From Bugula neritina (lineage: Eukaryota > Animalia > Bryozoa), in assembly GCA_964035545.1 (NCBI GenBank), contig OZ037766.1, positions 2,232,001 through 2,296,000 of the forward strand: a stretch of 64,000 nucleotides of DNA, written 5' to 3'. Positions 1 to 64,000 of the stretch are shown here, one piece after another. A model generated the notes under the pieces. That model saw nothing but the letters and a program-made list of their open reading frames with translations. It made no database searches and was not told where the DNA came from. Positions within the stretch are counted from its first letter, which is position 1, and each line of letters opens with the position of its first letter. A program made the position numbers and the translations under genes.

Positions 1-190
1 TGTAGCTAAATTAGATAGTTTAAAAGAACATACATTTATATTATAATATAATCTATATTGTACTGTACTGTATTAATACATTCTATACTTCACTATGTTA
101 TATTGTATCATAACATTGTTGGCATAAAATGCACAACTATAGCTATTTTATTGGAGTTGTGTTCTTACCCGTCTTTTTATTTTGGTCCAG

Positions 191-255
191 TGGTCACCAG
201 TTCCAGAGAAGGTCCTGATTGGATCAGACTTGCTCCAAAATGTCATTCTAAATAA
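191..255 (+). CDS. Possible terminal exon of an upstream gene (..VVTSSREGPDWIRLAPKCHSK*)
   Basis: Pyrimidine-rich acceptor tttttattttggtccag ending 190; open frame to TAA 253-255; AATAAA at 251-256. No homology recognised. Confidence 0.25.
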
Positions 256-356
256 ATCAGAAAAAATTATTGACATATTTATTTACTGATAAAAAGTATA
301 ATAATATATGTGTACTTATCAGTTTAATTACGCACACTCACATGCGCACAAAAAAA

Positions 357-520
357 ACTCACACAAGTTTATATAAGTGGCTATCACTGTGGGAACCCTG
401 ATGGAAAGGGTTTTTGTTAAAGCGGGCTAAGGACTTATTTAAATGAGGTAGAAAAGCAATTATGACTGGATGCTCTTCCTAACATCACCAATAACCCCTA
501 GACCGGCCACAGCTGCTCCC
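357..520 (-). mobile_element. tRNA-derived SINE, copy 1 (internally deleted head)
   Basis: Clear match to copies at 27084, 50488 and 53827 (gggtttttgttaaagcggg...gactggatgctcttcctaacatcacc...acagctgctccc); the B-box segment is missing. Confidence 0.85.
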
Positions 521-3181
521 TATACATGCACGAGGACACACATGATTATTGATTGAGACTTATATTTTAGAGTTCTACTTACGATGATCTACGAGGATGT
601 ATGTTGCTAAAAGTACATTCGTCTATGCATGCACACGCTTTCTTCATATTGAACTTATCCTTTTCTATTGAGCTTGGAGTTATAATAATAAACTAAATTG
701 ATCTTGTAAATGAATGAATTAATGCATGTATATTTGCTGTATATATAACTACATGCCATATGCTACTGCAACTACCAACTCATAACATGGAATACATTTT
801 AAATGAATGATTGTTGAAAATAACCAAAATATTACCATTATTGCATTTTTGGAAGTTTTAACCTAAAATATTTCAGACGAATGGTATTTAGTGAAACTTA
901 AGTAGCTAATTTTGTAAGGCTGAACTACTTTTAACCTGTCACTGACAGTAGAAGTTGCACAAGATGCAGCCGTAATGGTTTGCAAATTATATATGTCTAT
1001 AATTTGCGTGCTAGGCTGAGAAAGTGTTGTGTAGCAGAGTTGGCTACTCATGTTTACATAAAAACAAAAAGTAGACAACTCTTACTAAGGAGTCCATGTA
1101 CTTCATGACACGAGCGGTAACCAATCATGACCAGTCAACCGTGAAATGTGGTAGCGGTAAGCTGATGCGGCATACAATATTTCAGTTTCAAAGGTGTAAA
1201 CAGGTGGGAATGCTAAAGCTGTGTGCTTTTAATGATTATGAATAAATTAACGTTTCTTTGTGAATTGTTTATCTCGCTAAGATAATACAATTTTGATTAC
1301 AGCTACTATTTCTTCTATTGATTGGAAATACGTTAACCGAAAAGGAATATTATTCTTAGACCAGCATATTCGGTGACAGTCTTCAAGTTCAACTTGACCA
1401 ACAGAATACTGGTACAGACCGTTGATACTGTTTTCTTTCCGGACCCGGTAAGTTTCCAGTCGTTTATCTTGAAAATGTAGACATGTAGGTTGACTCGTCT
1501 AGTGTATTACAATTTACTACAGTATCAAATCTACTTAGATAACTATTTTGATTAGCCAGGGTCTTCAACTTTAACTTTTACTTTCAGTCTGACTAGGACT
1601 ATAAGGAGTAGGTTTGGAGCTTTACAGTGATGGCTTTATTTTACAGACCGCCTTACGGCTTACAATTTCAGTTTTATGCTACTAATACTTTAAGTTTATC
1701 ACTATTATTAATAGTAATAGTGACACTCTAATACTATGACTATTACAGTATTAGTATTAGTATTACTATTGGTATCTGAAAAATTGTAACTTGAGCTTCA
1801 CATCTAGTTCTACCTCACTAAATAAAATTGCCTGCATGATGATGATTATTTTTAATTTTCTTCTAAAAAGGTGCTAGTTTACTTGTGTAAATATTAATTA
1901 TACCGGTGATGCAATTTTTATTCCTAATTAAATTCCCTGTATGAATTGACATTTTTATTCAAAACATATTATCTACTGTAAATTATAATTATGGTCTCCA
2001 CTGGGATCATAATTATAATATATTATAAAGTTGATGGTAATGACTACATCATTAGAAATTTCTAGTGATACAATAGCTCATTGAAAAAGTGGTAGTTGAT
2101 CTTAATTTTTAACTTTGCCAACTTATTATAGCCTAAGTTTATGCCATTGTATATCAGATGCCAAATTTAGGTTTTCATGCAATGGGTAAACTTTTGAGGT
2201 TTATATAATTTATCTATTTGTTTCTACATGTGTAATGATCATGTTATTATATACATTTTACTGTCTTTAAGTTTACGTAATATTAGTAACTGCAATCTGT
2301 AAAGTGACTGCAAGCTCATACAATGCTATTAAATTGTGGATTACTATATCAATTTCAGTACATCAATTTCATATCATATTGATGATACTTTGCTAAAGAC
2401 TTCTCTACTCAACTATCTCTACATGTAAACATTTTACCCTGCAGAAGAATATTAGTCTATACAGTGTGTTTTCCTTCTTAATGGATTCCACTCATCACTG
2501 TGATTGATTTTCTAAGCCTAAATCTATTACATAATTAGTGTATTGAAAGCTAGTAGGGAATAAGGAGGCAGCAGCAACAGCAATAGCTTCAGCTCTCTAC
2601 TCTTATGAACAAGTTAGGGGACGTGATCATACTATACCCTTATCAGTGTTGAAGCCTAAGTCATCCATTTGATGGCTGGTTATTGATTTTGTACTCGTTT
2701 AGTTCTTCGAAATCAATGATGCCTTAGAATTGAATAATTTTGTTACTCCTAATTGCCTCTGAGGGAACTGCATGCAAATACCAGTTCTATGCCATCTTTC
2801 TTGTCTTATATATGATGTAGTAATTCCTTTAGTGACTTATTTGGAGGCAAATTGTCTGAAAAACCTGGATTTATGCCTCAAGCACAATGATGTTGTAGTG
2901 ATTTAAACCGTAGAAGTTAGCTTTTTACTAAAGAGAATTTACCAATTGATTTTTTTAGTGAATTAGAAATATAAGATTCTATACCAGCTATTGGTATACT
3001 GTAGGGATAGAAATGCAAGTAGCTATGCTATATAAAAATTACATAAGAATACAAGATGGTTTGGTAAATTGAGAGCAAAAGTTTTCTAGTAATAAAGTGT
3101 TTCTGTGTGGATATCTTTACCATGTAGCATTTATCAACAGGTGCTGCTGATCAGAGAAACTGCTGCCATAGCTGACTCAAG

Positions 3182-6100
3182 ATGACTGATGTCATAGTGC
3201 AGTCAGAAGCTCATCTAGATGAGGTTAGTAGATAATATCTTCCATATCCTGTTCCTGCAGTACCATATGACCTAACTTGTCATGTGACTTGCCTTGTCAT
3301 GTGACTTACCTTGTCATGTGACTTACCTTGTCATGTGACTTACCTTGTCATGTGACTTACCTTGTCATGTGACTTGCCTTGTCATGTGACTGGCCGTGTC
3401 ACATTTGACTTGACTTTCCACTCATGTGAATGAACATTTCGAAACTAGCTTAGGTTTCTAATAGAAGGTTGGGTTCCAATTACCAGGGACAAGGGAATGA
3501 TAGTTTCTCACCCAACAGTTAAACTGTTGTATACTAGAATTCAGGCTTACCTATATTGTTTTAGGTAAAAATTATAATTTCATACCCAGTTCTCATCTAC
3601 ATACAATTTGTTGACCTATCACAATCCATCAGAACTTGTCATAGATAATTAAATTATCAAGTATAAATTTGTAAGAATTAATAATTGATGCAAAGCCACC
3701 AAGTTCCAAACCACTGACTCCAACTTGACAAAAGATTTCTCAAGGTGTGCAACCACCTGACTGGCATCTGATGGCTGGTGTCAAATGACACTAATATGAC
3801 ACTCTGATGTTGGGGTGTGATTACAAGACCACCCCTGAGACAATGCATTCTGTCACCTCACTCTACAACTATACAATAATCTGGAAAGCAACTCCTATTT
3901 CAAAGACAGGCCGAAGCAGGTAGTTGAAAAGAGAGTAGCGAAGGGGAAAATGACACTCAAAATAAATGCAAATGATTAAGTTTTCTTAATCTATTAGTTT
4001 TTTTATCGCTGTTTACACGCCTTCATTGATATTGGTTCTACTTCCCCATGCATGAAAATGTAGTGGAATAGTCCAGTAGTATCTACTCTATGAATAACAC
4101 CGAAGATTGAATTGTGTTGTGGTTATGGTTTTCCCTAGGTAGTTTGTGAAACAGAGCTGCTTGTGGGAATTAGCTAAATTTGAGAGCATCCTTCATTTCT
4201 GCCACAAACTCATTGTGAATATAGTAAATATGTTAGGCAAACCTTATTTTAAACTGGTACCATATATATACCCTGTGTTATTCTATAACCTTTGTTGTAC
4301 CACCCATGGGAAACACTGCCCCACAGTGTAAATAAATGGGAAGATACAGTAGTAGACTCTTAGGAACTAAAAATATGCACTAGAACTCTGTGGTTTCAGG
4401 TATGAAGTTAATTGCTTTGTGGTGTTGAGAGGGTAAAGACTAGACGTGCTGTTACAACTAGTAGTAGCTGGTAGAATTTATGATGACTTAGAGTCTTAGA
4501 CTTTAGAGAGACAGTTTACTAGGGACTAGACAAACAGTAGGCTCTGGTGTAGATACTGCAGTTTACACTTTTTTCATTTTATGAAAAATGTACTTTCTTT
4601 GTTCAATTTTTTGTGCATAGTTTCGGCTGAATTTTGCAACAATCGGTTTGTTCACTGATTCTACTTTTTGACTGAACTTCAATTGGATGTTTTGTAACAA
4701 AGAATTGAAAAACTTCCGTATGACTGAGTTTTTGCTATCCTAACACGCTGGAGGTAGTAGAGTAGGAATATACGGAGCAGGTATTGCTACTTTCAAAGCG
4801 TTCTGCACACAAATGTCTAGCTACTGTACAGTTACTGTCCTTCAACACTGCTTGCTACTATTCACTGTTAAATGTCAATTGTTACAAGCATGTCTTGTAC
4901 AGTACTACTCGAGTATCACCATTGTTAACCTGTTTACTTATCAGCTGTCGAGATTATATTGGCAGCATGCTGGGCTGCAAGTGAATGATTGAGTTGACAG
5001 CTCTATTGGCTTACATCAATTCAATTTTTCTCCTCTAATCTTTCAGTATCATTCCATGAAAACTTCTAGAAGGCATCTTCCAGTGACATGAAACATTATT
5101 TGTCAGTTGGACTCATAAAATTCACTGCTATTTCTTCTTACAGACCTGAAATATGTTTTCTAATGAATGTTGTACTTGGAGAGTGGTTATAGTTGAAGAG
5201 TTATTACAGCTGCAGTACTGCGTTTACTTAAGCGTATACACACTTATCTCTTCACAAACTAGATGTGCCTTTGTAACAATCAACCTATCCCGTAATAAAA
5301 CAATACAAAAGACATTATTTTTTTATTTACAGTGTAGTTGAGTGTTTATGGTGGGCGTCCACCTGCACTTGAGTTGTTTGTGTTTCTACTTCACTGATAT
5401 TATCTTGTGCAGATTTAGTGGAAGAAAGTCATGGAATTCTGAACAAATCAAGCTTTTTCTGACCCTAGAATAAAGTATTTTAATAGGTCATCTATACTTG
5501 ATGTATACATTCAAATATAAGCTACATTAGTGCAAATTAGAACAAACTTGGTTTAACATTAAATGGAGAAAGGGAATATAACAAACTTAATTTAGAGTTA
5601 AAATATGGAGAAAGGGGAAATATTTTTAGTAGTGGGTGTGTCCAGCTGTGACATCACTAAGTTGCCAGTCTAGTAGCTCAACAAATCTATGGCTTTACCC
5701 TACAGAAGCATGGAACTGTGTAACACAGGAGTTGTGTTGCCCCTCCTCAAGTGACAAGCAATGCATACATTACATTTATTCACCTCCTCAGTTTGCCTGT
5801 ATAATTCTCAACAACATTCCTACATGTGTACTTCTCATTACTAAGTTCTAGTATAGATAAGTATTTAAGTAGTATACACTACGTGTGTATATTTTGGTAT
5901 AAGTATTTTGGCATCTGCATTCTAGAATGAACACATTATCTCGTGTTGTTATGGCAGTAAACATTATGCAACATCTGTTATATGCTGTATTTGTTCTACC
6001 TATCTACTACAACTAGCAGTGTAGCTATCAATACTTATACTAGGTGACCTCTGATAACTGTTGATTGCTGCCGTGGCAGCAGGTCATTACTCGAGTGTAT

Positions 6101-9100
6101 ACAAATATTAATACTTCAGCCAACTGTAATTTCTCCCTTTACGTAATCTATTATGTAGTATTATATCTAGTGCGGCAAATGAAATTTGCTTTTTTTAACA
6201 AAAAGATATTTGAAAAGCTGTCAGAAAATATGTAAAGGCAACTGTGGCTGGGTTATCACGCTCCCCTTTAGTTGATTATTACACTGAGGCTACGATAATT
6301 TCTCTGTTTGTTTACTATACTCTTTATGGGCCATTACAGCTTGCATTGAAAGCTTTAAGAATGAATTATGAAATACCCTTTAGATGTATGACCACAAAGA
6401 ATGACTTTTATAGTTTCCACATGTCGTATTATTACAAGGCAATTAATAATTATATACCAGTACTTTGACTATTATATTTAGAAGCAAGCAAACCACTATT
6501 AATAAACATTATACTTCTATATGACTTTATTCTAAGGACTGTTTGTACTACAATGGACATTCTTCAACAAGAGTTAATAGCATGGCTGGAAGTTAAAAAT
6601 TAAATTACTAGCTGTATATGCACAGATTTTTAATATCACCATCATTTATTCTTTTATTAGATGCAATTATGTCAGTCATGATTAGCCTGAGTTTGTAAAT
6701 TGTAGTCTGAGGTAAATTTTCTTTACCTTATAACCCCAATCTACATACATCAAAACTAATGCTATATAAATTAATACAAATTGTGTCTCAAAGATTGGAA
6801 TGAACACTTTACCACTGTTTAGGGAGGGAAAACTCCCCAATTGCTATTAATATATATACACTTCAACAGTGTCCCAACTCTACAGGATGTTCCCCTTAGC
6901 TGTTAGACAGTTGACAGGAAATTGATAGTTGCAGAAGTGGCTTCGACACAGCACCGCATCAAAAGATTGAATCATATAACAAACAGAATGTATTAGCTAT
7001 TCTGTATCTTCAACAGTCTGCAGTTATTTGCTGCTGGTATTTGGTTTGTCTAAAGTTGTGTTGTTATACACCAATAGTTCATGTCCACATAAACATCTGT
7101 TAGTGTGCTATGTCAACACGTGTACACCACAAAGATTTTTAAGGGTAAGGTTAGGAAAATACTGGCCCTAAGACAAGCTACTCTCTCTGTTTAGTGTCTT
7201 CACACTCCCCCTGAGAGTTTCTGTTTGTTGTCTCCACCCCTGTGAGGGGTTCTGTGTATAGGGGGTTATAAGTTGGCTAAGCACAGTGTCACCCACCACT
7301 GGTAACCTGGTTTGAGACTTTTGTTTATAGCTATCGATAGAGCTAGTGATATCAAATACTCTTTTCCACACCGCCAATAGATTCCCAACACTAAACTTGT
7401 GTTCTAACCACTGAACCAAGACTCTCTCTATTGCATAACTTTTACACCAAATGCTGTAACTTGAATTTTAAACTGCTGATGGAGGTGAGCAGTTATATAT
7501 ATATAGAAACTTCACAGACACAGTGCACTGTGAAGTTTCTATATGTCTTTTCCAACCAGTGTCTCCTTTCGGTATTACTTTTCGAATTCTGTATCTGTCA
7601 AAGAGTTACAAGAATTTTATACACTACTGTATATAAACTCTGTGCAGCCACATGTGTGTCTAAATGCAAAGACACTGTAGGTCAGCATTGGCAGCTTCAT
7701 ATGTACTCAGCACAAAGCAAAATATTGACAGTATACCAATGCCTTTACTACCCCTCCTGACTACTACACTTGTGCCAGAAGTGGTCTTTAATTTTAAATT
7801 AAAGGCAGTTTGTTTCAAGTATCATTTAGAAACTTTAAATTTCTAAATCTTTCACTAAAAGTGGTTCCCAGTATGTTGATGACTTTGAAGTTCACATCTT
7901 GATTATTGGTTCATATAAAATTTTGTTTACCCAGACTATTAGATTTCATCTCTCCATCAATTTATTGATTTTAATTTTTATAGTGTTACATAAAGTATAA
8001 TGACTGATGATACATTGCAGCCTAGTCAGTTCTCAGAGCCTGTAGTCGGCAGCGAGACGCCCGCTGACTCTTCAACTAGGAGACTCAGTAAACTAGTTCC
8101 CCCTAAGAAGATTCACCATTCATCTCTACCAACACCCTCTAAGGCTAACGGGACCCACAACACCTCCTTCGAAGGTACGCTGTATTAGGAATACTAGATA
8201 CTTTCACTAACTGAAGGTCAAACTACCAGATTTTAGTGTTTTTCTGCCTCAAAGTTTTTTGAACTGACAAGCTGAAAACAAGAGGAAATAAAATGCAAAA
8301 TAAATTAACGGCATTGAAATTTAAGCCAGTAGTGAATTTTCCAATTTTCAATTCCAATTTCTCAGTGTGAAATAATATAGGCATACATATGTACAGTGGG
8401 CACAGTACACGATGATCAACTTAACTGTATGTACATATGTACTCTGTATATGTACACTGTGTATGTACTCTGTGTATGTACTCTGTTTACAGCCACTATC
8501 AGAGGTGGCCATGGGGCTAGATTTCTTGTAACCATCTTTTTTGTGAGTTTTCTGTATAAATCTCTTCTTTGATTTCTCAATACTTTAACAAATGATGTGA
8601 AACTTGATCACTGTTTATATCAACTATTACATATTCTACTCTCCAGTGTTATTCCGCCTAGAGATGCTATGGGAACACAATTTGGCATGATATGCTCAAG
8701 AATTATAAACATAATAGCAGTAATTAGTAAACATTTTTCCTGTGTTTTTGTACTTATACATTCCAGTATTAGCATAATAATAATATTAGCACTAATAGCT
8801 AGCAGCCTTTCATCCTTACATAATCATAATCTTTCCAACTCTCTCTACATAATGTAATAATTTCTTTCACAATCCAATCCTTACATTCTATCATTACTGT
8901 TGCAGTAGTAATAGCATGTTCAACCTGGTGCTAAATTCCTGGGAAATTAATAATTGAGTTTATGTCGCCCACCTCGCTATTTTATCTTATTGTTTTTTAT
9001 TGATTTTATTTAGACTTCTATTCTAAGCTTGAATAGCTGCGCTCAACTGCCATTGGTTGGGGGTTTTTATTAAGATTGTTTTTTACATGATAATATATTT

Positions 9101-12100
9101 GAAAATAGAAAATTCTTTAATTACTACGTTTTTGAGATGTTGGAGTTACCTTCTCACACAATATGTATGTTACTACAACCTAGGCTTTACAGTTTACAGG
9201 AATGACCTGAAAAAGTCTAAGAAATTACACTTCATTTTTGTTGTACAAAGTTTCTTGGAGTTTTTGTCCAGTTTTTTATATTATCAACTAAAACCCACAG
9301 AAATTGAAAAAAATCATTGAGTTCATCAAATTGCAGTTCTTAAGTTGAGTCTGCCATTTATTACTTTTCCAGCTAACTTGAGTGTAGAAAACTCAATCTA
9401 ATTGAATATTTTTGTGCATCCATGAAATTGGTAAGGTAGATTTTGACAGTTTGTAGAATAAGAATTTTACTGTTATATCGTCCTTTTAGCTCGGCAGATA
9501 CAATCAGCTTTACCCAGACACACAAAAGACACTGAGTCTGATCAAAATATATTGAGAGGCAAATCTCACACCAAACATTCCACTGACTCTGCTAATTCAT
9601 CTCATAAGGTAGGGAGTGAATCAGTGAGTGAGTGAGTGAGTGAGTGAGTGAGTGAGTGAGTGAGTGAGTGAGTGAGTGAGTGAGTGAGTGAGTGAGTGAG
9701 TGAGTGAGTGAGTGAGTGAGTGAGTGAGTGAGTGAGTGAGTGAGTGAGTGAGTGAGTGAGTGAGTGAGTGAGTGAGTGAGTGAGTGAGTTGGTGAGTGGG
9801 TGAGTGAGTGAGTGAGGGAGTGAGTGAGGGAGTGAGTGAGGGAGGGAGTGAGTGAGTGAATCAGTGAGTGAGTTAGTGAGTGAGTAGGTGATTAAATGAG
9901 TTTTAGTTAAAGGTTATGAGTGAATGAGTGAGTGGTTGAATGATTGTGTTTGATTAAGTAATTGGGTGAATCAGTGAGTTTGAGTGAGTAAATGATTAAC
10001 TGATTGTTTATAGGTGAGTGAGTGATGATAAGTTTTTAAGTGAGTGTAAGTGAGGAAGTGTGTAAGTTAGTGATAGGGTGGAGGTCTTTTGTAAAGCACA
10101 AACTTTCTTATAGCTCTATATTCATTCACTATAACACTGAGTTTAGGCAAATGTATTAATAGAAATGATGTCTTTAAATTACTTATAGGATTATGATAGC
10201 TAAGCTTTATTGTGCAATAGGTGTTAGATAGTGGAGTAGTAGAGAGAGGAAATCAGTATAATATAGTAAAACATTAGATGTTCAAGTAAAACTTTTTGCA
10301 GCTTTTTCTCTAAAAACTTGTATAAAAACAAGGTTATAATACAACATGACTAACTTGGAAAAACTATTCCAAATTGCAAGAATATCTTCTTTTGTGTTTA
10401 ATTTTAAATATTAAACTCAGTATATGCTAAGTCTGTTCCCTCTGAACAAATTTTAGCCCGAGTCTCACAGACTAAGCTGGTCAGCTCAGTCAAAGATAGG
10501 GAGTATGGAGAAGGCCCACCATACACCGGGTGGTGGAGATGTTAAGGTAAGAGGCTATCAAATTGAAGGTAAAAGAAAAGTTATGAACTTTGATATTTGG
10601 TTTATTATCTTTATAAACTTTTGAGCCTTTGATATTTTTTGTTGCTTTTGAAGATACTGTATGAAGATTTTGATCTTCTGATTGCTCTTAGTTATAAACT
10701 AGTCAAACTCATTTTTGAATTTATCCTTTCAAGCATAATTTGGAGTAATTTCAGCTGTTATTTTTGTAACCGAAATTTTCTTTATATGTTGTATACACTT
10801 CTGTTAGATTGAACACAACACTCTTAGCTGGAGTGCACAATCAAAAATAAACAGCCTGCAGCAAGCTAACAGGAGGCCCGCAGGTGGAAATGTAAAGGTA
10901 TGGTTGAAACTTGGCTACAGTAAATGTTTTTTAAGTCATACTACAGGTTTCTAGGCTCACAATTTTAAAAACAAACTTGTTTTATAGTCAGTTATAAAGT
11001 CATCAGTAAACTCTGCATTTCGTATTTGTTATCAGATTGAGAATCAGAGACTGAGTTGGAATGCAGAGTCTAAAATTAAGAGTTTGGAAAAGGCCAACCA
11101 CAAACCAGCTGGCGGAGATGTGCAGGTAAGTGGCGGGCTAGACAGTGACAGTCTGAGTGAGAGACAGAGATAGTCTGAGTGAAGACAGAGATAGTCTGAG
11201 TGAAGACAGAGATAGTCTGAGTGATAGGGAGTGAGGCAGGTCCCTATATTCTATCTCTTTACCTACTAACTTTCCCATTCAGCTTGTTTCAGCTGTTTAT
11301 TGGTTAAACTGATTGTACAGGTTGAATAGCTGAGAGGCTCTACGACAGACTAAACCAAAGAACAACAATTTTTTTCAAACACTAAAACTGCTAAAATTAT
11401 ACATAGAAAAGAAATTATGTATTTTATCATTATTATGTATCTATTGGAAAAGAACAGTTTTCAATTTGAAGTAGTCAAATGGAGTATGTTTCAGCTAATG
11501 GCTGTTTGTTTTTAGTAAAACCAGAAAATCAATGGTTGAATGCCCTATATTAGTACTAGTTGGCAATGGAACAAAACACCCTGAATGTCTGCCATTTTCC
11601 TCAAGCAGTTCACCGATAGCAGCCGAGAAGATAACTCTTAATTAAGGTTTCTATACAGAATAAGTTGTCTAGACACGTGTCACTAGTTTCTGCTGTTTGT
11701 AGATAGAAAACAAACGACTCAGCTGGAATGCTGAATCAAAGATAAAGAGTCTGGAAAAGGCCAATCACAAGCCGGCTGGAGGAGATGTCAAGGTTATATA
11801 ATTGTTTGCTCTCCGAATTGTTGACTTGAAGAGAAATATTCCCACAATGCAAAGCAAGCAGACAGAATATTAAAGCATTTTTTTAATTCATATTTTGATT
11901 GTTGAAAGAAATAATTGTTTGTGACTTATTGTTGTTCAACAGATAGAAAACAAGCGACTCAGTTGGAACGCAGAGTCTAAAATCAAAAGTCTAGAAAAGT
12001 CCAACTACAAGCCAGCTGGTGGAGATGTAAAAGTAAGACATCTAAGTTATACTCTCTGCTTACGTGTAATATGATTGTATTGGCTCAGTGTTTTACTGCT

Positions 12101-15100
12101 GGATCTGTGTTTTCAAATGTTTTAAGCCAACAACTAATTTTTCTGAATACAAAATGTCTTGCAAAACTTTCAAAGTTATTCTTGAAATGTGCTTGACAAG
12201 AAATATTTTTCGATTGGCCTTGATAGCATGTGAATGATATGACCCCTTTTTGATTGTATGCCTCCATAGATATTTCTTCTAAAATGTAAAATTCCGAATT
12301 TCTATCGAAAACTTCACTATTAGGTTTGAGCTTTCAACATTTTGGTAGCACACTGTCCTGTGTAAACACTTTTTTTCAAAAACTTAGTTTCTTTTCAATA
12401 AAAATATCGTAATGCACTTTATTCAAAGTGAACTATAGGTTGTATTTTGAGCGAGTGACTCAAATAATGGCTCAAGAGTCTCAATATTTGATTCAGTGTT
12501 ATTAATTAAACTTGTGCTAATATATTTCCAATAAAATTCTTATAGATAATTGCCAATTAAAATGTGTAAAACAATTATTTTTATGCATTTCTGCAACTTC
12601 TACATTGTAACAAATACTTTGATTTGAGAGTTGTCTTCTACCTAGAGCCAATACTCTTACAGCTCTAACCATCCTATTACTATATTAGTTCATTCACCTG
12701 TCGCTCTGTTTGTTATATAGATAGAGAGTAAGAAATTAAGCTGGAATGCCGAGTCAAAGATTGGGAGTCTAGATAAAGCCCACCATAAACCAGCTGGTGG
12801 AAATGTTAAGGTAAGGTGGTTATTAGTGATATATAGACATGTTTGGTATTCTTATTGTACCAAGTTTAGACTTGGGTGGTTTTTGCTTAATCCTATAACG
12901 GAAAGCTGTTTGCAAAAACCTTTGTACCAAGGCCACCATTTCTTTTAAATTTTTACCTTTAGGTTTAAAATGAGTTTCCGTGGTTTTCCTGTTGTAATTT
13001 GCATGTTGGGGTTAATTTTCATGTTTCTAGATTGAAAACCAAAGGCTCAGCTGGAATGCAGAGTCAAAAATTAGGAGTTTAGAGAAAGCCCACCATAAAC
13101 CAGCTGGGGGAGATGTTAAGGTTGGTTTGGTTCTAAAAATAAGCAATCAATTTAGCTTCTCTGCACATGGAATTTAATTTAATTATATTAATTAATATCC
13201 TTTTATACTAAAAACATAATTCAAAAAGAGTGTTGGACAATTTAATAGAAGTAAAAATTGTATATATTTGGTCATTGGTTGTCATTGGTTGGAGTTGTGT
13301 CATCAATGAAACTCTGCTAACCTTCATAAGTCTTGCCTTAAATAGTTTGATTTGAGTTTGATTTAACCAGCATAGAGTTGTCTGTACTTGTTTCTTGGTG
13401 TAAAAAAGTGAAAGCATTTGTGAGAAGTATCTTTTAATCCTACATAATGCATATTGCTGCCATGAAATAAATCTGTCTGGCGTAGAAATCTTCATGGTAA
13501 GTAAAACAAGGAATTGCAGGTTTTCTAGAAACACAAATAAGTAGTGGCCAGTTGAAAAAATTAAATTTTGCATCATTTTCTTATGTCAAAGTTTTCTAAA
13601 AACACACCTTTTCTGTTCCGTCAAATTGCTTCAACTCTCCATTCACATGAACTGATTCATTGTTTTCATATTTCTAGATTGAAAACCAAAGACTCAGCTG
13701 GAATGCAGAGTCAAAAATTGGTAGTTTAGAAAAAGCCCACCATAAACCAGCTGGAGGAGATGTTAAGGTGAGTTGTGCTGAATTAAAAAACATCCTGTTT
13801 CTACAGGAGTAGTGTTGAATTAAAAGTTCTAGAAAACATTATTTTTTTCTAAAAAAAAGTTGTTGTAATGTCAAGCACTTTGAAACCACATCTCATTGAT
13901 GACTCATGCGTATGACTCAAAGTTGACTGTCGACAGGCATATTGATTATCACAGAAAACAAGAGTTATTTACAGTTACTTTTGTATTACTTTACAAGCTT
14001 TAGTGAGACTCAGAAAAATTCTGGGTTATTTTGAAATAAAAACAGTCCTTTTTTAATTTCTAGGCAAATTTTGTCAACATTTTTAGAATAATTAAATGAT
14101 CTTTCATTTTAAACAACCCTGCAAAGTTCTGAATTTTTTTTCATTTTTTTTATCTCTAATTATTAAGGCCAGTATTTACACTGAACTTCGAAACATGTTT
14201 TCATGTCTGTGATATGTAATAAATCAATCAATCAAGCTTTCCTGGGCTCTTTTTAGTTTTCTCAAATATTTTAGATCTTTGAGGAGAAGCTGCAGTGGGA
14301 CACCGAGGCCCGTATTGGTTCCATGGCTAATGCTGCTTACAAGCCCGCGGGTGGGCAGGTCAAAGTAGAGTCCCACAAACTAGATTTCAAAGATAAAGCT
14401 AAGCCTAAAATTGGCTCTCTGGAAAAAGCCTCTTACACTCCTGGCGGGGGAAACGTTAAAATAGAGCAAAACAGACTCCAGTTTAAAGGTGAGACATTTC
14501 TCAGAGATATACAAATGATTGTTTGTTTTCTGCTGCCTCTACTAGAGGGTAAAGTGTAACTGACATTAAATTGCTGACTTAAATAATGTTGTTTCTTGCA
14601 GTATTGAAAAATAGTTTTAACTTTCAGCAAAAACCAGTTGACTGATTATAGAGTACAGCATGTTTAGCTATGGTTATGCAAGGGAAAAACTTGATGATTT
14701 GCCATTCTAACTTATTCCGCCATTTAGAAAATGGACTCCAGGATATTTCTGTAAACAATAGTGTCTTAGAGAGAGGATAACTCCTAAACTTAGTTCCTTA
14801 TCATGTGTAAACAGCTGTATTGTGTGATTACCTCGCAGCAATGAATAGTCCCTTCATTTCCACTGCTTGTAGAGAAAGCTCAGGCTAAGATAGGCTCCCT
14901 GAACTACGTGAGTCATACCCCGAGAGGGGGAGAAGTGAAGATTGAGACTCATAAGTTGGAGTTCAAAGAGAAGGCGTCTCCACGCATTGGTTCGCTGGAA
15001 AAGGCGTCGCATAGCCCGGGTGGTGGTAATGTGCAGGTATGTATTTACTTGTCTATTAACATGCCGTGGTGCGTTGTGTGCAAACATAATGTAAATATGT

Positions 15101-16690
15101 ACTAAGGATGTGTTTATAACACTACATTCATTAATGTTACTGTATATCTGTTAAATGCCAACTTATTTTGATAGTATATAATGTTTCTCTACACATATTC
15201 AAAGTCTATTAGATATTGTTATTTTTTGATGTAGCAACCACTACCTGGCAACACCTAGTTGTATTGTTTTGTTTCCATGGTTACCACTATATAATTAGCT
15301 TCAATTGTTCAACTTCTAGCATCACTTTTTCTGTAGATACTAAATGAAAAACTGAATTTTCGTGAAACGGCCAAGCCAAAAGTTGGAAGTCGCGACAACA
15401 TCGGCTATATCCCGGGAGGAGGAGATGTCAAGGTAAAGTGTGACTTCACAGAATCTATTAATAACCAGCTGTCTTTATTAATAGCTGAAAGTTGATTGCT
15501 ATCACCTTCTCTCTTCACACGAGTAACAATCTAGTCACAAGAAATGCTTGAACTTTTGTCTTACACTATTTTGCTGCTAACCATGTTTTCTACTTACTCT
15601 AACACTCACAGTGTGCATATTGCAGATTGAATATCAAGTTGTCTCCCCTCGCTCTGATTTCCTTTCCGGACTGTCCAACACCAAACCTGTAAGTTGCAGT
15701 CAAAACCAACTCTATTTTTGTTTTTCAGCAACTTTTCAGTGACTTTATACTTGATGATGAAACATACTACACAGAGGAGCAAATTTTTGTAAACAAGCCA
15801 ATAACTTCTTTGTGAATGAAAATGCGGGAGATTTTTTTCTAGAATTTGTTAAATAAAAAAATTAAATTGAAGTTTCACCGCTGCGCATATGTGTGTCATT
15901 AGAAAGCCAACATTTACATAATCTAACAATGCAGAGAGTTAAGTGCGCTAGAATAATGTATAACATAGAAAGACAATAGTGTGAGAGATACTGTATAACT
16001 TATCATAATCTGCCTTTTGTTGTTGGATATATTTTTATATGAACATCGTCTTTGAATGACTACTACACAATGTAAATGTAACTCTTGGTTTTTCGTAACC
16101 AAAAACTCTTCATCAAAATGTTTCTAAGTTTGTGTCCAGTTAATAGTTGTGCACTCACCGCTAGCAAATAATGAGCCTTGAAAAATTCTGAAATTAGTTC
16201 TGAAATATTCACTATAATATTGCAGCTAAATGTAATTTTATAGTCAAATGTAATATATTATATTATTTATTATTTAACACAAAAAACATCTGCTGTGAAA
16301 ATCTAAAATTTTGATCAACTAAATTTACTTTATTGAAAGCAGCATTTAGCTTTATATACTAAAATAATAACGTCAGCAGTTTTCAAATGACATCGTAGTT
16401 GATAAAAGGGTTGAGGTAATAAGCACAGACGCCACCATCCAGCTTTCTTACTGATATTTAACTGTTTTGTTTTTAATTTTCAGTATTTTTATGTGAAACT
16501 GAACAATAAAATGACTATGCTTTAGGGGAGAAGAAATAGCACTAGCAGCAGCACAAGCAGCGGGCCCCAGTTGCTCCAAGACGTGTCTGCCGCGGCTAAT
16601 GGAGCTAGTCATGTGACAGGTAATGACCTTGACATTGGTCATATGACCGGAGCTGATGAATCAGTCCCTTACCTGCAGAGTGATCTATAA
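3182..16690 (+). CDS. tau: Tau/MAP2/MAP4-family microtubule-associated protein with 13 tubulin-binding repeats (~571-578 aa)
   Basis: Phase-consistent exons: 3182-3223 (uncertain; alternative ATG at 8000), 8021-8174, 9490-9608, 10457-10546, 10808-10897, 11036-11125, 11703-11792, 11943-12032, 12721-12810, 13031-13120, 13678-13767, 14275-14488, 14873-15036, 15337-15432, 15626-15688, 16526-16690 (TAA). Repeats such as VESHKLDFKDKAKPKIGSLEKASYTPGGGNVK and IETHKLEFKEKASPRIGSLEKASHSPGGG carry KxGS and PGGG motifs. The C-terminus (VVSPR...LSN...SSGPQL...DVSA) resembles the tau tail. Probable non-coding exon ending 1447; AATAAA 17478. Confidence 0.92.
3276..3394. repeat. 17-bp minisatellite (cttgtcatgtgacttac) x7
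   Basis: Seven consecutive near-perfect units read directly; each contains GTCATGTGAC. Confidence 0.95.
7170..7420 (-). mobile_element. Degenerate SINE-like element (second family)
   Basis: Minus strand begins with an A-box-like TGGTTCAGTGGTTAGAA; higher GC than the intron background; a faintly similar segment lies near 3690-3840. Confidence 0.3.
9612..9900. repeat. (TGAG)n microsatellite, degenerating 3'
   Basis: Pure gagt tetramer array ~9625-9789 directly after the exon 9490-9608 donor; degenerate copies continue to ~10060. Confidence 0.97.
11143..11223. repeat. ~20-bp tandem repeat (gacagagatagtctgagtga) x3-4
   Basis: Direct reading; intronic. Confidence 0.85.
15231..15284. promoter_or_regulatory. 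Putative RFX X-box cluster
   Basis: GTTTCCATGGTTAC at 15271-15284 (reverse complement GTAACCATGGAAAC) fits the X-box consensus; half-sites TAGCAAC (15232) and TGGCAAC (15246) lie within 40 bp. Confidence 0.4.
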
Positions 16691-18767
16691 CAATGTCAAT
16701 CACCTACATACTCACAGTTTATATTAGATTATTTCTGTTCCTCATCTCTCTGATATTATGGTACAAGTGATGTTGTTAGGTATTGCTGTCATTCAATTCT
16801 GTGTAAACTGTGATAAAAATTCAAGAAAAAAAGTTATTTCTGTATATTTGTGTTTTTTATAAATAGCTTTTCTTGCCCATTGGAGTTTTATTTTTCTCAT
16901 GAAAATTGCTGTTTTAAGTTTGAGCTCTTACTAAGTTACTTGCAGCTTGCATTTAAATATTAACCTTGGTTTACCTTGAGAATATTTTCTTGCCAAGCCA
17001 TAAACCTCTCCAAGAAGTCATTAACATTTAGCTAGTCTTTGTTTAAGTGAAGGCATACTTTGTTAACGAGTGATTGGTTATAAAACTACTGCTGCCGCCA
17101 TATTTAAAATTCATAAGCACTGCTGACATGATTATGCAACTTGTTCTAAATATTCGTTTATTTTATTCACTTCTGCGTTGCATTACATTCTGTCAATTCA
17201 CCAAACTATGTTATAGATGTGATGTTTACGTTGTTCTGCATAGTTTGTATTCCTGTTAAAGCCTTCGGTATATGTCAGAAGATAATGTATTGCATAGTTT
17301 GATGTAAATTTCTTTTAATTTTTTATCTGTAAATAATTATTCATGTGTTTTTTTTGTTAAATTTTCAGGGATTTTGCTCTAACTCGAAATATTTTTAGGC
17401 GCAGCCCCTAAAGTACTTTTCTCATTTAGAGTCCATTACTCTGGGAGAAGAAACCTAACTAAGTCTTGTATGAATTCAATAAAATAGTTTTATTAGAAAT
17501 TCAAATCTTTAGTACTTCATCTGAAATATTAAAGTTAAATATTGCTTTAGTTATTATAGAGTCAAGTTGTGCAAAAAATAAGAACCTTGTGTTGTGACAT
17601 CGTCACATATACTGCGATATTGTCCCATGTGACATTTTTACCTATAATGTGGTATTGTTACATATTTTGCGATATTGTTGCACATGTCGTGATACTGCCA
17701 CACATTGTCATTGTTCTAAAAGTTTTCAAAAAGGGTTATTCTACCACTAACATTATTTTAAATTCCGCATAGCAGTGGACTATCTTAATATTCTATTTCA
17801 ACTATGAAGGTGACGCTTATTAGACAAACTATAGCATGATATAGGGGAAGGATAAATTGTCACTTGAATGCATTGTGACATCATTCTGAGATATTGGTCT
17901 TGGTACCTTTTGGAGTAGTATCGGCCATGTTTCCACAGGTTCAATCAGCACCAGGTCTTTAGCTTTCAATAATAGAAAAGCTGCAAAATAAACACATATA
18001 CTTCAAAACGGAAATTTATTGATAGATCATCGCAGGTACTGATAATCATTGTGAAATGCTGCAGAGTTGTTGAGAGCTAAGCTGTAGTACTCTCAGACTA
18101 GGAATAAATCTTTCATCACTCAACAGTGAAGCATTTGCTGGTTCTTATAATTGAAACTGGGACTTTTCCAGAGTGAAACTTTAGACATAGGCACATGGAA
18201 ATTTGACACTTGAAAACTGCCATTCTACTTTTATTCTTTTGTTTTAAATAACTATTCAATTTGTGATGTAATTAACATTGAAATTCGTGGAAACGCAGAT
18301 TTTCTCAAGAAATCTAAGAGAATTGGCAATTCCAAACTAAAGCTGCCATCATGGGCTGAGAAACATACAGCGGATATATTTATAGGCATTGCTTTTTATG
18401 TATCACTAACTGTTTCTTTGTCGTACACACAAACTAAATTTATAAAGACCCTATTGTTTAGATGTAGGTAACAAAATAATTAGGGCTGATTATTCAGGTT
18501 AACTAGTTATATAATTTGCATATAACATCAGCTATACAATACAGTTTGAGTTCGCACACTGTTACTATTATTTAAATACCTTAAAGCCAAGTCAATAAAC
18601 TAATTTCCACTTAATTAAACTAAGTTGCAAGAGGGCAATTAACGATTAATTACAAGTTATTATTCCACAACTGAGTTTTGTCTGGCAACAGTCAACTGAG
18701 CTCTGAGCTAAGCAACGCCAGCTCCTGAAGTGAAAGCGGATTTTGCAAGAATAGACTGAGCTTCAAG

Positions 18768-21700
18768 ATGAAGGTGAGACCAGCTACAACAGAATACAGG
18801 ACTCACTTTGGGCCCCCCACAGATAACTCTCCTGGAAAGCTACCAGCTTTCTACGGCACGGCTCCTCACAAGGCTAATGATTTCTCCACGACTATAAGGC
18901 AGTCGTATGAGGGTAGAAAACCCATGTAAGTGACTCGAGTCTAATTTTTAGTTCCAAATTTTCTTAGAAATAAAATAGTTTAGAGAAGGCTGTAGACTCT
19001 CTAAGTTATAACTATCCTGCACATATATATACTGTCTCTGGGACTACTACATACAAAATATCCTGTCTTAATAACTACTGCATGCAATATATTCTGTCTT
19101 TGTGACTATTACCTACAATATATACTCTCTTAATAACTACTGCATGCAATATATTCTGTCTTTGTGACTATTACATACAATATATTATACTGTCTTTGAA
19201 ACCAAATATCAACATATTTGAGTTGTTATTCTTGCTGACCATTATAAAAAATTGTTTCTTTCTGAGAAGACAAATTTAGTCCCCCAAGCTTGGTATTACA
19301 TGAAATTCCTGACAAATGAACAGCATGCTTATATACAGAGTGTGTAAAACATTGCTTCTGCTTCACTAATTAGTTGATGTGAGAGAGAGCAACTTTACTT
19401 TTGCACTAACTCAACTTTATTTACTAAGCTTTCAGTTTAGAAGTAAATTGCATGCACTTTTGTTGGAAGTAAATGAAGATTTTTTTGCAGTTCTAAAAAC
19501 TATCAATTGATTTTGATTAATTATCTGTAACAATGAAACACTTCATAAACTTGATACAAATATTAACAGTTAATTATGCATTAAATATATTACAAAAATA
19601 GAAGCAGTGGTCTAATAAATAAACTACTGTAAAATTATAAACCTAAAATTAATTTGTTATTATAAGCTATAGGCTGGCAGCTTAAATTCCGCTTTAAAGT
19701 TAAAAAAACATTCAGTTAAAACTGTCACTGCACTACCTTCCAGTTTTAACAACAGAATTTGCTGCAACATAATGTTCATGTAAAATAGCACTTAACATCA
19801 GTTATTGATTAATTAAGTTTTCAAATAGATCCAAGAACACCCTGATGGAAGATTGGCTGAAGAGGACTAAGAACAAGCACTTTGGAGCTTTCAAGGACAG
19901 CTACCCTCAAGCTGCTCCTTTCTCAAGAATCAGAGACTTGGATGCTAAGATTGTAGGTTCTTGACTATTAAGTTCATTGCTGGTAGTAATACTTGACTAT
20001 TTTAAGTCTGTCATAAAACATATATAACTATTATTATTACCTTTAATCGCATTGTTGAAAAGTATAATATATTATATAAGTGTAATATATTATATAAGTA
20101 TAATATATTACAGAACATGTGTGTCTTTTTATGGTTACAAGTTACAATAATGCAGTATGCTATATTATGATAAGTGTCACATATATTTTACATGATGATG
20201 CACTATATTATATATTACATAATATGGTATGGCAATAGTATGATGGTGTGTTTTGATTACTTCATTAGCAATGGGGCACACTTAAATATACACTTACCAT
20301 CTTAATTCACCACTAAACTATAAGCTTTCATGAGTGAAAACTATATACTTCCATATCTTTATTAGTCTGCTAAATGGTTTCACTGTTTTCTAAGTAGTGC
20401 ACAAACATACTTGTGAAAAACGCTGAAATATGTTGTGCATACACTAACACTTTTGGTTCTTTTTTTCCTAATTGATACATATTTTATTTCTGCAACTTTG
20501 TTTTGTCTTTTTTTCTTGGTGTAATTCTTATATATAATTTTATCTAATTGATCTTGTAAAGTTTTGCCTTAAATACTGAAATATGTTAACAGAAACTACC
20601 CAACTTACCCAATGGCTACCTGAGTTACAACAGCTCTGGATACAAGAGCTCGGAGATACCAACCGCGGAGGAACATTACAAAAAGAAGTACGAAGCTTTG
20701 CTGAGGAGACTTCAAGAGAAGCAGAAAGTACTCAACAGGAAACAGTGAGTCGAGCCGTGAAACTACTTTCAGTTTGAGAAATTAAAATTTGTAGCAAGAG
20801 AAAAAAAGTTACTTTAGTAACTCACCAGAGTAGGTTTATATGAAAGTTAACATTTAAACAGTTCAACCTGTTGAAGAGCCATAAAAAATCAAACTTTTGG
20901 AAGAGGTGCAGTCATAAATTTGGTGCTGACAGCTTTCAACCTAAAATATATTTAGTAACTAAGCTACCATCTGAAAGTATGGGATTCCATTGTGTCACAT
21001 TTAATGGTATTAAATTATATTATTATCAAACTGTGCATAGTTATATATAATGCAAGCATCTATAATTAATTTCTTGAATGTAGGCCAAAAAATTAGATCT
21101 ATATATTTTATACAAAATACTTTTAGTATTTCTATTTGATCATTTTTTTCTGTCGTCTGATTAATCAGTCTGAAAACTATGACTATTTGTTATACGTATA
21201 AAATAATAAATTATTTGAAAGAACATAGATTAATATATTATTTGAGCATCACATTTAATTGAGACTGCAATCAATTGAGAAATTTGTAGTAAAACAAGCT
21301 CTTTGAAACTCTGCAATTTCTAGCTGCATGAGTAAGTCCTGCATGTTTCTAATCTATATATCTTCAACTACACATTAAACTTATATGATTTCTAGCCAAG
21401 TATAGGTTCTATGCTTACTAACTATATTCATCTACATATATAAATAGCCAATTTATAATAGTCTATATATAACTTATATTTGCAGGAAATTACCTGGAGG
21501 TGGTAAAGGAGTCTGGAGACATATAAAAGAATCTTATGGAGCAGGAATAAACTTGCTTAGCTGGGTTGATGGTAATGATGACTCTCAAAATATTAGTAAA
21601 TAATTAGATACACACGCAAGAACAAACATATACACTCGTCGCACACACGCACACACACGCACACACACGCACACGCACGCACACACACGCACACACACGC

Positions 21701-22427
21701 ACACGCACACACAGGCACGTACATGCACACACAGGCACAGTTTTATTAGTTAGTTTTCCGAGTGAAATTGATGATTGATTGTATAACATAGTTTGCCATG
21801 TACTGTCTTTAGGAAGTAGATCTTTGATAGACAGCGGTGAAATGGTTGAAATGAACAGCGTAGAAGAAAAGCCAAAGGAATTCACTGGTGGAAAGGGGCC
21901 AAACAGACATATCATAGACAGTCATGGCGCGGGACCAACAGTCATCACTTGGCTAAGTGGTATGTGGAAGGTGTATTACTCATATACCTGTAGTTAGAGC
22001 TACAGAAATACCTGGGGGTAAAGTTCATCTACAATAATAAATTTTTTCCAGGTCTGTTTGGTCTTCTACATACCTGATATACATCATACAAATAGAAACA
22101 TTAACAAATTATAAAGAAATGCACAATGATTAGATTAGGATCACAACAAAGAATGATTAAAAACTTATCCTGGAAAGTTTTTTAATTTTTAAACCTTGTC
22201 TTTTATGTAATATATATCTAAGGTAATTAGAATAATACTAATTACCTTCAAACTGATTATGTTGCTATGTTTGATCCTCTTCAGGGTTACCAGTGAGAGA
22301 AAACAGATTTACTTCCTGTCTTCCAGTTTTGCCCACGTTGTATCAGCAATCAGTTGGACTGAGTGACTATCCACTCAGAGGGGGTCAGTTTAGAAAAGAA
22401 GAAGTAAAAGGATTAAAAGATGAGTGA
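18768..22427 (+). CDS. Uncharacterised 269-aa protein, candidate ciliary/flagellar microtubule-associated protein
   Basis: Six GT-AG exons in continuous frame: 18768-18925, 19829-19952, 20593-20744, 21486-21571, 21813-21959, 22285-22427 (TGA). MKVRPATTEYRTHFGPP...STTIRQSYEG...EEHYKKKYEALLRRLQEKQK (coiled-coil-like)...GGKGVWRHIKESYGAG..W / GGKGPNRHIIDSHGAG..W...TLYQQSVGLSDYP. Function is inference only. Confidence 0.8.
19020..19200. repeat. Intronic tandem duplication (ttaataactactgcatgcaatatattctgtctttgtgactatta)
   Basis: Two near-identical ~60-bp units plus degenerate subunits. Confidence 0.75.
21640..21738. repeat. (CA)n/(CACG)n microsatellite
   Basis: Direct reading. Confidence 0.9.
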
Positions 22428-23843
22428 CTCATAGCCCTGATTACTAACAGATATCCTAATAACTCATTGGAACTTTGCAAATTTATATTTCTCAATAGAA
22501 AAACTTGAATGTAGCTGCAACTAAAAATGAAATTTTATTGTTTCCTGCTAACAATTTATTCTTCAAACTCTGTTTACCTTCTAGTTGCTGCCTGCTAAAA
22601 ATTAAACTATCTGAACAGCTAACTAAATCTATACTATGTGATCTATAATACATTATTTCTTCAAATTTTTTTCAACAAACTACTTCCTTGCTTATCTAAT
22701 TTTTATGCTCAACAAAGCAAAAAATGTTCGCATTAAATAAAACATATATGTCTATATACGAACCACCAGCAGTGCGACCATTTTGTGTAAAAACAAACTT
22801 AATGCATTGCAAACTCAGTTTTGGAATTATTATGAAAAAGCTCAAATTGTTTACAATATGTTATAACAGTATTAGTAGACTATGCATCTTGAACAACATG
22901 AGTATAAGTACATATGTACTGTAGCAATATTTAAGCAATCTGAAGTTAAATAACATAATGTCCAACCCAGAATAATTTCAAGCCAAGATATATTTGATGT
23001 CATTAGGATAATGGCCTCTGTCTAGGCTATAGCTCATAGTTTATTGCAAATTTATTCAAATCTGAAAAATATAACTGCCAAATTCTCTGCTTATTATAGT
23101 CTGGAAAATAAACTACAATTTCTTTTTTAAAACTTGGCAATATTAGTATTGAAACAATACGTACATGAATATTTTATTTATAGAAATCCTTGGCTTTTAT
23201 TTAATTTAGTTTTAAAAAATATTGTTGCTTAACTAAACTTTGAGACCAATGCTTTTAACAATTTCTCAATACTTTTGCTATAACTGTTTATGCTGATTAC
23301 TAGAATTATTTATTATCGCCCTTAAAAATTACCATGCAGATAATATCTTTACTTTACTTTCCATGATAAAATGCACTCGCACTGTGTATATTCTATAGTA
23401 AGAGTACATTATAGGTTTAGACAGTACAAGCTATAAATAATGATCAGTTGACTAAATTATTAATGGTTATATATTCTCTGTTGGTTACGTTAATGACTTG
23501 GTATTACCAAAGAGTGCATCTCTACTTTTCAATGTAATATATATATATATATATAATCTCATTATAAAGCTAATTTATTGTGAAAATATCTGACATGCAT
23601 GACTGACATAAATTATTCTATATTCAAAAAAAAATTTCGAAATATAAACATTAAACGAATATGTTGATGGTTCTGTCATTTATATAATTGAATGCAGAAT
23701 AAATTAAAATTGTTCAATTTGTGGGCACAGCTAGTGGGAGGCAACATTGATTTATAATCATTTTTTTAAACTTCATCCAATTAAATCTTGGTTTTTTCCA
23801 AGTCCAACTTAAAAACAAAATGCTGTAAATAATACACAGACAT

Positions 23844-24030
23844 CTAGTGGGCGTGGTTTATGAGCCATATATAATAAACCCGCTGCTATACTTTGCTTGT
23901 TTTCATTACCAAAAAGTGTTGGAACCTGCCTTATGTAGAAGTCCTGCATTCATATAAAATACATCGCCAACTATAGAACGCACTTCAAGTGTTTTCACAG
24001 ATAAGAACCAAACTGAAACTGCAAGTAAGT
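23844..24030 (+). promoter_or_regulatory. Core promoter and non-coding exon 1 of peptide P1
   Basis: GC box TGGGCGTGG, TATATAA at ~23868, exon ending aaactgaaactgcaa|GTAAGT (24024); homologous to the P5 promoter/exon 1 at 35859-35945. Confidence 0.65.
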
Positions 24031-24838
24031 GAAAAATTATTATATATTATATATTATGTTGCATTATATATTATTATATATATTGGATATATTTTCATCT
24101 ATTATATTATATAATGTATTATATTGCTGTTCGGTTTAGATTTCATTTTGAGCTTGAATAAAATTATTGCATCACATCAAACACATTATTTAATCAATCA
24201 ATTCAAGCTTCAAATATTAGCCTACTTCACAAAAGCACCATGAAACTTTTAAAAATAAGCTAAAGTACTATAACTATAATGTATATTATAGCTAGCAATT
24301 TTAAGCACTGAACAATACACATATGTTTATTCTCATAAAGTTATAAAGTATATATAATATATATAGCTATTTTATTGAAAATAATAAAACCATAATACAT
24401 CACACATATTGTAGCATTGTGATTTCACATGGATATACATGCATAATATAGCTCGTAATCTTGGTACACAGATATTGCTTGGTTTATTCCCATTATATCT
24501 ACTGCATATTACAAAATATTCTATACACTCTATAAAATTTATGTTGGCAGAAACATTTATTATATTTTAAAGAATCATATTTGTTCATGTTAGGTTACTT
24601 TGGTTCTTTACACTTTTTGTAAACAAAGACTATAATAGCTGAATATATAAAAAGAAATTCAAAGATTTTCAAGGGAATTAGAGTAAATTAACATCTGCAC
24701 AACTACATGATATTTTGTATATCTTAAACATATAAATAGTGTATAAAAAGTGACATTGCAATACTAAAGTTATGTTGGAATTGTAATTTAATCCAAGAAA
24801 TATAATAATATTTCAGACCTTTTATATTTACAGAAAAG

Positions 24839-24991
24839 ATGAGGATCCTGAATGCAAATCTGATTCAGCTGCTAGCCGTGGTACTTCTGGCTCTGACAAC
24901 CTTCGCTGCTGGGAGACAAGCTGGGGCCCCTAACCAAGTGTGTAGGTTTGTACCAGAAAAAGGAAGAATGATTTGCACAAATGGTAATTGA
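24839..24991 (+). CDS. Secreted peptide P1 (50 aa, 2 Cys): MRILNANLIQLLAVVLLALTTFAAGRQAGAPNQVCRFVPEKGRMICTNGN
   Basis: Below the ORF-track length cut-off; translated by hand. Signal peptide resembles P2/P5; VCR...IC aligns to the last two Cys of paralogues; acceptor tttacag 5 nt before ATG; AATAAA 25089. Confidence 0.8.
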   Translation: MRILNANLIQLLAVVLLALTTFAAGRQAGAPNQVCRFVPEKGRMICTNGN

Positions 24992-26706
24992 CAGCAGCTG
25001 ATGAAAGCATACATTCACAACTATTTAGCTTCGTACTTCTCAGAAAATTTTACTAGAAGAAAATTACTTGCAATGTATTTTCTTATGTAATAAAGCTTGA
25101 TAATAAAAGAGATCAATGTATAGTTGATTTTATAGCAGCTAGAACTTTTCTTATACAATAAACGCGTACTTTTTTAACTAAATACCTAATTCGGTACTAT
25201 GAAAACTACATACAATACTTCATTTTTGGGATAACTATAATATATGCAGTATTTTATTATTGAGAGACTTTTGAAACTTATACTAATTATTTCTATGATT
25301 TTATTTGAAAGCAATGCATATGATGCATTGAGCCAAAACAGCAATTCTTTTGCTATAACAAGATTTTAATATTCGCTTTTAGGAATTAGTATTTAAGAAC
25401 GTCATGACGTATTCCTTGCTTAATCTTTATGTCTATTTTTAATAGGTAGCTTTTAAATGAAGTAGAATTTTAAATAATATTTATTAAATTTAGTATTTAG
25501 TCAAACTGAAAAATATAAAATAATTTTACAGCTATAAGCTCCCTTAACAACTACATTAAGTCAAAATGTGAATGAAAAAAGCAAGAGTTTATACGTGAGC
25601 AAAACGTTATCAATATTAACTCAAGTGTTGAAGAGTTGTCTCTACATGAACAGAATATATTGATGACGTATTACTCTACGTAGGCTATTATTAGATGTCA
25701 CAACTCTTCAAGGAAACAGGCTGAGTATGATATGAGTCGGGCATTTTGATTGGCTAATGATCCAGCTGTTTAAGTTGCATATAATAATATTACAAAGAGT
25801 GAAAGATAAAAATAACAATTGCGTCACAACAGATAAAATTATCATATTGGGTTGAGTTTCATTAGTTGTGCAACAATTTATCAGAGATTTATAAAAACTT
25901 TACGTTTTTTGCAAAATATTTTAAAGTGATATGATTGGTCTATCAACGGGAAACTACATTGTTATTATTATCATAAGTTAGCTATATACTTGCTATTCAC
26001 AGTATATATAAGCTATTATAAACACGTGTGAATACATACATAGGACATCAGGTTGATCTTATCACTACTACCAGCACACTGTCAAATTGACTCCTATTAT
26101 ACGTCCGTGACTTGAGCAAGCTAACTCAGGTAATCATAGCTTTGTTATTTTTTCGTTTTACTGTTTGTTTGCTGTAATGTGGGGTATTTTTAGGCACCAA
26201 AAAGCAGCTACAATAAATATATGTACTTTGTAGGATGCAGCAATTTAGTTTTTGATTTGTCAATATTTTGTAAACTGAGTAACGTTTTCAGCTGTGAAAC
26301 TTGTAATAATAATAATTTTTGACTATTTAGCACTCTAGAATCACGTGCCAATATTGTGCATTATCTAATAATATATCTATTTGTCTTTATATACTACTAT
26401 AAGCATTTTATAGTATCACTGAATTGGTGTGATGTTTGATGTGTAGTATAATATGATATTAAAAGCGCAAATATTATAAATATACAGCATTATCATCTTA
26501 TTCAGAGTATATTATAATATTATAGAGAAACTTTGAATGTATTTCTAGTTAGACATTCATTAGATAAAAGCATTAATAGAATTAATAGAAATGTTTCAAC
26601 ACTTAGGTCTAATATAGCTATTATAAATGTACAAAATTTAGTTTATTCAGAAGGCAGCACATTATAGAGTGTATTTATTATACTGGTTCTATATTATAGC
26701 TATAAT

Positions 26707-26892
26707 ATGAAGATTGCGAACTTTCCTATGCTGCAAATGGTTGCCATACTGCTGCTGTCACTGATAGCGTTTGCTGCCGCTGGACTCAGACCATGTTACA
26801 CTGATGACGACTGTGACCCCCCTATGGATGTGTGCAGAGAAATTTCGTTTGGAGGTGGTTTCGTGAAGGTGTGCCAGTATAGCGATGAGTAA
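26707..26892 (+). CDS. Secreted Cys-rich peptide P2 (61 aa; CYTDDDC-x6-C-x12-C)
   Basis: Hydrophobic signal ending AFAAA/G; 4 Cys; TATA ~26003, UTR exon donor at 26129, acceptor at 26699, AATAAA 27022. Confidence 0.88.
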   Translation: MKIANFPMLQMVAILLLSLIAFAAAGLRPCYTDDDCDPPMDVCREISFGGGFVKVCQYSDE

Positions 26893-27083
26893 ACTTGTCT
26901 TCAACCCCAGAAACCATCATATCCTAAAACAGTGTTTTTAAAGCCAATTAGTATAAATTTTGATTGCAAATGCAAAACATCTTGTCATAATATCTAGCTT
27001 TTAAAGTTTACAGAAATATTCAATAAAATTGACTAGTAAAGTTACTGCTGCATTTGATCTATGGATCTTTTATAGGTTACCTT

Positions 27084-27294
27084 TCACGCAAGTTTATAGT
27101 CGCCATCCCTGTGAGAAACCCCTGATAGAAAGGGTTTTTGTTAAAGCGGGCCAAGGGCTTATTTAAATGAAGCACAGGAGCAATTATGACTGGATGCTCT
27201 TCCTAACATCACTAATGGCCTTTGTCAGGGCTCGAACCCATAACCTTCGTGTTTACTAGGCAAACGATCTAACCCCTAGACCACAGCTGCTTCC
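27084..27294 (-). mobile_element. tRNA-derived SINE, copy 2
   Basis: Full-length match to copies 3 and 4; degenerate flanking direct repeat (cttttataggtta / cttatataagtta). Confidence 0.9.
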
Positions 27295-29432
27295 TCTTAT
27301 ATAAGTTAACGCACGGCATGAATTATACCCTGTAGATTTGTAAGGCAATGCCGTTATCTCATGCTATATATAGTAGGTATGTATACATAACAAATAAATG
27401 CGTGCAACAGTGGCACAACAGGATATCCAGGAAGCCTTTGACATCATCAATATGATAAATATAGTTGTAAGCGACCAGTGCATAAATATGTTCAACCAAC
27501 CGTGGCATATTATGCCACATATAGCGTGGATTACTAATATAAGTGTATAGAAATTACCATGATTCCATGTCCAGCAGTTTACTCTGAATCCTAAAGTCTA
27601 AACATTGTACTAATGCATAGAAGACTATATTGAAACTATTCAAGGAAAAAGCAAAATGCACATCGGTTTAATTTTGACAACAGTTTTGTATCTGCTTATA
27701 TGACTTCATGCAGCTCAATGCCATTTTTAATCTTGTTTGTGTAAAAGTCATCTAACTTTTCTAGAAAAATTATATTATATTTGGACCACATAACATGCAG
27801 CTTAGCCAATACAATTAATGAACATTACATATTAAACTGATTAATTTGAGTTAGAACCGAACTCAATACAGTAATGTAACTAGTGGCAGTGGCTGAAATT
27901 GTCCATCTGGATTGCTCTCAAATGCTTCAATACTTAATGTCAAGCTACCTATAATAATACCAGCATTCAAGCTGTTAGCATATAATATATAGCATTATAT
28001 GGTTTATAAATTGCTGATTAGTGGTAATTGGTTCCATTTAATGTCTAAACAAAAGAAAGAGTGTTATAAGGAGACATATTTGATAACTTTTATCATGTGT
28101 TGGCTGATAAACATTATTTTACTAGAATATCTTTTATCATTTAGATCTGTGCATAACAAAACAACTAGTAGCAACTATAAGCATACATTAATTTAACATA
28201 TTATTTAACTCCTATTCTTCAGCAAAATGCTTTCATAAAAAGTAAGGCATGTGGCTAAATACATATTGTTTTGTTTCTAATGTTGAGTGTCTGAGTGTAT
28301 GTCAGCTCTACTCTACTATATATATATTTGATTTGTATTTACAGTAGTTTGGTTCTTAAACTGGATTTCAGCTTAAAATTTGATGATTAAGACTTATTTC
28401 TGATCTTGAATCTGTATTAGAAGTTCATTATCTGTTCCAATGCTTGCTTGCTTCAGGCTGTAAGCAATTTGTAGTAATCTACTTCACCGTGTATAGTAAA
28501 TATAGTTTCAGTGCTGAAATTAGTACAAACTTTTAGTTAAATTTAAGGGGCACTGCTGTTAGTAGCTGCATAGAACATTGTGTAAAGCATGATTATAAAA
28601 GTAAAAGCTGTTTTTGCAAAATCACCAACTAATTTTATTGTTTGAAAATAAAATAGCTAACTGCAATGAAGGCAAAAACTTAACAAAATAATTTTCAACA
28701 ACATATAGGCATCAACATTATATAAATTGATTATCAAAAGAAATGCCTTTATGTCGTAAATTCTGCATCCGTCATACCATTATTGCGAGTTGAGCGTCGA
28801 ATCGCTGTAACAAATGGCAAGATAAATTGATTAAAAATATTGCACAAAATGAAAACTAAGAAATAATTTACCAGAAGTACCAATAATCTTTACCAATTTG
28901 CTATGATGTAAAGTTAACTAGAAACATGTAAAACAAAGCATAATATGTTAACATGTATAATGACCTTGAACATTATAACTACTATAACTGCATATAATAG
29001 ATGTTGCAAACATCTGGTATGTTTTCTAACAATTTTAGAAAAAAAATTTTAATGGCTCTGCATTAACTTTGTTATAGAAACTGCCTTTTTTACTATATAT
29101 ATAAAGGCTGTGTTTCACAGTACAGATAATTTAGAAAGTTCAAGTGATTGAACTTTCTACAATCTTCTGTCTGAAAGTTATATTGACTGCATGACCAACT
29201 GTCTCACTCTATATAAACTTATATATTCCATGTCAGAGAAAAACAACAACATTTAAGAAGTTGTTCCCTCTTTTTATTTATAAAGTTTTTGTTAAATTTC
29301 ACAAAATAAATGCGTAGGTTTTTATATATTTGCGATATCTTTGTTGTTGAACACATGTTATTATTGTTTTCAAAGATTTCATGTAAACATGAAGCAAGCA
29401 AAGCAGGGAAACTTATACAACTCTTACATAAC

Positions 29433-29639
29433 TCACCAATTAATGGTTTTTGATGGCAGACAAAAACTTAAAATTTTCCCATCTCGTATGCCTGGGGCTA
29501 GTTGACACGTCCACCAATCAGTGCAGTCCTCATCTGACACACAAGGTCTCAGGGTAAGGGAAACTGAGTTGTGTGCCAGCAACAAAATTGATGCAATTAA
29601 AAGGAGCAACAATGAGGAAAAATAATTTGAAATATTCAT
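29433..29639 (-). CDS. Secreted Cys-rich peptide P3 (68 aa; LRPCVSDEDC-x5-C-x14-C)
   Basis: Signal peptide plus the family Cys frame; duplicate of P4; putative 5'-UTR intron (acceptor 29678, donor 30016). Confidence 0.88.
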   Translation of the reverse strand: MNISNYFSSLLLLLIASILLLAHNSVSLTLRPCVSDEDCTDWWTCQLAPGIRDGKILSFCLPSKTINW

Positions 29640-31342
29640 GTTTATTGTTGCAATGTTTTCCTTAATAAGTATTCACACTATAAAAGCTTAGAATAAAATG
29701 CAGTAACACTTACAAGGTACAAAATAGGTGAAGCATATATAATTATAACTTATCTCTAACTCTTAGGAAGTAACATATGGCAAAGTTTGACGTCATGTGA
29801 TTATTATACTTAAGGATTGGTTAAAATATATACATCAAACCAATAATACAACAGCTTTTATAACATGAGGCAACAAAAATTATTATAGTTGTTTTTTTGA
29901 GCAGTTTTAAAAATATAAAACTTAGAGTTGTCTACTCAAAACATCATTTTAATTTATAGTTTTATTATTGTAATAAACTCATGAAGGGAGTGAAGATTCT
30001 GGCATACATAACTTACAGAAACTATTATTGATACCACATTACTTGCTATAGGTAGTGTATAGTTTTGTTTTACAACAGGTGAGTAAGTCCCCCACGGAAC
30101 AATTATTGTCTACCCTCATTTAGTATAAGATTAGATAGAGTAAACATGCATGCTTTACTCAGTGTCTACTTATACAGGTGATTCGGGAAAATTATTGCTT
30201 TAAGCTAATACGGTTGGATAAGCTATGACAGAGAATAGCAGTAGCATAATAACTATCATATACTGCACAGACTATAGTTATTTACTACAAAGCTTATTTC
30301 TGATCTTAACTCTACGCGAGAAGTTCATTATCTGTTATAATACTTGCTTTAGGCTGTAAAAAATTTAGTAGTCTACTTCGCTGTGATTAGTCAATAAAGT
30401 TTCAGTGCTGAAATTAGTACAACATTTCATTTAAATTTAATTGACACTACTGTTAGCAGCTGGAAAATTGTGTGTATAGCATGATCATAAAAGTAAAAGC
30501 TGTTTTTGCAAAATCGCCAACTAATTTTATTGTGTGAAAATAGAATAGCTAACTGAAAGCAAAAACTTAACTAAATATTTTTCAACAATATATGGGCATC
30601 AACTTTATATAAATTTATCAAAAGAAATACCTTTATGTCGTAAATTCTGCATCCGTCATATCATTATGTTCAATTCTAGCGCCAAGCTGTAACAAATGGT
30701 AAGATAAATTGACTAAAAGTATTGCAGAAAATAAAAAAGACAAAATAATTAGCCATTATTATAGGTGCCGATAATGTTTAGCAAATTGCTACGCTGCATG
30801 TAGCTTCTTCATTGGTTAACTAGACGCATGAGAAACAAAGCATATTAACATATATACTGATGTAATGCCCTTGAACAAGATTCACTATATGCATATATTA
30901 GATATTGCAAATATTTGGTATGCTTTCAAATAATTTTAGAAAAGAAATTTGATCGGCATTAACTTTGTTGAAGAAATTGCCTTTTCTACTATATATAAAG
31001 CATGTGCATTACAATACAAATAATTTAGAAAGTTCAAGTGATTGAACTTTCCAACCTTCTTCTGCTTGAAAGTTATATTGACTAACTAACTGTCTCACTC
31101 CCTGCATAAACTTATATATATTTAGTGTCACAGGAAACAACAACATTCAGGAAGTTGTACCTTGTTTTTATTTAGGAAGTTTTTGTTGAATTTCACAAAA
31201 TATATTCGGATTCCTTCGTAGGTTTTCATTTGATTTCGATAATTTTGTTTTTGAACACATGTTATTATTTTTCTCAAAGATTTCATGTAAACACGAAGCA
31301 AGCAAAGCAGGGAGACCTATACAACTCTTATATAACTCACCA

Positions 31343-31537
31343 TTAAGAGCTTTTTGGTGGCAGACAAACAGTGATGGAACTCCAATCCTCTCTGCCTGGG
31401 ATTGGTTGACACGTCCACCTATCAGAGCAGTCCTCGTCTGACGCACAAGGTCTCAGGGAAACTGAGCTGTGTGCCAGCAACAAAATTGATGCAAATAAAA
31501 TGAGCAACAATGAGGAAAAATGATTTGACATATTCAT
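31343..31537 (-). CDS. Secreted Cys-rich peptide P4 (64 aa; LRPCASDEDC-x5-C-x14-C)
   Basis: As P3; the same candidate UTR splice sites are conserved (acceptor 31576, donor 31942). Confidence 0.88.
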   Translation of the reverse strand: MNMSNHFSSLLLILFASILLLAHSSVSLRPCASDEDCSDRWTCQPIPGREDWSSITVCLPPKSS

Positions 31538-33361
31538 ATCTATTGTTGCAATGTTTTCCTTAATAAGTATTCACACTATAAAAGTTTGTAAGAATTAATA
31601 CAGTAACACTTACAAGATACAAAATAGGTGAAGCATATATAATTATAACGTATCTCTCTAATTCTTGGGAAGTAACATATGGCAAAGTGTGTCGCCATGT
31701 GATTATTATACTTAAGGATTGGTTAAAATATATACATGAAACAAATAATACAACAGCTTTTATAACATGAGGCAACAAAAATTATTATAGTTGTTTTTTA
31801 AACTGTCTTAAAAATATAAGACATTAGAGTTGTCTACTCAGAACACCAGTTAAATCTATAATGTTGTATTAAAGTGGGCAAAGGGAGTATTAGCACATTA
31901 GGTAAAATATTTATTATGTACATTCTGATATATGTAACTTACGGAAATGGATATTGACACCACCTTACTTGTTAGGTAGTGCAGTTTTGTTTTACCACGG
32001 GTGAGTAAATCTTAGTAGCCTATAGCTATTATAGGATTAAATAGAGTAAACATGCATGTTTTACTCAGTGTCTAACTGATATAGGTGATTTGAGAAAATT
32101 TATTGCTTTAAGCTAATACAGTTGGATAAGCTATGACAGAGTTAACAGCAGTAGCATAATAAATATTATACCGCATGGTATATAACTACTTACTACAATA
32201 AATCCAGCTATATATAACATATGACTCTAGCCTGCGAATGGAAATAGCATATATATTTGATAGATTAAAAGTTGCTGCGTTTCATAAACCGCTGGTGTAT
32301 TTAGCTACTATAAGTAGTAATATCTGTGTTAAATCATCAATTAGGTGAGCCTACTTAAAAACAATGTTTAGACAGAGGAGATAACTCTATAGGGATATGC
32401 AGCTACAGCATCAAGGAAATTGTAACTGGTGGTTAAAAACTATATAAGAGATGCAATAATTTCAGGGAATTTTTGACCATTTGGCACTCCATATAATATA
32501 GAACCAGGAAAGTGCAGGTGGAGCATGCATATACTTTTATACAGTGAAAATGCATAATTTTTAATGCTATTGCACCACATGCCATTTTCTAAGGTAATAT
32601 TTAAGACAAAATATGCATTTATTTAACTGAATATGTGCTCTGGTAAAACTAGCTCTGTTCTATTTTGACGTTGCCAGCAGTGCGTCAAGCCTGAAATAAT
32701 AAACAAATATATCTAGTGAGTGAAGAGCAGCGCAATATAATAACTAATTTCACTATTTCATTTGCACTGTATAGAACGCTAAGACTTACCGGCTAATAAA
32801 ATAATTCTTTAATATTAAATTTCTGCATTGCTGCAAATTTTTAGCTGCATGAATCATAAGTTTTTTTGTTTGCTGTATTAATTACTAATAGCCAATAATA
32901 TTTCAACACGCACTGTGTATAAAGACTTTTAACTAGTTTATGTACTCATGCACTGTATTATTTTTGACGAAATTTCAAAATTTTCGAAGATATTGAGACC
33001 AACTGGCTGAATAAAAATTAGTTGAGTACGTTTCAAATTAGCTTACAGTTTTCATTCATTTTTAAACATAAGCATGGCCCAGGATTTCTACCCATAGTTG
33101 TGATAGAGCAGATACAATAATTTATGATTACGTAAAGCCATCACAACTCTCACCCTAACAATACTCTAGGAGTCTCAAGGATATTAAAGCTTCAGCTTGG
33201 ACAGAGATCTACTTTGATGAGCTGATAGAAATACACCCCAGCACAGCCTAACTTGTAAAAACATAAGTGAGAATTATGGGATGTTCTAGTTGTAGAGAGC
33301 TCGCCATGGCTATACATGCCCTAATGCAGCTCTACAGCATTACAGTATTGTTCAGCATAGC

Positions 33362-33830
33362 AAAGGGTTGAGTTCAATTACATGTGAATGTAATTAATTA
33401 CAATTACATGGGCATGTGTCAATTGCGATTACAATTATAATTACAGTTAAAAAGTAATGTAATTATTTATAATCACAATTACAAGGAAATATAATTAATT
33501 ACAATTGCAATTGGTTTGTTTTCATAAGGGATAAATAGAAGTTATGCAATACCACTTCTATAGGGTTCAACTACCAGGGGCAATTCTGACAGTGGTGAAC
33601 CACCTTTGTTATCAACAGCGATAGCATACCACATTCATCTAATTTAAATTTGTTATTTAACAGTAGGCATAGCAGGAAAAGTAAAGTTTTTAAAAGATTT
33701 CAAAGTTTGAAGTAATTGCCATGTAATTATAAAGTAATTGCAAAAATCAATTACATTAAATAAGTAATTAGTTACAATTACAATCAAATTGTTATACATC
33801 AATTACAAATTACATTCAATTACTTGAAAA
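33362..33830. mobile_element. CAATTAC/GTAATT-rich MITE-like repeat
   Basis: Many direct and inverted caattac/gtaatt units at both ends, typical of subterminal repeats of non-autonomous DNA elements. Confidence 0.45.
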
Positions 33831-34649
33831 AATGGAGATGCATGACACGTATCATAAATATATGACACGTGTACTTGTGATATATGCTGGCATCACCCAG
33901 CTAACTGTGGCAGCAGTAGAATTAAATAAAAATAAATAAGAATGATATCTTGCATGTAGAAAAGTTAAAGCATCATTTAAGCATCAAAATGTTTACTGGA
34001 AGTCATAAGTCAATCTTCAAATCTTTAATTGCTATCTTGAATTAAAAATAAAAAATATAAATATTCAAGTTATGCCAAATTTCCAATCTGTTTTACGTGC
34101 CATTTTATATTTGTAGTTTCATGTACAAGAGCTGTTGCCAGAAACACAATTTGAACTTTTGCATGAACATGTTATTTTGCGTGAGTGCAAACAAGTACCT
34201 AGATAAAACATTTGCAAAAGACCTGGTAGCTAGTAGACTACTGTTATAAGAAGTCATATTTGAAGTCAGTAAAATGCTGGCTTTGCACTGATATCTAATA
34301 ACAAATGCGGGTATAGGTGTGCTCCACCCTAGCCCCTCCCTGTTCTTGCATGCTGGCACCCTCACCAATAATAATGACTCATTACATACCCACCAGTCTT
34401 AGTACGTGAAAGAAATCTCAGCTGTCAGCTTGCTGATCAAAAGCACTTGAAACCTTTTGATTAGTGCTGCCACTACTACAATTTAGTCAATCAGCCTGTA
34501 TGGTGATTAATACTTGTTATTCAAAACTTATCCAAGTACAGTGATAGTCCAATTGAATTTCTCATTATCGTCCCAGAGCTCGTAAAATTTTATCCTATAA
34601 ATTATTTTGGAAAGTGGAGTTGAATAATTTTTTAAATCTGATTCTCTAA

Positions 34650-34735
34650 CCCCTTCTCTTAGTACCCCTCTCCCTTTCTCTCTTAGTACCCCTCTCCCTT
34701 TCTCTCTTAGTACCCCTCTCTTTCTCTTCGTACCC
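34650..34735. repeat. 24-bp minisatellite (cttagtacccctctccctttctct) x~3
   Basis: Direct reading. Confidence 0.85.
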
Positions 34736-35858
34736 ATTTTATTCTCTTAATGGGTACCCCATCCTCTTTCTCTCAAGGTACCTCTCTATTTCTCTCGGTG
34801 CTCATGAATTTTGGCTTCAGTTAAGATAGACGACTTCCAGTCTATATAGACCAGCATCAATATGTTCCACTGAGACGACCCCCAACTGATAAGTGTAACT
34901 ATATAATGATCATCTGCAGTGGCCCGAAGTCATTTTGTCCTACTTATAGCTTTTTTCAACAAGAATCATAGCCTAAAATATGTGAACTAAAATTTCACAG
35001 CAAACTCGGTACAATATAGAGCTTTCTTTATAGATATACTTATATAATATATTTATACATAATTCAACTGCCATCCAGAATTATTATTCAGGTGAAATAA
35101 TCCTATATGCTAGCATTAAAAGTCAAGTCAAGACTGCAAATATGTTATTACATGCTCCCTCTGTACATTATTAAGGTCTGAGTATATATTATATACTATA
35201 CATGCATACCATAACTATATAAAGCTAACATAAATAGAAACTTGTTTTACTAAACCTTTCTCAATTTCTACTATCAGTATATTAAATAGCCATGCGTATA
35301 ATGATTATGTTATTACTATACCTATAAAATATGCTAATTTTACTTGATGTATACATTTTCCTGAAGCTGAACAGATCTGACCATATTATCAGATGCAAAA
35401 TGGTATAGCTATAGCATATGTACTATAATATTGACAGCAAATTGTTTTGTTTTACTGTTAACAAGTTAACATACTAGTTACCATGCAGCGTTTAATTTTA
35501 GCCTATAACCAATGTTTAGCAGTAAAACAGTAGAGCATGCAGTATGAGAAAATACTACTCTATTATAGTATAATATATAATGTTCCAAGTATATTATAAT
35601 GTGAAGTATGAGGTAATTGCTTTTCAAACCACAAGCATCACACAAATGCCCCAGGCGCACATGTATTAAAATATAATTTTCAAAGGAGATGCTGTACATA
35701 TAATAAATATTGCATATAACAGTAAATTAGTATGGCACTTAAGGTGGGAGTAATTAAAAATGTAACTTCCAATTTAGGTATCGATATTTTTAAATTCAAC
35801 TTTCAATAAAGATGCTGTACATAATATATATTGCTTAGCAGTAAATTAGTATGACAAT

Positions 35859-35945
35859 TAGTGGGCGTGACTTATAAATCCTGTATATAAGAGCTGCTGC
35901 TTTACCTTCAAATAGAAAGCACAAAAACTGAAACTACATGTAAGT
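35859..35945 (+). promoter_or_regulatory. Core promoter and non-coding exon 1 of peptide P5
   Basis: tagtgggcgtg, TATATAA at ~35884, exon ending aaactgaaactacat|GTAAGT; homologous to the P1 promoter. Confidence 0.65.
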
Positions 35946-36523
35946 AAAAGTTTAAATTACATATTATATTTTATTTTAGATATATTATTATACATATTAT
36001 TATTTAATATATTGCTGTAGGTATTGGTCTGTTTTTGAGCTTAATTATTTAAAATTTTGTACTATAACATTAAATTAATTAATTAATCAAGGTATATTAT
36101 TTTAACTTGAATAAAATACTAATTTCCATGATTCTTATAATACTTCATTGTTTTAATTACAAGCAGCATGATACTGGTACTGGCTGCCGTTCAATAGAAA
36201 TAAAAAATCGGATGTACAAGAAGAATAGAATTAATAACAAAACATAGCAAAGTGCACAAAAATATGTACATAATTACTGTTTATATATTTACTAGATAAT
36301 TTAATATATACTAACCTGTGACATTTGTATATAATATAATAGGAAGACAGGATTTCATATAAACTGCATAATTTGCACAACATATCTTAAAAATAAGTTT
36401 TGATTGCATTTTTAGCTAATGATTATTAGACGAAAACATTGTTGAAAGTTATACACAAAATATATCTTATGCTAAAATATGGCAAGTGTTGTTTGTTTAT
36501 TAATGATTTTGTTTTTAGCTAAA

Positions 36524-36721
36524 ATGAAGATTGCAAACTTTCATCTCTTACTGCAGAAGGTTGTCGTGCTGCTGTTGTGTCTGACAGCAGCTAGCTTTTC
36601 TGCTTCAGGTTACTGTAAATCAGATGCTGACTGCCCCCCTCAGAGACCTAAATGCGTACAAACTCCACGATTTTTTTTTCCTTATCGGAAATTTAGTGTG
36701 TGCAGTAATCCCGGTTATTAG
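36524..36721 (+). CDS. Secreted cationic Cys-rich peptide P5 (65 aa; CKSDADC-x6-C-x15-C)
   Basis: Likely start MKIANF (same as P2) at 36524, 5 nt after acceptor gtttttag; signal peptide; 4 mature Cys; AATAAA 36824. Confidence 0.88.
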   Translation: MKIANFHLLLQKVVVLLLCLTAASFSASGYCKSDADCPPQRPKCVQTPRFFFPYRKFSVCSNPGY

Positions 36722-37275
36722 CATGCGGAACATGTATTCGACAACTCAACTTGGGATTAACCTATAACACTTCCTATAACGCCTTTAAGTAGAAGGAAAA
36801 ATTATTGTGGATATTCCGTTCAAAATAAAAAAATATATTGTTTGTCTTTACTTGAATACAATCGACTAGTTACGTTGTACAACAATATAGATTTGCAGTA
36901 AAACTTTGCTTTTATCTTTCTGAACTAAAAAAAACTTATAAAGCAACGTTTTTGTATATTATTAATTCACAATATACATCAACATAAAATTTCAAGTCAA
37001 GATTTTACAATATGATCTAAAAAGACATTAAAGGTTGACACATATTTAATCAAATAAATAGCCTGTCTTATATAGCTAATACATAGCATTAAATTCAATC
37101 AGCCATAATACATACGTATATAGCACAAATATTTATTATATTAATAGGTCCTTAAAGTATTTTTAGGAGGCATTCTTCAAATGAAGTTAAATAAACTTTG
37201 TAATAAGAATCATAGTTTTATAAGAGCATGTTTTGCACAAAATATTTAATAACTCTCAAAAAACTAATTTGCAGG

Positions 37276-37348
37276 TGGGTGTGGCTAATATGCATGTGGG
37301 TGTGGCTAATATGCATGTGGGTGTGGCTAACATGCATGTGGGTGTGGT
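37276..37348. repeat. 21-bp minisatellite (gtgggtgtggctaatatgcat) x3.5
   Basis: Direct reading. Confidence 0.9.
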
Positions 37349-39772
37349 TATAATAACAGGAAAATAGTTTGATGTATATTTATTTCAACTATTGCAATGT
37401 TTTCAGTAAGCATCTGCACTATATATGAAAGCATAGAACCAAAATTTTATTAAAAGTACAGAGGAAAGCACTGCAACATTACTTTTAATAACAATTATGC
37501 AATAATAAACAACTCGCTAATTTTTATAAAGTACTTCATAGAACACTATTGCTATGATAATGTTAACCTTTTAGATTAACATTATTACTGTCTATTTACA
37601 AAGGTAGTACGAACCTGTTATACCTGTATACATAGTAGCTAAAAAGGAGAAATTTATACGTGTATAAAACATAATTTACACATCATATTTAAAAAAGGTT
37701 TTGATTGCATCTTAGCTAAATATCATTAGACGAACAGAGAAAAGTACTACAACATTAATTTTAATAACAATTATGCACTAATAAACAATTTGCTAATTTT
37801 TATAAAGTATTTCATAGCACACTATTACAATGATAATGTTAAACCTTTAGAGTTTAAATCAACAAAGAATTTGGATAATGACCTTGTGCTTACTTAAATG
37901 CTCTATCCTGTAGACAATGTCTATTCCCTAATAGGTGAAACTGATAAGTATTATGTCATATTAACATAGTAACATATTATTAAAAATTCTATTATTGTTT
38001 TTTTATAGTTGGCTGTATATATACCGTGTTTCTTACAAATATTTTATCTTAATATGTCAATTTAAAGTCATATTTAATATAATATTATATTGACACAAAG
38101 TGTAAATCATGTGACTTTGGCAACAGCTCATGCTTTTGTAGAGCTAAAAGCATATAATGGTATGGAATATAGATAAAAAGCTTTGGCATAGCTTTAACTT
38201 ATATATTTTTGCTCTATATTTTGGAAAAAATGAATTTAGGGGCTGACTTATGATTATATAGGTATAAATTTTGATGCTTGAATGATGTAGAACTTTACTG
38301 CAGACCAGATATATTACATTTTTAATTATACTGCTCTGTGTTGCCATACACGGTATATATCACAAGTGCACGTGTCACATACATAATACTTGTGATATGC
38401 GTCATCTGTCACTAACTACCACTACTGTTATAGTAGGGGACAATGACCTTATGTCAAGGTTATATCTGTGTCAGATGCAGAGGTCATGATAGCGACAGAC
38501 CTTTCATATAGAGGTTGTCGAAAAGTGGATAAGATATTTATAAACTGCTATAACACTTACATAAAACTCTCTATCTCTCTCTCACACACGCACGCACACT
38601 TGCACACACACACTCTCTCTATTTTCCACACATGCACTCTCTTTCTCTTCAGAATCATAGTGATGAGTTTTACTCTGTAGTTTTTCTAACTTTAAAAGGA
38701 AAAATAAACGTAACAGCAAAGTGCTATATTCAGTCAAGTCAAAATACCATACATGTTTTAACAACAATTCTTTTCAACAAGGAAAACTTTTTGGCACTTT
38801 ACAGTTTAGCTTCCTCATGTGATTAATTTTAGTAACTAAAGTGTGAAATTTACCATATAGGAATATTGATTTATCATCTTAAATTGACAGTTTCAAAACC
38901 TGCCTAATATATACAAACAACTAAATATATCTGCTCTATTTGTCTTCATCTTTTTGCTGTGGAAGCTGCAGGTTTGTAAAGCATGTACACACTTCATATT
39001 TAACATTTTATCCTTAAAACTCAACATTATACTATAACAGGGTTTTTTTATACGCTGCATATATAATATTCTATTGTTTAATTGCTAATTAAAATCAAGC
39101 AAAACTTTTGGCAATTTGTATATCATTCTATATATGCAACAGTTAAACAAAATATTGCACAGTATTTATAATTATATAAGCTAGCTATATTATATATGTT
39201 GTCACGTTATATATATCTATAACAGTATAGGGTTGCATATGTTCAGCTTCATTAAAATGTATACATAAATTAAAATTAGCATATTTTATAGGCAATAATA
39301 ACATAATTATTATACACAGCTAGAATATATACTAATTATAGTAGAAAGAGATGAGGGTTTAGTGAAGTACGTTTCTATTTATAGTATTGCTTTATACAAT
39401 TGAACGGTATGTAGTATACATAATACATACTCGCACGTGAATATTAATAAAGGGAGGAGCATATATTATTATTGATAGTAGAAGATTTTCAAACTTGATC
39501 TTTAGTCAAAACTATCAATGCTAACATATAAGAGTCTTACAACAAAATAAGAATTCTTGTATATATGAGTTAATTTTTGTTATGCAAATAATAATTTATA
39601 AGTATCACTGAAGAAAAGGTTTATTGTACTGAGTTTGCTGTGAAGTTTTAGTCAACACAAAATGTTATCTTTATCTTTAAATGCCCATACGTACCTCTGT
39701 TTTTGAAACTGCAATTCAATGGTCTTGTTATATTTGTCATTATATGCATTTCATTCCATTTCATGTTGTAGA

Positions 39773-39943
39773 ATGTCTACTCTGTTACTTCAACTGCTGA
39801 CCATGTTGCTGTCGCTGCTAGTAATGCTAGCTGCTGCCGGACCGATGCTATGTGATACGGATGCTGACTGCAATAACCCAATCTTTGTCTGTAGAGAAAG
39901 AATGATCAACCAGCACTGTCTTGGCATCTGCGTGTTTGGCTAA
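39773..39943 (+). CDS. Secreted Cys-rich peptide P6 (56 aa; 5 mature Cys): MSTLLLQLLTMLLSLLVMLAAAGPMLCDTDADCNNPIFVCRERMINQHCLGICVFG
   Basis: Acceptor ttgtag 1 nt before ATG 39773; signal ending AAAG like P2; family Cys frame; candidate UTR exon donor at 38971. Confidence 0.85.
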   Translation: MSTLLLQLLTMLLSLLVMLAAAGPMLCDTDADCNNPIFVCRERMINQHCLGICVFG

Positions 39944-42307
39944 GGTTTGGTAAAAAAATATAATTTTAGTTATCTTTATTTATATTAAAGATATTGAATA
40001 TTGTAAATAAGTTTTAGTGACAAATATCTTTGCATTTTTGTTCTTATCAAAGATATACTGTTTCAGGCTTTGGTTGGAACTAGTCACAGCAGATTAAAGC
40101 AGAGTTACTAGCTTCAACAAAGATTTCATACAAATTTCCTAAATAAAAACATACCTTGTTCCATATATATATATATATATATATCCTATTTTAAAAAATA
40201 AAAATGTGTTGCAATAACATATCCAAACTATGTGTTAATAGTGTCCAACAATAGCTCAGTTGACTGGTGGCTCTAAATATTTCTGGCCTGTTATAAATTT
40301 TAAATCTCAGTTTTTCAATCCTCAGTAACTATTGGTCACTGAATGTTTTCAAGTCTAAATGCAAAGTTTTAAACTTAGGTTAAATTTAATTTAAATTAAA
40401 GTGATGGTCTATAAAAACAACTATTGCTGCTAAAAAAAGTTAGAATTTATATTATCTCTTTATATATCACTTGCAAAGTTGTTCTCATTAATCTACATTC
40501 ATTATACCACGTGTTTATATCTCATATAATTGTATTAGTTGGAAGCAATATACCATTTCAGCTTACTCATTATGAAGTTGATGTCAAGTATAAAAGAATA
40601 ATACAAAATAACAAAATTATCATCATTTGACTTTCCACCAATGTGATGTTGGGGCTATAATCATTTATATCATGCAGACTGAATATTTGTTTGTATACTT
40701 ATTATAGTCCACTATTTCTATAGACCTATATTGAATTAAACATTGACAGCTGGCATAATTATCAATTAGTTGAAAGAAACAAGTTATTTGTAATAATATA
40801 ATAAACTCACTTGCATATATTATATGCTATAAAACTAATCATTATATAAGATGAATACACAGCTACTTCTTCATATGCTAAAGTGGAAAGATAACTCTTA
40901 TATTCCATAATGGGTAAATTAAATTATTAAAATATGCCAGCTTGGCCGCTGCTGTTGATGACATGGAGGTATAGTAATATTATATTTCTCTAAAGCTGCC
41001 AAATTAGTGACTATGGAAAGTTTCAGAGCTGACTCTGTTTATTTAGTAGCTGCTGACTCTATATGCTTTGTTAAGGCAGCAGCCAAAGCAATCGTCCCTC
41101 ATTTATCTAAGAATGAGAACCTAACTAAATTTCCGACATCTTTTGTAGGCCTACTACAAGATCTCTATGCTGAGCATACAACTTTGGTATATGTCATAAT
41201 TAAAAACAAAGATTGTTTATATAGAGATTAAATGTATAAACTTGTTTTCCTTTGGTTTAGCAAAGTCCATGCAGGGTTTAGCGAAACACATTTGCATAAT
41301 ATAACATTTAAATTCAGAGTTAAATTTACAAGCAATTCTGTTGATTGTAATTTAGTAACAGTCAAAGTTTCAGTGGTTTGAAAAATAGATTAAAAATACT
41401 ATTTGTAGGTAATAATAATGTTAAAGCTTCAAATATAAATATGCTTTTTATATATTGTGAAGCTTTCAAAATGATTAAATTATATAACTAGTTAAAGAAA
41501 GCTACTTTAGATTTTAATAATTTATGCTTCAGCAATGTTGAAAATTCTTTGCAGGGGAGATTACTCATTATACTGCAAAGTTATTAGAAATAAATCACAG
41601 CATTTATGTATCAACTTGCCAAAAATCTAAAGTATTTACCTTTTAGTGAGTTTTTTTTTATAGTTACCTGATAAATCATAAAATTCTAATTTCCCCAATT
41701 CTTTTCTTTTTTCCAGGTTTGTACAAGCTACATTGTCAACTTTGTGATTGACCACAAAAATCTCAGTTATTTCCAAATTTTATTTGTTAGTCAAATTACA
41801 CTTACAGTTGTCTAATTAAAGTATCAACCAGGGCTAGAAAACCTTTGTGTTTTTTGCAAACAACTGTTTTACAAAAAAGTAAAATGAATTAATTGAAGCT
41901 TGTGTGATTAATTAGTTTAAACTTGGCAGGTTTAAAGAATTCCAGGTGAAAAACAGCTGCCAAGTATTAATTTACGCAACATTAACCTATTTGATTTGAT
42001 TATCTTATTAGCATTCAACATCTACGCATCTAGAAATATATTCAAATGTAACGCAGCCCATTACATAGTTTTAGTAAAGTACCTCTTTGTTTTGTGTAGC
42101 TTCTACTGCATGGACTGCCTTGTTGTAAGCAGAAAATTAAGCATTGTAACATTATATATACAAGCTTACTACTGATATCTGCTATATAATTACAACTAGT
42201 TAGGCATTATTAAAAGCTCTAAATCTTTTGGATAAAACAACAGGATGTTCTACATATACAATTTCAAGAAAAAAAGTCATTTACAACCCTGGAAGATGCT
42301 GATAAAC

Positions 42308-42599
42308 AAACCACGTTAAATTGAACTGCTTTAAACTTTGCAAGATTATATATTGTACACATTTAATGTTTATAAAATAAAAGCAAAAGCTATAAATAGC
42401 TAAAAGCTGTAATTAATTCAGAGGATTTATAACTTAATAGAACTGATAATCAAACCATGTTACATTGAACTGCTTTAAACATTGCAAGATTATATATTGT
42501 ACACATCTAATTTTTATACACAATGGTACTAAATAACATCAACAGCTGTAATTAGCTAAAAGCTATAATTAATTCAGAAAATTTATAACTTAATAGAAC
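42308..42599. repeat. ~145-bp tandem duplication
   Basis: aaacca.gtta.attgaactgctttaaac...aacttaatagaac occurs twice head to tail. Confidence 0.85.
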
Positions 42600-45500
42600 A
42601 GTTTGCAATTTGTATGGCAAAAGATAATCAATTATAGCCAGACTGCTTAATATTTTCACTACTTCACCCCGAGTTTTAAGAGGTCAATTTTTAGCAAATT
42701 TTTATTATGCCCCCATTTCTGTTTGCATTTCGTTGCATATCCTTAAGTTGAATTATAGACTGTGCAAATCCAAACTTATACTGGCAACATAGGATGAGTC
42801 AGCTAAATATAATATAGTAAAATACCTATATTAATAATAGCAGCTCCAGGTTATTTATATACTCGAGTATAATTAATGAATTAACCTATAATCTAGATAA
42901 ATTATGATTAAATACTATGACGAAACTTATATTGATGCACATTGGCAATAGGTTTGTATCTTGAGAGCTTCCAAATTGCACAATCAGTTGTCCAAAAAAG
43001 TTCACCAAAATTATTACCCGAGAAATAACAAAAGCTTTAAAAAGGAAATTGTGAAATGAAACTCTTCGCTGTTAATATTATTTTTTTATAATAATTAAAA
43101 CTAATGCATCATATTGACATAAAGCTCCCATATTTGTGTACAGCAATGATTCTTATTAAGTTATACCTTTATAACATACTATATATATGCTGCATGCAGA
43201 GCCACACAGTTTTTATATAATGCAATATTAGAGACATGCATTTTATGCTCTTTCAAATTGGGTAAAATATTTTGGAAATTATCTGAGAAGAGATTATATA
43301 AAGATCAGATATAAGTCCTGACAATTTGTTCCAAAGCAAATGTACATGTTTTTAACAGCTTTTTAAAGCAAAATGATTTCAATATATACAACTTTGCAAT
43401 ATATGAATATCTGCATGTTTACGAAATGATCCGAGAAAGTTGGTTTGAGTTTTTATGGTAGAAGAGTTTCACTGTTAAAAGTGTAGAATTATATAATTTA
43501 TACAAACCTACGCAGACTGTCTAATGATTGTAATTAAATACAACATACAGGAAGTTACTGTGTTGTTACATTTCCTCCTATTGATATTAGATTGGTTTAA
43601 GTGCAGAGAAAGCAACGTTGTATTTATTTAAACAATAGTTCATGAATATTTGACTATATTTTGAAATGCCTAAAGTTTACTTGACTTAATTGAAATCATA
43701 ACAACAATGTGAAGATTTGACATACGTGCAATTACATACAAACACAGTTATAAAGCTGGTGTGTTGACTTGACTTCTTATTAGTTAAAATGTAGGAAATT
43801 TTTTTAATATAGAAAAAAACTAAGCAAGTAATATTGCTTATTTAAATAATAGTCTAATAAGTTATAATATACTCTGACATTTGTTGGTTGTTTTCAGAAC
43901 TTTCATTATTGTCTGCGATATTCCAACCTGCAATTAGGTTGGTTTATTTGAAACATAATTGTAATATTTATGTAACTTTTCTCCACGTGCTTTGTTCTTG
44001 GCTTTGACAGGCAAATAACTAATCAGTGTAAAATCCAATTAACTATGAGCTTCCATAAACAGAGACAAATAATTATTTGCCTATTATTATATTTATTAAT
44101 AAATAGCTTTGTTTGTACTTTTCCTAACAATACACAGGAGGTTTTACAGTATTATTTAATTATATATTATAATCATTTGTAATTGTTTTAGGGCTATAAA
44201 CTATAGTAATAATTATGTTATTATAATTTAATGAATTAGATTTACCAATTATTCTGTCACTAATTAAATTGTTTTTTCCTTCGATTGTGTTGAACAAATA
44301 ATTAATCTTGGATTCAGCAATAAACACAAAAAGAGCTTAATTTGCATTATATAGCCACTTATAGGTTCTTCACAAGACAGACTAGATTGTAAGACTTGTC
44401 TTTTTATATTTTTGACAAATTATTTAATAGTATTCTATTTTCACAAATATATAGACTGAAAATCCTTTAAAATCTCTTAGTGTATACATAACCTAAGTTT
44501 TATAGCAGAAACCATGGCGACTTAACGAGCAAACATAAACAACCAGTTTTAGAAGACACTGGTATATACATAGATGTGCATTAGAGCATCTCCAACATAC
44601 TGTTATATGCAGTTGAATATTAATAGAATGTATAGCAATTATTAGACTTTCATGCAATGGAATTTGGTTTGTTGTCTCTTTAGTTGTAATATGCCTGGTT
44701 AAAATACATAGCTTCTTTACTCTGTAATACTTTACTAAGGAATAACCAAGCCTGCAGAAATGAAACATGAATTTGTATTGCACTACTTGACTAATGATGA
44801 TACCGACCATATAGTATTACAACTTTATTCCAATATTTGACTGCTTCGTGTATTAACAAATCATTTTGGTAGAGTAATTAATTACACAGTGATTGTTTCC
44901 TTTCTCTTCTTCAAAGGCTCTCATTTCAGTCATACATAGATAGAACCATGAAATTATGATAATTTTGTCTATTAATCATATGAAATGAAATAAAAAAGAA
45001 GTAAAATAAAAGACTATAATTAGTATGATAGCTGGAATGAATTCCGATTATTGGTACTTTTAGGTTTAAAATCAGTTTTGCTCCGGAAAACCCGAAGTTG
45101 TACATAATATAACAAGAAATAATTGCAATTGTAACATGAAAGAAAATTGTAATTAAAAAAGACTTAGAAAGTTACAATAAAAAACAGTGAAAGTTTTAAT
45201 TTTTATGAGAACCTCTTAACAAAGATATTTTAAGTATAAAACTAAGTTTAAAATAGTATTGAAGCTCCTTAACAAAAAACTGGTAAGGTTTGCTAATTTG
45301 TAGAAGAGTATAGCATAGGATCCTAACTATAAAAGTATTATCAACAGGTTTTATACTTTGTACTATATAATTGTCAGATGAATAAGTCAACAGAACATAA
45401 ATCACGACCAAAGAATGTAAGGAAATCTCTTTTTTGTTTTAATATGTTGATCCAGAGCAATTGAAAAAAAAAACATATACATTTTCAATTGCATTAATTA

Positions 45501-48056
45501 TACAAAGTAAAAACACTGAAAATTTTAAAAGAGTGCCCAGTTCAGTTGAGTCAATATTAAAATAGAATTAAATTATTGAATAATCCAATCAATAATTTAC
45601 TGCATTTCTATTAAACTAGAAATACTTTCTTTAATTTAAAATCACCAGTAAAAATGTAAATGCAAATTTAATTTATCAGCAACTTTTCAAGTTGATGTAT
45701 CAACTGTAAGAGTGTATAACTGTTATCAATTTAATTATATTGGTAATAACAAACTTATGTTTCGAAAATTATGTGGTTGTCAAATAAAAGAAACCAAATG
45801 CTAGTTTTCGTTTCTTTAGCGCTTCAACTGCTATATATATGTCTGTTGCTAAATGCATGTTGCCAGTTGCTACTTAAGCTATAGCCTGCAATTGAGTCAG
45901 ATTGTATGAATTGCCCAAAATTCTTTTTAATTTAAAATGACTGATACTTAAGAATTTAGTTGCAAAGTCCTAAATAAACATTCATGATAAGATTAAGCGC
46001 CTATTAATTACTACAACTAATACATTTAGTTGTGGAAGTGAACATGTAGAGATCTTTTCATAAGAAACGGAACAAACTGAGTCCAGAATTATCTAATGCA
46101 TTAAAAGCATCGAACTGTCTTAATGTAAACAGAGCAGGTAAACAAGATGGAGGGCAGGAAATGCACCAAAGTCTCATTAACTCTAGACAAACATTTGCTA
46201 AGCCTGGTGCCAGCAAAAATTAGGCATTTTATCAGCTGCAGTTATAGTTTTTCAGTCTTGATTAAATTTCATTTTACCAAAATAAGTATATAGTAGTGTC
46301 AGTGTATACTCTGTAATGATGGTCTAATAAAGACATATGAGTACATCGATACAGATTATAATATAATATGCATACTTCTACAACCTCACCTCACTCTACT
46401 AGGTATATATAATGATTGATAGTTGATGAATTGAAAAGCATAGATATACAAAGTTGTATAAGTAAGGTTGTACTGCTAAAAATAATAGAGATACAGCTCA
46501 ATTTTTACTGATCTAAGAAAGTTCATTTTTAAAATCAAACTTTAAAACTTAATTTTTGAAAAATATATTGCGAAATATAGCCTTTCTCCAGGCAGTCCAT
46601 ATACCTACTCTTTCAACTGTAACTCAGTTATTTGGGGGAGCATGGTTTATTAAGCAGCTTATTTTTGGTTTAAAACATAAATATCTACACAAGTTACTAA
46701 ATTATGATGACTGCAAAGCTAATTTTTAAAAAGCGTTTATGGTGAGTTTAGAAATTCGAAGTTTAATTAAACAGTTAAACTTTCAAGAGTGTGAACCTGT
46801 TGCCTGTATATCAATGAGAGCTTCAAGTCAAAAGCTTTAGCAAACAGCTTCAACAAATCGTGTGTTTGCAAAAAGTACAAGCATGTTTTACAATTTTCTG
46901 TAGGAATTTTAGACAATTAAATTGAAAAAAATAATAAGATTTAGAATAAACGAGCTATACTTGATAATATATCAATCATTGTTATTGCATAATGGGGCTT
47001 AAAAATCAGCCTAATACAAAGTAACAATAATAGAAAATTTGCGGAGATTTTCTAAAAATAGCTGATTACATAACACTAATATTACAATTAGGATAATTGT
47101 AAAGTTATTAATTACAATAAAATTACCTCATCAAGTAGAATGAAACCAATTAAGTAGCCACTTTTCTCAAGTGCTATGTATTAAGAAGGCTTGAATAATA
47201 ACTGTATTAAGATATATAGTATTACTTAAGATTCTGTCATAATTTGAAGTGCTTCTTAAGAATCTAATTGAACTTTAATTTCAAGGGCACTGCAGCTAAA
47301 TAGTTGAGGGAGAAACTTTTACCATTTGATGAAGTTTAAAATAAAGGTTCATAACTTTATTAGACATAGAAAAGGGTATTATAACAATCTATTTTGAACC
47401 GCCTGCTAATTATATTGGTCTGTTTGAAGAAGCTATTGGTTTCCCTAACTAACTTAATCAATTATTGAGTATAACATAATAGAGAGTAGAAGTGACCAAA
47501 AACATTTTCAGTTGTTTGAAGTTGTTAAATAGCAGGTTTTTTATATTCAATGCAAACGCACTGTCAGATAAAAGCAGACATTCCTGATTTAAACTATATA
47601 TAAGGACTGAATATTGTACGTAAAAGTATAAAATTATGTTCTGAAAGCAGTGTGAAAATAAAAAAGCAAATTATTCTAAAAAGGAAATAGCTGTTAAAGT
47701 AGACCAAGGTAATCAATTAGATATGTAAAGAACTTTAGAACTGTGTAAAATAGGCTTGATTTATTGAATTGAAACATTGGTGGTTTGTTCTAAAAATAAC
47801 AGAGTCCAAACCACAGCTGAAAGCTTGTAACAAAAGTTATAAGCTTCATCAATTAACCTGATCTATCTTAGAATAAACAGCAGACAAATTTTATCTATCG
47901 TACAAAATGTTTAGAAATGCCTGTTTTAATATGAACTTATACTGCATATAATAAAGCATAATATAGTATATTGAATATAGTTACAGTTTATACTTCAACC
48001 TTGCTGAAAACTTTGTTACAGTTTATGAGCTGTTGGTAAAGGAGCTTGATTGTTCC

Positions 48057-48636
<580 letters not shown>

Positions 48637-50487
48637 AATTCTTTAACTATATATGATATAAAAAAAGGTTAAATAAAACATAAATAATGTATAGTAACCG
48701 GTATATCGCATTATATAAAACACAAAACTTAATGAATAAAAAGCAAAGCTTACACTTAAATATTATGAAAAGAAGCGATTTCAGTATATAATTTTGTATA
48801 ATTGTCTAGTTTCTAGTTCATTTCTATACTTTTCACAGCAGGTCTTTAAAAACGGAAAAATAAAATTAGTTTTAAGTTTTAATTTTAATTAGTTTTGCTA
48901 AAAAAAACCTTTTAAATAGTGTTTCTATGGTAAATATAGCTTATTTAAGTGTATATGAACTTTTCAAAAAGGTGTTAATTAAACAATTTAGCTAATTAGA
49001 GGAATTAATCAATAAGCAGTTAAAACTTTTATAAATGTTGGGTTCAAAAAGTCAAAAATGTTTGAAGTGAATAGAATTCAATTCTCACCTATTTTCACCT
49101 ATCTCCGCTTTGCCTTGTTTAGGTATAGCAGGAAATTATAGAATTCAATATTTACAAATTAAAATAAATTTTAACAGTCAAATTCGAGCTACATACATTT
49201 ACTATATCCACTACAGCTGGTTCTGAAATACAAGCGACCATAAAAACTAATTACAAAATATATATAATATAATAAAACGTTGAACATTTCTGATAGCTTG
49301 GGAAGGTCTTGTATTGTCTGAAACAGTTTCATAAAAAATCATAAAGTGGTAAAATATTAAAAACAAAGTGAAGTGAATATCAATTTTCACAAGCTATTAT
49401 AGTTGATTATTTTTGCTTTAAAAGTTGAAAAATTGTTGCCTAGCATAAATCTGATTATTTTTGCCTATCTTAGCTAGATTCAAAAATTAATTATTATAAT
49501 ATGAAGTTTGAAAAATAGGAAATAATAAATAAGGTTGTTAAACACAGTTTCTTGCACTTTTGTTTAGCAATAAACAATGAATAAATAATTAGGGCTGTCA
49601 ACATGCAACAATACATAATTAGAGCACATTTGCATATAATAACTCCTTTATTAATATATACAATATAATATGAATTGAATATAATAAGTCTAGTAAAAAG
49701 TGGTAGGAAAATTTAATTGAGGCTGTTATTATAAATAACAATAAAAATAAATTAAATGCACTTTATTAACTTGGTATTACTTTTCTATGTTTATAAGACT
49801 TTAAGCAAAAAAATGCTTTACAGACTGTTGCTGCAAAAAACTAGTGCTAAGATAAAAAGAAAAGCTGCACATGCAAAAGACTAGAGATATAAAAAAACTT
49901 TTGTAAATGATCTTTGTAATACTTTTCAAACATATAAATGGCTTCATACTTTATTTAACATTAAATCGTTCAACATATTTTACTTACAAAGTTTGATTTG
50001 CTCAATCAATATAAACATATGATCAGACATGATAAAACATTTACTGCTCAATTAATCAGCTCTCTTTGAAAGCCCTGTTGCTTTATTTCAGCTATATAAA
50101 GCACCGGGTGTTACTTTTCAGCCTCAAAAGCTATTTTAAACATCAAACATTTTTGAATAAAACGAATTTTAATTAATTACTCTTTTCCATTCAATTAATT
50201 TTCTAGATATAATTGAATGAATCAGGGCAAAATAATGATTTAATATACAAATTTGTACAAATTGGAAATATTTTTAAATAGTCATGCATAGTATGCATAA
50301 CGTTGCTTTGACTGTTTTGTCTATATTAGAGTATTATTTAGTTTAAATCTTTAATTTGTTATAATATCATTTACTATAAAATTAGTTTGCCAAATTTTAA
50401 TTTCTCTTTTTGAAAAAAATAAAAGCACACATGCAGTAATTGTAAGCTTAGCATAGCTATATCAAATATTATGCTGTGTAAAAGATA

Positions 50488-50705
50488 AACTCACGCAAGT
50501 TTATAGTCGCTATCCTTGGGAGAAACCCCTGATAGAAAGGGTTTTTGTTAAAGAGGGCTAAGGACTTATTTAAATGAGGCACAGGAGCAATTATGATTGG
50601 ATGCTCTTCCCAACATCACCAATGCATGGCCTTTGTCAGGGCTCGAACCCATAACCTTCGTGTTTACTAGGCAATTGCTCTAACCCCTATACCACGGCTG
50701 CTCCC
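50488..50705 (-). mobile_element. tRNA-derived SINE, copy 3, with perfect 18-bp target-site duplication
   Basis: tatgctgtgtaaaagata at 50470-50487 and 50706-50723. Confidence 0.95.
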
Positions 50706-50952
50706 TATGCTGTGTAAAAGATATATGTTAAATATAATTTCTGGTAAACTGAGCTAAAGCCAGTAATTGCATATAATAGTTAGCAAACTTTAATGTATCT
50801 ACAATACTGACTTGGTTTAAATTTATCAACTTGAAATAAAATTTCACTCTATTTATTATGCAATACTGCAAATACATATACTTCGATAATTTGGATAAAA
50901 GAGAGAAGTTTATGATATAGTTGGCAGTTTTGCTTTACATGTACGATGCAAA

Positions 50953-51030
50953 ATACTTGCCCCTATTGGGAATCAAACCCGAGACCTCTGGCTTGCAAGC
51001 AAGTGTGCTAACCATTATACACCGCTATAG
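50953..51030 (-). pseudogene. tRNA-like sequence (Ala-TGC-like), tRNA pseudogene or SINE head
   Basis: Minus strand: gcggtgtataatggttagcacacttgcTTGCAAgccagaggtctcgggtttgattccc; A and B boxes degenerate, acceptor stem imperfect. Confidence 0.45.
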
Positions 51031-51644
51031 GACTACTGGGTAAACTCAACACTAGATATACAATATTTTGATGGGTTGGTGGCTCCTAAAACATATACAT
51101 AATTCGTATACTATATCTTACATCTTACGTATAGTTGCTAATCTAATTATATGATGCACTCAAAAGTCTGGGATGACAAAAGGATTACATATACAGGCAA
51201 TGAAAATTGTCTGAAGATTTTTGTGGGAATTTGGAATGTGGAAATAAGCAACCCTTCCTTTGATTGATTGACACTTATTTTTAGCTCCTACAACTTGAAC
51301 AAAGTGTGCCACATAATTGCATGCAAAGACTGCTTCAGTAGAGCCAATCATAAAGTCTAAAATTACTATAAAAGCTGCTAGTCTCCGAGAAACCATCATA
51401 CTGCTAGGTATCACTCCAAGACTATACATCTACAGTAAGTCTCTTCTATACGCATCTGTTTCTAGAACTCAGATTGCTTTTACAATATTTTTTACATCCA
51501 CATAAATTATAGTTTTCAGTGCGGGTATGTTTGTAAAATATTATATAATTTTTGGTCTTCTAAATATTAGTTTAGTTCTAAACAAAATGTACTTATTCTA
51601 TATTATGTTTTAGTACAGGTCTTACTGGTGCAATAGGGAGAACA

Positions 51645-53192
51645 ATGGAATACAAAATATTGGCACTAGTGTTGGTGCTTTTTGTTGCTCAGTCTTCAGG
51701 ATGTGACTGCAAGAATTCTCATCACCACCACCACCCTCATCACCGTCGCCACTCTCACCACTCCTGTCACACTCATCAACTTCACCGATCTCATCGTTCT
51801 CACACAGAACAAGCTAGGAGACACTATGCCCCACAACCATGGAATGCACCAACAACCACTACAACTAGAAGACCACCACCTACACCACCAAGAACTTGGA
51901 ATCAACCAACTACCACCACCTATCGACCACCAACCACAACCCCTCCTCGCAGATGGAGCTCTACCACCACCACTAGGAGACCAACCACAACACCTCCTCA
52001 GAGATGGAGCTCTACCACCAGAAGACCACCAACTACCAGACCTCCACAAACATGGCGAGTGCAGACAACAACCCACAGACCACAAGTTCACCACAGACGC
52101 CCAGTAACTAATCCCCCAGTAACTACCAGACAAGTTCCAATAACACCAATTCCTCAGCCAGTTCCTAGGTAATAAATGCAAAATAATACACAACAAACTA
52201 GAAATTATGTTTGCAAATATGTATATGGTACTCAAGAGTTATTTATATTGCAGCTTGATGTATTATAACTTAGTGTAACTTTGTTGAACAGCTGGGTTGG
52301 AAGAACAAGTAGAGGACGCCCCGTGATTGGTGTGACCAACCAAGGTCGTCCAATCATAACTGGCTCAGTACCAGCTCCACTTCCTGTCCAGCCGAGACCA
52401 ATTCACCTGCCGAGAATCCCTCAATCAAGTGAGTCTCTGGAAGGCAGCTTTTCTTCTGAGTTCCAAGGAATTGGAGACAGCAGCTCCTTCGACTCTTCTG
52501 CTAACAGCCACTCTTTTGAAGGCAGCGACAGCAGTGGCTCATTTGGCAGCAATTCTGAAGACAGCCATTCCTTTGAAGACAGCCATTCCTTTGAAGACAG
52601 CCATTCCTTTGAAGATAGTCATTCTAGTGAAGCCATCCACTCAAATCCTCACCAGAGGTTTACTGCTAGTAGCGGATCATTTGGAAGTAGTGGTTCCTCT
52701 GAGAACACGTTCCAGCGGCCCATCCAAAGAACTCCACCAGTTAGAATAATCCCAGCAGTAGGACAAAGACCACCACAGATATTCCGAACAAACCAAAGAC
52801 CTCAAATAATACTTCCACGGCAATCAAGTGAAAGCAGCTCAGAAGAAGGGCAGGCTCAAAGAGTTCGGGTGATCCATCCAACCCCGGTCGCACCTCGGCC
52901 GCTTTCTCCACAACCAAACATTCCCAGAGTACAACTCAGCAGACCAAACCTGCAACCACCACGTCAACAGCAACAATTGCCACGTCAACAGCTACCAGGG
53001 CAGCAGCAACAACTACCACGGCAACCTCAGAGAGTGGCTACACTACAAGTTGTTCCCCGGAGACCACAACTTCCTGTGACACCTCAACAGTTCCCGTCAT
53101 TAAGGTTGATTCAACGACCAACCGAATTGATTACCAGAGGCAACAGGGGAGGCTCGTCAGAGGGCAGTGATAGTTCAGGCGGTGATGATTAA
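51645..53192 (+). CDS. Secreted low-complexity modular protein (474 aa): His-rich, W/PT/R repeats, S-x-E acidic and R/P/Q-rich blocks; candidate matrix/adhesive/biomineralisation protein
   Basis: Exons 51645-52168 and 52292-53192 join in phase 2 (AG|C). Signal MEYKILALVLVLFVAQSSG. TATAAAAG 51367, UTR exon donor 51434, 3'-UTR intron 53199-53410, AATAAA 53708 and 53742. Confidence 0.88.
52557..52628 (+). repeat. Coding 18-bp repeat (EDSHSF x3 + EDSHSS)
   Basis: gaagacagccattccttt x3 exact plus one variant. Confidence 0.95.
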
Positions 53193-53826
53193 GAAATGGT
53201 AAGTCAAGCAACACATTCTTAAAAATCAAAAACTCAGATATTGAAAAATTGTAAAAATCAAAACTTGATTCATTTTGCTTTTGATACATGAATATAATGT
53301 TTTATCCATTATATTAACATGTAAATTGATGTATTAGAAAATTATTTTAGCTGAGGAAAGTGAGTGGCTAATTGAAACCAATAAGTATTTTTATTCTCTT
53401 TTATTTGCAGAAAATGATGACAGCAGAGCCTACAAGGATGAGTCAGATAAAAACTTTTGCAACATATGCATGTTTTTTTTCACAATTGTAAGGTGCTGTA
53501 AACAATTGCTAATCTTTTGAGTGGAAATTCGTTTTCAAACTTGAAATTTTAGATTTTTCATTTGTTATAAACACGTTTTCAGGTTTATATTATGTATAAT
53601 TTCATGTTATTCAAAAATTATTAGCTTTGTTAAAACTTTATTTTTTCGTTTACCAAATATATTATAGGTGCTTCAAGTTGTATTTTATTGCTATATGGGT
53701 TGTAACAAATAAAAATATGCTGCGGTTCTAAGCTACAACAGAATAAAAAAATATGTTATTTGCTGTTAATCAGCACAAATGTTATAATGTGTTTTATAAA
53801 CAAAATCAAATGTAATAGCTGTTGAA

Positions 53827-54047
53827 GGGAGCAGCCGTGGTCTAGGGGTTAGAGCGCTTGCCTAGTATTAAACACAAAGGTCATGGGTACGAGCCCGGAC
53901 AAAGGCCATTGGTGATGTTAGGAAGAGCATCCAGTCATAATTGCTCCTGTGCCTCATTTAAATAAGTTCTTAGCCCGCTTTAACAAAAACCCTTTCTATC
54001 AGGGGTTTCTCACAGGGATAGGGACTATAAACTTGAGTGAGTTTGTG
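53827..54047 (+). mobile_element. tRNA-Thr(AGT)-derived SINE, copy 4 (sense orientation)
   Basis: A box TGGTCTAGGGG, anticodon-like gcgcttgcctAGT, B box GGTACGAGCCC (GGTTCGAGCCC in copies 2 and 3), tgag-rich tail; 10-bp TSD agctgttgaa at 53817-53826 and 54048-54057. Confidence 0.93.
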
Positions 54048-55567
54048 AGCTGTTGAATATATTTGTTTTTTCAAGTTATATGTAAAACACTTTGCAGCTG
54101 AAATAGCTAAAACATAAAATACACCTTTGCAATAGTTGATGCAAAAAAGTGAATAAACCCACAAAAAAACTCAAGCTGATTGAACTGGTGCTTATACTGC
54201 TTTCATATTAAAAACAAAATTAGCATAAAATAATTATGTTATGGGATAAAATGCAAAAATAAGCAAATTAGTGAAACTGCCTTAAAATATTGCAATCTTG
54301 AAGTTTTAGTGCAAGTTAATTAATTTGAGCTTTTAATTTTGTTACTATGCTTCCTTGAACATATCCGAGAAGATTTTGCTATAAACAAAAAATACTAAGC
54401 ATTTTAAGAAATGAAAATAATTAGGTTTTACTAAAGCAAGATATTAAAAAATGCGGGACTAGACTTTATTATCTTTTGGACTAAGCAGTTTTCCTTCTGA
54501 TAAAATGTATTTTCTTAAAATACAATAAAAAATAAAAAAAATGTGAAAAAATAATTATGAGGGAATAAAATAGATAAATGTTAATAACTGCTAGATGTCA
54601 ATTGAAAGGGTAGGAACACATTTTAATTATAATAAAACTTATAAATGGTTTTAGGCCTATAATATGCAAAGGATGTTAGTTGCTTGCTTACAACTATAGC
54701 TGCAAAAAACCCAGCAGCCGCAGCAGTAGTAACATAAAAATAAAACTATATTGTTTCGAAACCGGTGACACAAATATTTAAATTTGACAAATGATATGAT
54801 GTGCTAATTAATCATTATTACTAAATTACATAATAACATACCATATAAAATTTAGGCCAAATAAAAACTCAAGAATTTTTAATTTAAATAGTTGCTATAA
54901 ATCAAGACAAATGTTAGGATGCAGGTTCGAATTATATTGTTAAAGTTTTGCTAATAAAAATACATCTTTTTACTTATTCTATTCTATATCTACACATTAA
55001 CCTTCAATAAGCAATAATATCATGAGTATTCATTAAAATATTTATGTTAGCAAGAAATAATTTTGGTTAGGCACAGACATATGGCACAAGGGTAGAAGTG
55101 AACATGCGTGGTATATGCAGTAGCATTGCTTTTAATTTTGAGCTTTCCTTAAAGTGGTCATATAGCAGCCCAAACTCTGTATATATGCATGTGTGCGTGT
55201 TCGTCTGTGAATAATGATTGTAATTTCTAAAATTTCTTTTCTAGTTTGAGGCTATGTTATAACAAATAATATAAAGTTAAATTATTTATTTTAAACAAAT
55301 GCGTTAAATTTTGAAATAAAATTTGGTTAAAAAGTATTAAAAATGTATAACACATTATATTGTTTTTTAAATGCATTTAGAGCCATCAAAATTTTAAAAA
55401 TTAAAGTCAATTAGCAAAAATTAGTAATTATTTTAGCCAACAGTAGTTTTGAAATTTTGTTATTGCAAAAAAAGTACTAAAGTGAATTCCTCAGTGTAGC
55501 TGTCTGCTATTTTATACAATCACATAATAATATACTATATGTTGTAAAATAATTAAAATAAGTTGAG

Positions 55568-57345
55568 TCATGATAAAAGTTTCTCAAGATCTTCCATAGA
55601 AGGAGCAGTAGTGCCATCTGGATCATCACCTTCAATATTGCTGACTCCGGGAGGTCCAACTGTGGGTCCACTAAACCGTCCTGCTGGTCCAGACTGCTTC
55701 ACTGATGCTGACAGAGCAGGGAAAGGGGCAAACGTAAAGCGGCAGTACGCTCTGCATAGCCCGCTGCCGTATCTCTCCTGAGAGTGATGCCGATTAAGAC
55801 CAATCTTCGTGTTGCTGTTGGTTGGAGTGAGAAAATTGGAATGTCCCAGATTGTTGTAGTTGGCGTTAGAAGCAGACATTGTGGCCTTGTAATCTGATAA
55901 AGTCCACCGAATCCAACTACAACCATATATTAGGATAGTAAAGGCTCTTGAAATATAAAGTGAATACAGAGGCAGCTCATATATATAAGTTATTTAAATT
56001 TGAAAAAATAATTTAAGAAAATATTATTGCAGTCTTTTGTTTTAAAATTTTTCTATGATTTTATAAAGCAATAAATAAAATACATCAAAGCTTTGAAAAA
56101 TTGGTCAGCTGAATAGAGAATTATCGCTAGAAATATACAGAGTTGTGTCCCCAAATGATAGAGATTGAAAGATGAGACAACTCCAGCACCAACCTGTATC
56201 CATCAAAAGAATGGATGTGTGCTTGCTTCCAGCTCAATTTGTTTGCAAAGTATTGTGATTCACCATAATTTTTAATTTTTATATTAGCATCTTTTCCGTA
56301 TCCATAAATTGTGGTTTTATCAAAACCTGCAATGAATATAATTTATTTGACCAGTTAATAAAGTTTTCCTTAGCAGTAAACAGCTACAATACAAGTTTCA
56401 TGATCATATAATTTGTTATAAATGCATAAACCTGTATTAAACTAAAGTATAAACAATTAGATTATAGACAACTTGTGTTCTATTACAATCGTAATTGCTA
56501 TATACACACTAGATAGAGACTATAACATATAATAATGCAAAATATTAGGCTACAAATATTTTATATAATTCTCATGACAACACCATATCAATCATTGAAA
56601 ATTTAGGCAGCCACCTACATGTATACATGTTTAATTCAATTTTGTCACAAAAAACGATGCACAAAAATAGATACTGGTTTGCAAACTAAACTAAAATGTT
56701 CACAAATTTAAAGGCTGACTGGGTTATACTGTATTGCTGACTGTTTACTGAGTGAACATGAAGTTGCATATAATTCACTCTAAGCGAGTACTAAATTAGG
56801 AGGTTAAATACTCACTACGACTTGCGTCTGATATACTATAAATTATCCTCTCATGCTCAGGGGCATCCATGTAAAAGTAACAGTAAAATCCTGAAGCATT
56901 GTTTGGTACTGATACAGAAACTCTGTAAAAAGTGTGTGTTGCAGTTTCACGAAAGTACATATTAGGTATTGACTATTTATTAAAAATAAGAAATCTAATG
57001 GTGTGGGAATTTTAAATGTAAAATACATATAACAAATGTGAGAAATATTTAATTTTTGTTATATGTACTATATGTAATGACTTAACTGTATTCTGCTATA
57101 GGGAGACAACTTCTATTGTATATGTATATGTTACGGCGAAATGGAATGTTTTGTAAATAAACCTTACCTCAGAACAAATACAGTTATACCTACAAGTAGT
57201 TCTTATTGCACAGTGAGTTTGGAGTGTTCCTGGCTGATTGCTTTACAAAGGTGAAACCTGGAGAGCTGCGACATCCTGCTCCAGTATGCAGATTACAGTT
57301 GATGTAGTGACAGTGGATATACCCTATTAAAATTATATTAAACAC

Positions 57346-57417
<72 letters not shown>

Positions 57418-57661
57418 AAAATATTTCAGCTGATATATGTTGGTGGTTGTAAGCTTTAAACACACAAATAATTAGCATTCACATAATATAATTATGTGAC
57501 TATTTCTAAAATAAGCAAATAATGTATTGAAAATAAAAATTTAAAAATCAAAAGCAGAAAAAATATAAGACAGAATTAATATGTTTTAATGCAAAGTGAC
57601 AAAGTTTTATCTTACCAGTGGTTGTTAGGACTGCAAGTAGCAACTTAATAGACAAATTCAT
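55568..57661 (-). CDS. Uncharacterised secreted protein A (254 aa, Cys/His-containing)
   Basis: Exons 57661-57616, 57323-57194, 56922-56816, 56326-56194, 55916-55568 join in frame: MNLSIKLLLAVLTTTGYIHC|HYINCNLHTGAGC...YCYFYMDAPE...DKTTIYGYGKDA...AHIH...WIRWT...IGLNRHHSQERYGSGLCRAYCR...; TATA ~57730; exon structure mirrored in paralogue B. Confidence 0.87.
57349..57410. repeat. (TA)n microsatellite
   Basis: Direct reading; inside intron 1 of gene A. Confidence 0.97.
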
Positions 57662-60600
57662 TTTGAGAGCGACTTATAGCTGTGAAAGTCAAAAAGAAGT
57701 TTTGATGTGATGTGCGATTCAGCAGCTTATATATATACTCTCAACAAATGAATTATGTAATTGGTTCCTTAGACACTTCAAGTATATGCAGATAGAGATA
57801 TCAGCAGGGGGTGAGAATACCAAAAATTTGAAGCAGACGTAATTGATTACTTTAGATGTAGTCTCAAACGTGCAATAATTTAATCATCAGCTTTATGTAG
57901 AACTAAAAGTAATAATTTACTTACAAGGTTATTTATACTTATGTATATGGTGGGGGGAGGGAGAACAGTTATATTTCTTGAAATAAAATAATTTTGGTGC
58001 AACTTGATAAATATACAAACAAAAGTTATTCTCACAAGTTGATAGAAATAACTATCTGAAACTGCTTTATTAAGACTCTCTGCCTTGCTAGACAGCAGAA
58101 AACTTATATAATGTGATAAGAATGTACACAAAGTGAATTTAAGCGCTAACAGCTAAAGATATTATAATAAAATAAACTCACATTAATTTGAGATCTATAC
58201 CTTTTTATGAGAAAATTTGAGAGCGAATGGTTGAAGTACACTGTATATGTTGTGGTGCAAGAGTATATCATCAGGTGCTCTCTTGACAAACTGTTACTAA
58301 TTGCTCTACCAGGATTTAAACCTAAGACCTGGTGCACACGAAGCCAGTTCCTAAATAATTAAACTACTAAAATAGCAAAACCATGGTAACATATTATACT
58401 GTAGCTCTGCACACATTTCAATTTACACTTATTCAGATTTAAATAATTTTTTTTATGTAATAATTTAGGTTTTATTATTATTGCAATTATAATTAATCAT
58501 GAATTTTAGAAGGAAAGTTGTTTTTAGCCTTTTTTTTATTTTTTTTGCTAATATATAAATTCTTTACAGCATGCAGTTGGTTATTTCCATCATTAAATTT
58601 ATAACACATTATATTATTGCTGTCTCTATAATTTAAGTTGATGCTAATCCGAAAAACACAATAATAATTCACTTCACCTATATGCAAACTTTCTTTACAC
58701 CAGAGCTGATTGGCTCTTTGATATCCAATAGAATTCTATCGAACTTCCTTATAAAATACAAACACCTATAATTATTAGTACAGTAGCATGAACATAGACA
58801 GTAAAGCTGTAATTTAGACACCATGAGCCAGGAAATAAGAGCAACAACTTTGTAGATATTAAGAAAACAAGTTAAGCTTACATAATCACAGTAATGTTAT
58901 AGTTGCACAATATGGCGACACCCAGAGTGATTCGAGGTTAAAATTAGCAAAATTTTGCTTAGGTTTTGATAAAATAAAAATTGCTGATTCTAAAATAGAT
59001 AAAATCTCTTTTATGATATACATGCCTGCAGTGACTTTGGTGAAATGAGTGCTCCAATGATAGACTTATCTATTCTACAGCAATTAACCTATTTTTCACT
59101 TATAATTAATGCAACAGGTTTGTTCCACATATATGCATGTGACGCAACTATTATCGCATATTCAGTATTCAATAGTATATGTCTCATTTCTCACAGAAAG
59201 TGTTGCATCTAAACAATATACAAGCATTTCCATTGTGAAAATTAATTAATTCAATTCGTTTTTAAAATTTTCTCTGAGCAGATTTATGTATTGAAAAATA
59301 TCGTTGAAGACCACTTATAATGCTTAACATTTCTTCCTCAGACGTTATTATAACTGAGGTCGCACGAGTTACTACTATGTAGAGTTGTCTTCCTTTTTAA
59401 TATACTTTACTCTATGCAGCTATTTTTAAATGCTTGGCGTTTACTATATGTAGCTACAGGACTGCATTTGAAATAAACTCCAAAGAAAATTAACCAAACT
59501 TAATTGTTTAAAACTCAACTGTTGAATGCTATAATCCTATATAATTACTATATTTACCTGAGTAGAGTAGGTATAGCCATGTGTAAAGCAAAATACAGTA
59601 TTGCCAATTATACCTGAACAAGAAAGTGTTTTAGTTATATTCACAAAGAAGTTTTCTCCCCTGTATAACTGTATACAAATTAATGTTCATGATTCTATGA
59701 GTTATTTATATCGGTCTTTCATAGCTTACAGCTGCAAAGGTTGTTAGACTTTTACTATAAAGATCTTTGTGCTAAAAATTAAGATTTAGTTACAGCTATA
59801 GTGGCTGCATTTCTAATTACTTGTAGTAGGGGTGTGTTAGGTATATTATTTATATACTACATCAATTTGTTATGGCACCAGCTATATTATTAATTCAACT
59901 TGCTATTATCATATGGTGTGAGAAGCTTTATATGATGTTTGGTAAAAATTGACACAAGTAAAATTGCAGCTGCAAGCTGGTTATAATGACACAATACAAA
60001 TAGTAAGGGTAAATTTGCACAGGTAATTATTAATTGCATAACTGGAAAATTTTTAATAGTGTGATTTTGGGTTGGAGTTGGAATTATTATAGGGAGGGGT
60101 TTGAGGATTTGGGGTTTGGAGGTTTACGGGTTTGGGGTTTGGGCTCTCGTTTGGAGTTTGGTAAACTGGTGGGCTAGGAGTGAGGGGTTTGGATACATGG
60201 GAATATTGGAGGCTGAAGATTTGGATCTGGGCAAGACGTAAGTGTTCCATTTTGCTTACTTTTTCATTTGTGCTATTAATTTATTACTTGTGCCCCTTGT
60301 ACCTAAATAAACTGTCCTATATGTATTATAATTAAAGGCACCTTAATATTATATTTACAATTTAATTAAATGGATGGTGAAGTAAAGAAGATAACATTTT
60401 AAACAATCAGCTGTGAAATTCCAGGCGTCTATCTTGTATGTCAGCAGTATATTATTATGACAGCTATAATGATACTCCTTGGAATGTTACTATATATAGT
60501 TATACAACTAGTTTAGATAAAACTTACTGACATAGTCTCTGCATATATGATACACATCTGTTTATTCTCTCAACACTATATCACGCCTATCAGACCTTCA

Positions 60601-60738
60601 TTTGTTTATAGCCAAGTTCCATGTTGTTGCCCGTGTGCACAATGAAAACTGTTTATATGGCAACATAAATGCTTATAGTTAGCAACTCTATATAAGTAAG
60701 TTCTACTTTGTTTGAGTTTATTTGTGTTGTATCATATA

Positions 60739-62094
60739 TAGGGATAAGGGGGGAGGGGGGGGGGTACAACGGTCATAGGGGTATAGAAAGCTGGTCAAAT
60801 TGTGAGAGAACTTATTGACTTGGAATTTTTTTAATAAAAAGGTATAAATAACATTATAATTATTCAGCCATTGTAGTTTCAACACTTGCTGAGCATACAT
60901 GTTATAGAGCTAGGCGAGTCAAAAACTGTTTTTACTCATTCTTTGTAATTTTTTTAAAATGTCTTTACAGCTTTATAACTTTTTACACTCAAAAGTAACA
61001 AACCTAGTTTTTACTGATATTGTTGTCATTGCTTGTCTCGATATCTACATTGCCTAACTATATATAGTATAAATTATCCTTGAGCCACATTTATTTTCAA
61101 CAATTAGCCACACAGGGCACAATGGGCCACGCTGATCGGGGCACAATGGGCCACTTGATTATTGCACGCCGATCACTGTTTTTAGTTTGTTTTCTTGAAA
61201 AATAGTTGAAATGGTTATAAAATCTACAGATAGAGCCATTTCTGACCTTTTTGTAAAATATCCAAGACATCATGGTCAGACTATAAAAATAAAAAGTTAA
61301 GCTGCCCTCATATATATACTGATATATATATATACCTCTGGTGAGATTAAAGCTTTGCCATTTTATACATCTTACAAAACACTCTGCTGTTGCTACTAAT
61401 GGATAGTCATGATGTTCATTATACGTTATATTAATGAGGGAATATATGTGTATTTGCTTGACTAAAATAAATTTTGATTTGCTCATTCCCCTCCCCCTTC
61501 CGCACCCAGCCACAAACTTCAACCATGCACCTTAGCTACAGTTCATATATAAGAAAAAAGTTCACCCGGAGTTTTGTAGCGTATGCTATAACTTAAGTTT
61601 TTTCCGATGAAAGTTCCTGTGAAGTAGAAATAGAAAAAACATTTTTAGTTCTTAACAGTAGAAATGAGTGATGTGCGTTTGATTTTGCCTCCCCCTGCTG
61701 TCTGTTCTGGCACAAACTGTACAGCTAAAACATTATTTTTGCCGTAGATCTAAAATAATATATATGTTCATTTATTTGTAGTATCAAATAAATAAAGATC
61801 AGATGCAAGCAAATCAGCAATGTTTCAATTTATTTGTTGTATCCCCCCATGCAGTGACCCATTGTACCCTAGCTAGTACTGGGGCACAATGGCCCAGTTT
61901 TTTGTCATGAACATTTTGCTATTCTGAAAGTTGCAAAAGAGATAGAAACAACAAACTGATACCTATAATAGACAACTGGTGTAGCATTTAGACTAGAAGT
62001 TTTTAAATTATAGTAACTTGAAAAACGGACGAATATATGAGAGTTAAATTTCAAAATTCGGCCCATTGTGCCCCCCCCCCCCCTGTTACCCCTA
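60739..62094. mobile_element. Non-autonomous DNA transposon (TIR element, possibly pogo/Tc1-like)
   Basis: Ends tagggataa-G-run-tacaacgg and ggcccattgtg-C-run-tgttaccccta are imperfect inverted repeats; internal gggcacaatgg(g/c)cc copies at ~61115, 61139 and 61882; no transposase ORF. Confidence 0.65.
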
Positions 62095-62534
62095 CTACTT
62101 TTTCTATAGAGCTTTGTCATAGAATTCCTATAGATATATAAATGTTGAGATATAAAGAGTAGAAGTAAATAGAGTTTCATGCATGCTTGTTATTGAAATT
62201 TATAAGAAACATACTTTATTTGATGCGGGTTGAAAGCTTTTTATTCAAACATAGACTTTACTTTATATGTATGCATGTATTGAAAAATTGTACAACTAGT
62301 GGTAAAAACTGATATTAGAATCCATTTCAAAATTTAATTTTACAAACTTATTTAATTTCAAAACAACAGGAAGCATAAACATTAGCTAAATAATTATTGG
62401 TAAAATGAGTATAATTTTTTTTGTTTTTTTTTAGTTATAATATATGTATTAAGACAAAAGAGGTGCTGTGTAATCAGTGTTGTATTTAATATACAATCAA
62501 GCCAGTTGCGAGGTTAGTCAAGGGTGCGAGTCAC

Positions 62535-64000
62535 TTATGGACTATTCTGCATTTTATCTAGGTCTTCTAGTGATGGTGCAGCCGTTCCTTCGGGATCATC
62601 ATTTTCAATATCACTACCTCCACTACCTCCAGTATTTCCTCCTGTCCCTACACCATCTGATTGAGCCTGTGATGAAGATGGTCCTAGAATCACTCGACAG
62701 TAAGCTCTGCACAGTCCACTTCCATAGGAGTTGTACATGTGATGCCTGTTGAGACCGATACTCATTTCGCTGCTGGTAGGAGTAAGAAGGTTGGGGTGTC
62801 CCACCCGGTTGTATAGTGAATAGGAGCTAGACATGGAAAATCTGTGGTCCTGGACAGTCCAACGAATATAACTAAAACATAATATTGTAAATTAGGTGTA
62901 ATTTCAAAATGTTGCAGCTGATTGACAACTAAAAGCACTAATTACCAATATTACCAATACTAATTACTCAATATAATAATTTTATTATTTATTACCAATT
63001 TTCAATTGTTATGTATTACAATTTGTCAATATCTACAACTAATATTATATAAGATCAAATTTTTTTGCCTGAAACTATTCACATTTTTGTTACTGAATTT
63101 TACCATGTGCAGTAATTTTATGCCATTACCAATATTTTCAGAAAGTTTTTGCTAAAAGGTTAATACTCTCACCTGTAGCTGTTGTCATCAGGATGAGAAT
63201 GGGCGTGTTTATAGCCTAGATAGTTGTAGGAATATTGAGAGGCACCATTATTTCTCAGTCTGACAGTAGCATCTTTCCCTCTTCCGTAGATGTGTGTCTT
63301 ATCAGAGGCTATGCAGAAAAATAATAAACTGTAAAAATCAGTATAGTTTAAATGAATCTGCTGATAAGTTTTACTTAATCTTTGAGTCAAATATCTATTT
63401 TGCTTGATAGAAATTTAATTATGTATGTCAAAAATATATACTATAAATAGCATAATATAACATTTCAAATAGTGTTTATACACATATGTTTGTGTCTGTT
63501 GATTTGAATATTTTTATCATTTATAATGCAAACTTTTAAACATGAAGCTGAAATATATAAACTGTGAACTAGAATAAATATTATGCTCATATAATTAATG
63601 AATGCAGTAAGTATTAAAATAAAATATTATTTTCAAACTTACAGTAGTTGCTATTTGATATGCTATAAACATATCTGTATTGTTCAGGGACATCCATGTA
63701 GAAGTAACAATATATGCCAGACGCTGTGTTAGGAAGAGAAGCAGTAACCCTGAAAATAAACACCAGTTATTGTTTAATTGCATGAGCACTGTACTCATTA
63801 ATTGCTGTATTTTATATGTCTTGGATATATATAGCAGTAATATTTAAAGTGTAAAAAAGTTGGTTCACATAAAATGGAAAATTTTGTATATATAATATAG
63901 TCCTTCAAAATATTGACTAGGAAAATGACAACAACTTTAGGATACTATTGTATTAAATATCTTACACGTAGTTCATGTTGCACAAGGAATTTGGAGTCGT
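62535..64000 (-). CDS. Uncharacterised secreted protein B, paralogue of A (5' part outside window)
   Basis: Exons >64000-63966 (TTPNSLCNMNY), 63749-63643, 63308-63173 and 62871-62535 have the same phases and near-identical sizes as gene A; YCYFYMD, IYGxGKDA, IRWT and IGLNRHH...YGSGLCRAYCR are conserved. Confidence 0.87.

Follow-up and report, generated by a model that had tools for sequence, protein, structure and literature searches.

In human MAPT, exon 10 is a symmetric exon that carries one microtubule-binding repeat and can be skipped in frame, giving the 3R and 4R forms of tau. The KXGS motif of the repeats is a kinase site, and its Gly is part of the recognition rule. In the cryo-EM model of tau, one repeat is placed on each 80-Å tubulin dimer, and Ser258, Lys259 and Ser262 make contacts (bioRxiv 10.1101/267153). 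The cellular binding of tau differed only slightly between three and four repeats, and a larger number therefore need not mean tighter binding (PMC5221586). Teleost MAPT (Notothenia coriiceps and others) reached 5–7 repeats when an exon carrying one repeat, with phase-0 introns on either side, was duplicated in tandem (PMC4815063). Among invertebrates, the seven database isoforms of Lingula anatina tau (isoforms X2–X7, XP_013401991.1 and relatives; P0239, P0002 and P0240–P0244) have 4, 5, 6, 7, 12, 13 and 13 repeats.

Architecture of a 13-repeat gene in Bugula neritina

Our analysis confirmed that a genuine, spliced animal gene with 13 repeats, belonging to the tau/MAP2/MAP4 family, lies in the window, the whole 64-kb stretch of B. 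neritina DNA analysed. The Pfam profile PF00418 matches all 11 repeat-bearing exons, ten of them above the curated cut-off of 27 bits and repeat exon 2 at 17.9 bits, and all atlas neighbours of the protein belong to PF00418. Scanning all six frames of the window with the profile gave exactly 13 strong matches, with everything else at or below 4.4 bits, and the core motif is present at 13 places but not once in 50 base shuffles. The gene model is 578 aa long and stop-free, and tandem 30–32-aa tubulin-binding repeats lie in its C-terminal half, each of the 13 ending in P-x-G-G, a family feature, and keeping the core Ser. These results bear out the first-pass annotation, which had read a tau-family protein with nine 30-aa Trp-type repeats (eight of them on 90-nt phase-0/0 exons) followed by four 32-aa Phe-type repeats.

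Exons, all on the plus strand, were compared with contigs of four sequencing runs aligned to the window; no run listed for the window is recorded as RNA, and X9, X11 and X12 were treated as such only on the ground that introns with GT..AG ends are spliced out of their contigs and not out of those of the DNA-like run X3. A first coding exon of 14 codons (3182–3223; ATG, GT donor in frame with the model) and a Ser/Pro/Thr-rich exon (8021–8174; AG/GT ends, open frame in the 578-aa model) are predictions only. They precede a third N-terminal exon (9490–9608) that is in frame and whose end matches contig loose ends before 10455 in X9, X11 and X12. The N-terminal 105 aa predicted from these three exons are Ser/Pro/Thr/His-rich and near neutral, and the repeat array is basic (net +26 across 398 aa). 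Eight Trp-type repeats lie on separate exons, each 90 nt, phase 0/0, AG/GT-bounded and backed by PF00418 and contig joints: repeat 1 (10457–10546; KIGS core), repeat 2 (10808–10897; KINS, the most diverged), repeat 3 (11036–11125; KIKS, read as KIRS in all four runs), repeat 4 (11703–11792; KIKS), repeat 5 (11943–12032; KIKS), repeat 6 (12721–12810; KIGS), repeat 7 (13031–13120; KIRS, read as KIGS in all four runs) and repeat 8 (13678–13767; KIGS). The remaining repeat exons, likewise backed by the profile and by joints, differ in layout. The exon at 14275–14488 holds Trp-type repeat 9, Phe-type repeat 10 and the start of repeat 11, and its phase-1 intron splits this Phe-type repeat, the remainder of which shares the next exon (14873–15036) with Phe-type repeat 12. 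Phe-type repeat 13 (15337–15432) occupies a symmetric 96-nt exon, again phase 0/0. Nine one-repeat exons, eight of 90 nt and one of 96 nt, can thus be skipped in frame. A 63-nt in-frame non-repeat exon (15626–15688) and the last coding exon (16526–16690; 54 codons plus stop; contigs and gene model) complete the gene, and the 3' UTR extends to at least about 17,200.

The Gly of KxGS is present in 8 of the 13 repeats and is replaced by N, K, K, K and R in repeats 2–5 and 7. By comparison, 793 of 843 homologous cores have it, and its loss in five copies is a distinct trait of the B. neritina gene. The residue also varies between haplotypes, as in repeat 3 (KIKS or KIRS) and repeat 7 (KIRS or KIGS). 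The five Gly-less copies still carry the core Ser, Lys and Ile; they would retain microtubule binding and fit the KXGS kinase site more poorly.

Probable copying of the Trp-type exon and constraint on the copies

The array probably reached 13 repeats as a single 90-nt Trp-type exon was copied in tandem over and over; growth by exon multiplication, as first proposed from the sequence, is supported. Unequal crossing-over would copy such an exon, exons 7 and 8 being the latest pair, and its phase of 0/0 would make the copying tolerable. At the DNA level exons 7 and 8 share 94% identity (5 of 90 bases differ) and form the youngest pair, with a pS of 0.20, while the other copies are 59–82% identical and their introns are unrelated. 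In the self-alignment, similarity reaches only a few bases beyond the exons and is strongest at exons 7 and 8. Pooling of the 15 pairs among exons 3–8 gave a pN of 0.07 and a pS of 0.75, which shows purifying selection on these exons, the amino acids being kept while silent sites are near saturation. In exons 3–5, 76–100% of the silent sites differ and the protein is 87–93% identical, and these copies have therefore been long kept and constrained. In addition, of the 16 coding differences between the runs and the window among the rows listed (109 further rows lie beyond these), 14 are silent.

Whether the expansion was independent is a separate matter. The first-pass annotation had argued for independence from the intron site after PGGGxVK; this argument fails, because the site is shared. 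The introns here share their GGGxxK|I position with the isoform breakpoints of Lingula and Mytilus, and in human MAPT the corresponding place is the junction of exons 12 and 13, which lies between K369 and E372 (PMC5888940), and not the exon-10 borders. Sequence clustering weakly favours independence: seven of the eight Trp-type exons group apart from Lingula and mollusc Trp repeats (SH-aLRT 85), in a quick tree of 32 columns in which 74 of 114 inner branches are open, one foreign row falls inside the group and exon 2 falls outside it.

Comparison with other long repeat arrays

The gene resembles Lingula tau in reaching 13 repeats, in mixing 30-aa Trp-type with 32-aa Phe-type repeats, and in the GGGxxK|I site, which is an isoform breakpoint in Lingula; the Lingula isoforms differ by whole repeats. 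It is distinct in composition, since Lingula has three Trp-type repeats and has mostly expanded the Phe-type, whereas nine here are Trp-type. The Lingula N-terminus is acidic and about 920 aa long, compared with the predicted 105 aa or so of B. neritina. Furthermore, Lingula has a leaderless first repeat (without the Trp/Phe leader) and a KCGS repeat. Neither this first repeat nor the 31-aa KCGS/KIGS-K second repeat of Lingula and mollusc type is found in the B. neritina gene, and the window contains no further repeat; the repeat that comes first here is of the Trp type, and its exon is joined directly to a non-repeat exon. Relative to the main tau gene of invertebrates, this gene may be a derived orthologue or a paralogue.

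Mollusc tau/MAP2-like proteins have fewer repeats (Mytilus galloprovincialis 10, Nucella 10, Haliotis asinina 9, Mercenaria 9). They share runs of 3–6 repeats of the 30-aa Trp type (in Haliotis, three are identical), with some Gly-less cores, but their Trp runs are shorter and do not cluster with the B. neritina copies. The same family and the same top counts are found in sea urchins (Lytechinus pictus XP_063952560.1, 13; Strongylocentrotus XP_011660924.1, 12) and in the tunicate Clavelina lepadiformis (LOC143466172, 10–12), although these MAP2/MAP4-like and Clavelina proteins lack Trp-type repeats and have other units expanded. In the teleost genes, the Cys-containing second repeat was copied, up to seven repeats, rather than a Trp-type repeat up to 13 (PMC4815063).

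The count of 13 ties for the highest that we found, with Lingula and Lytechinus at 13 and Strongylocentrotus and Clavelina at 12. The expectation that 13 would be rare is not supported: one brachiopod, a pair of sea urchins and one tunicate also have 12–13, which goes part of the way towards such counts being routine, and the gene is for this reason a neat illustration and not a novel sort of protein. The assumed vertebrate range of 3–5 repeats was too low as well, with seven in several fish and Anolis and eight in zebrafish mapta. Protein and library-wide profile searches revealed no close relative, the best match to a Trp-type repeat being 22 of 30 residues (329 proteins). Repeat types and breakpoints by themselves would tentatively place the animal near brachiopods and molluscs. 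We found no study of 10–13-repeat invertebrate proteins in a literature search that covered mostly journals outside subscription.

Splicing and the meaning of a long array

GT..AG joints between repeat exons occur in contigs of all three RNA-like runs and in none from X3, and every repeat exon is spliced in the RNA-like contigs. Exons 2–6 lie unbroken together on single contigs in two of these three runs: a 503-nt X9 contig comprises the tail of exon 1, the whole of exons 2–6 and the start of the next repeat, and a 470-nt X12 contig runs from exon 1 into exon 6. None of the contigs listed for the RNA-like runs covers all 13 repeats; contigs are graph paths rather than single molecules, and rare isoforms drop out of them. 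The 63-nt non-repeat exon is present in X9, X11 and X12, and X9 also skips it (contig joints and loose ends). We infer that most transcripts keep most repeats, with skipping confined to about exons 7 and 8 and one non-repeat exon.

The first-pass annotation had instead envisaged regulated cassettes, an extension of 3R/4R splicing in which the eight symmetric exons yield a ladder of isoforms with about 5–13 repeats. Their shared 0/0 phase would permit this, and isoforms range from 4 to 13 repeats in Lingula, while the three of Mytilus galloprovincialis have 10, 9 and 6. However, among the 15 joints listed, of 17 in the three RNA-like runs, not one passes over any of exons 2–6, which sit on the unbranched contigs described above. 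The exon 6-to-8 joint in X11 and X12 and the exon 7-to-9 loose end in X11 look like skipping, but they may be misplacement, because exons 7 and 8 are nearly identical and the sequences of the runs deviate by several percent from that of the window. A regulated ladder is accordingly unlikely in our estimation, and the regulated skipping established for MAPT exon 10 is only a potential of the B. neritina gene. The odd joints could also come from DNA rather than splicing, if some haplotypes or sibling populations carried a single exon in place of 7 and 8 (12 versus 13 repeats). The youth of this pair fits, and in X11 the exon that follows exon 6 begins like exon 8, the one that precedes exon 9 ends like exon 7, and a joint of 7 to 8 is absent from those listed. 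Yet X9 has the 7-to-8 joint and X12 has both 6-to-7 and 6-to-8 joints, which leaves such a polymorphism doubtful; X3 lacks cover over exon 8 as well as over two other expressed exons and is uninformative on absence.

The extra repeats may tentatively be read as a nearly neutral by-product, in which symmetric exons are easily copied, included repeats must fit the lattice, and 13 repeats act about like five. The counts among 150 library representatives form a smooth tail (5 repeats in 62, 6 in 36, 7 in 11, 8 in 6, 10, 11 and 12 in 2 each, and 13 in 1), different repeat types were expanded in different lineages, the number of repeats mattered little in cells (PMC5221586), and the variability of the normally fixed Gly fits relaxed constraint. 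The protein identity kept by exons 3–5 despite their silent divergence speaks against this reading, which we hold to be possible but somewhat improbable. It is very unlikely that long taus are length-matched rulers for a periodic microtubule structure such as the ciliary axoneme, with a central KIKS/KIRS block in the B. neritina gene resisting kinase-driven release. On this reading, separate expansions in B. neritina, the brachiopod, the sea urchins and the tunicate would all end at 12–13 repeats, which at one per 8-nm tubulin dimer span about 96–104 nm. The ciliary axoneme repeat is 96 nm, but the counts also fit a plain decaying tail, and a ceiling at 13 has low odds. That the array was mis-assembled or consists of dead exon copies is largely refuted and barely credible: tandem near-copies are prone to mis-assembly, but only exons 7 and 8 are similar enough, the other copies and their introns are too divergent, each exon is spliced, and the model is stop-free.

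Growth by tandem exon copying remains our preferred explanation. The gene product is predicted to bind and stabilise microtubules, its repeats being expected to be disordered and bound to a filament, and it would probably lie along a protofilament and stabilise a longer stretch than four-repeat tau. By analogy with the tau cryo-EM model, the array could tether up to 13 dimers, about 100 nm, and the hold of the B. neritina protein on microtubules is likely to extend further than that of human tau. The gene is a further example of the tau repeat array as an accordion, drawn out in animals through single-exon copying. It also offers a natural set of nearly identical repeats, some with the KxGS Gly and others without it, useful for testing repeat number and motif against microtubule dwell time, bundling and phosphoregulation. 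More than the B. neritina gene alone, the group of invertebrate proteins with 10–13 repeats is a modest open topic.

Structure and expression of the repeat array

The repeat array of the tau/MAP2/MAP4-family gene (10457–15432, +) begins with eight 90-nt exons bearing AG/GT ends and phase-0 borders, each of which encodes one 30-aa Trp-type repeat. The exon at 14275–14488 (+) carries the ninth Trp-type repeat, one 32-aa Phe-type repeat and the beginning of a second, which is completed by the exon at 14873–15036 (+) together with a third Phe-type repeat; the fourth is encoded by a 96-nt exon at 15337–15432 (+). This arrangement of eight 90-nt phase-0 exons and 13 repeats in total agrees with the first-pass annotation. 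Pfam PF00418 is matched by all 11 repeat-bearing exons, 10 of which pass the curated cut-off, and a six-frame scan of the 64 kb revealed these 13 repeats and no further one. In addition, the core motif occurs 13 times in the window versus none in 50 shuffles. The gene model, which includes two predicted upstream exons, comprises 578 aa with a single stop at the end, and is divided into an N-terminus of ~105 aa, a repeat region of 398 aa (net charge +26) and a tail of 75 aa.

The 13-repeat gene is expressed and spliced. Contigs from four of the 17 listed sequencing runs were compared over 9900–17600: X9, X11 and X12, taken as RNA-like, and X3, which is DNA-like. The GT..AG joints 1–2, 2–3, 4–5, 8–9, 9–10 and 10–11 and the two last joints are present in all three RNA-like runs, joints 3–4 and 5–6 in two of the three, and joints 6–7 and 7–8 in one each. 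X3 contigs cover intron sequence and contain none of these GT..AG joints. A 503-nt X9 contig spans the exon 1 tail, the whole of exons 2–6 and the start of the following repeat, and a 470-nt X12 contig covers nearly the same exon run. Furthermore, contigs with loose ends join a non-repeat exon (9490–9608) directly to repeat 1, and show a 63-nt non-repeat exon (15626–15688) both included and skipped in X9.

The proposed ladder of 5–13-repeat splice isoforms is not supported by these runs, as no skip of exons 2–6 occurs among 15 joints listed of 17 in X9, X11 and X12. An exon 6-to-8 joint in X11 and X12 and an exon 7-to-9 loose end in X11 suggest skipping of exon 7 or 8. Misplacement or a 12-repeat haplotype explains these joints equally well, because only 5 of 90 bases separate exons 7 and 8, and sequence divergence between the runs and the window amounts to several percent. 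Low-level exon skipping may still occur, since contigs drop rare forms. By comparison, Lingula database isoforms show repeat ladders that are at least predicted in another animal.

Other features of the window

Five short single-exon ORFs at 26707–26892 (+), 29433–29639 (–), 31343–31537 (–), 36479–36721 (+) and 39719–39943 (+) each combine a hydrophobic leader with a tail of four Cys residues showing a C-x-x-D-x-D-C pattern, and probably encode small secreted peptides in a cluster. Each of them matches Pfam Nodulin_late weakly, under the cut-off; a two-Cys ORF near 24840–24990 resembles them. Putative exons at 18768–18926, ~19830–19958, 20593–20745, 21487–21597 and 21815–21970 (+) likely belong to a downstream multi-exon gene, the last two having a GGKG...H-I..S.GAG motif in common. 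Two ORFs at 55571–55993 and 62538–62891 (–), both with GLCRAYCR and DDP.GT.APS stretches, are apparently paralogous, and low-complexity His-, Thr/Pro- and Ser-rich ORFs with a signal-peptide-like start at 51582–53189 (+) possibly encode a secreted structural protein. Pfam returned no match for the five exon pieces, the related ORF pair or the low-complexity ORFs.

Origin of the array and its intron site

Growth by exon multiplication, as first proposed, is upheld by the one-repeat exons and by between-copy similarity limited to the exons plus a few flanking bases. DNA identity is 94% between exons 7 and 8 and 59–82% for the other pairs among the eight exons. Over 15 pairs among exons 3–8, pS is 0.75 and pN is 0.07, values that indicate long-standing copies, judged by silent sites, under constraint at the protein level. 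A quick tree built from 121 repeats (12 of this gene's 13, the rest from 14 other proteins) unites seven of the eight exons in a group with one foreign repeat inside (SH-aLRT 85) and separates them from the Trp repeats of Lingula and molluscs; exon 2 is left unplaced, and most forks are open. The array likely arose by a lineage-specific series of exon duplications, weakly supported by the tree.

The intron position had been read as a sign of independent expansion. Whole repeats are present or absent among Mytilus database isoforms, the breakpoints falling at GGGxxx|I (slide of one residue), and Lingula isoforms are compatible with the same site (slide of one to three), these breakpoints being taken from protein isoforms rather than gene structures. 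According to PMC5888940, exon 12 of human MAPT contains K369 and exon 13 contains E372. The corresponding segment in bird tau is PGGGNKK-IETHK, which together with the K369/E372 split places the vertebrate intron at or within one codon of the equivalent site. We take the exact human border to be K370/I371. Because the Mytilus and Lingula breakpoints and the vertebrate border fall at an equivalent place, the site is likely old and shared, and the argument for independent origin no longer holds.

Of the eight copied exons, five carry another residue (N, K, K, K, R) in place of the KxGS Gly; among 843 distinct homologous cores this position is Gly in 793, Arg in nine and Lys in one. Fourteen of 16 listed coding differences between runs and window (with 109 further rows beyond those listed) are silent, and the only two amino-acid changes both fall at this position: Lys to Arg in exon 3 (11079) and Arg to Gly in exon 7 (13073), each in four of four runs.

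Repeat number and predicted working

Among 120 matches listed with a first profile, seven proteins have three repeats, 33 four, 76 five, one six and three 12. A Lingula-array search, a query that enriches for long arrays, gave among 120 listed of 4,629 matches 13 repeats in Lytechinus, 12 in Strongylocentrotus, 11 in Clavelina, 10 in Mytilus, Nucella and Rhizopus, nine in Haliotis and Mercenaria, and seven in Anolis and several fish. Cluster members include Lingula isoforms with 13, 13, 12, 7, 6, 5 and 4 repeats and Clavelina proteins with 10–12. When 1.84 billion representatives were searched with a profile, 1,522 proteins were found, each standing for a cluster in which longer members may be hidden; seven of the best 150 have at least 10 repeats by recount (10 by the search's own column). 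Since these 150 reach at most 13 matched stretches, 13 repeats ties for the top of a recurring tail, high yet not unique, and the supposed rarity of the count is not sustained.

Nine Trp-type repeats are the joint highest among 434 proteins compared, equalled in the pair of tau-repeat proteins P0003/P0245. As compared with Lingula and mollusc proteins, the Bugula gene lacks a KCGS-type repeat and has a short predicted N-terminus. Trp-rich tau-repeat proteins P0003, P0272, P0299, P0267, P0273, P0332 and P0348 (one from Lineus) form a loose group in which most members lack a long acidic N-terminus and several show divergence at the repeat ends; they possibly constitute a second, little-described subfamily.

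MARK kinases are specific for the KXGS site; copies with Lys or Arg for Gly would add charge and fit this site less well. In a tau cryo-EM model (bioRxiv 10.1101/267153), each repeat extends along the protofilament over ~80 Å, one tubulin dimer, Ser258, Lys259 and Ser262 touch tubulin, and Ser262 phosphorylation weakens binding. Equivalents of these three residues are present in all eight copied exons. With one repeat per dimer and the contact residues kept, the 13-repeat protein is predicted to tether up to 13 tubulin dimers over ~100 nm. Near-neutral growth of the array is a real rival to a strong effect of repeat number, because 3R and 4R tau differed little in cells (PMC5221586).

A literature search found no study on 10–13-repeat invertebrate tau proteins. 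The Bugula gene is real, expressed and correctly counted, a clean case of exon multiplication in a known family, by a mechanism published for fish MAPT repeat-exon duplication (PMC4815063) and with a count common to other marine invertebrates.

What the first reader, a model, noticed from the sequence alone, without database searches (positions are those of the whole stretch)
24839..39943. Cluster of six small secreted Cys peptides: candidate undescribed toxin/antimicrobial/symbiosis peptide family
Seen: six single-coding-exon genes on both strands (P1 24839+, P2 26707+, P3 29639-, P4 31537-, P5 36524+, P6 39773+). Each has a signal peptide, no obvious propeptide and an apparent non-coding exon 1. 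Five share C-x2-D-x-D-C-x5/6-C-x12-15-C; P1 keeps only the last two Cys. The C3-C4 loop is hypervariable, and hand-counted mature net charge runs from about -5 (P2) to +4 (P5). Established: the spacing is close to the disulfide-directed beta-hairpin (DDH) consensus CX5-19CX2[G/P]X2CX6-19C of spider/scorpion toxins; the CxxDxDC head and anionic-to-cationic spread recall legume nodule Cys-rich (NCR) peptides. Inference: a lineage-specific effector family acting on microbes, symbionts, predators or prey, resembling those classes by convergence.
Basis: partly seen in the sequence, partly recalled or inferred. Interest (0 to 1): 0.92.

Follow-up and report, generated by a model that had tools for sequence, protein, structure and literature searches.

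The report
Fast-evolving secreted peptides of a bryozoan
A moss-animal genome (likely the Bugula neritina complex) holds a cluster of six small genes for likely secreted, cysteine-braced peptides whose predicted hairpin loop changes much faster than the rest of the peptide, so they are likely defence molecules aimed at microbes, and no family of this kind turned up for these animals in my literature searches.

Summary
All six ORFs are at the stated places. Five carry C-x2-D-x-D-C-x5/6-C-x12-15-C, against 0 matches in 100 shuffles. A run guessed to be RNA, from a relative about 9-11% diverged, lacks the 570-nt GT-AG intron in front of P2 and starts exactly at P1's acceptor. So P2, and probably P1, are spliced, expressed genes with a non-coding first exon.

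The only named relative is a Bugula neritina hypothetical protein (UniRef 'Late nodulin', a sub-threshold Pfam resemblance); four unnamed records are also family members. The C2-C4 region differs much more than the N-terminus in three pairs. In the recent P3/P4 duplicate the loop differs at 17 of 42 bases against 13.5% in non-coding DNA. P5's nearest relative keeps the signal peptide but changes charge from +4 to -5.

Two models give a half-knottin (DDH-like) hairpin, with weak fold scores. None of ten meets the strict DDH consensus or the NCR ending, so the likenesses are probably convergent. P1 looks degenerate.

Function is untested. The best reading is diversifying, target-binding host-defence peptides (0.45). 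NCR-like control of the Endobugula symbiont is the bold reading (0.12).

The parts
23847..24024 (+). P1 predicted promoter (GC box 23847-23855, TATA about 23868) and non-coding exon 1, ending at the GT donor at 24025
   Evidence: Sequence. Homologous to P5's promoter and exon 1; both shared motifs occur only at these two places in the window.
24839..24991 (+). P1 CDS, 50 aa: signal peptide and two Cys; lacks the CxxDxDC head; likely a degenerate member
   Evidence: tblastn to P2, E 0.003. An X1 contig starts at 24834, directly after the acceptor AG. Mature dN about equal to dS against X1, with a change in the last Cys codon.
26050..26129 (+). P2 non-coding exon 1 (5' end approximate)
   Evidence: An X1 contig joins this exon to 26700-26702; 52 letters on the shorter side of the joint (tables 5 and 5c).
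26130..26699 (+). P2 5'-UTR intron, 570 nt, GT..AG
   Evidence: Absent from the X1 contig; the joint has depth 0 in run X2.
26707..26892 (+). P2 CDS, 61 aa, C-x5-C-x6-C-x12-C, mature charge -5
   Evidence: 82% identical over 92% of its length to B. neritina KAF6018254.1.
28393..32198 (-). Tandem duplication of a 1.9-kb unit (28393-30290 and 30293-32198) holding P3 and P4
   Evidence: BLASTN 79.7% over 1973 columns; 13.7% differences in ungapped columns.
29433..29639 (-). P3 CDS, 68 aa, C-x5-C-x5-C-x14-C, charge -1
31343..31537 (-). P4 CDS, 64 aa, C-x5-C-x5-C-x14-C, charge -2
35861..35939 (+). P5 predicted promoter (GC box, TATA) and short non-coding exon 1, GT donor at 35940
   Evidence: Homology to P1's; splicing not shown.
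36524..36721 (+). P5 CDS, 65 aa, C-x5-C-x6-C-x15-C, charge +4; acceptor AG at 36517-36518
   Evidence: Nearest relative is P0004 (tree support 95/93).
37579..37813 (+). Remnant of a P5-like intron with no coding exon behind it (likely a lost duplicate)
   Evidence: 168 of 220 aligned bases identical, score 128 against a shuffle maximum of 107; BLASTN E 5e-12.
39773..39943 (+). P6 CDS, 56 aa: four-Cys core plus a fifth Cys in the loop; ends in Gly (possible amidation); acceptor AG at 39770-39771
   Evidence: 82% identical to P0002, which has four Cys and the same terminal Gly.

Best explanation
These are duplicated bryozoan genes, spliced in P2, for likely secreted mini-proteins predicted to fold as a two-disulfide half-knottin that displays a variable beta-hairpin, and they most likely act as host-defence effectors that bind targets on microbes at the colony surface or inside it. 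Shown: gene cluster, duplication, splicing and expression of the P2 homologue (probably also P1), conserved scaffold, faster change of the C2-C4 region. Predicted: signal-peptide secretion, hairpin fold, C1-C3/C2-C4 pairing. Inferred: diversifying selection from an arms race; action by specific binding rather than by cationic membrane lysis, because 7 of 10 four-Cys members are net anionic; microbes as the target.
For: Scaffold constant, loops variable. Differences N-terminus to C2 versus C2-C4: 3/36 vs 7/18 (P2/P0001, p 0.011), 2/33 vs 8/18 (P6/P0002, p 0.002), 6/37 vs 12/19 (P3/P4, p 0.0007). P3/P4 loop: 17 of 42 bases differ against 13.5% in non-coding DNA; loop dN 0.70, dS 0.30; 2 of 1583 sliding non-coding windows reach 17. 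P5 vs P0004: 3 of 22 differences in the signal, 5 of 22 identities after C2, charge +4 vs -5. Birth and death: recent tandem duplicate, degenerate P1, intron remnant. Models: hairpin E41-48/E51-58 in P2 (pLDDT 80) and E18-21/E33-36 in mature P5 (pLDDT 75). 13 of 18 VIA rows for P5 and 7 of 22 for P2 are knottin/ICK peptides (fold labels partly recalled). Small clustered, diversifying Cys-rich secreted families with mixed charge face microbes in legumes (PMC7230169, passages) and aphids (PMC6594739, PMC3574423, start of abstracts).
Against: No activity, tissue or induction data. Fold scores are weak (best Z 2.9 and 3.5; no Foldseek hit at E<=0.001), and the pairing could not be read from the models. 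The selection evidence rests on few codons, and the partition was chosen after seeing the alignment. The P3/P4 loop could hide compensating indels, one indel-rich intron window ties it, loop dS is also raised (2.5 changes on 10 sites), and the P3/P4 signal region has 5 non-synonymous and 0 synonymous changes. The excess over neutral in the two presumed orthologue pairs is p 0.002-0.046 and assumes a 9-13% background taken from run X1. The same pattern is typical of toxins, protease inhibitors and gamete-recognition proteins, so it does not name the target (own knowledge). Six genes in one window is a small family beside hundreds of NCRs; genome-wide size is unknown.
Confidence: 0.45

Rival explanations
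1. Secreted enzyme inhibitors or other non-immune secretion products (gut, cuticle, larval adhesive) whose hairpin is a reactive loop or simply weakly constrained.
For: EETI-II, a tomato knottin peptide and an SLPI WAP domain are among the structural neighbours. Weak CarbpepA_inh hits for P3 and P4 (E 0.016, 0.087). P1 evolves at about neutral rate.
Against: The squash-inhibitor reactive loop lies in the first knottin loop (recalled), which these peptides lack. No conserved reactive residue. The P3/P4 loop exceeds the neutral background, which relaxed constraint alone does not give.
Confidence: 0.2
2. Deterrent or allelopathic toxins acting on ion channels or receptors of small predators, foulers or competitors.
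For: Most fold neighbours are arachnid or anemone ICK toxins. ESM Atlas leads include conotoxin I2 and lycotoxin clusters at 0.81-0.83. Conserved signal with a variable mature part; terminal Gly kept in P6 and P0002.
Against: Atlas scores under 0.9 are leads only, and the fold is shared by non-toxins. No propeptide is evident. No venom apparatus is known in bryozoans (own knowledge); the known larval defence is symbiont-made bryostatin (PMC11480708, passages).
Confidence: 0.15
3. Signals between conspecifics: sperm/egg recognition, larval settlement or kin cues, or allorecognition ligands.
For: Rapid divergence between sibling lineages with a conserved scaffold. Run X2 shows four half-depth variants in the P1 CDS, all non-synonymous.
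Against: 4 of 4 is compatible with neutrality, and P1 looks degenerate. No receptor gene was seen in the cluster. No stage-specific data.
Confidence: 0.15
4. Chance ORFs, or internal exons of a larger protein.
For: The ORFs are short, and none of 8 exact look-ups is in the protein collection.
Against: 5 motif hits against 0 in 100 shuffles; spliced contig for P2; each ORF has its own start, stop and downstream polyA signal; both strands are used; full-length relatives exist.
Confidence: 0.02

Closest known systems
Bugula neritina EB796_023416 / KAF6018254.1 (UniRef A0A7J7IXZ0, 'Late nodulin')
   Same: Same family; presumed orthologue of P2, 82% identical over 92%.
   Different: Only an automatic record. 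Its name reflects a sub-threshold Pfam match (18.5 bits against a 30.4 cut-off). It has an 11-residue N-terminal extension and a different hairpin.
Disulfide-directed beta-hairpin (DDH) peptides, and the two-disulfide core of knottins (EETI-II, lambda-MeuKTx-1, Hc3a)
   Same: Four Cys, short turn then beta-hairpin. Model aligns over 28-36 residues at rmsd 1.3-2.8 A in the best rows. The CxxDxDC head matches the second knottin loop.
   Different: Strict consensus C-x4-19-C-x2-(G/P)-x2-C-x4-19-C (PMC3381931, passage) met by 0 of 10; long 12-15-residue hairpin; no third disulfide; no evident propeptide; no significant sequence match (best PDB E 0.19).
Legume nodule-specific Cys-rich (NCR) peptides, Pfam Nodulin_late PF07127
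   Same: Signal peptide, four Cys, CxxDxDC head, anionic-to-cationic spread, small clusters, diversifying selection (PMC7230169, passages).
   Different: Animal host. All Pfam scores are below cut-off (16.8-24.7 bits against 30.4), and most matches stop before the C-terminal part. C3-C4 spacing is 12-15, not 4. Known four-Cys NCRs pair C1-C2/C3-C4 or C1-C4/C2-C3 (PMC8110993, passages).
Aphid bacteriocyte-specific Cys-rich (BCR) peptides
   Same: Orphan secreted Cys-rich peptides in an animal with an inherited bacterial symbiont (PMC3574423, PMC6594739, start of abstracts).
   Different: No sequence or fold match was found; symbiont-tissue expression is what defines BCRs and is untested here.

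Membership tests
DDH peptides | Consensus C-x4-19-C-x2-(G/P)-x2-C-x4-19-C | tested here: not met
   0 of 10 four-Cys sequences match: the C2-C3 loop has 6 residues, or 5 without G/P at position 3 (consensus from PMC3381931).
DDH peptides | Antiparallel beta-hairpin between the third and fourth Cys | tested here: met
   Predicted in both AlphaFold2 models; a prediction, not a solved structure.
DDH peptides | Two disulfides with C1-C3/C2-C4 pairing | tested here: inconclusive
Pairing is inferred from weak alignments to knottins (Z<=3.5). C3 and C4 face each other across the hairpin, so C1-C2/C3-C4 is not excluded.
ICK / knottins | Six Cys forming three knotted disulfides | tested here: not met
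   Four mature Cys (five in P6); ICK consensus.
NCR peptides | Pfam Nodulin_late at the gathering threshold | tested here: not met
   10 of 10 four-Cys sequences score 16.8-24.7 bits against 30.4.
NCR peptides | C-terminal C-x4-C spacing (recalled motif) | tested here: not met
   0 of 10.
NCR peptides | Legume origin and nodule-specific expression | tested here: not met
   Animal genome: B. neritina relative; neighbouring tau/MAP4-like gene with animal best hits.
NCR peptides | NCR-like fold | tested here: inconclusive
   NCR13 matches by sequence only at E 0.5; the fold searches do not settle it.
Symbiosis peptides (NCR/BCR-like role) | Expression in symbiont-housing tissue and an effect on the symbiont | not testable with these tools
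   Only assembled contigs of one mixed run were available.
Venom peptides | Gland expression, delivery system, ion-channel activity | not testable with these tools
   No tissue or activity data.

The most novel reading that the evidence does not exclude
These are a marine-animal counterpart of legume NCRs and aphid BCRs: host peptides secreted into the funicular cords or the larval pallial sinus that select and regulate the bryostatin-making symbiont 'Ca. Endobugula sertula', having reached the CxxDxDC head and mixed charge by convergence from a half-knottin. Their divergence between Bugula sibling species would then track symbiont status.
Probability: 0.12. Interest if true: 0.9.

Novelty: new variant of a known kind. 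Interest (0 to 1): 0.58.

Why it matters
Bryozoan chemical defence is known from small molecules. A 2020 review of the phylum has no occurrence of the word 'peptide' (PMC7230173), and four searches listed no paper whose title or opening abstract describes a bryozoan gene-encoded Cys-rich peptide family. This cluster gives short, synthesisable candidates. They make testable how Bugula manages fouling microbes and its uncultured bryostatin symbiont, which some colonies carry and others lack (PMC4183541). It is also a natural two-disulfide scaffold that tolerates very different 12-15-residue hairpins, and it shows that the UniRef label 'Late nodulin' on a bryozoan protein rests on a sub-threshold resemblance.

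Tried and rejected
No whole genome is held for the window, so family size genome-wide is unknown.

The look-up of sequencing runs listed no holder on record as RNA. X1 is only guessed to be RNA; I take the spliced joint as the sign that it is. X1 has no cover over P3/P4 and low cover over P5 that includes intron; neither is evidence. Contig depths (457-783 at P2, 18 at P1) cannot rank expression.

A metagenome scan (29 of 64 parts scanned, 597 pattern matches) gave one locus, L001. It is a GC-rich bacterial ORF with a chance CDTDADC and was rejected as a relative.

A second profile search returned only the 5 database sequences already in the query, among 2421 candidates. Of 14 HMMER hits in 1.84 billion representatives I read ten (P0001 and P0002; P0003, P0004, P0006, P0008, P0011-P0014 and P0010, less P0005, P0007 and P0009, which were not read). 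P0006, P0010, P0011, P0012 and P0014 are repeat proteins with similar small modules. P0013 is a single four-Cys peptide with a five-residue last loop, left unassigned.

ESM Atlas gave nothing at 0.9 or more. No NCR structure appeared among the VIA rows, which excludes nothing. The tau-exon search did not return a Bugula protein, so it gave neither synteny nor a background divergence. 3' UTRs and most upstream regions of the paralogues align no better than shuffles. The P1 coding exon is not significantly similar to P2 or P5 at DNA level; its kinship rests on protein, promoter and intron similarity. Earlier scan findings: none.

The supplements of PMC4192642 (stage-wise B. neritina expression tables) could not be read and may hold these transcripts. 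Supplements of the two bioRxiv papers were not seen.
Full report
OBSERVATION. The pattern C-x2-D-x-D-C-x5/6-C-x12-15-C occurs 5 times in the window and 0 times in 100 locally shuffled windows. Each ORF begins with a hydrophobic stretch ending in small residues, read as a signal peptide by inspection and hydropathy. P1, P2, P5 and P6 have an AG acceptor 1-7 bases before the ATG, and all six have a polyA signal within about 40-170 bases of the stop. P6 has a fifth Cys. P1 lacks the CxxDxDC head.

ORGANISM. A profile of five peptides found 2 proteins among 396 candidates. One is Bugula neritina EB796_023416 (82% to P2); the other is an unnamed JGI record close to P6. HMMER over 1.84 billion representatives gave 14 hits at E<=0.001. 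The best four (E<=3e-12) are those two plus unnamed P0003 and P0004. P0008 (E 2e-5) has the same architecture and groups with P3/P4 (90/89). A second search with ten sequences added nothing. The window is therefore likely from the B. neritina complex or a close relative; this rests on one named record. The neighbour upstream is a tau/MAP4-like gene. Whether the family reaches beyond Bugula is open.

EXPRESSION AND GENE STRUCTURE. Two runs were listed and laid on 23700-37200. X2 covers all 30 bins like DNA. X1, guessed to be RNA, differs from the window by about 9-11% (34 differences in a contig piece of about 320 letters, 16 in about 190, 12 in about 130). B. neritina sibling species differ by 8-11.5% in COI, a different marker (PMC4183541, passages). 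One X1 contig joins 26101 to 26702 with 30 letters between that match the end of the upstream exon and the first bases after the acceptor. The missing stretch is a 570-nt GT..AG intron, 26130-26699, and X2 has no such joint. Another X1 contig covers P1 from 24834, the first base after its acceptor, and has further letters that do not lie on the intron. So P2's homologue is spliced with a non-coding exon 1, and P1's probably is. P1 and P5 share a GC box, a TATA box, an exon-1 end and intron similarity. P3, P4, P5 and P6 are not shown to be expressed.

EVOLUTION. P3 and P4 sit in a 1.9-kb tandem duplicate whose non-coding DNA differs by 13.5%. Their C3-C4 loop differs at 17 of 42 bases, with dN 0.70 and dS 0.30. 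Only 2 of 1583 sliding non-coding windows reach 17, both at one indel-rich intron spot. In three pairs the C2-C4 region differs more than the N-terminal part: 7/18 vs 3/36, 8/18 vs 2/33, 12/19 vs 6/37. For the two presumed orthologue pairs, 15 of 36 exceeds a neutral expectation at p 0.002-0.046 if the background is 9-13%; that background is borrowed from X1. P0004 carries a read-through of an intron like P5's and groups with P5 (95/93), yet shares 5 of 22 residues after C2 and has charge -5 against +4. Against a clean selection story: few codons, a partition chosen after seeing the data, possible hidden indels, and 5 non-synonymous with 0 synonymous changes in the P3/P4 signal region. P1 against X1 has mature dN 0.19 and dS 0.20 and a change in the last Cys codon, from a truncated table with 9 unplaced gap letters. 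With the intron remnant at 37579-37813, this reads as gene birth and death.

STRUCTURE. AlphaFold2 gives P2 a signal helix, a short helical turn and a hairpin (pLDDT 80, pTM 0.45), and mature P5 the same core (75, 0.43). No Foldseek hit is significant. VIA-align rows are weak (Z<=3.5) but consistent: 13 of 18 for P5 and 7 of 22 for P2 are knottin/ICK peptides such as EETI-II, lambda-MeuKTx-1 and Hc3a (fold labels partly recalled). The CxxDxDC head aligns to the second loop of engineered cystine-knot peptides (E 0.19). I read the scaffold as a knottin without its first disulfide, that is DDH-like with predicted C1-C3/C2-C4 pairing. C3 and C4 face each other across the hairpin, and P1 has lost C1 and C2 together, so C1-C2/C3-C4 remains possible.

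MECHANISM. A rigid, likely protease-resistant scaffold presenting a long variable hairpin is a binding-surface design. Seven of ten four-Cys members are net anionic, one neutral and two cationic, so general membrane lysis in seawater is unlikely except perhaps for P5 (inference). A sessile suspension feeder faces fouling microbes and hosts a bacterial symbiont in funicular cords and the larval pallial sinus (PMC4183541, passage). I commit to host-defence effectors binding microbial targets (0.45, of which symbiont control is 0.12). Rivals are enzyme inhibitors or other secretions (0.2), deterrent toxins (0.15), conspecific signals (0.15) and artefact (0.02). No step from sequence to target is shown.

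COMPARISON. Not a knottin (four Cys). Not DDH by the published consensus (0 of 10; PMC3381931, passage), though predicted to fold like one. Not an NCR: Pfam scores of 16.8-24.7 bits against 30.4, last spacing 12-15, animal host. The NCR likeness in charge spread, clustering and diversification (PMC7230169, passages) is best read as convergence on a common small-peptide motif; unrelated repeat proteins and a bacterial ORF carry it too.

LITERATURE SEEN. First part of the text: PMC7576161. Passages: PMC4942781, PMC7534450, PMC13425148, 10.1101/485722, PMC3694633, PMC3381931, PMC11480708, 10.1101/2025.09.09.675119 (no 'Bugula'), PMC8110993, PMC7230173, PMC4183541, PMC4192642, PMC7230169. Listing and start of abstract only: the BCR papers. 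Searches listed no description of this family; the library lacks most subscription journals, and unread supplements may bear on this.

VERDICT. A real, apparently uncharacterised, fast-diversifying family of secreted-type peptides on a known kind of scaffold, in a phylum for which I found none described.

Noticed in passing
window 14275-15430 (+): Exons of a tau/MAP2/MAP4-like gene with several microtubule-binding repeats (PF00418).
   Followed up: partly
window 51645-53192 (+): Gene for a likely secreted low-complexity protein: signal-like start, His-rich, then Thr/Pro/Arg repeats, then Ser-rich and Gln/Pro-rich parts; no Pfam match for 2 of 2 exons scanned. Possible adhesive, cuticle or mucin-like protein.
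   Followed up: partly
window 55568-56342 (-) and 62535-63414 (-): Two paralogous multi-exon genes sharing a Cys-bearing motif; no convincing Pfam match in 4 ORF pieces.
   Followed up: partly
window 359-492, 27084-27295, 50491-50706, 53826-54040: A dispersed repeat of about 210 bp, 86-91% alike, with very high depth in both runs; SINE-like; one copy sits just behind P2. ARAGORN finds no tRNA gene in the window.
   Followed up: partly
window 24903-24968: Run X2 shows four half-depth variants in the P1 CDS, all non-synonymous and all shared with run X1: an old allele or a second P1 copy.
   Followed up: partly
window 34986-35376 / 39237-39652 and 33842-34159 / 38097-38396: Two pairs of inverted, diverged (66-71%) non-coding copies inside the cluster; old mobile elements or traces of the inversions behind the mixed gene orientation.
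   Followed up: no
window 29678-29715 (-) and 31576-31614 (-), approximate: Upstream of P3 and P4 a GTAAGT..AG stretch of only about 37-38 nt could be a very short 5'-UTR intron; a CRE-like palindrome lies at 29788-29795.
   Followed up: no
P0013 (unnamed ENA record): A 60-aa signal-plus-four-Cys peptide with C-x5-C-x5-C-x5-C spacing; closer to the classic DDH spacing; relation to this family unresolved.
   Followed up: no

Follow-up and report, generated by a model that had tools for sequence, protein, structure and literature searches.

Divergence of the C3–C4 loop in tandemly duplicated cysteine peptide genes from a bryozoan, Bugula neritina

The window analysed here is a 64,000-nt stretch of Bugula neritina DNA, in which a small cysteine peptide gene is present as two tandem copies, P3 and P4. 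The loop between the third and fourth cysteines (C3–C4) of the two copies diverged more than the non-coding DNA of the duplicated unit. This divergence is real; positive selection on the loop is likely, not proven. The favoured reading, to which a probability of about 0.6 was given, is that the peptides are secreted mini-scaffolds whose C3–C4 hairpin selection would have reshaped, once the gene was duplicated, to act against foreign proteins.

The duplicated unit and its peptide family

P3 and P4 lie in 1.9-kb units arranged head-to-tail, with 79.7% identity over 1973 columns by self-blastn (Table 1). They are part of a group of six related single-exon cysteine peptide ORFs, small and of secreted type (P1–P6), within 15 kb. 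All six share a hydrophobic N-terminus, and five carry the framework C-x2-D-x-D-C-x5/6-C-x12/15-C. This motif had 5 occurrences in the window and was absent from every one of 30 shuffles. The signal peptides of the six were judged from hydrophobicity, with cleavage sites set by eye; on this basis the hydrophobic N-terminus of P3 is likely a signal peptide of residues 1 to about 27.

Table 1. Positions of the peptide genes, duplicated units and associated elements in the window
Feature	Position	Strand	Remarks
P1 paralogue	24839..24991	plus	50 aa; signal related; last two Cys only (C-x10-C)
P2 paralogue	26707..26892	plus	61 aa; C-x5-C-x6-C-x12-C
Tandem duplicate unit with P3	28393..30290	minus	self-blastn
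AATAAA, possible poly(A) signal	29273..29278	minus	155 nt 3' of P3 stop; present in both copies
P3 ORF	29433..29639	minus	68 aa; C-x5-C-x5-C-x14-C; net charge about −1
P3 C3–C4 loop	29463..29504	minus	codons 46–59; predicted beta-hairpin
TATAAA, possible promoter (putative function)	29857..29862	minus	223 nt 5' of P3 ATG, within conserved upstream block
Tandem duplicate unit with P4	30293..32198	minus	self-blastn
AATAAA	31167..31172	minus	171 nt 3' of P4 stop
P4 ORF	31343..31537	minus	64 aa; framework as in P3; net charge about −2
P4 C3–C4 loop	31367..31408	minus	predicted beta-hairpin; contains perfect 7-bp inverted repeat
TATAAA (putative function)	31759..31764	minus	227 nt 5' of P4 ATG
P5 paralogue	36524..36721	plus	65 aa; C-x5-C-x6-C-x15-C; cationic (+4)
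P6 paralogue	39773..39943	plus	56 aa; four framework Cys and a fifth Cys (Tyr in relative P0002)

The closest relative of P2 was B. neritina EB796_023416, with 82% identity. A profile gave 14 hits, P0001 and P0002 among them; 6 were inspected and 6 longer ones were left out. Further relatives from database records were P0002, P0003 and P0004, and P0009 was a probable member. P0005, P0012 and P0014 were rejected as repeat or multi-domain look-alikes. P0009, an ENA record of 70 aa, shares the LRPC-x2-D-x-DC start and the four Cys but has a different signal; it may be an instance of the family from another animal. No relative was found with P4 as single query, P1–P6 had no exact match in the protein collection searched, and metagenome scans confirmed 0 of 595 and 0 of 597 pattern hits as relatives. 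Within the window, no further family member or relic was found beyond P1–P6. Pieces without a peptide ORF that resemble the DNA upstream of P6, P5 and P3/P4 (34986–35376 vs 39237–39652; 36367–36434 vs 37670–37734; 37361–37438) are possibly relics of lost copies.

The structure of five mature peptides was predicted with AlphaFold2. The P4 model (pLDDT 83.8) showed a turn at 8–10 and strands at model residues 16–21 and 28–33; P3, modelled alone, had the same layout (pLDDT 74.5). The C3–C4 loop is thus predicted to be a beta-hairpin, preceded by a short C1–C2 turn. The dense differences between P3 and P4 cover the tip and second strand of this predicted hairpin. The nearest folds were knottins such as EETI-II (rmsd 1.2–1.4, 1.2 over 27 residues; Z 3.3), and all fold matches were below significance (best structural Z 3.9, best Foldseek E 0.65). 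The best E of a PDB sequence search was 0.52. A search of Atlas features gave a best score of 0.83 and a conotoxin score of 0.82, which is a lead only; the Atlas search by structure returned nothing nameable. A two-disulfide core like that of Min-23 would be expected, with C1–C3 and C2–C4 pairs by likeness to squash inhibitors. P1 keeps only C3 and C4, which this connectivity would not pair with each other; a hairpin with one disulfide is possible for P1, or its two Cys may hint at a different connectivity.

The net charges of P1–P6, calculated with cleavage sites set by eye, were +3, −5, −1, −2, +4 and −2, so that four of the six were acidic. Because the peptides are mostly acidic, target binding is the more likely putative action for most of them, over membrane lysis.

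The window is animal DNA with tau/MAP repeat exons, and its GC content was 29–41% outside stretches of 27%. A multi-exon tau/MAP-like gene with at least 8 copies of the tubulin-binding repeat lies at 10440–15500 (plus strand), and all 3 of the 3 exon frames tested passed PF00418. A dispersed SINE-like repeat of about 215 nt occurred in four copies with 86–91% identity (355–492, 27084–27295, 50487–50706 and 53826–54044), one of them just 3' of P2. Searches for tRNAs and Rfam families gave no match, for this repeat as well. A likely secreted repetitive protein, His/Thr/Pro-rich and then Ser/Gln-rich, is encoded at 51582–53189 (plus) in at least 2 exons, with no notable Pfam match. Tandem paralogous multi-exon genes at 55571–56972 (minus) and 62538–63766 (minus) had no Pfam match above cut-off. 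A (CA)n microsatellite of about 580 nt occupies 48058–48640.

Divergence of the loop and tests of selection

The differences between P3 and P4 had been counted by hand in a sequence-only reading of the locus, and codon alignment reproduced these counts. All 5 nucleotide differences ahead of C1 were non-synonymous. Between C1 and C3, 3 differences were non-synonymous and only 1 was synonymous. The C3–C4 loop differed at 17 of 42 nucleotides and at 10 of 14 residues. The two copies had identical codons for all four Cys and for the four loop residues that they share. In a single pair, unchanged Cys codons are weak evidence (about 0.57 by arithmetic at 13% divergence). The alignment also showed an in-frame indel of 6 nt ahead of C1, at P3 codons 28–29, and, after C4, 4 more non-synonymous differences, with P4 stopping earlier than P3.

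The loop divergence was above the non-coding average of the unit after formal alignment as well. The non-coding divergence of the unit was 12.5–15.5% over four gap settings. The sequence-only reading had set the loop against the DNA just upstream of the ATGs, which was indeed more conserved: 20–22 of about 299 columns (7%) differed in the 300 nt 5' of the ATGs. This is, however, the most conserved flank, about twice as conserved as the non-coding DNA of the unit. The comparison flatters the contrast, because the upstream DNA is only 7% divergent and has a shared TATAAA.

Divergence was 2–3 per 21 nt before the loop and 1–2 per 21 nt directly after the stop; within the loop, 12 of the 17 differences were packed into 21 nt (29469–29489). 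By scan permutation, the chance of finding at least 17 differences in any 42-column window of the unit was 0.0015–0.029, for a loop that was picked after looking at the data. The single-window beta-binomial P was 0.0005–0.01. With overdispersion and all 45 windows allowed, P was 0.022 or 0.46, depending on alignment. Stiff gap penalties produced 2–18 sliding non-coding windows, out of about 1,545, that held 17–20 differences. Under lenient penalties the loop count fell to 10 of 39, as some differences became small indels. When adjacent differences were merged as single events, the loop held 9–12 events, which 2.5–8.5% of non-coding windows matched (event-counting P 0.006–0.078). One non-coding segment of the unit had 33 differences in 165 positions between P3 and P4.

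The ratio omega was estimated with an MG94 model in which non-coding divergence served as the neutral rate. Loop omega was 4.1–5.1 (p 6e-6 to 6e-5), and omega for the rest of the CDS was 0.69–0.84. With the neutral rate doubled, loop omega was 2.0–2.5 (p 0.007–0.036). From the coding data alone, the ML omega was 3.66 for the whole CDS (p 0.021, with about 3.5 synonymous differences behind it) and 2.95 for the mature region (p 0.075). The loop-only value of 3.33 was not significantly greater than 1 (p 0.14), and pS in the loop was 0.25. NG86 Fisher tests were not significant for the loop (p 0.22) or the whole CDS (p 0.13); the NG86 codon bootstraps gave 0.048 and 0.020, respectively. The earlier claim of positive selection therefore held against the non-coding neutral rate and weakly for the whole CDS, but not for the dN/dS of the loop itself.

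The variability of the loop was compared in other family pairs, and the loop had been named before the replicate sequences (P0001–P0004) were seen. In P2/P0001 and in P6/P0002, 5 of 12 loop residues were different. Pooled, these pairs differed at 10 of 24 loop residues vs 11 of 89 other residues (p 0.0025), and at 15 of 38 residues in C2–C4 vs 5 of 69 before C2 (p 8e-5). The C2–C3 segment differed at 5 of 14 residues and C1–C2 at 0 of 14. P0003 and P0004 had 21 of 22 N-terminal (signal) residues in common and 2 of 14 loop residues; for P5 and P0003 the values were 18 of 22 and 1 of 15. Faster change in the loop is supported by these results and recurs in the family. The replicate pairs are compared as proteins, without dS and with uncertain orthology, and so reveal where hypervariability lies rather than what causes it. 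Under relaxed constraint, too, surface loops are more variable than scaffolds.

Assembly, other samples and ancestry of the copies

An assembly artefact, in which two alleles of one locus were set in tandem, had been named as a possible refutation by the sequence-only reading. High heterozygosity is described for the B. neritina genome (PMC7576161), and other samples seem to carry one unit. In run X1, however, one 527-nt contig crossed the unit junction (29868–30394) with no other letters at depth 128. The listed contigs in both units had depths of 93–128, whereas in the P4 unit a genuine bubble of two alleles had depths of 72 and 66; the source sample may have been X1 itself, and depth per contig is a rough guide. 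The bubble variant at 31346 was synonymous. These data speak against uncollapsed haplotypes, and an artefact of this kind is very unlikely.

Three further samples, X2, X4 and X7, come from two studies, one of which is common to X1. They share the joints 28768->30668, 31101->29243 and 31559->29664, and their contigs continue with sequence resembling the outer flanks, in keeping with a single unit in each. The single-unit reading rests on these joints and not on missing cover over the P3 CDS alone. No RNA run was listed among those carrying the sequence, a result with no bearing on whether the genes are expressed; the RNA label of X4 is a guess, and because its contigs cover flanks, X4 did not count as evidence of expression. 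Their P4-like gene differed from P4 by 5–9 letters over 238–317 nt, where P3 and P4 differ by 35–42. The P4 coding sequence, including its loop, is conserved across these lineages and is not diversifying between them.

Relative to the X7 sequence, at least 30 of the 35 CDS-region differences fell on the P3 side. The comparison with X2, X4 and X7 fits P3 having raced ahead and P3 being an older lineage alike. Together with the joining of X2, X4 and X7 across the P3 position, it also accords with a decaying duplicate, in which P3, once duplicated, would have been released from constraint and have changed neutrally. P3, however, keeps its ORF, four Cys, the DxDC motif, TATAAA and AATAAA, and its model still folds. 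Omega outside the loop was below 1, and neutrality cannot give a loop omega of 4–5. Decay of P3 is accordingly an improbable explanation.

The X2/X4/X7 unit was closer to P3 upstream (25–29 letters vs 64) and closer to P4 at 30668–30853 (8–9 letters vs 33 between P3 and P4) and in the CDS (5 vs 35). Ancestry thus changes from one part of the unit to another, the outcome expected of conversion or unequal crossing-over. This pattern is consistent with a conversion mosaic in a tandem array: P3 and P4 would be older than apparent, parts of the unit would have been homogenised, and the loop would be an unconverted or once-replaced tract under relaxed constraint. Synonymous sites outside the loop point in the same direction, with only 1 of 34 different (P 0.046 at 13.5%), as do the clustering of loop differences, the small indels of the lenient alignment and the inverted repeat in the P4 loop. 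Inverted repeats of this kind, however, occurred in 10% of unit windows, and 12–14 loop differences remained without the repeat. The runs of differences in the loop were not fewer than random (9 vs 10.6 expected for 17 scattered changes, P 0.25). The loop omega was still significant at the doubled neutral rate, and the peak coincided with the loop that is variable in unrelated pairs too. No donor for the P3 or P4 loop was found in the window. The sequence-only reading had named one conversion or indel event as a possible cause; the clustering and the ancestry switches are compatible with such an event, and the lack of a donor in the window speaks against it. The mosaic is possible, though somewhat unlikely. 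Template switching at the P4 inverted repeat was tried as a separate candidate and rejected; it was not beyond chance and accounted for at most 5 of the 17 differences.

Under the favoured reading of retuning by selection, P3 and P4 are tandem copies within a six-ORF cluster of predicted secreted two-disulfide knottin-like peptides. The C3–C4 hairpin is likely the target-binding surface under diversifying selection. Duplication would free one copy, and selection would retune its hairpin against microbial, parasite or grazer enzymes or receptors. Unequal crossing-over or conversion would reshuffle the flanks, so that copy number would differ among samples.

Comparison with known systems

The sequence-only reading had called the divergence conotoxin-style. 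Conotoxins have a conserved signal and Cys scaffold with hypervariable inter-Cys loops (PMC3823881), and the same family-wide pattern was found here. The description is apt as an evolutionary pattern only; P4 itself showed conservation between samples, with 5 other letters over 238 nt, and none of P1–P6 matched a conotoxin Pfam family up to E 1. The peptides also differ from conotoxins in having little or no pro-region and a single coding exon. The suspension-feeding bryozoan host is not known to have a venom apparatus. The Cys codon bias of conotoxins was only partly seen: all 4 codons were kept in P3/P4, but across five paralogues bias was present only at C1 (5 of 5, TGT), with agreement of 4 of 5 at C2 and mixed codons at C3 and C4 (3 of 5 each).

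MgCRP-I of Mytilus galloprovincialis, a non-venomous filter feeder, is a lineage-restricted, secreted, Cys-rich family described as shaped by duplication and positive selection, with its function open (PMC4558851). Its conserved pre-pro part and hypervariable mature region resemble the pattern found here. MgCRP-I peptides are described as having six Cys with CC (adjacent C3–C4), a dibasic pro-region, a three-exon CDS and a mostly cationic character (PMC4558851), whereas the bryozoan peptides have four Cys, no CC and one coding exon, and four of the six are acidic. P1–P6 share the pattern of conotoxins and MgCRP-I and are members of neither.

All 5 of the 5 four-Cys peptides matched the legume NCR family PF07127 (E 5.7e-5 to 0.0034; 18.2–23.8 bits, below the gathering cut-off of 30.4); the matches ended before C4, and P1 had none. 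The likeness lies in a signal followed by four Cys with CxxDxDC. The peptides had the features by which NCRs are defined, namely a signal, four or six regularly spaced Cys and a mature part of 20–50 aa (PMC7230169), with the signal judged here by hydrophobicity only. Because the host is an animal, this likeness is likely convergence. NCRs are described as subject to purifying and diversifying selection; they regulate symbionts in legumes, and NCR-like peptides perhaps do so in aphids (PMC7230169). B. neritina hosts a bacterial symbiont (PMC7230173). Because of this symbiont and the regulation of symbionts by NCR-like peptides, a role in symbiosis can be put as a bold case. The family would then be an independently evolved, NCR-like bryozoan arsenal of natural single-domain two-disulfide mini-knottins. 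Diversification of the hairpin would serve the recognition or control of bacteria, among them the symbiont that produces bryostatin, and copy number and loop would differ among Bugula lineages. This case is unlikely and is offered as speculation by analogy.

The evolutionary pattern itself is common and is known from venom and immune peptides, and the family of P1–P6 is apparently unnamed. No literature on such a bryozoan peptide family was found by title and abstract start in the open-licence literature, and the words "peptide" and "cysteine" are absent from the main text of a 2020 review of bryozoan chemistry (PMC7230173). Gene-encoded defence peptides thus seem little studied in Bryozoa. 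A clustered, fast-evolving two-disulfide family offers concrete candidates for the dealings of the host with microbes or grazers.

Weak sequence likeness to carboxypeptidase-inhibitor knottins was found (E 0.016–0.087; cf. potato carboxypeptidase inhibitor). The peptides differ from knottins with an inhibitor cystine knot in having four framework Cys and no third disulfide, and hence no knot. The predicted turn at C1–C2 followed by a hairpin fits the layout of the CSB motif and of the disulfide-directed hairpin (DDH) as in scorpion phi-liotoxin-Lw1a, the best matches being knottins and below significance; the hairpin here, at 12–15 residues, sets the peptides apart from both DDH peptides and knottins. 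Min-23 is described as a peptide that has two disulfides and carries the CSB motif (PMC2659701). Single-domain DDH peptides are given in a 2016 paper as known only from scorpions (PMC5086648), and the bryozoan family would add a natural single-domain hairpin fold beyond them.
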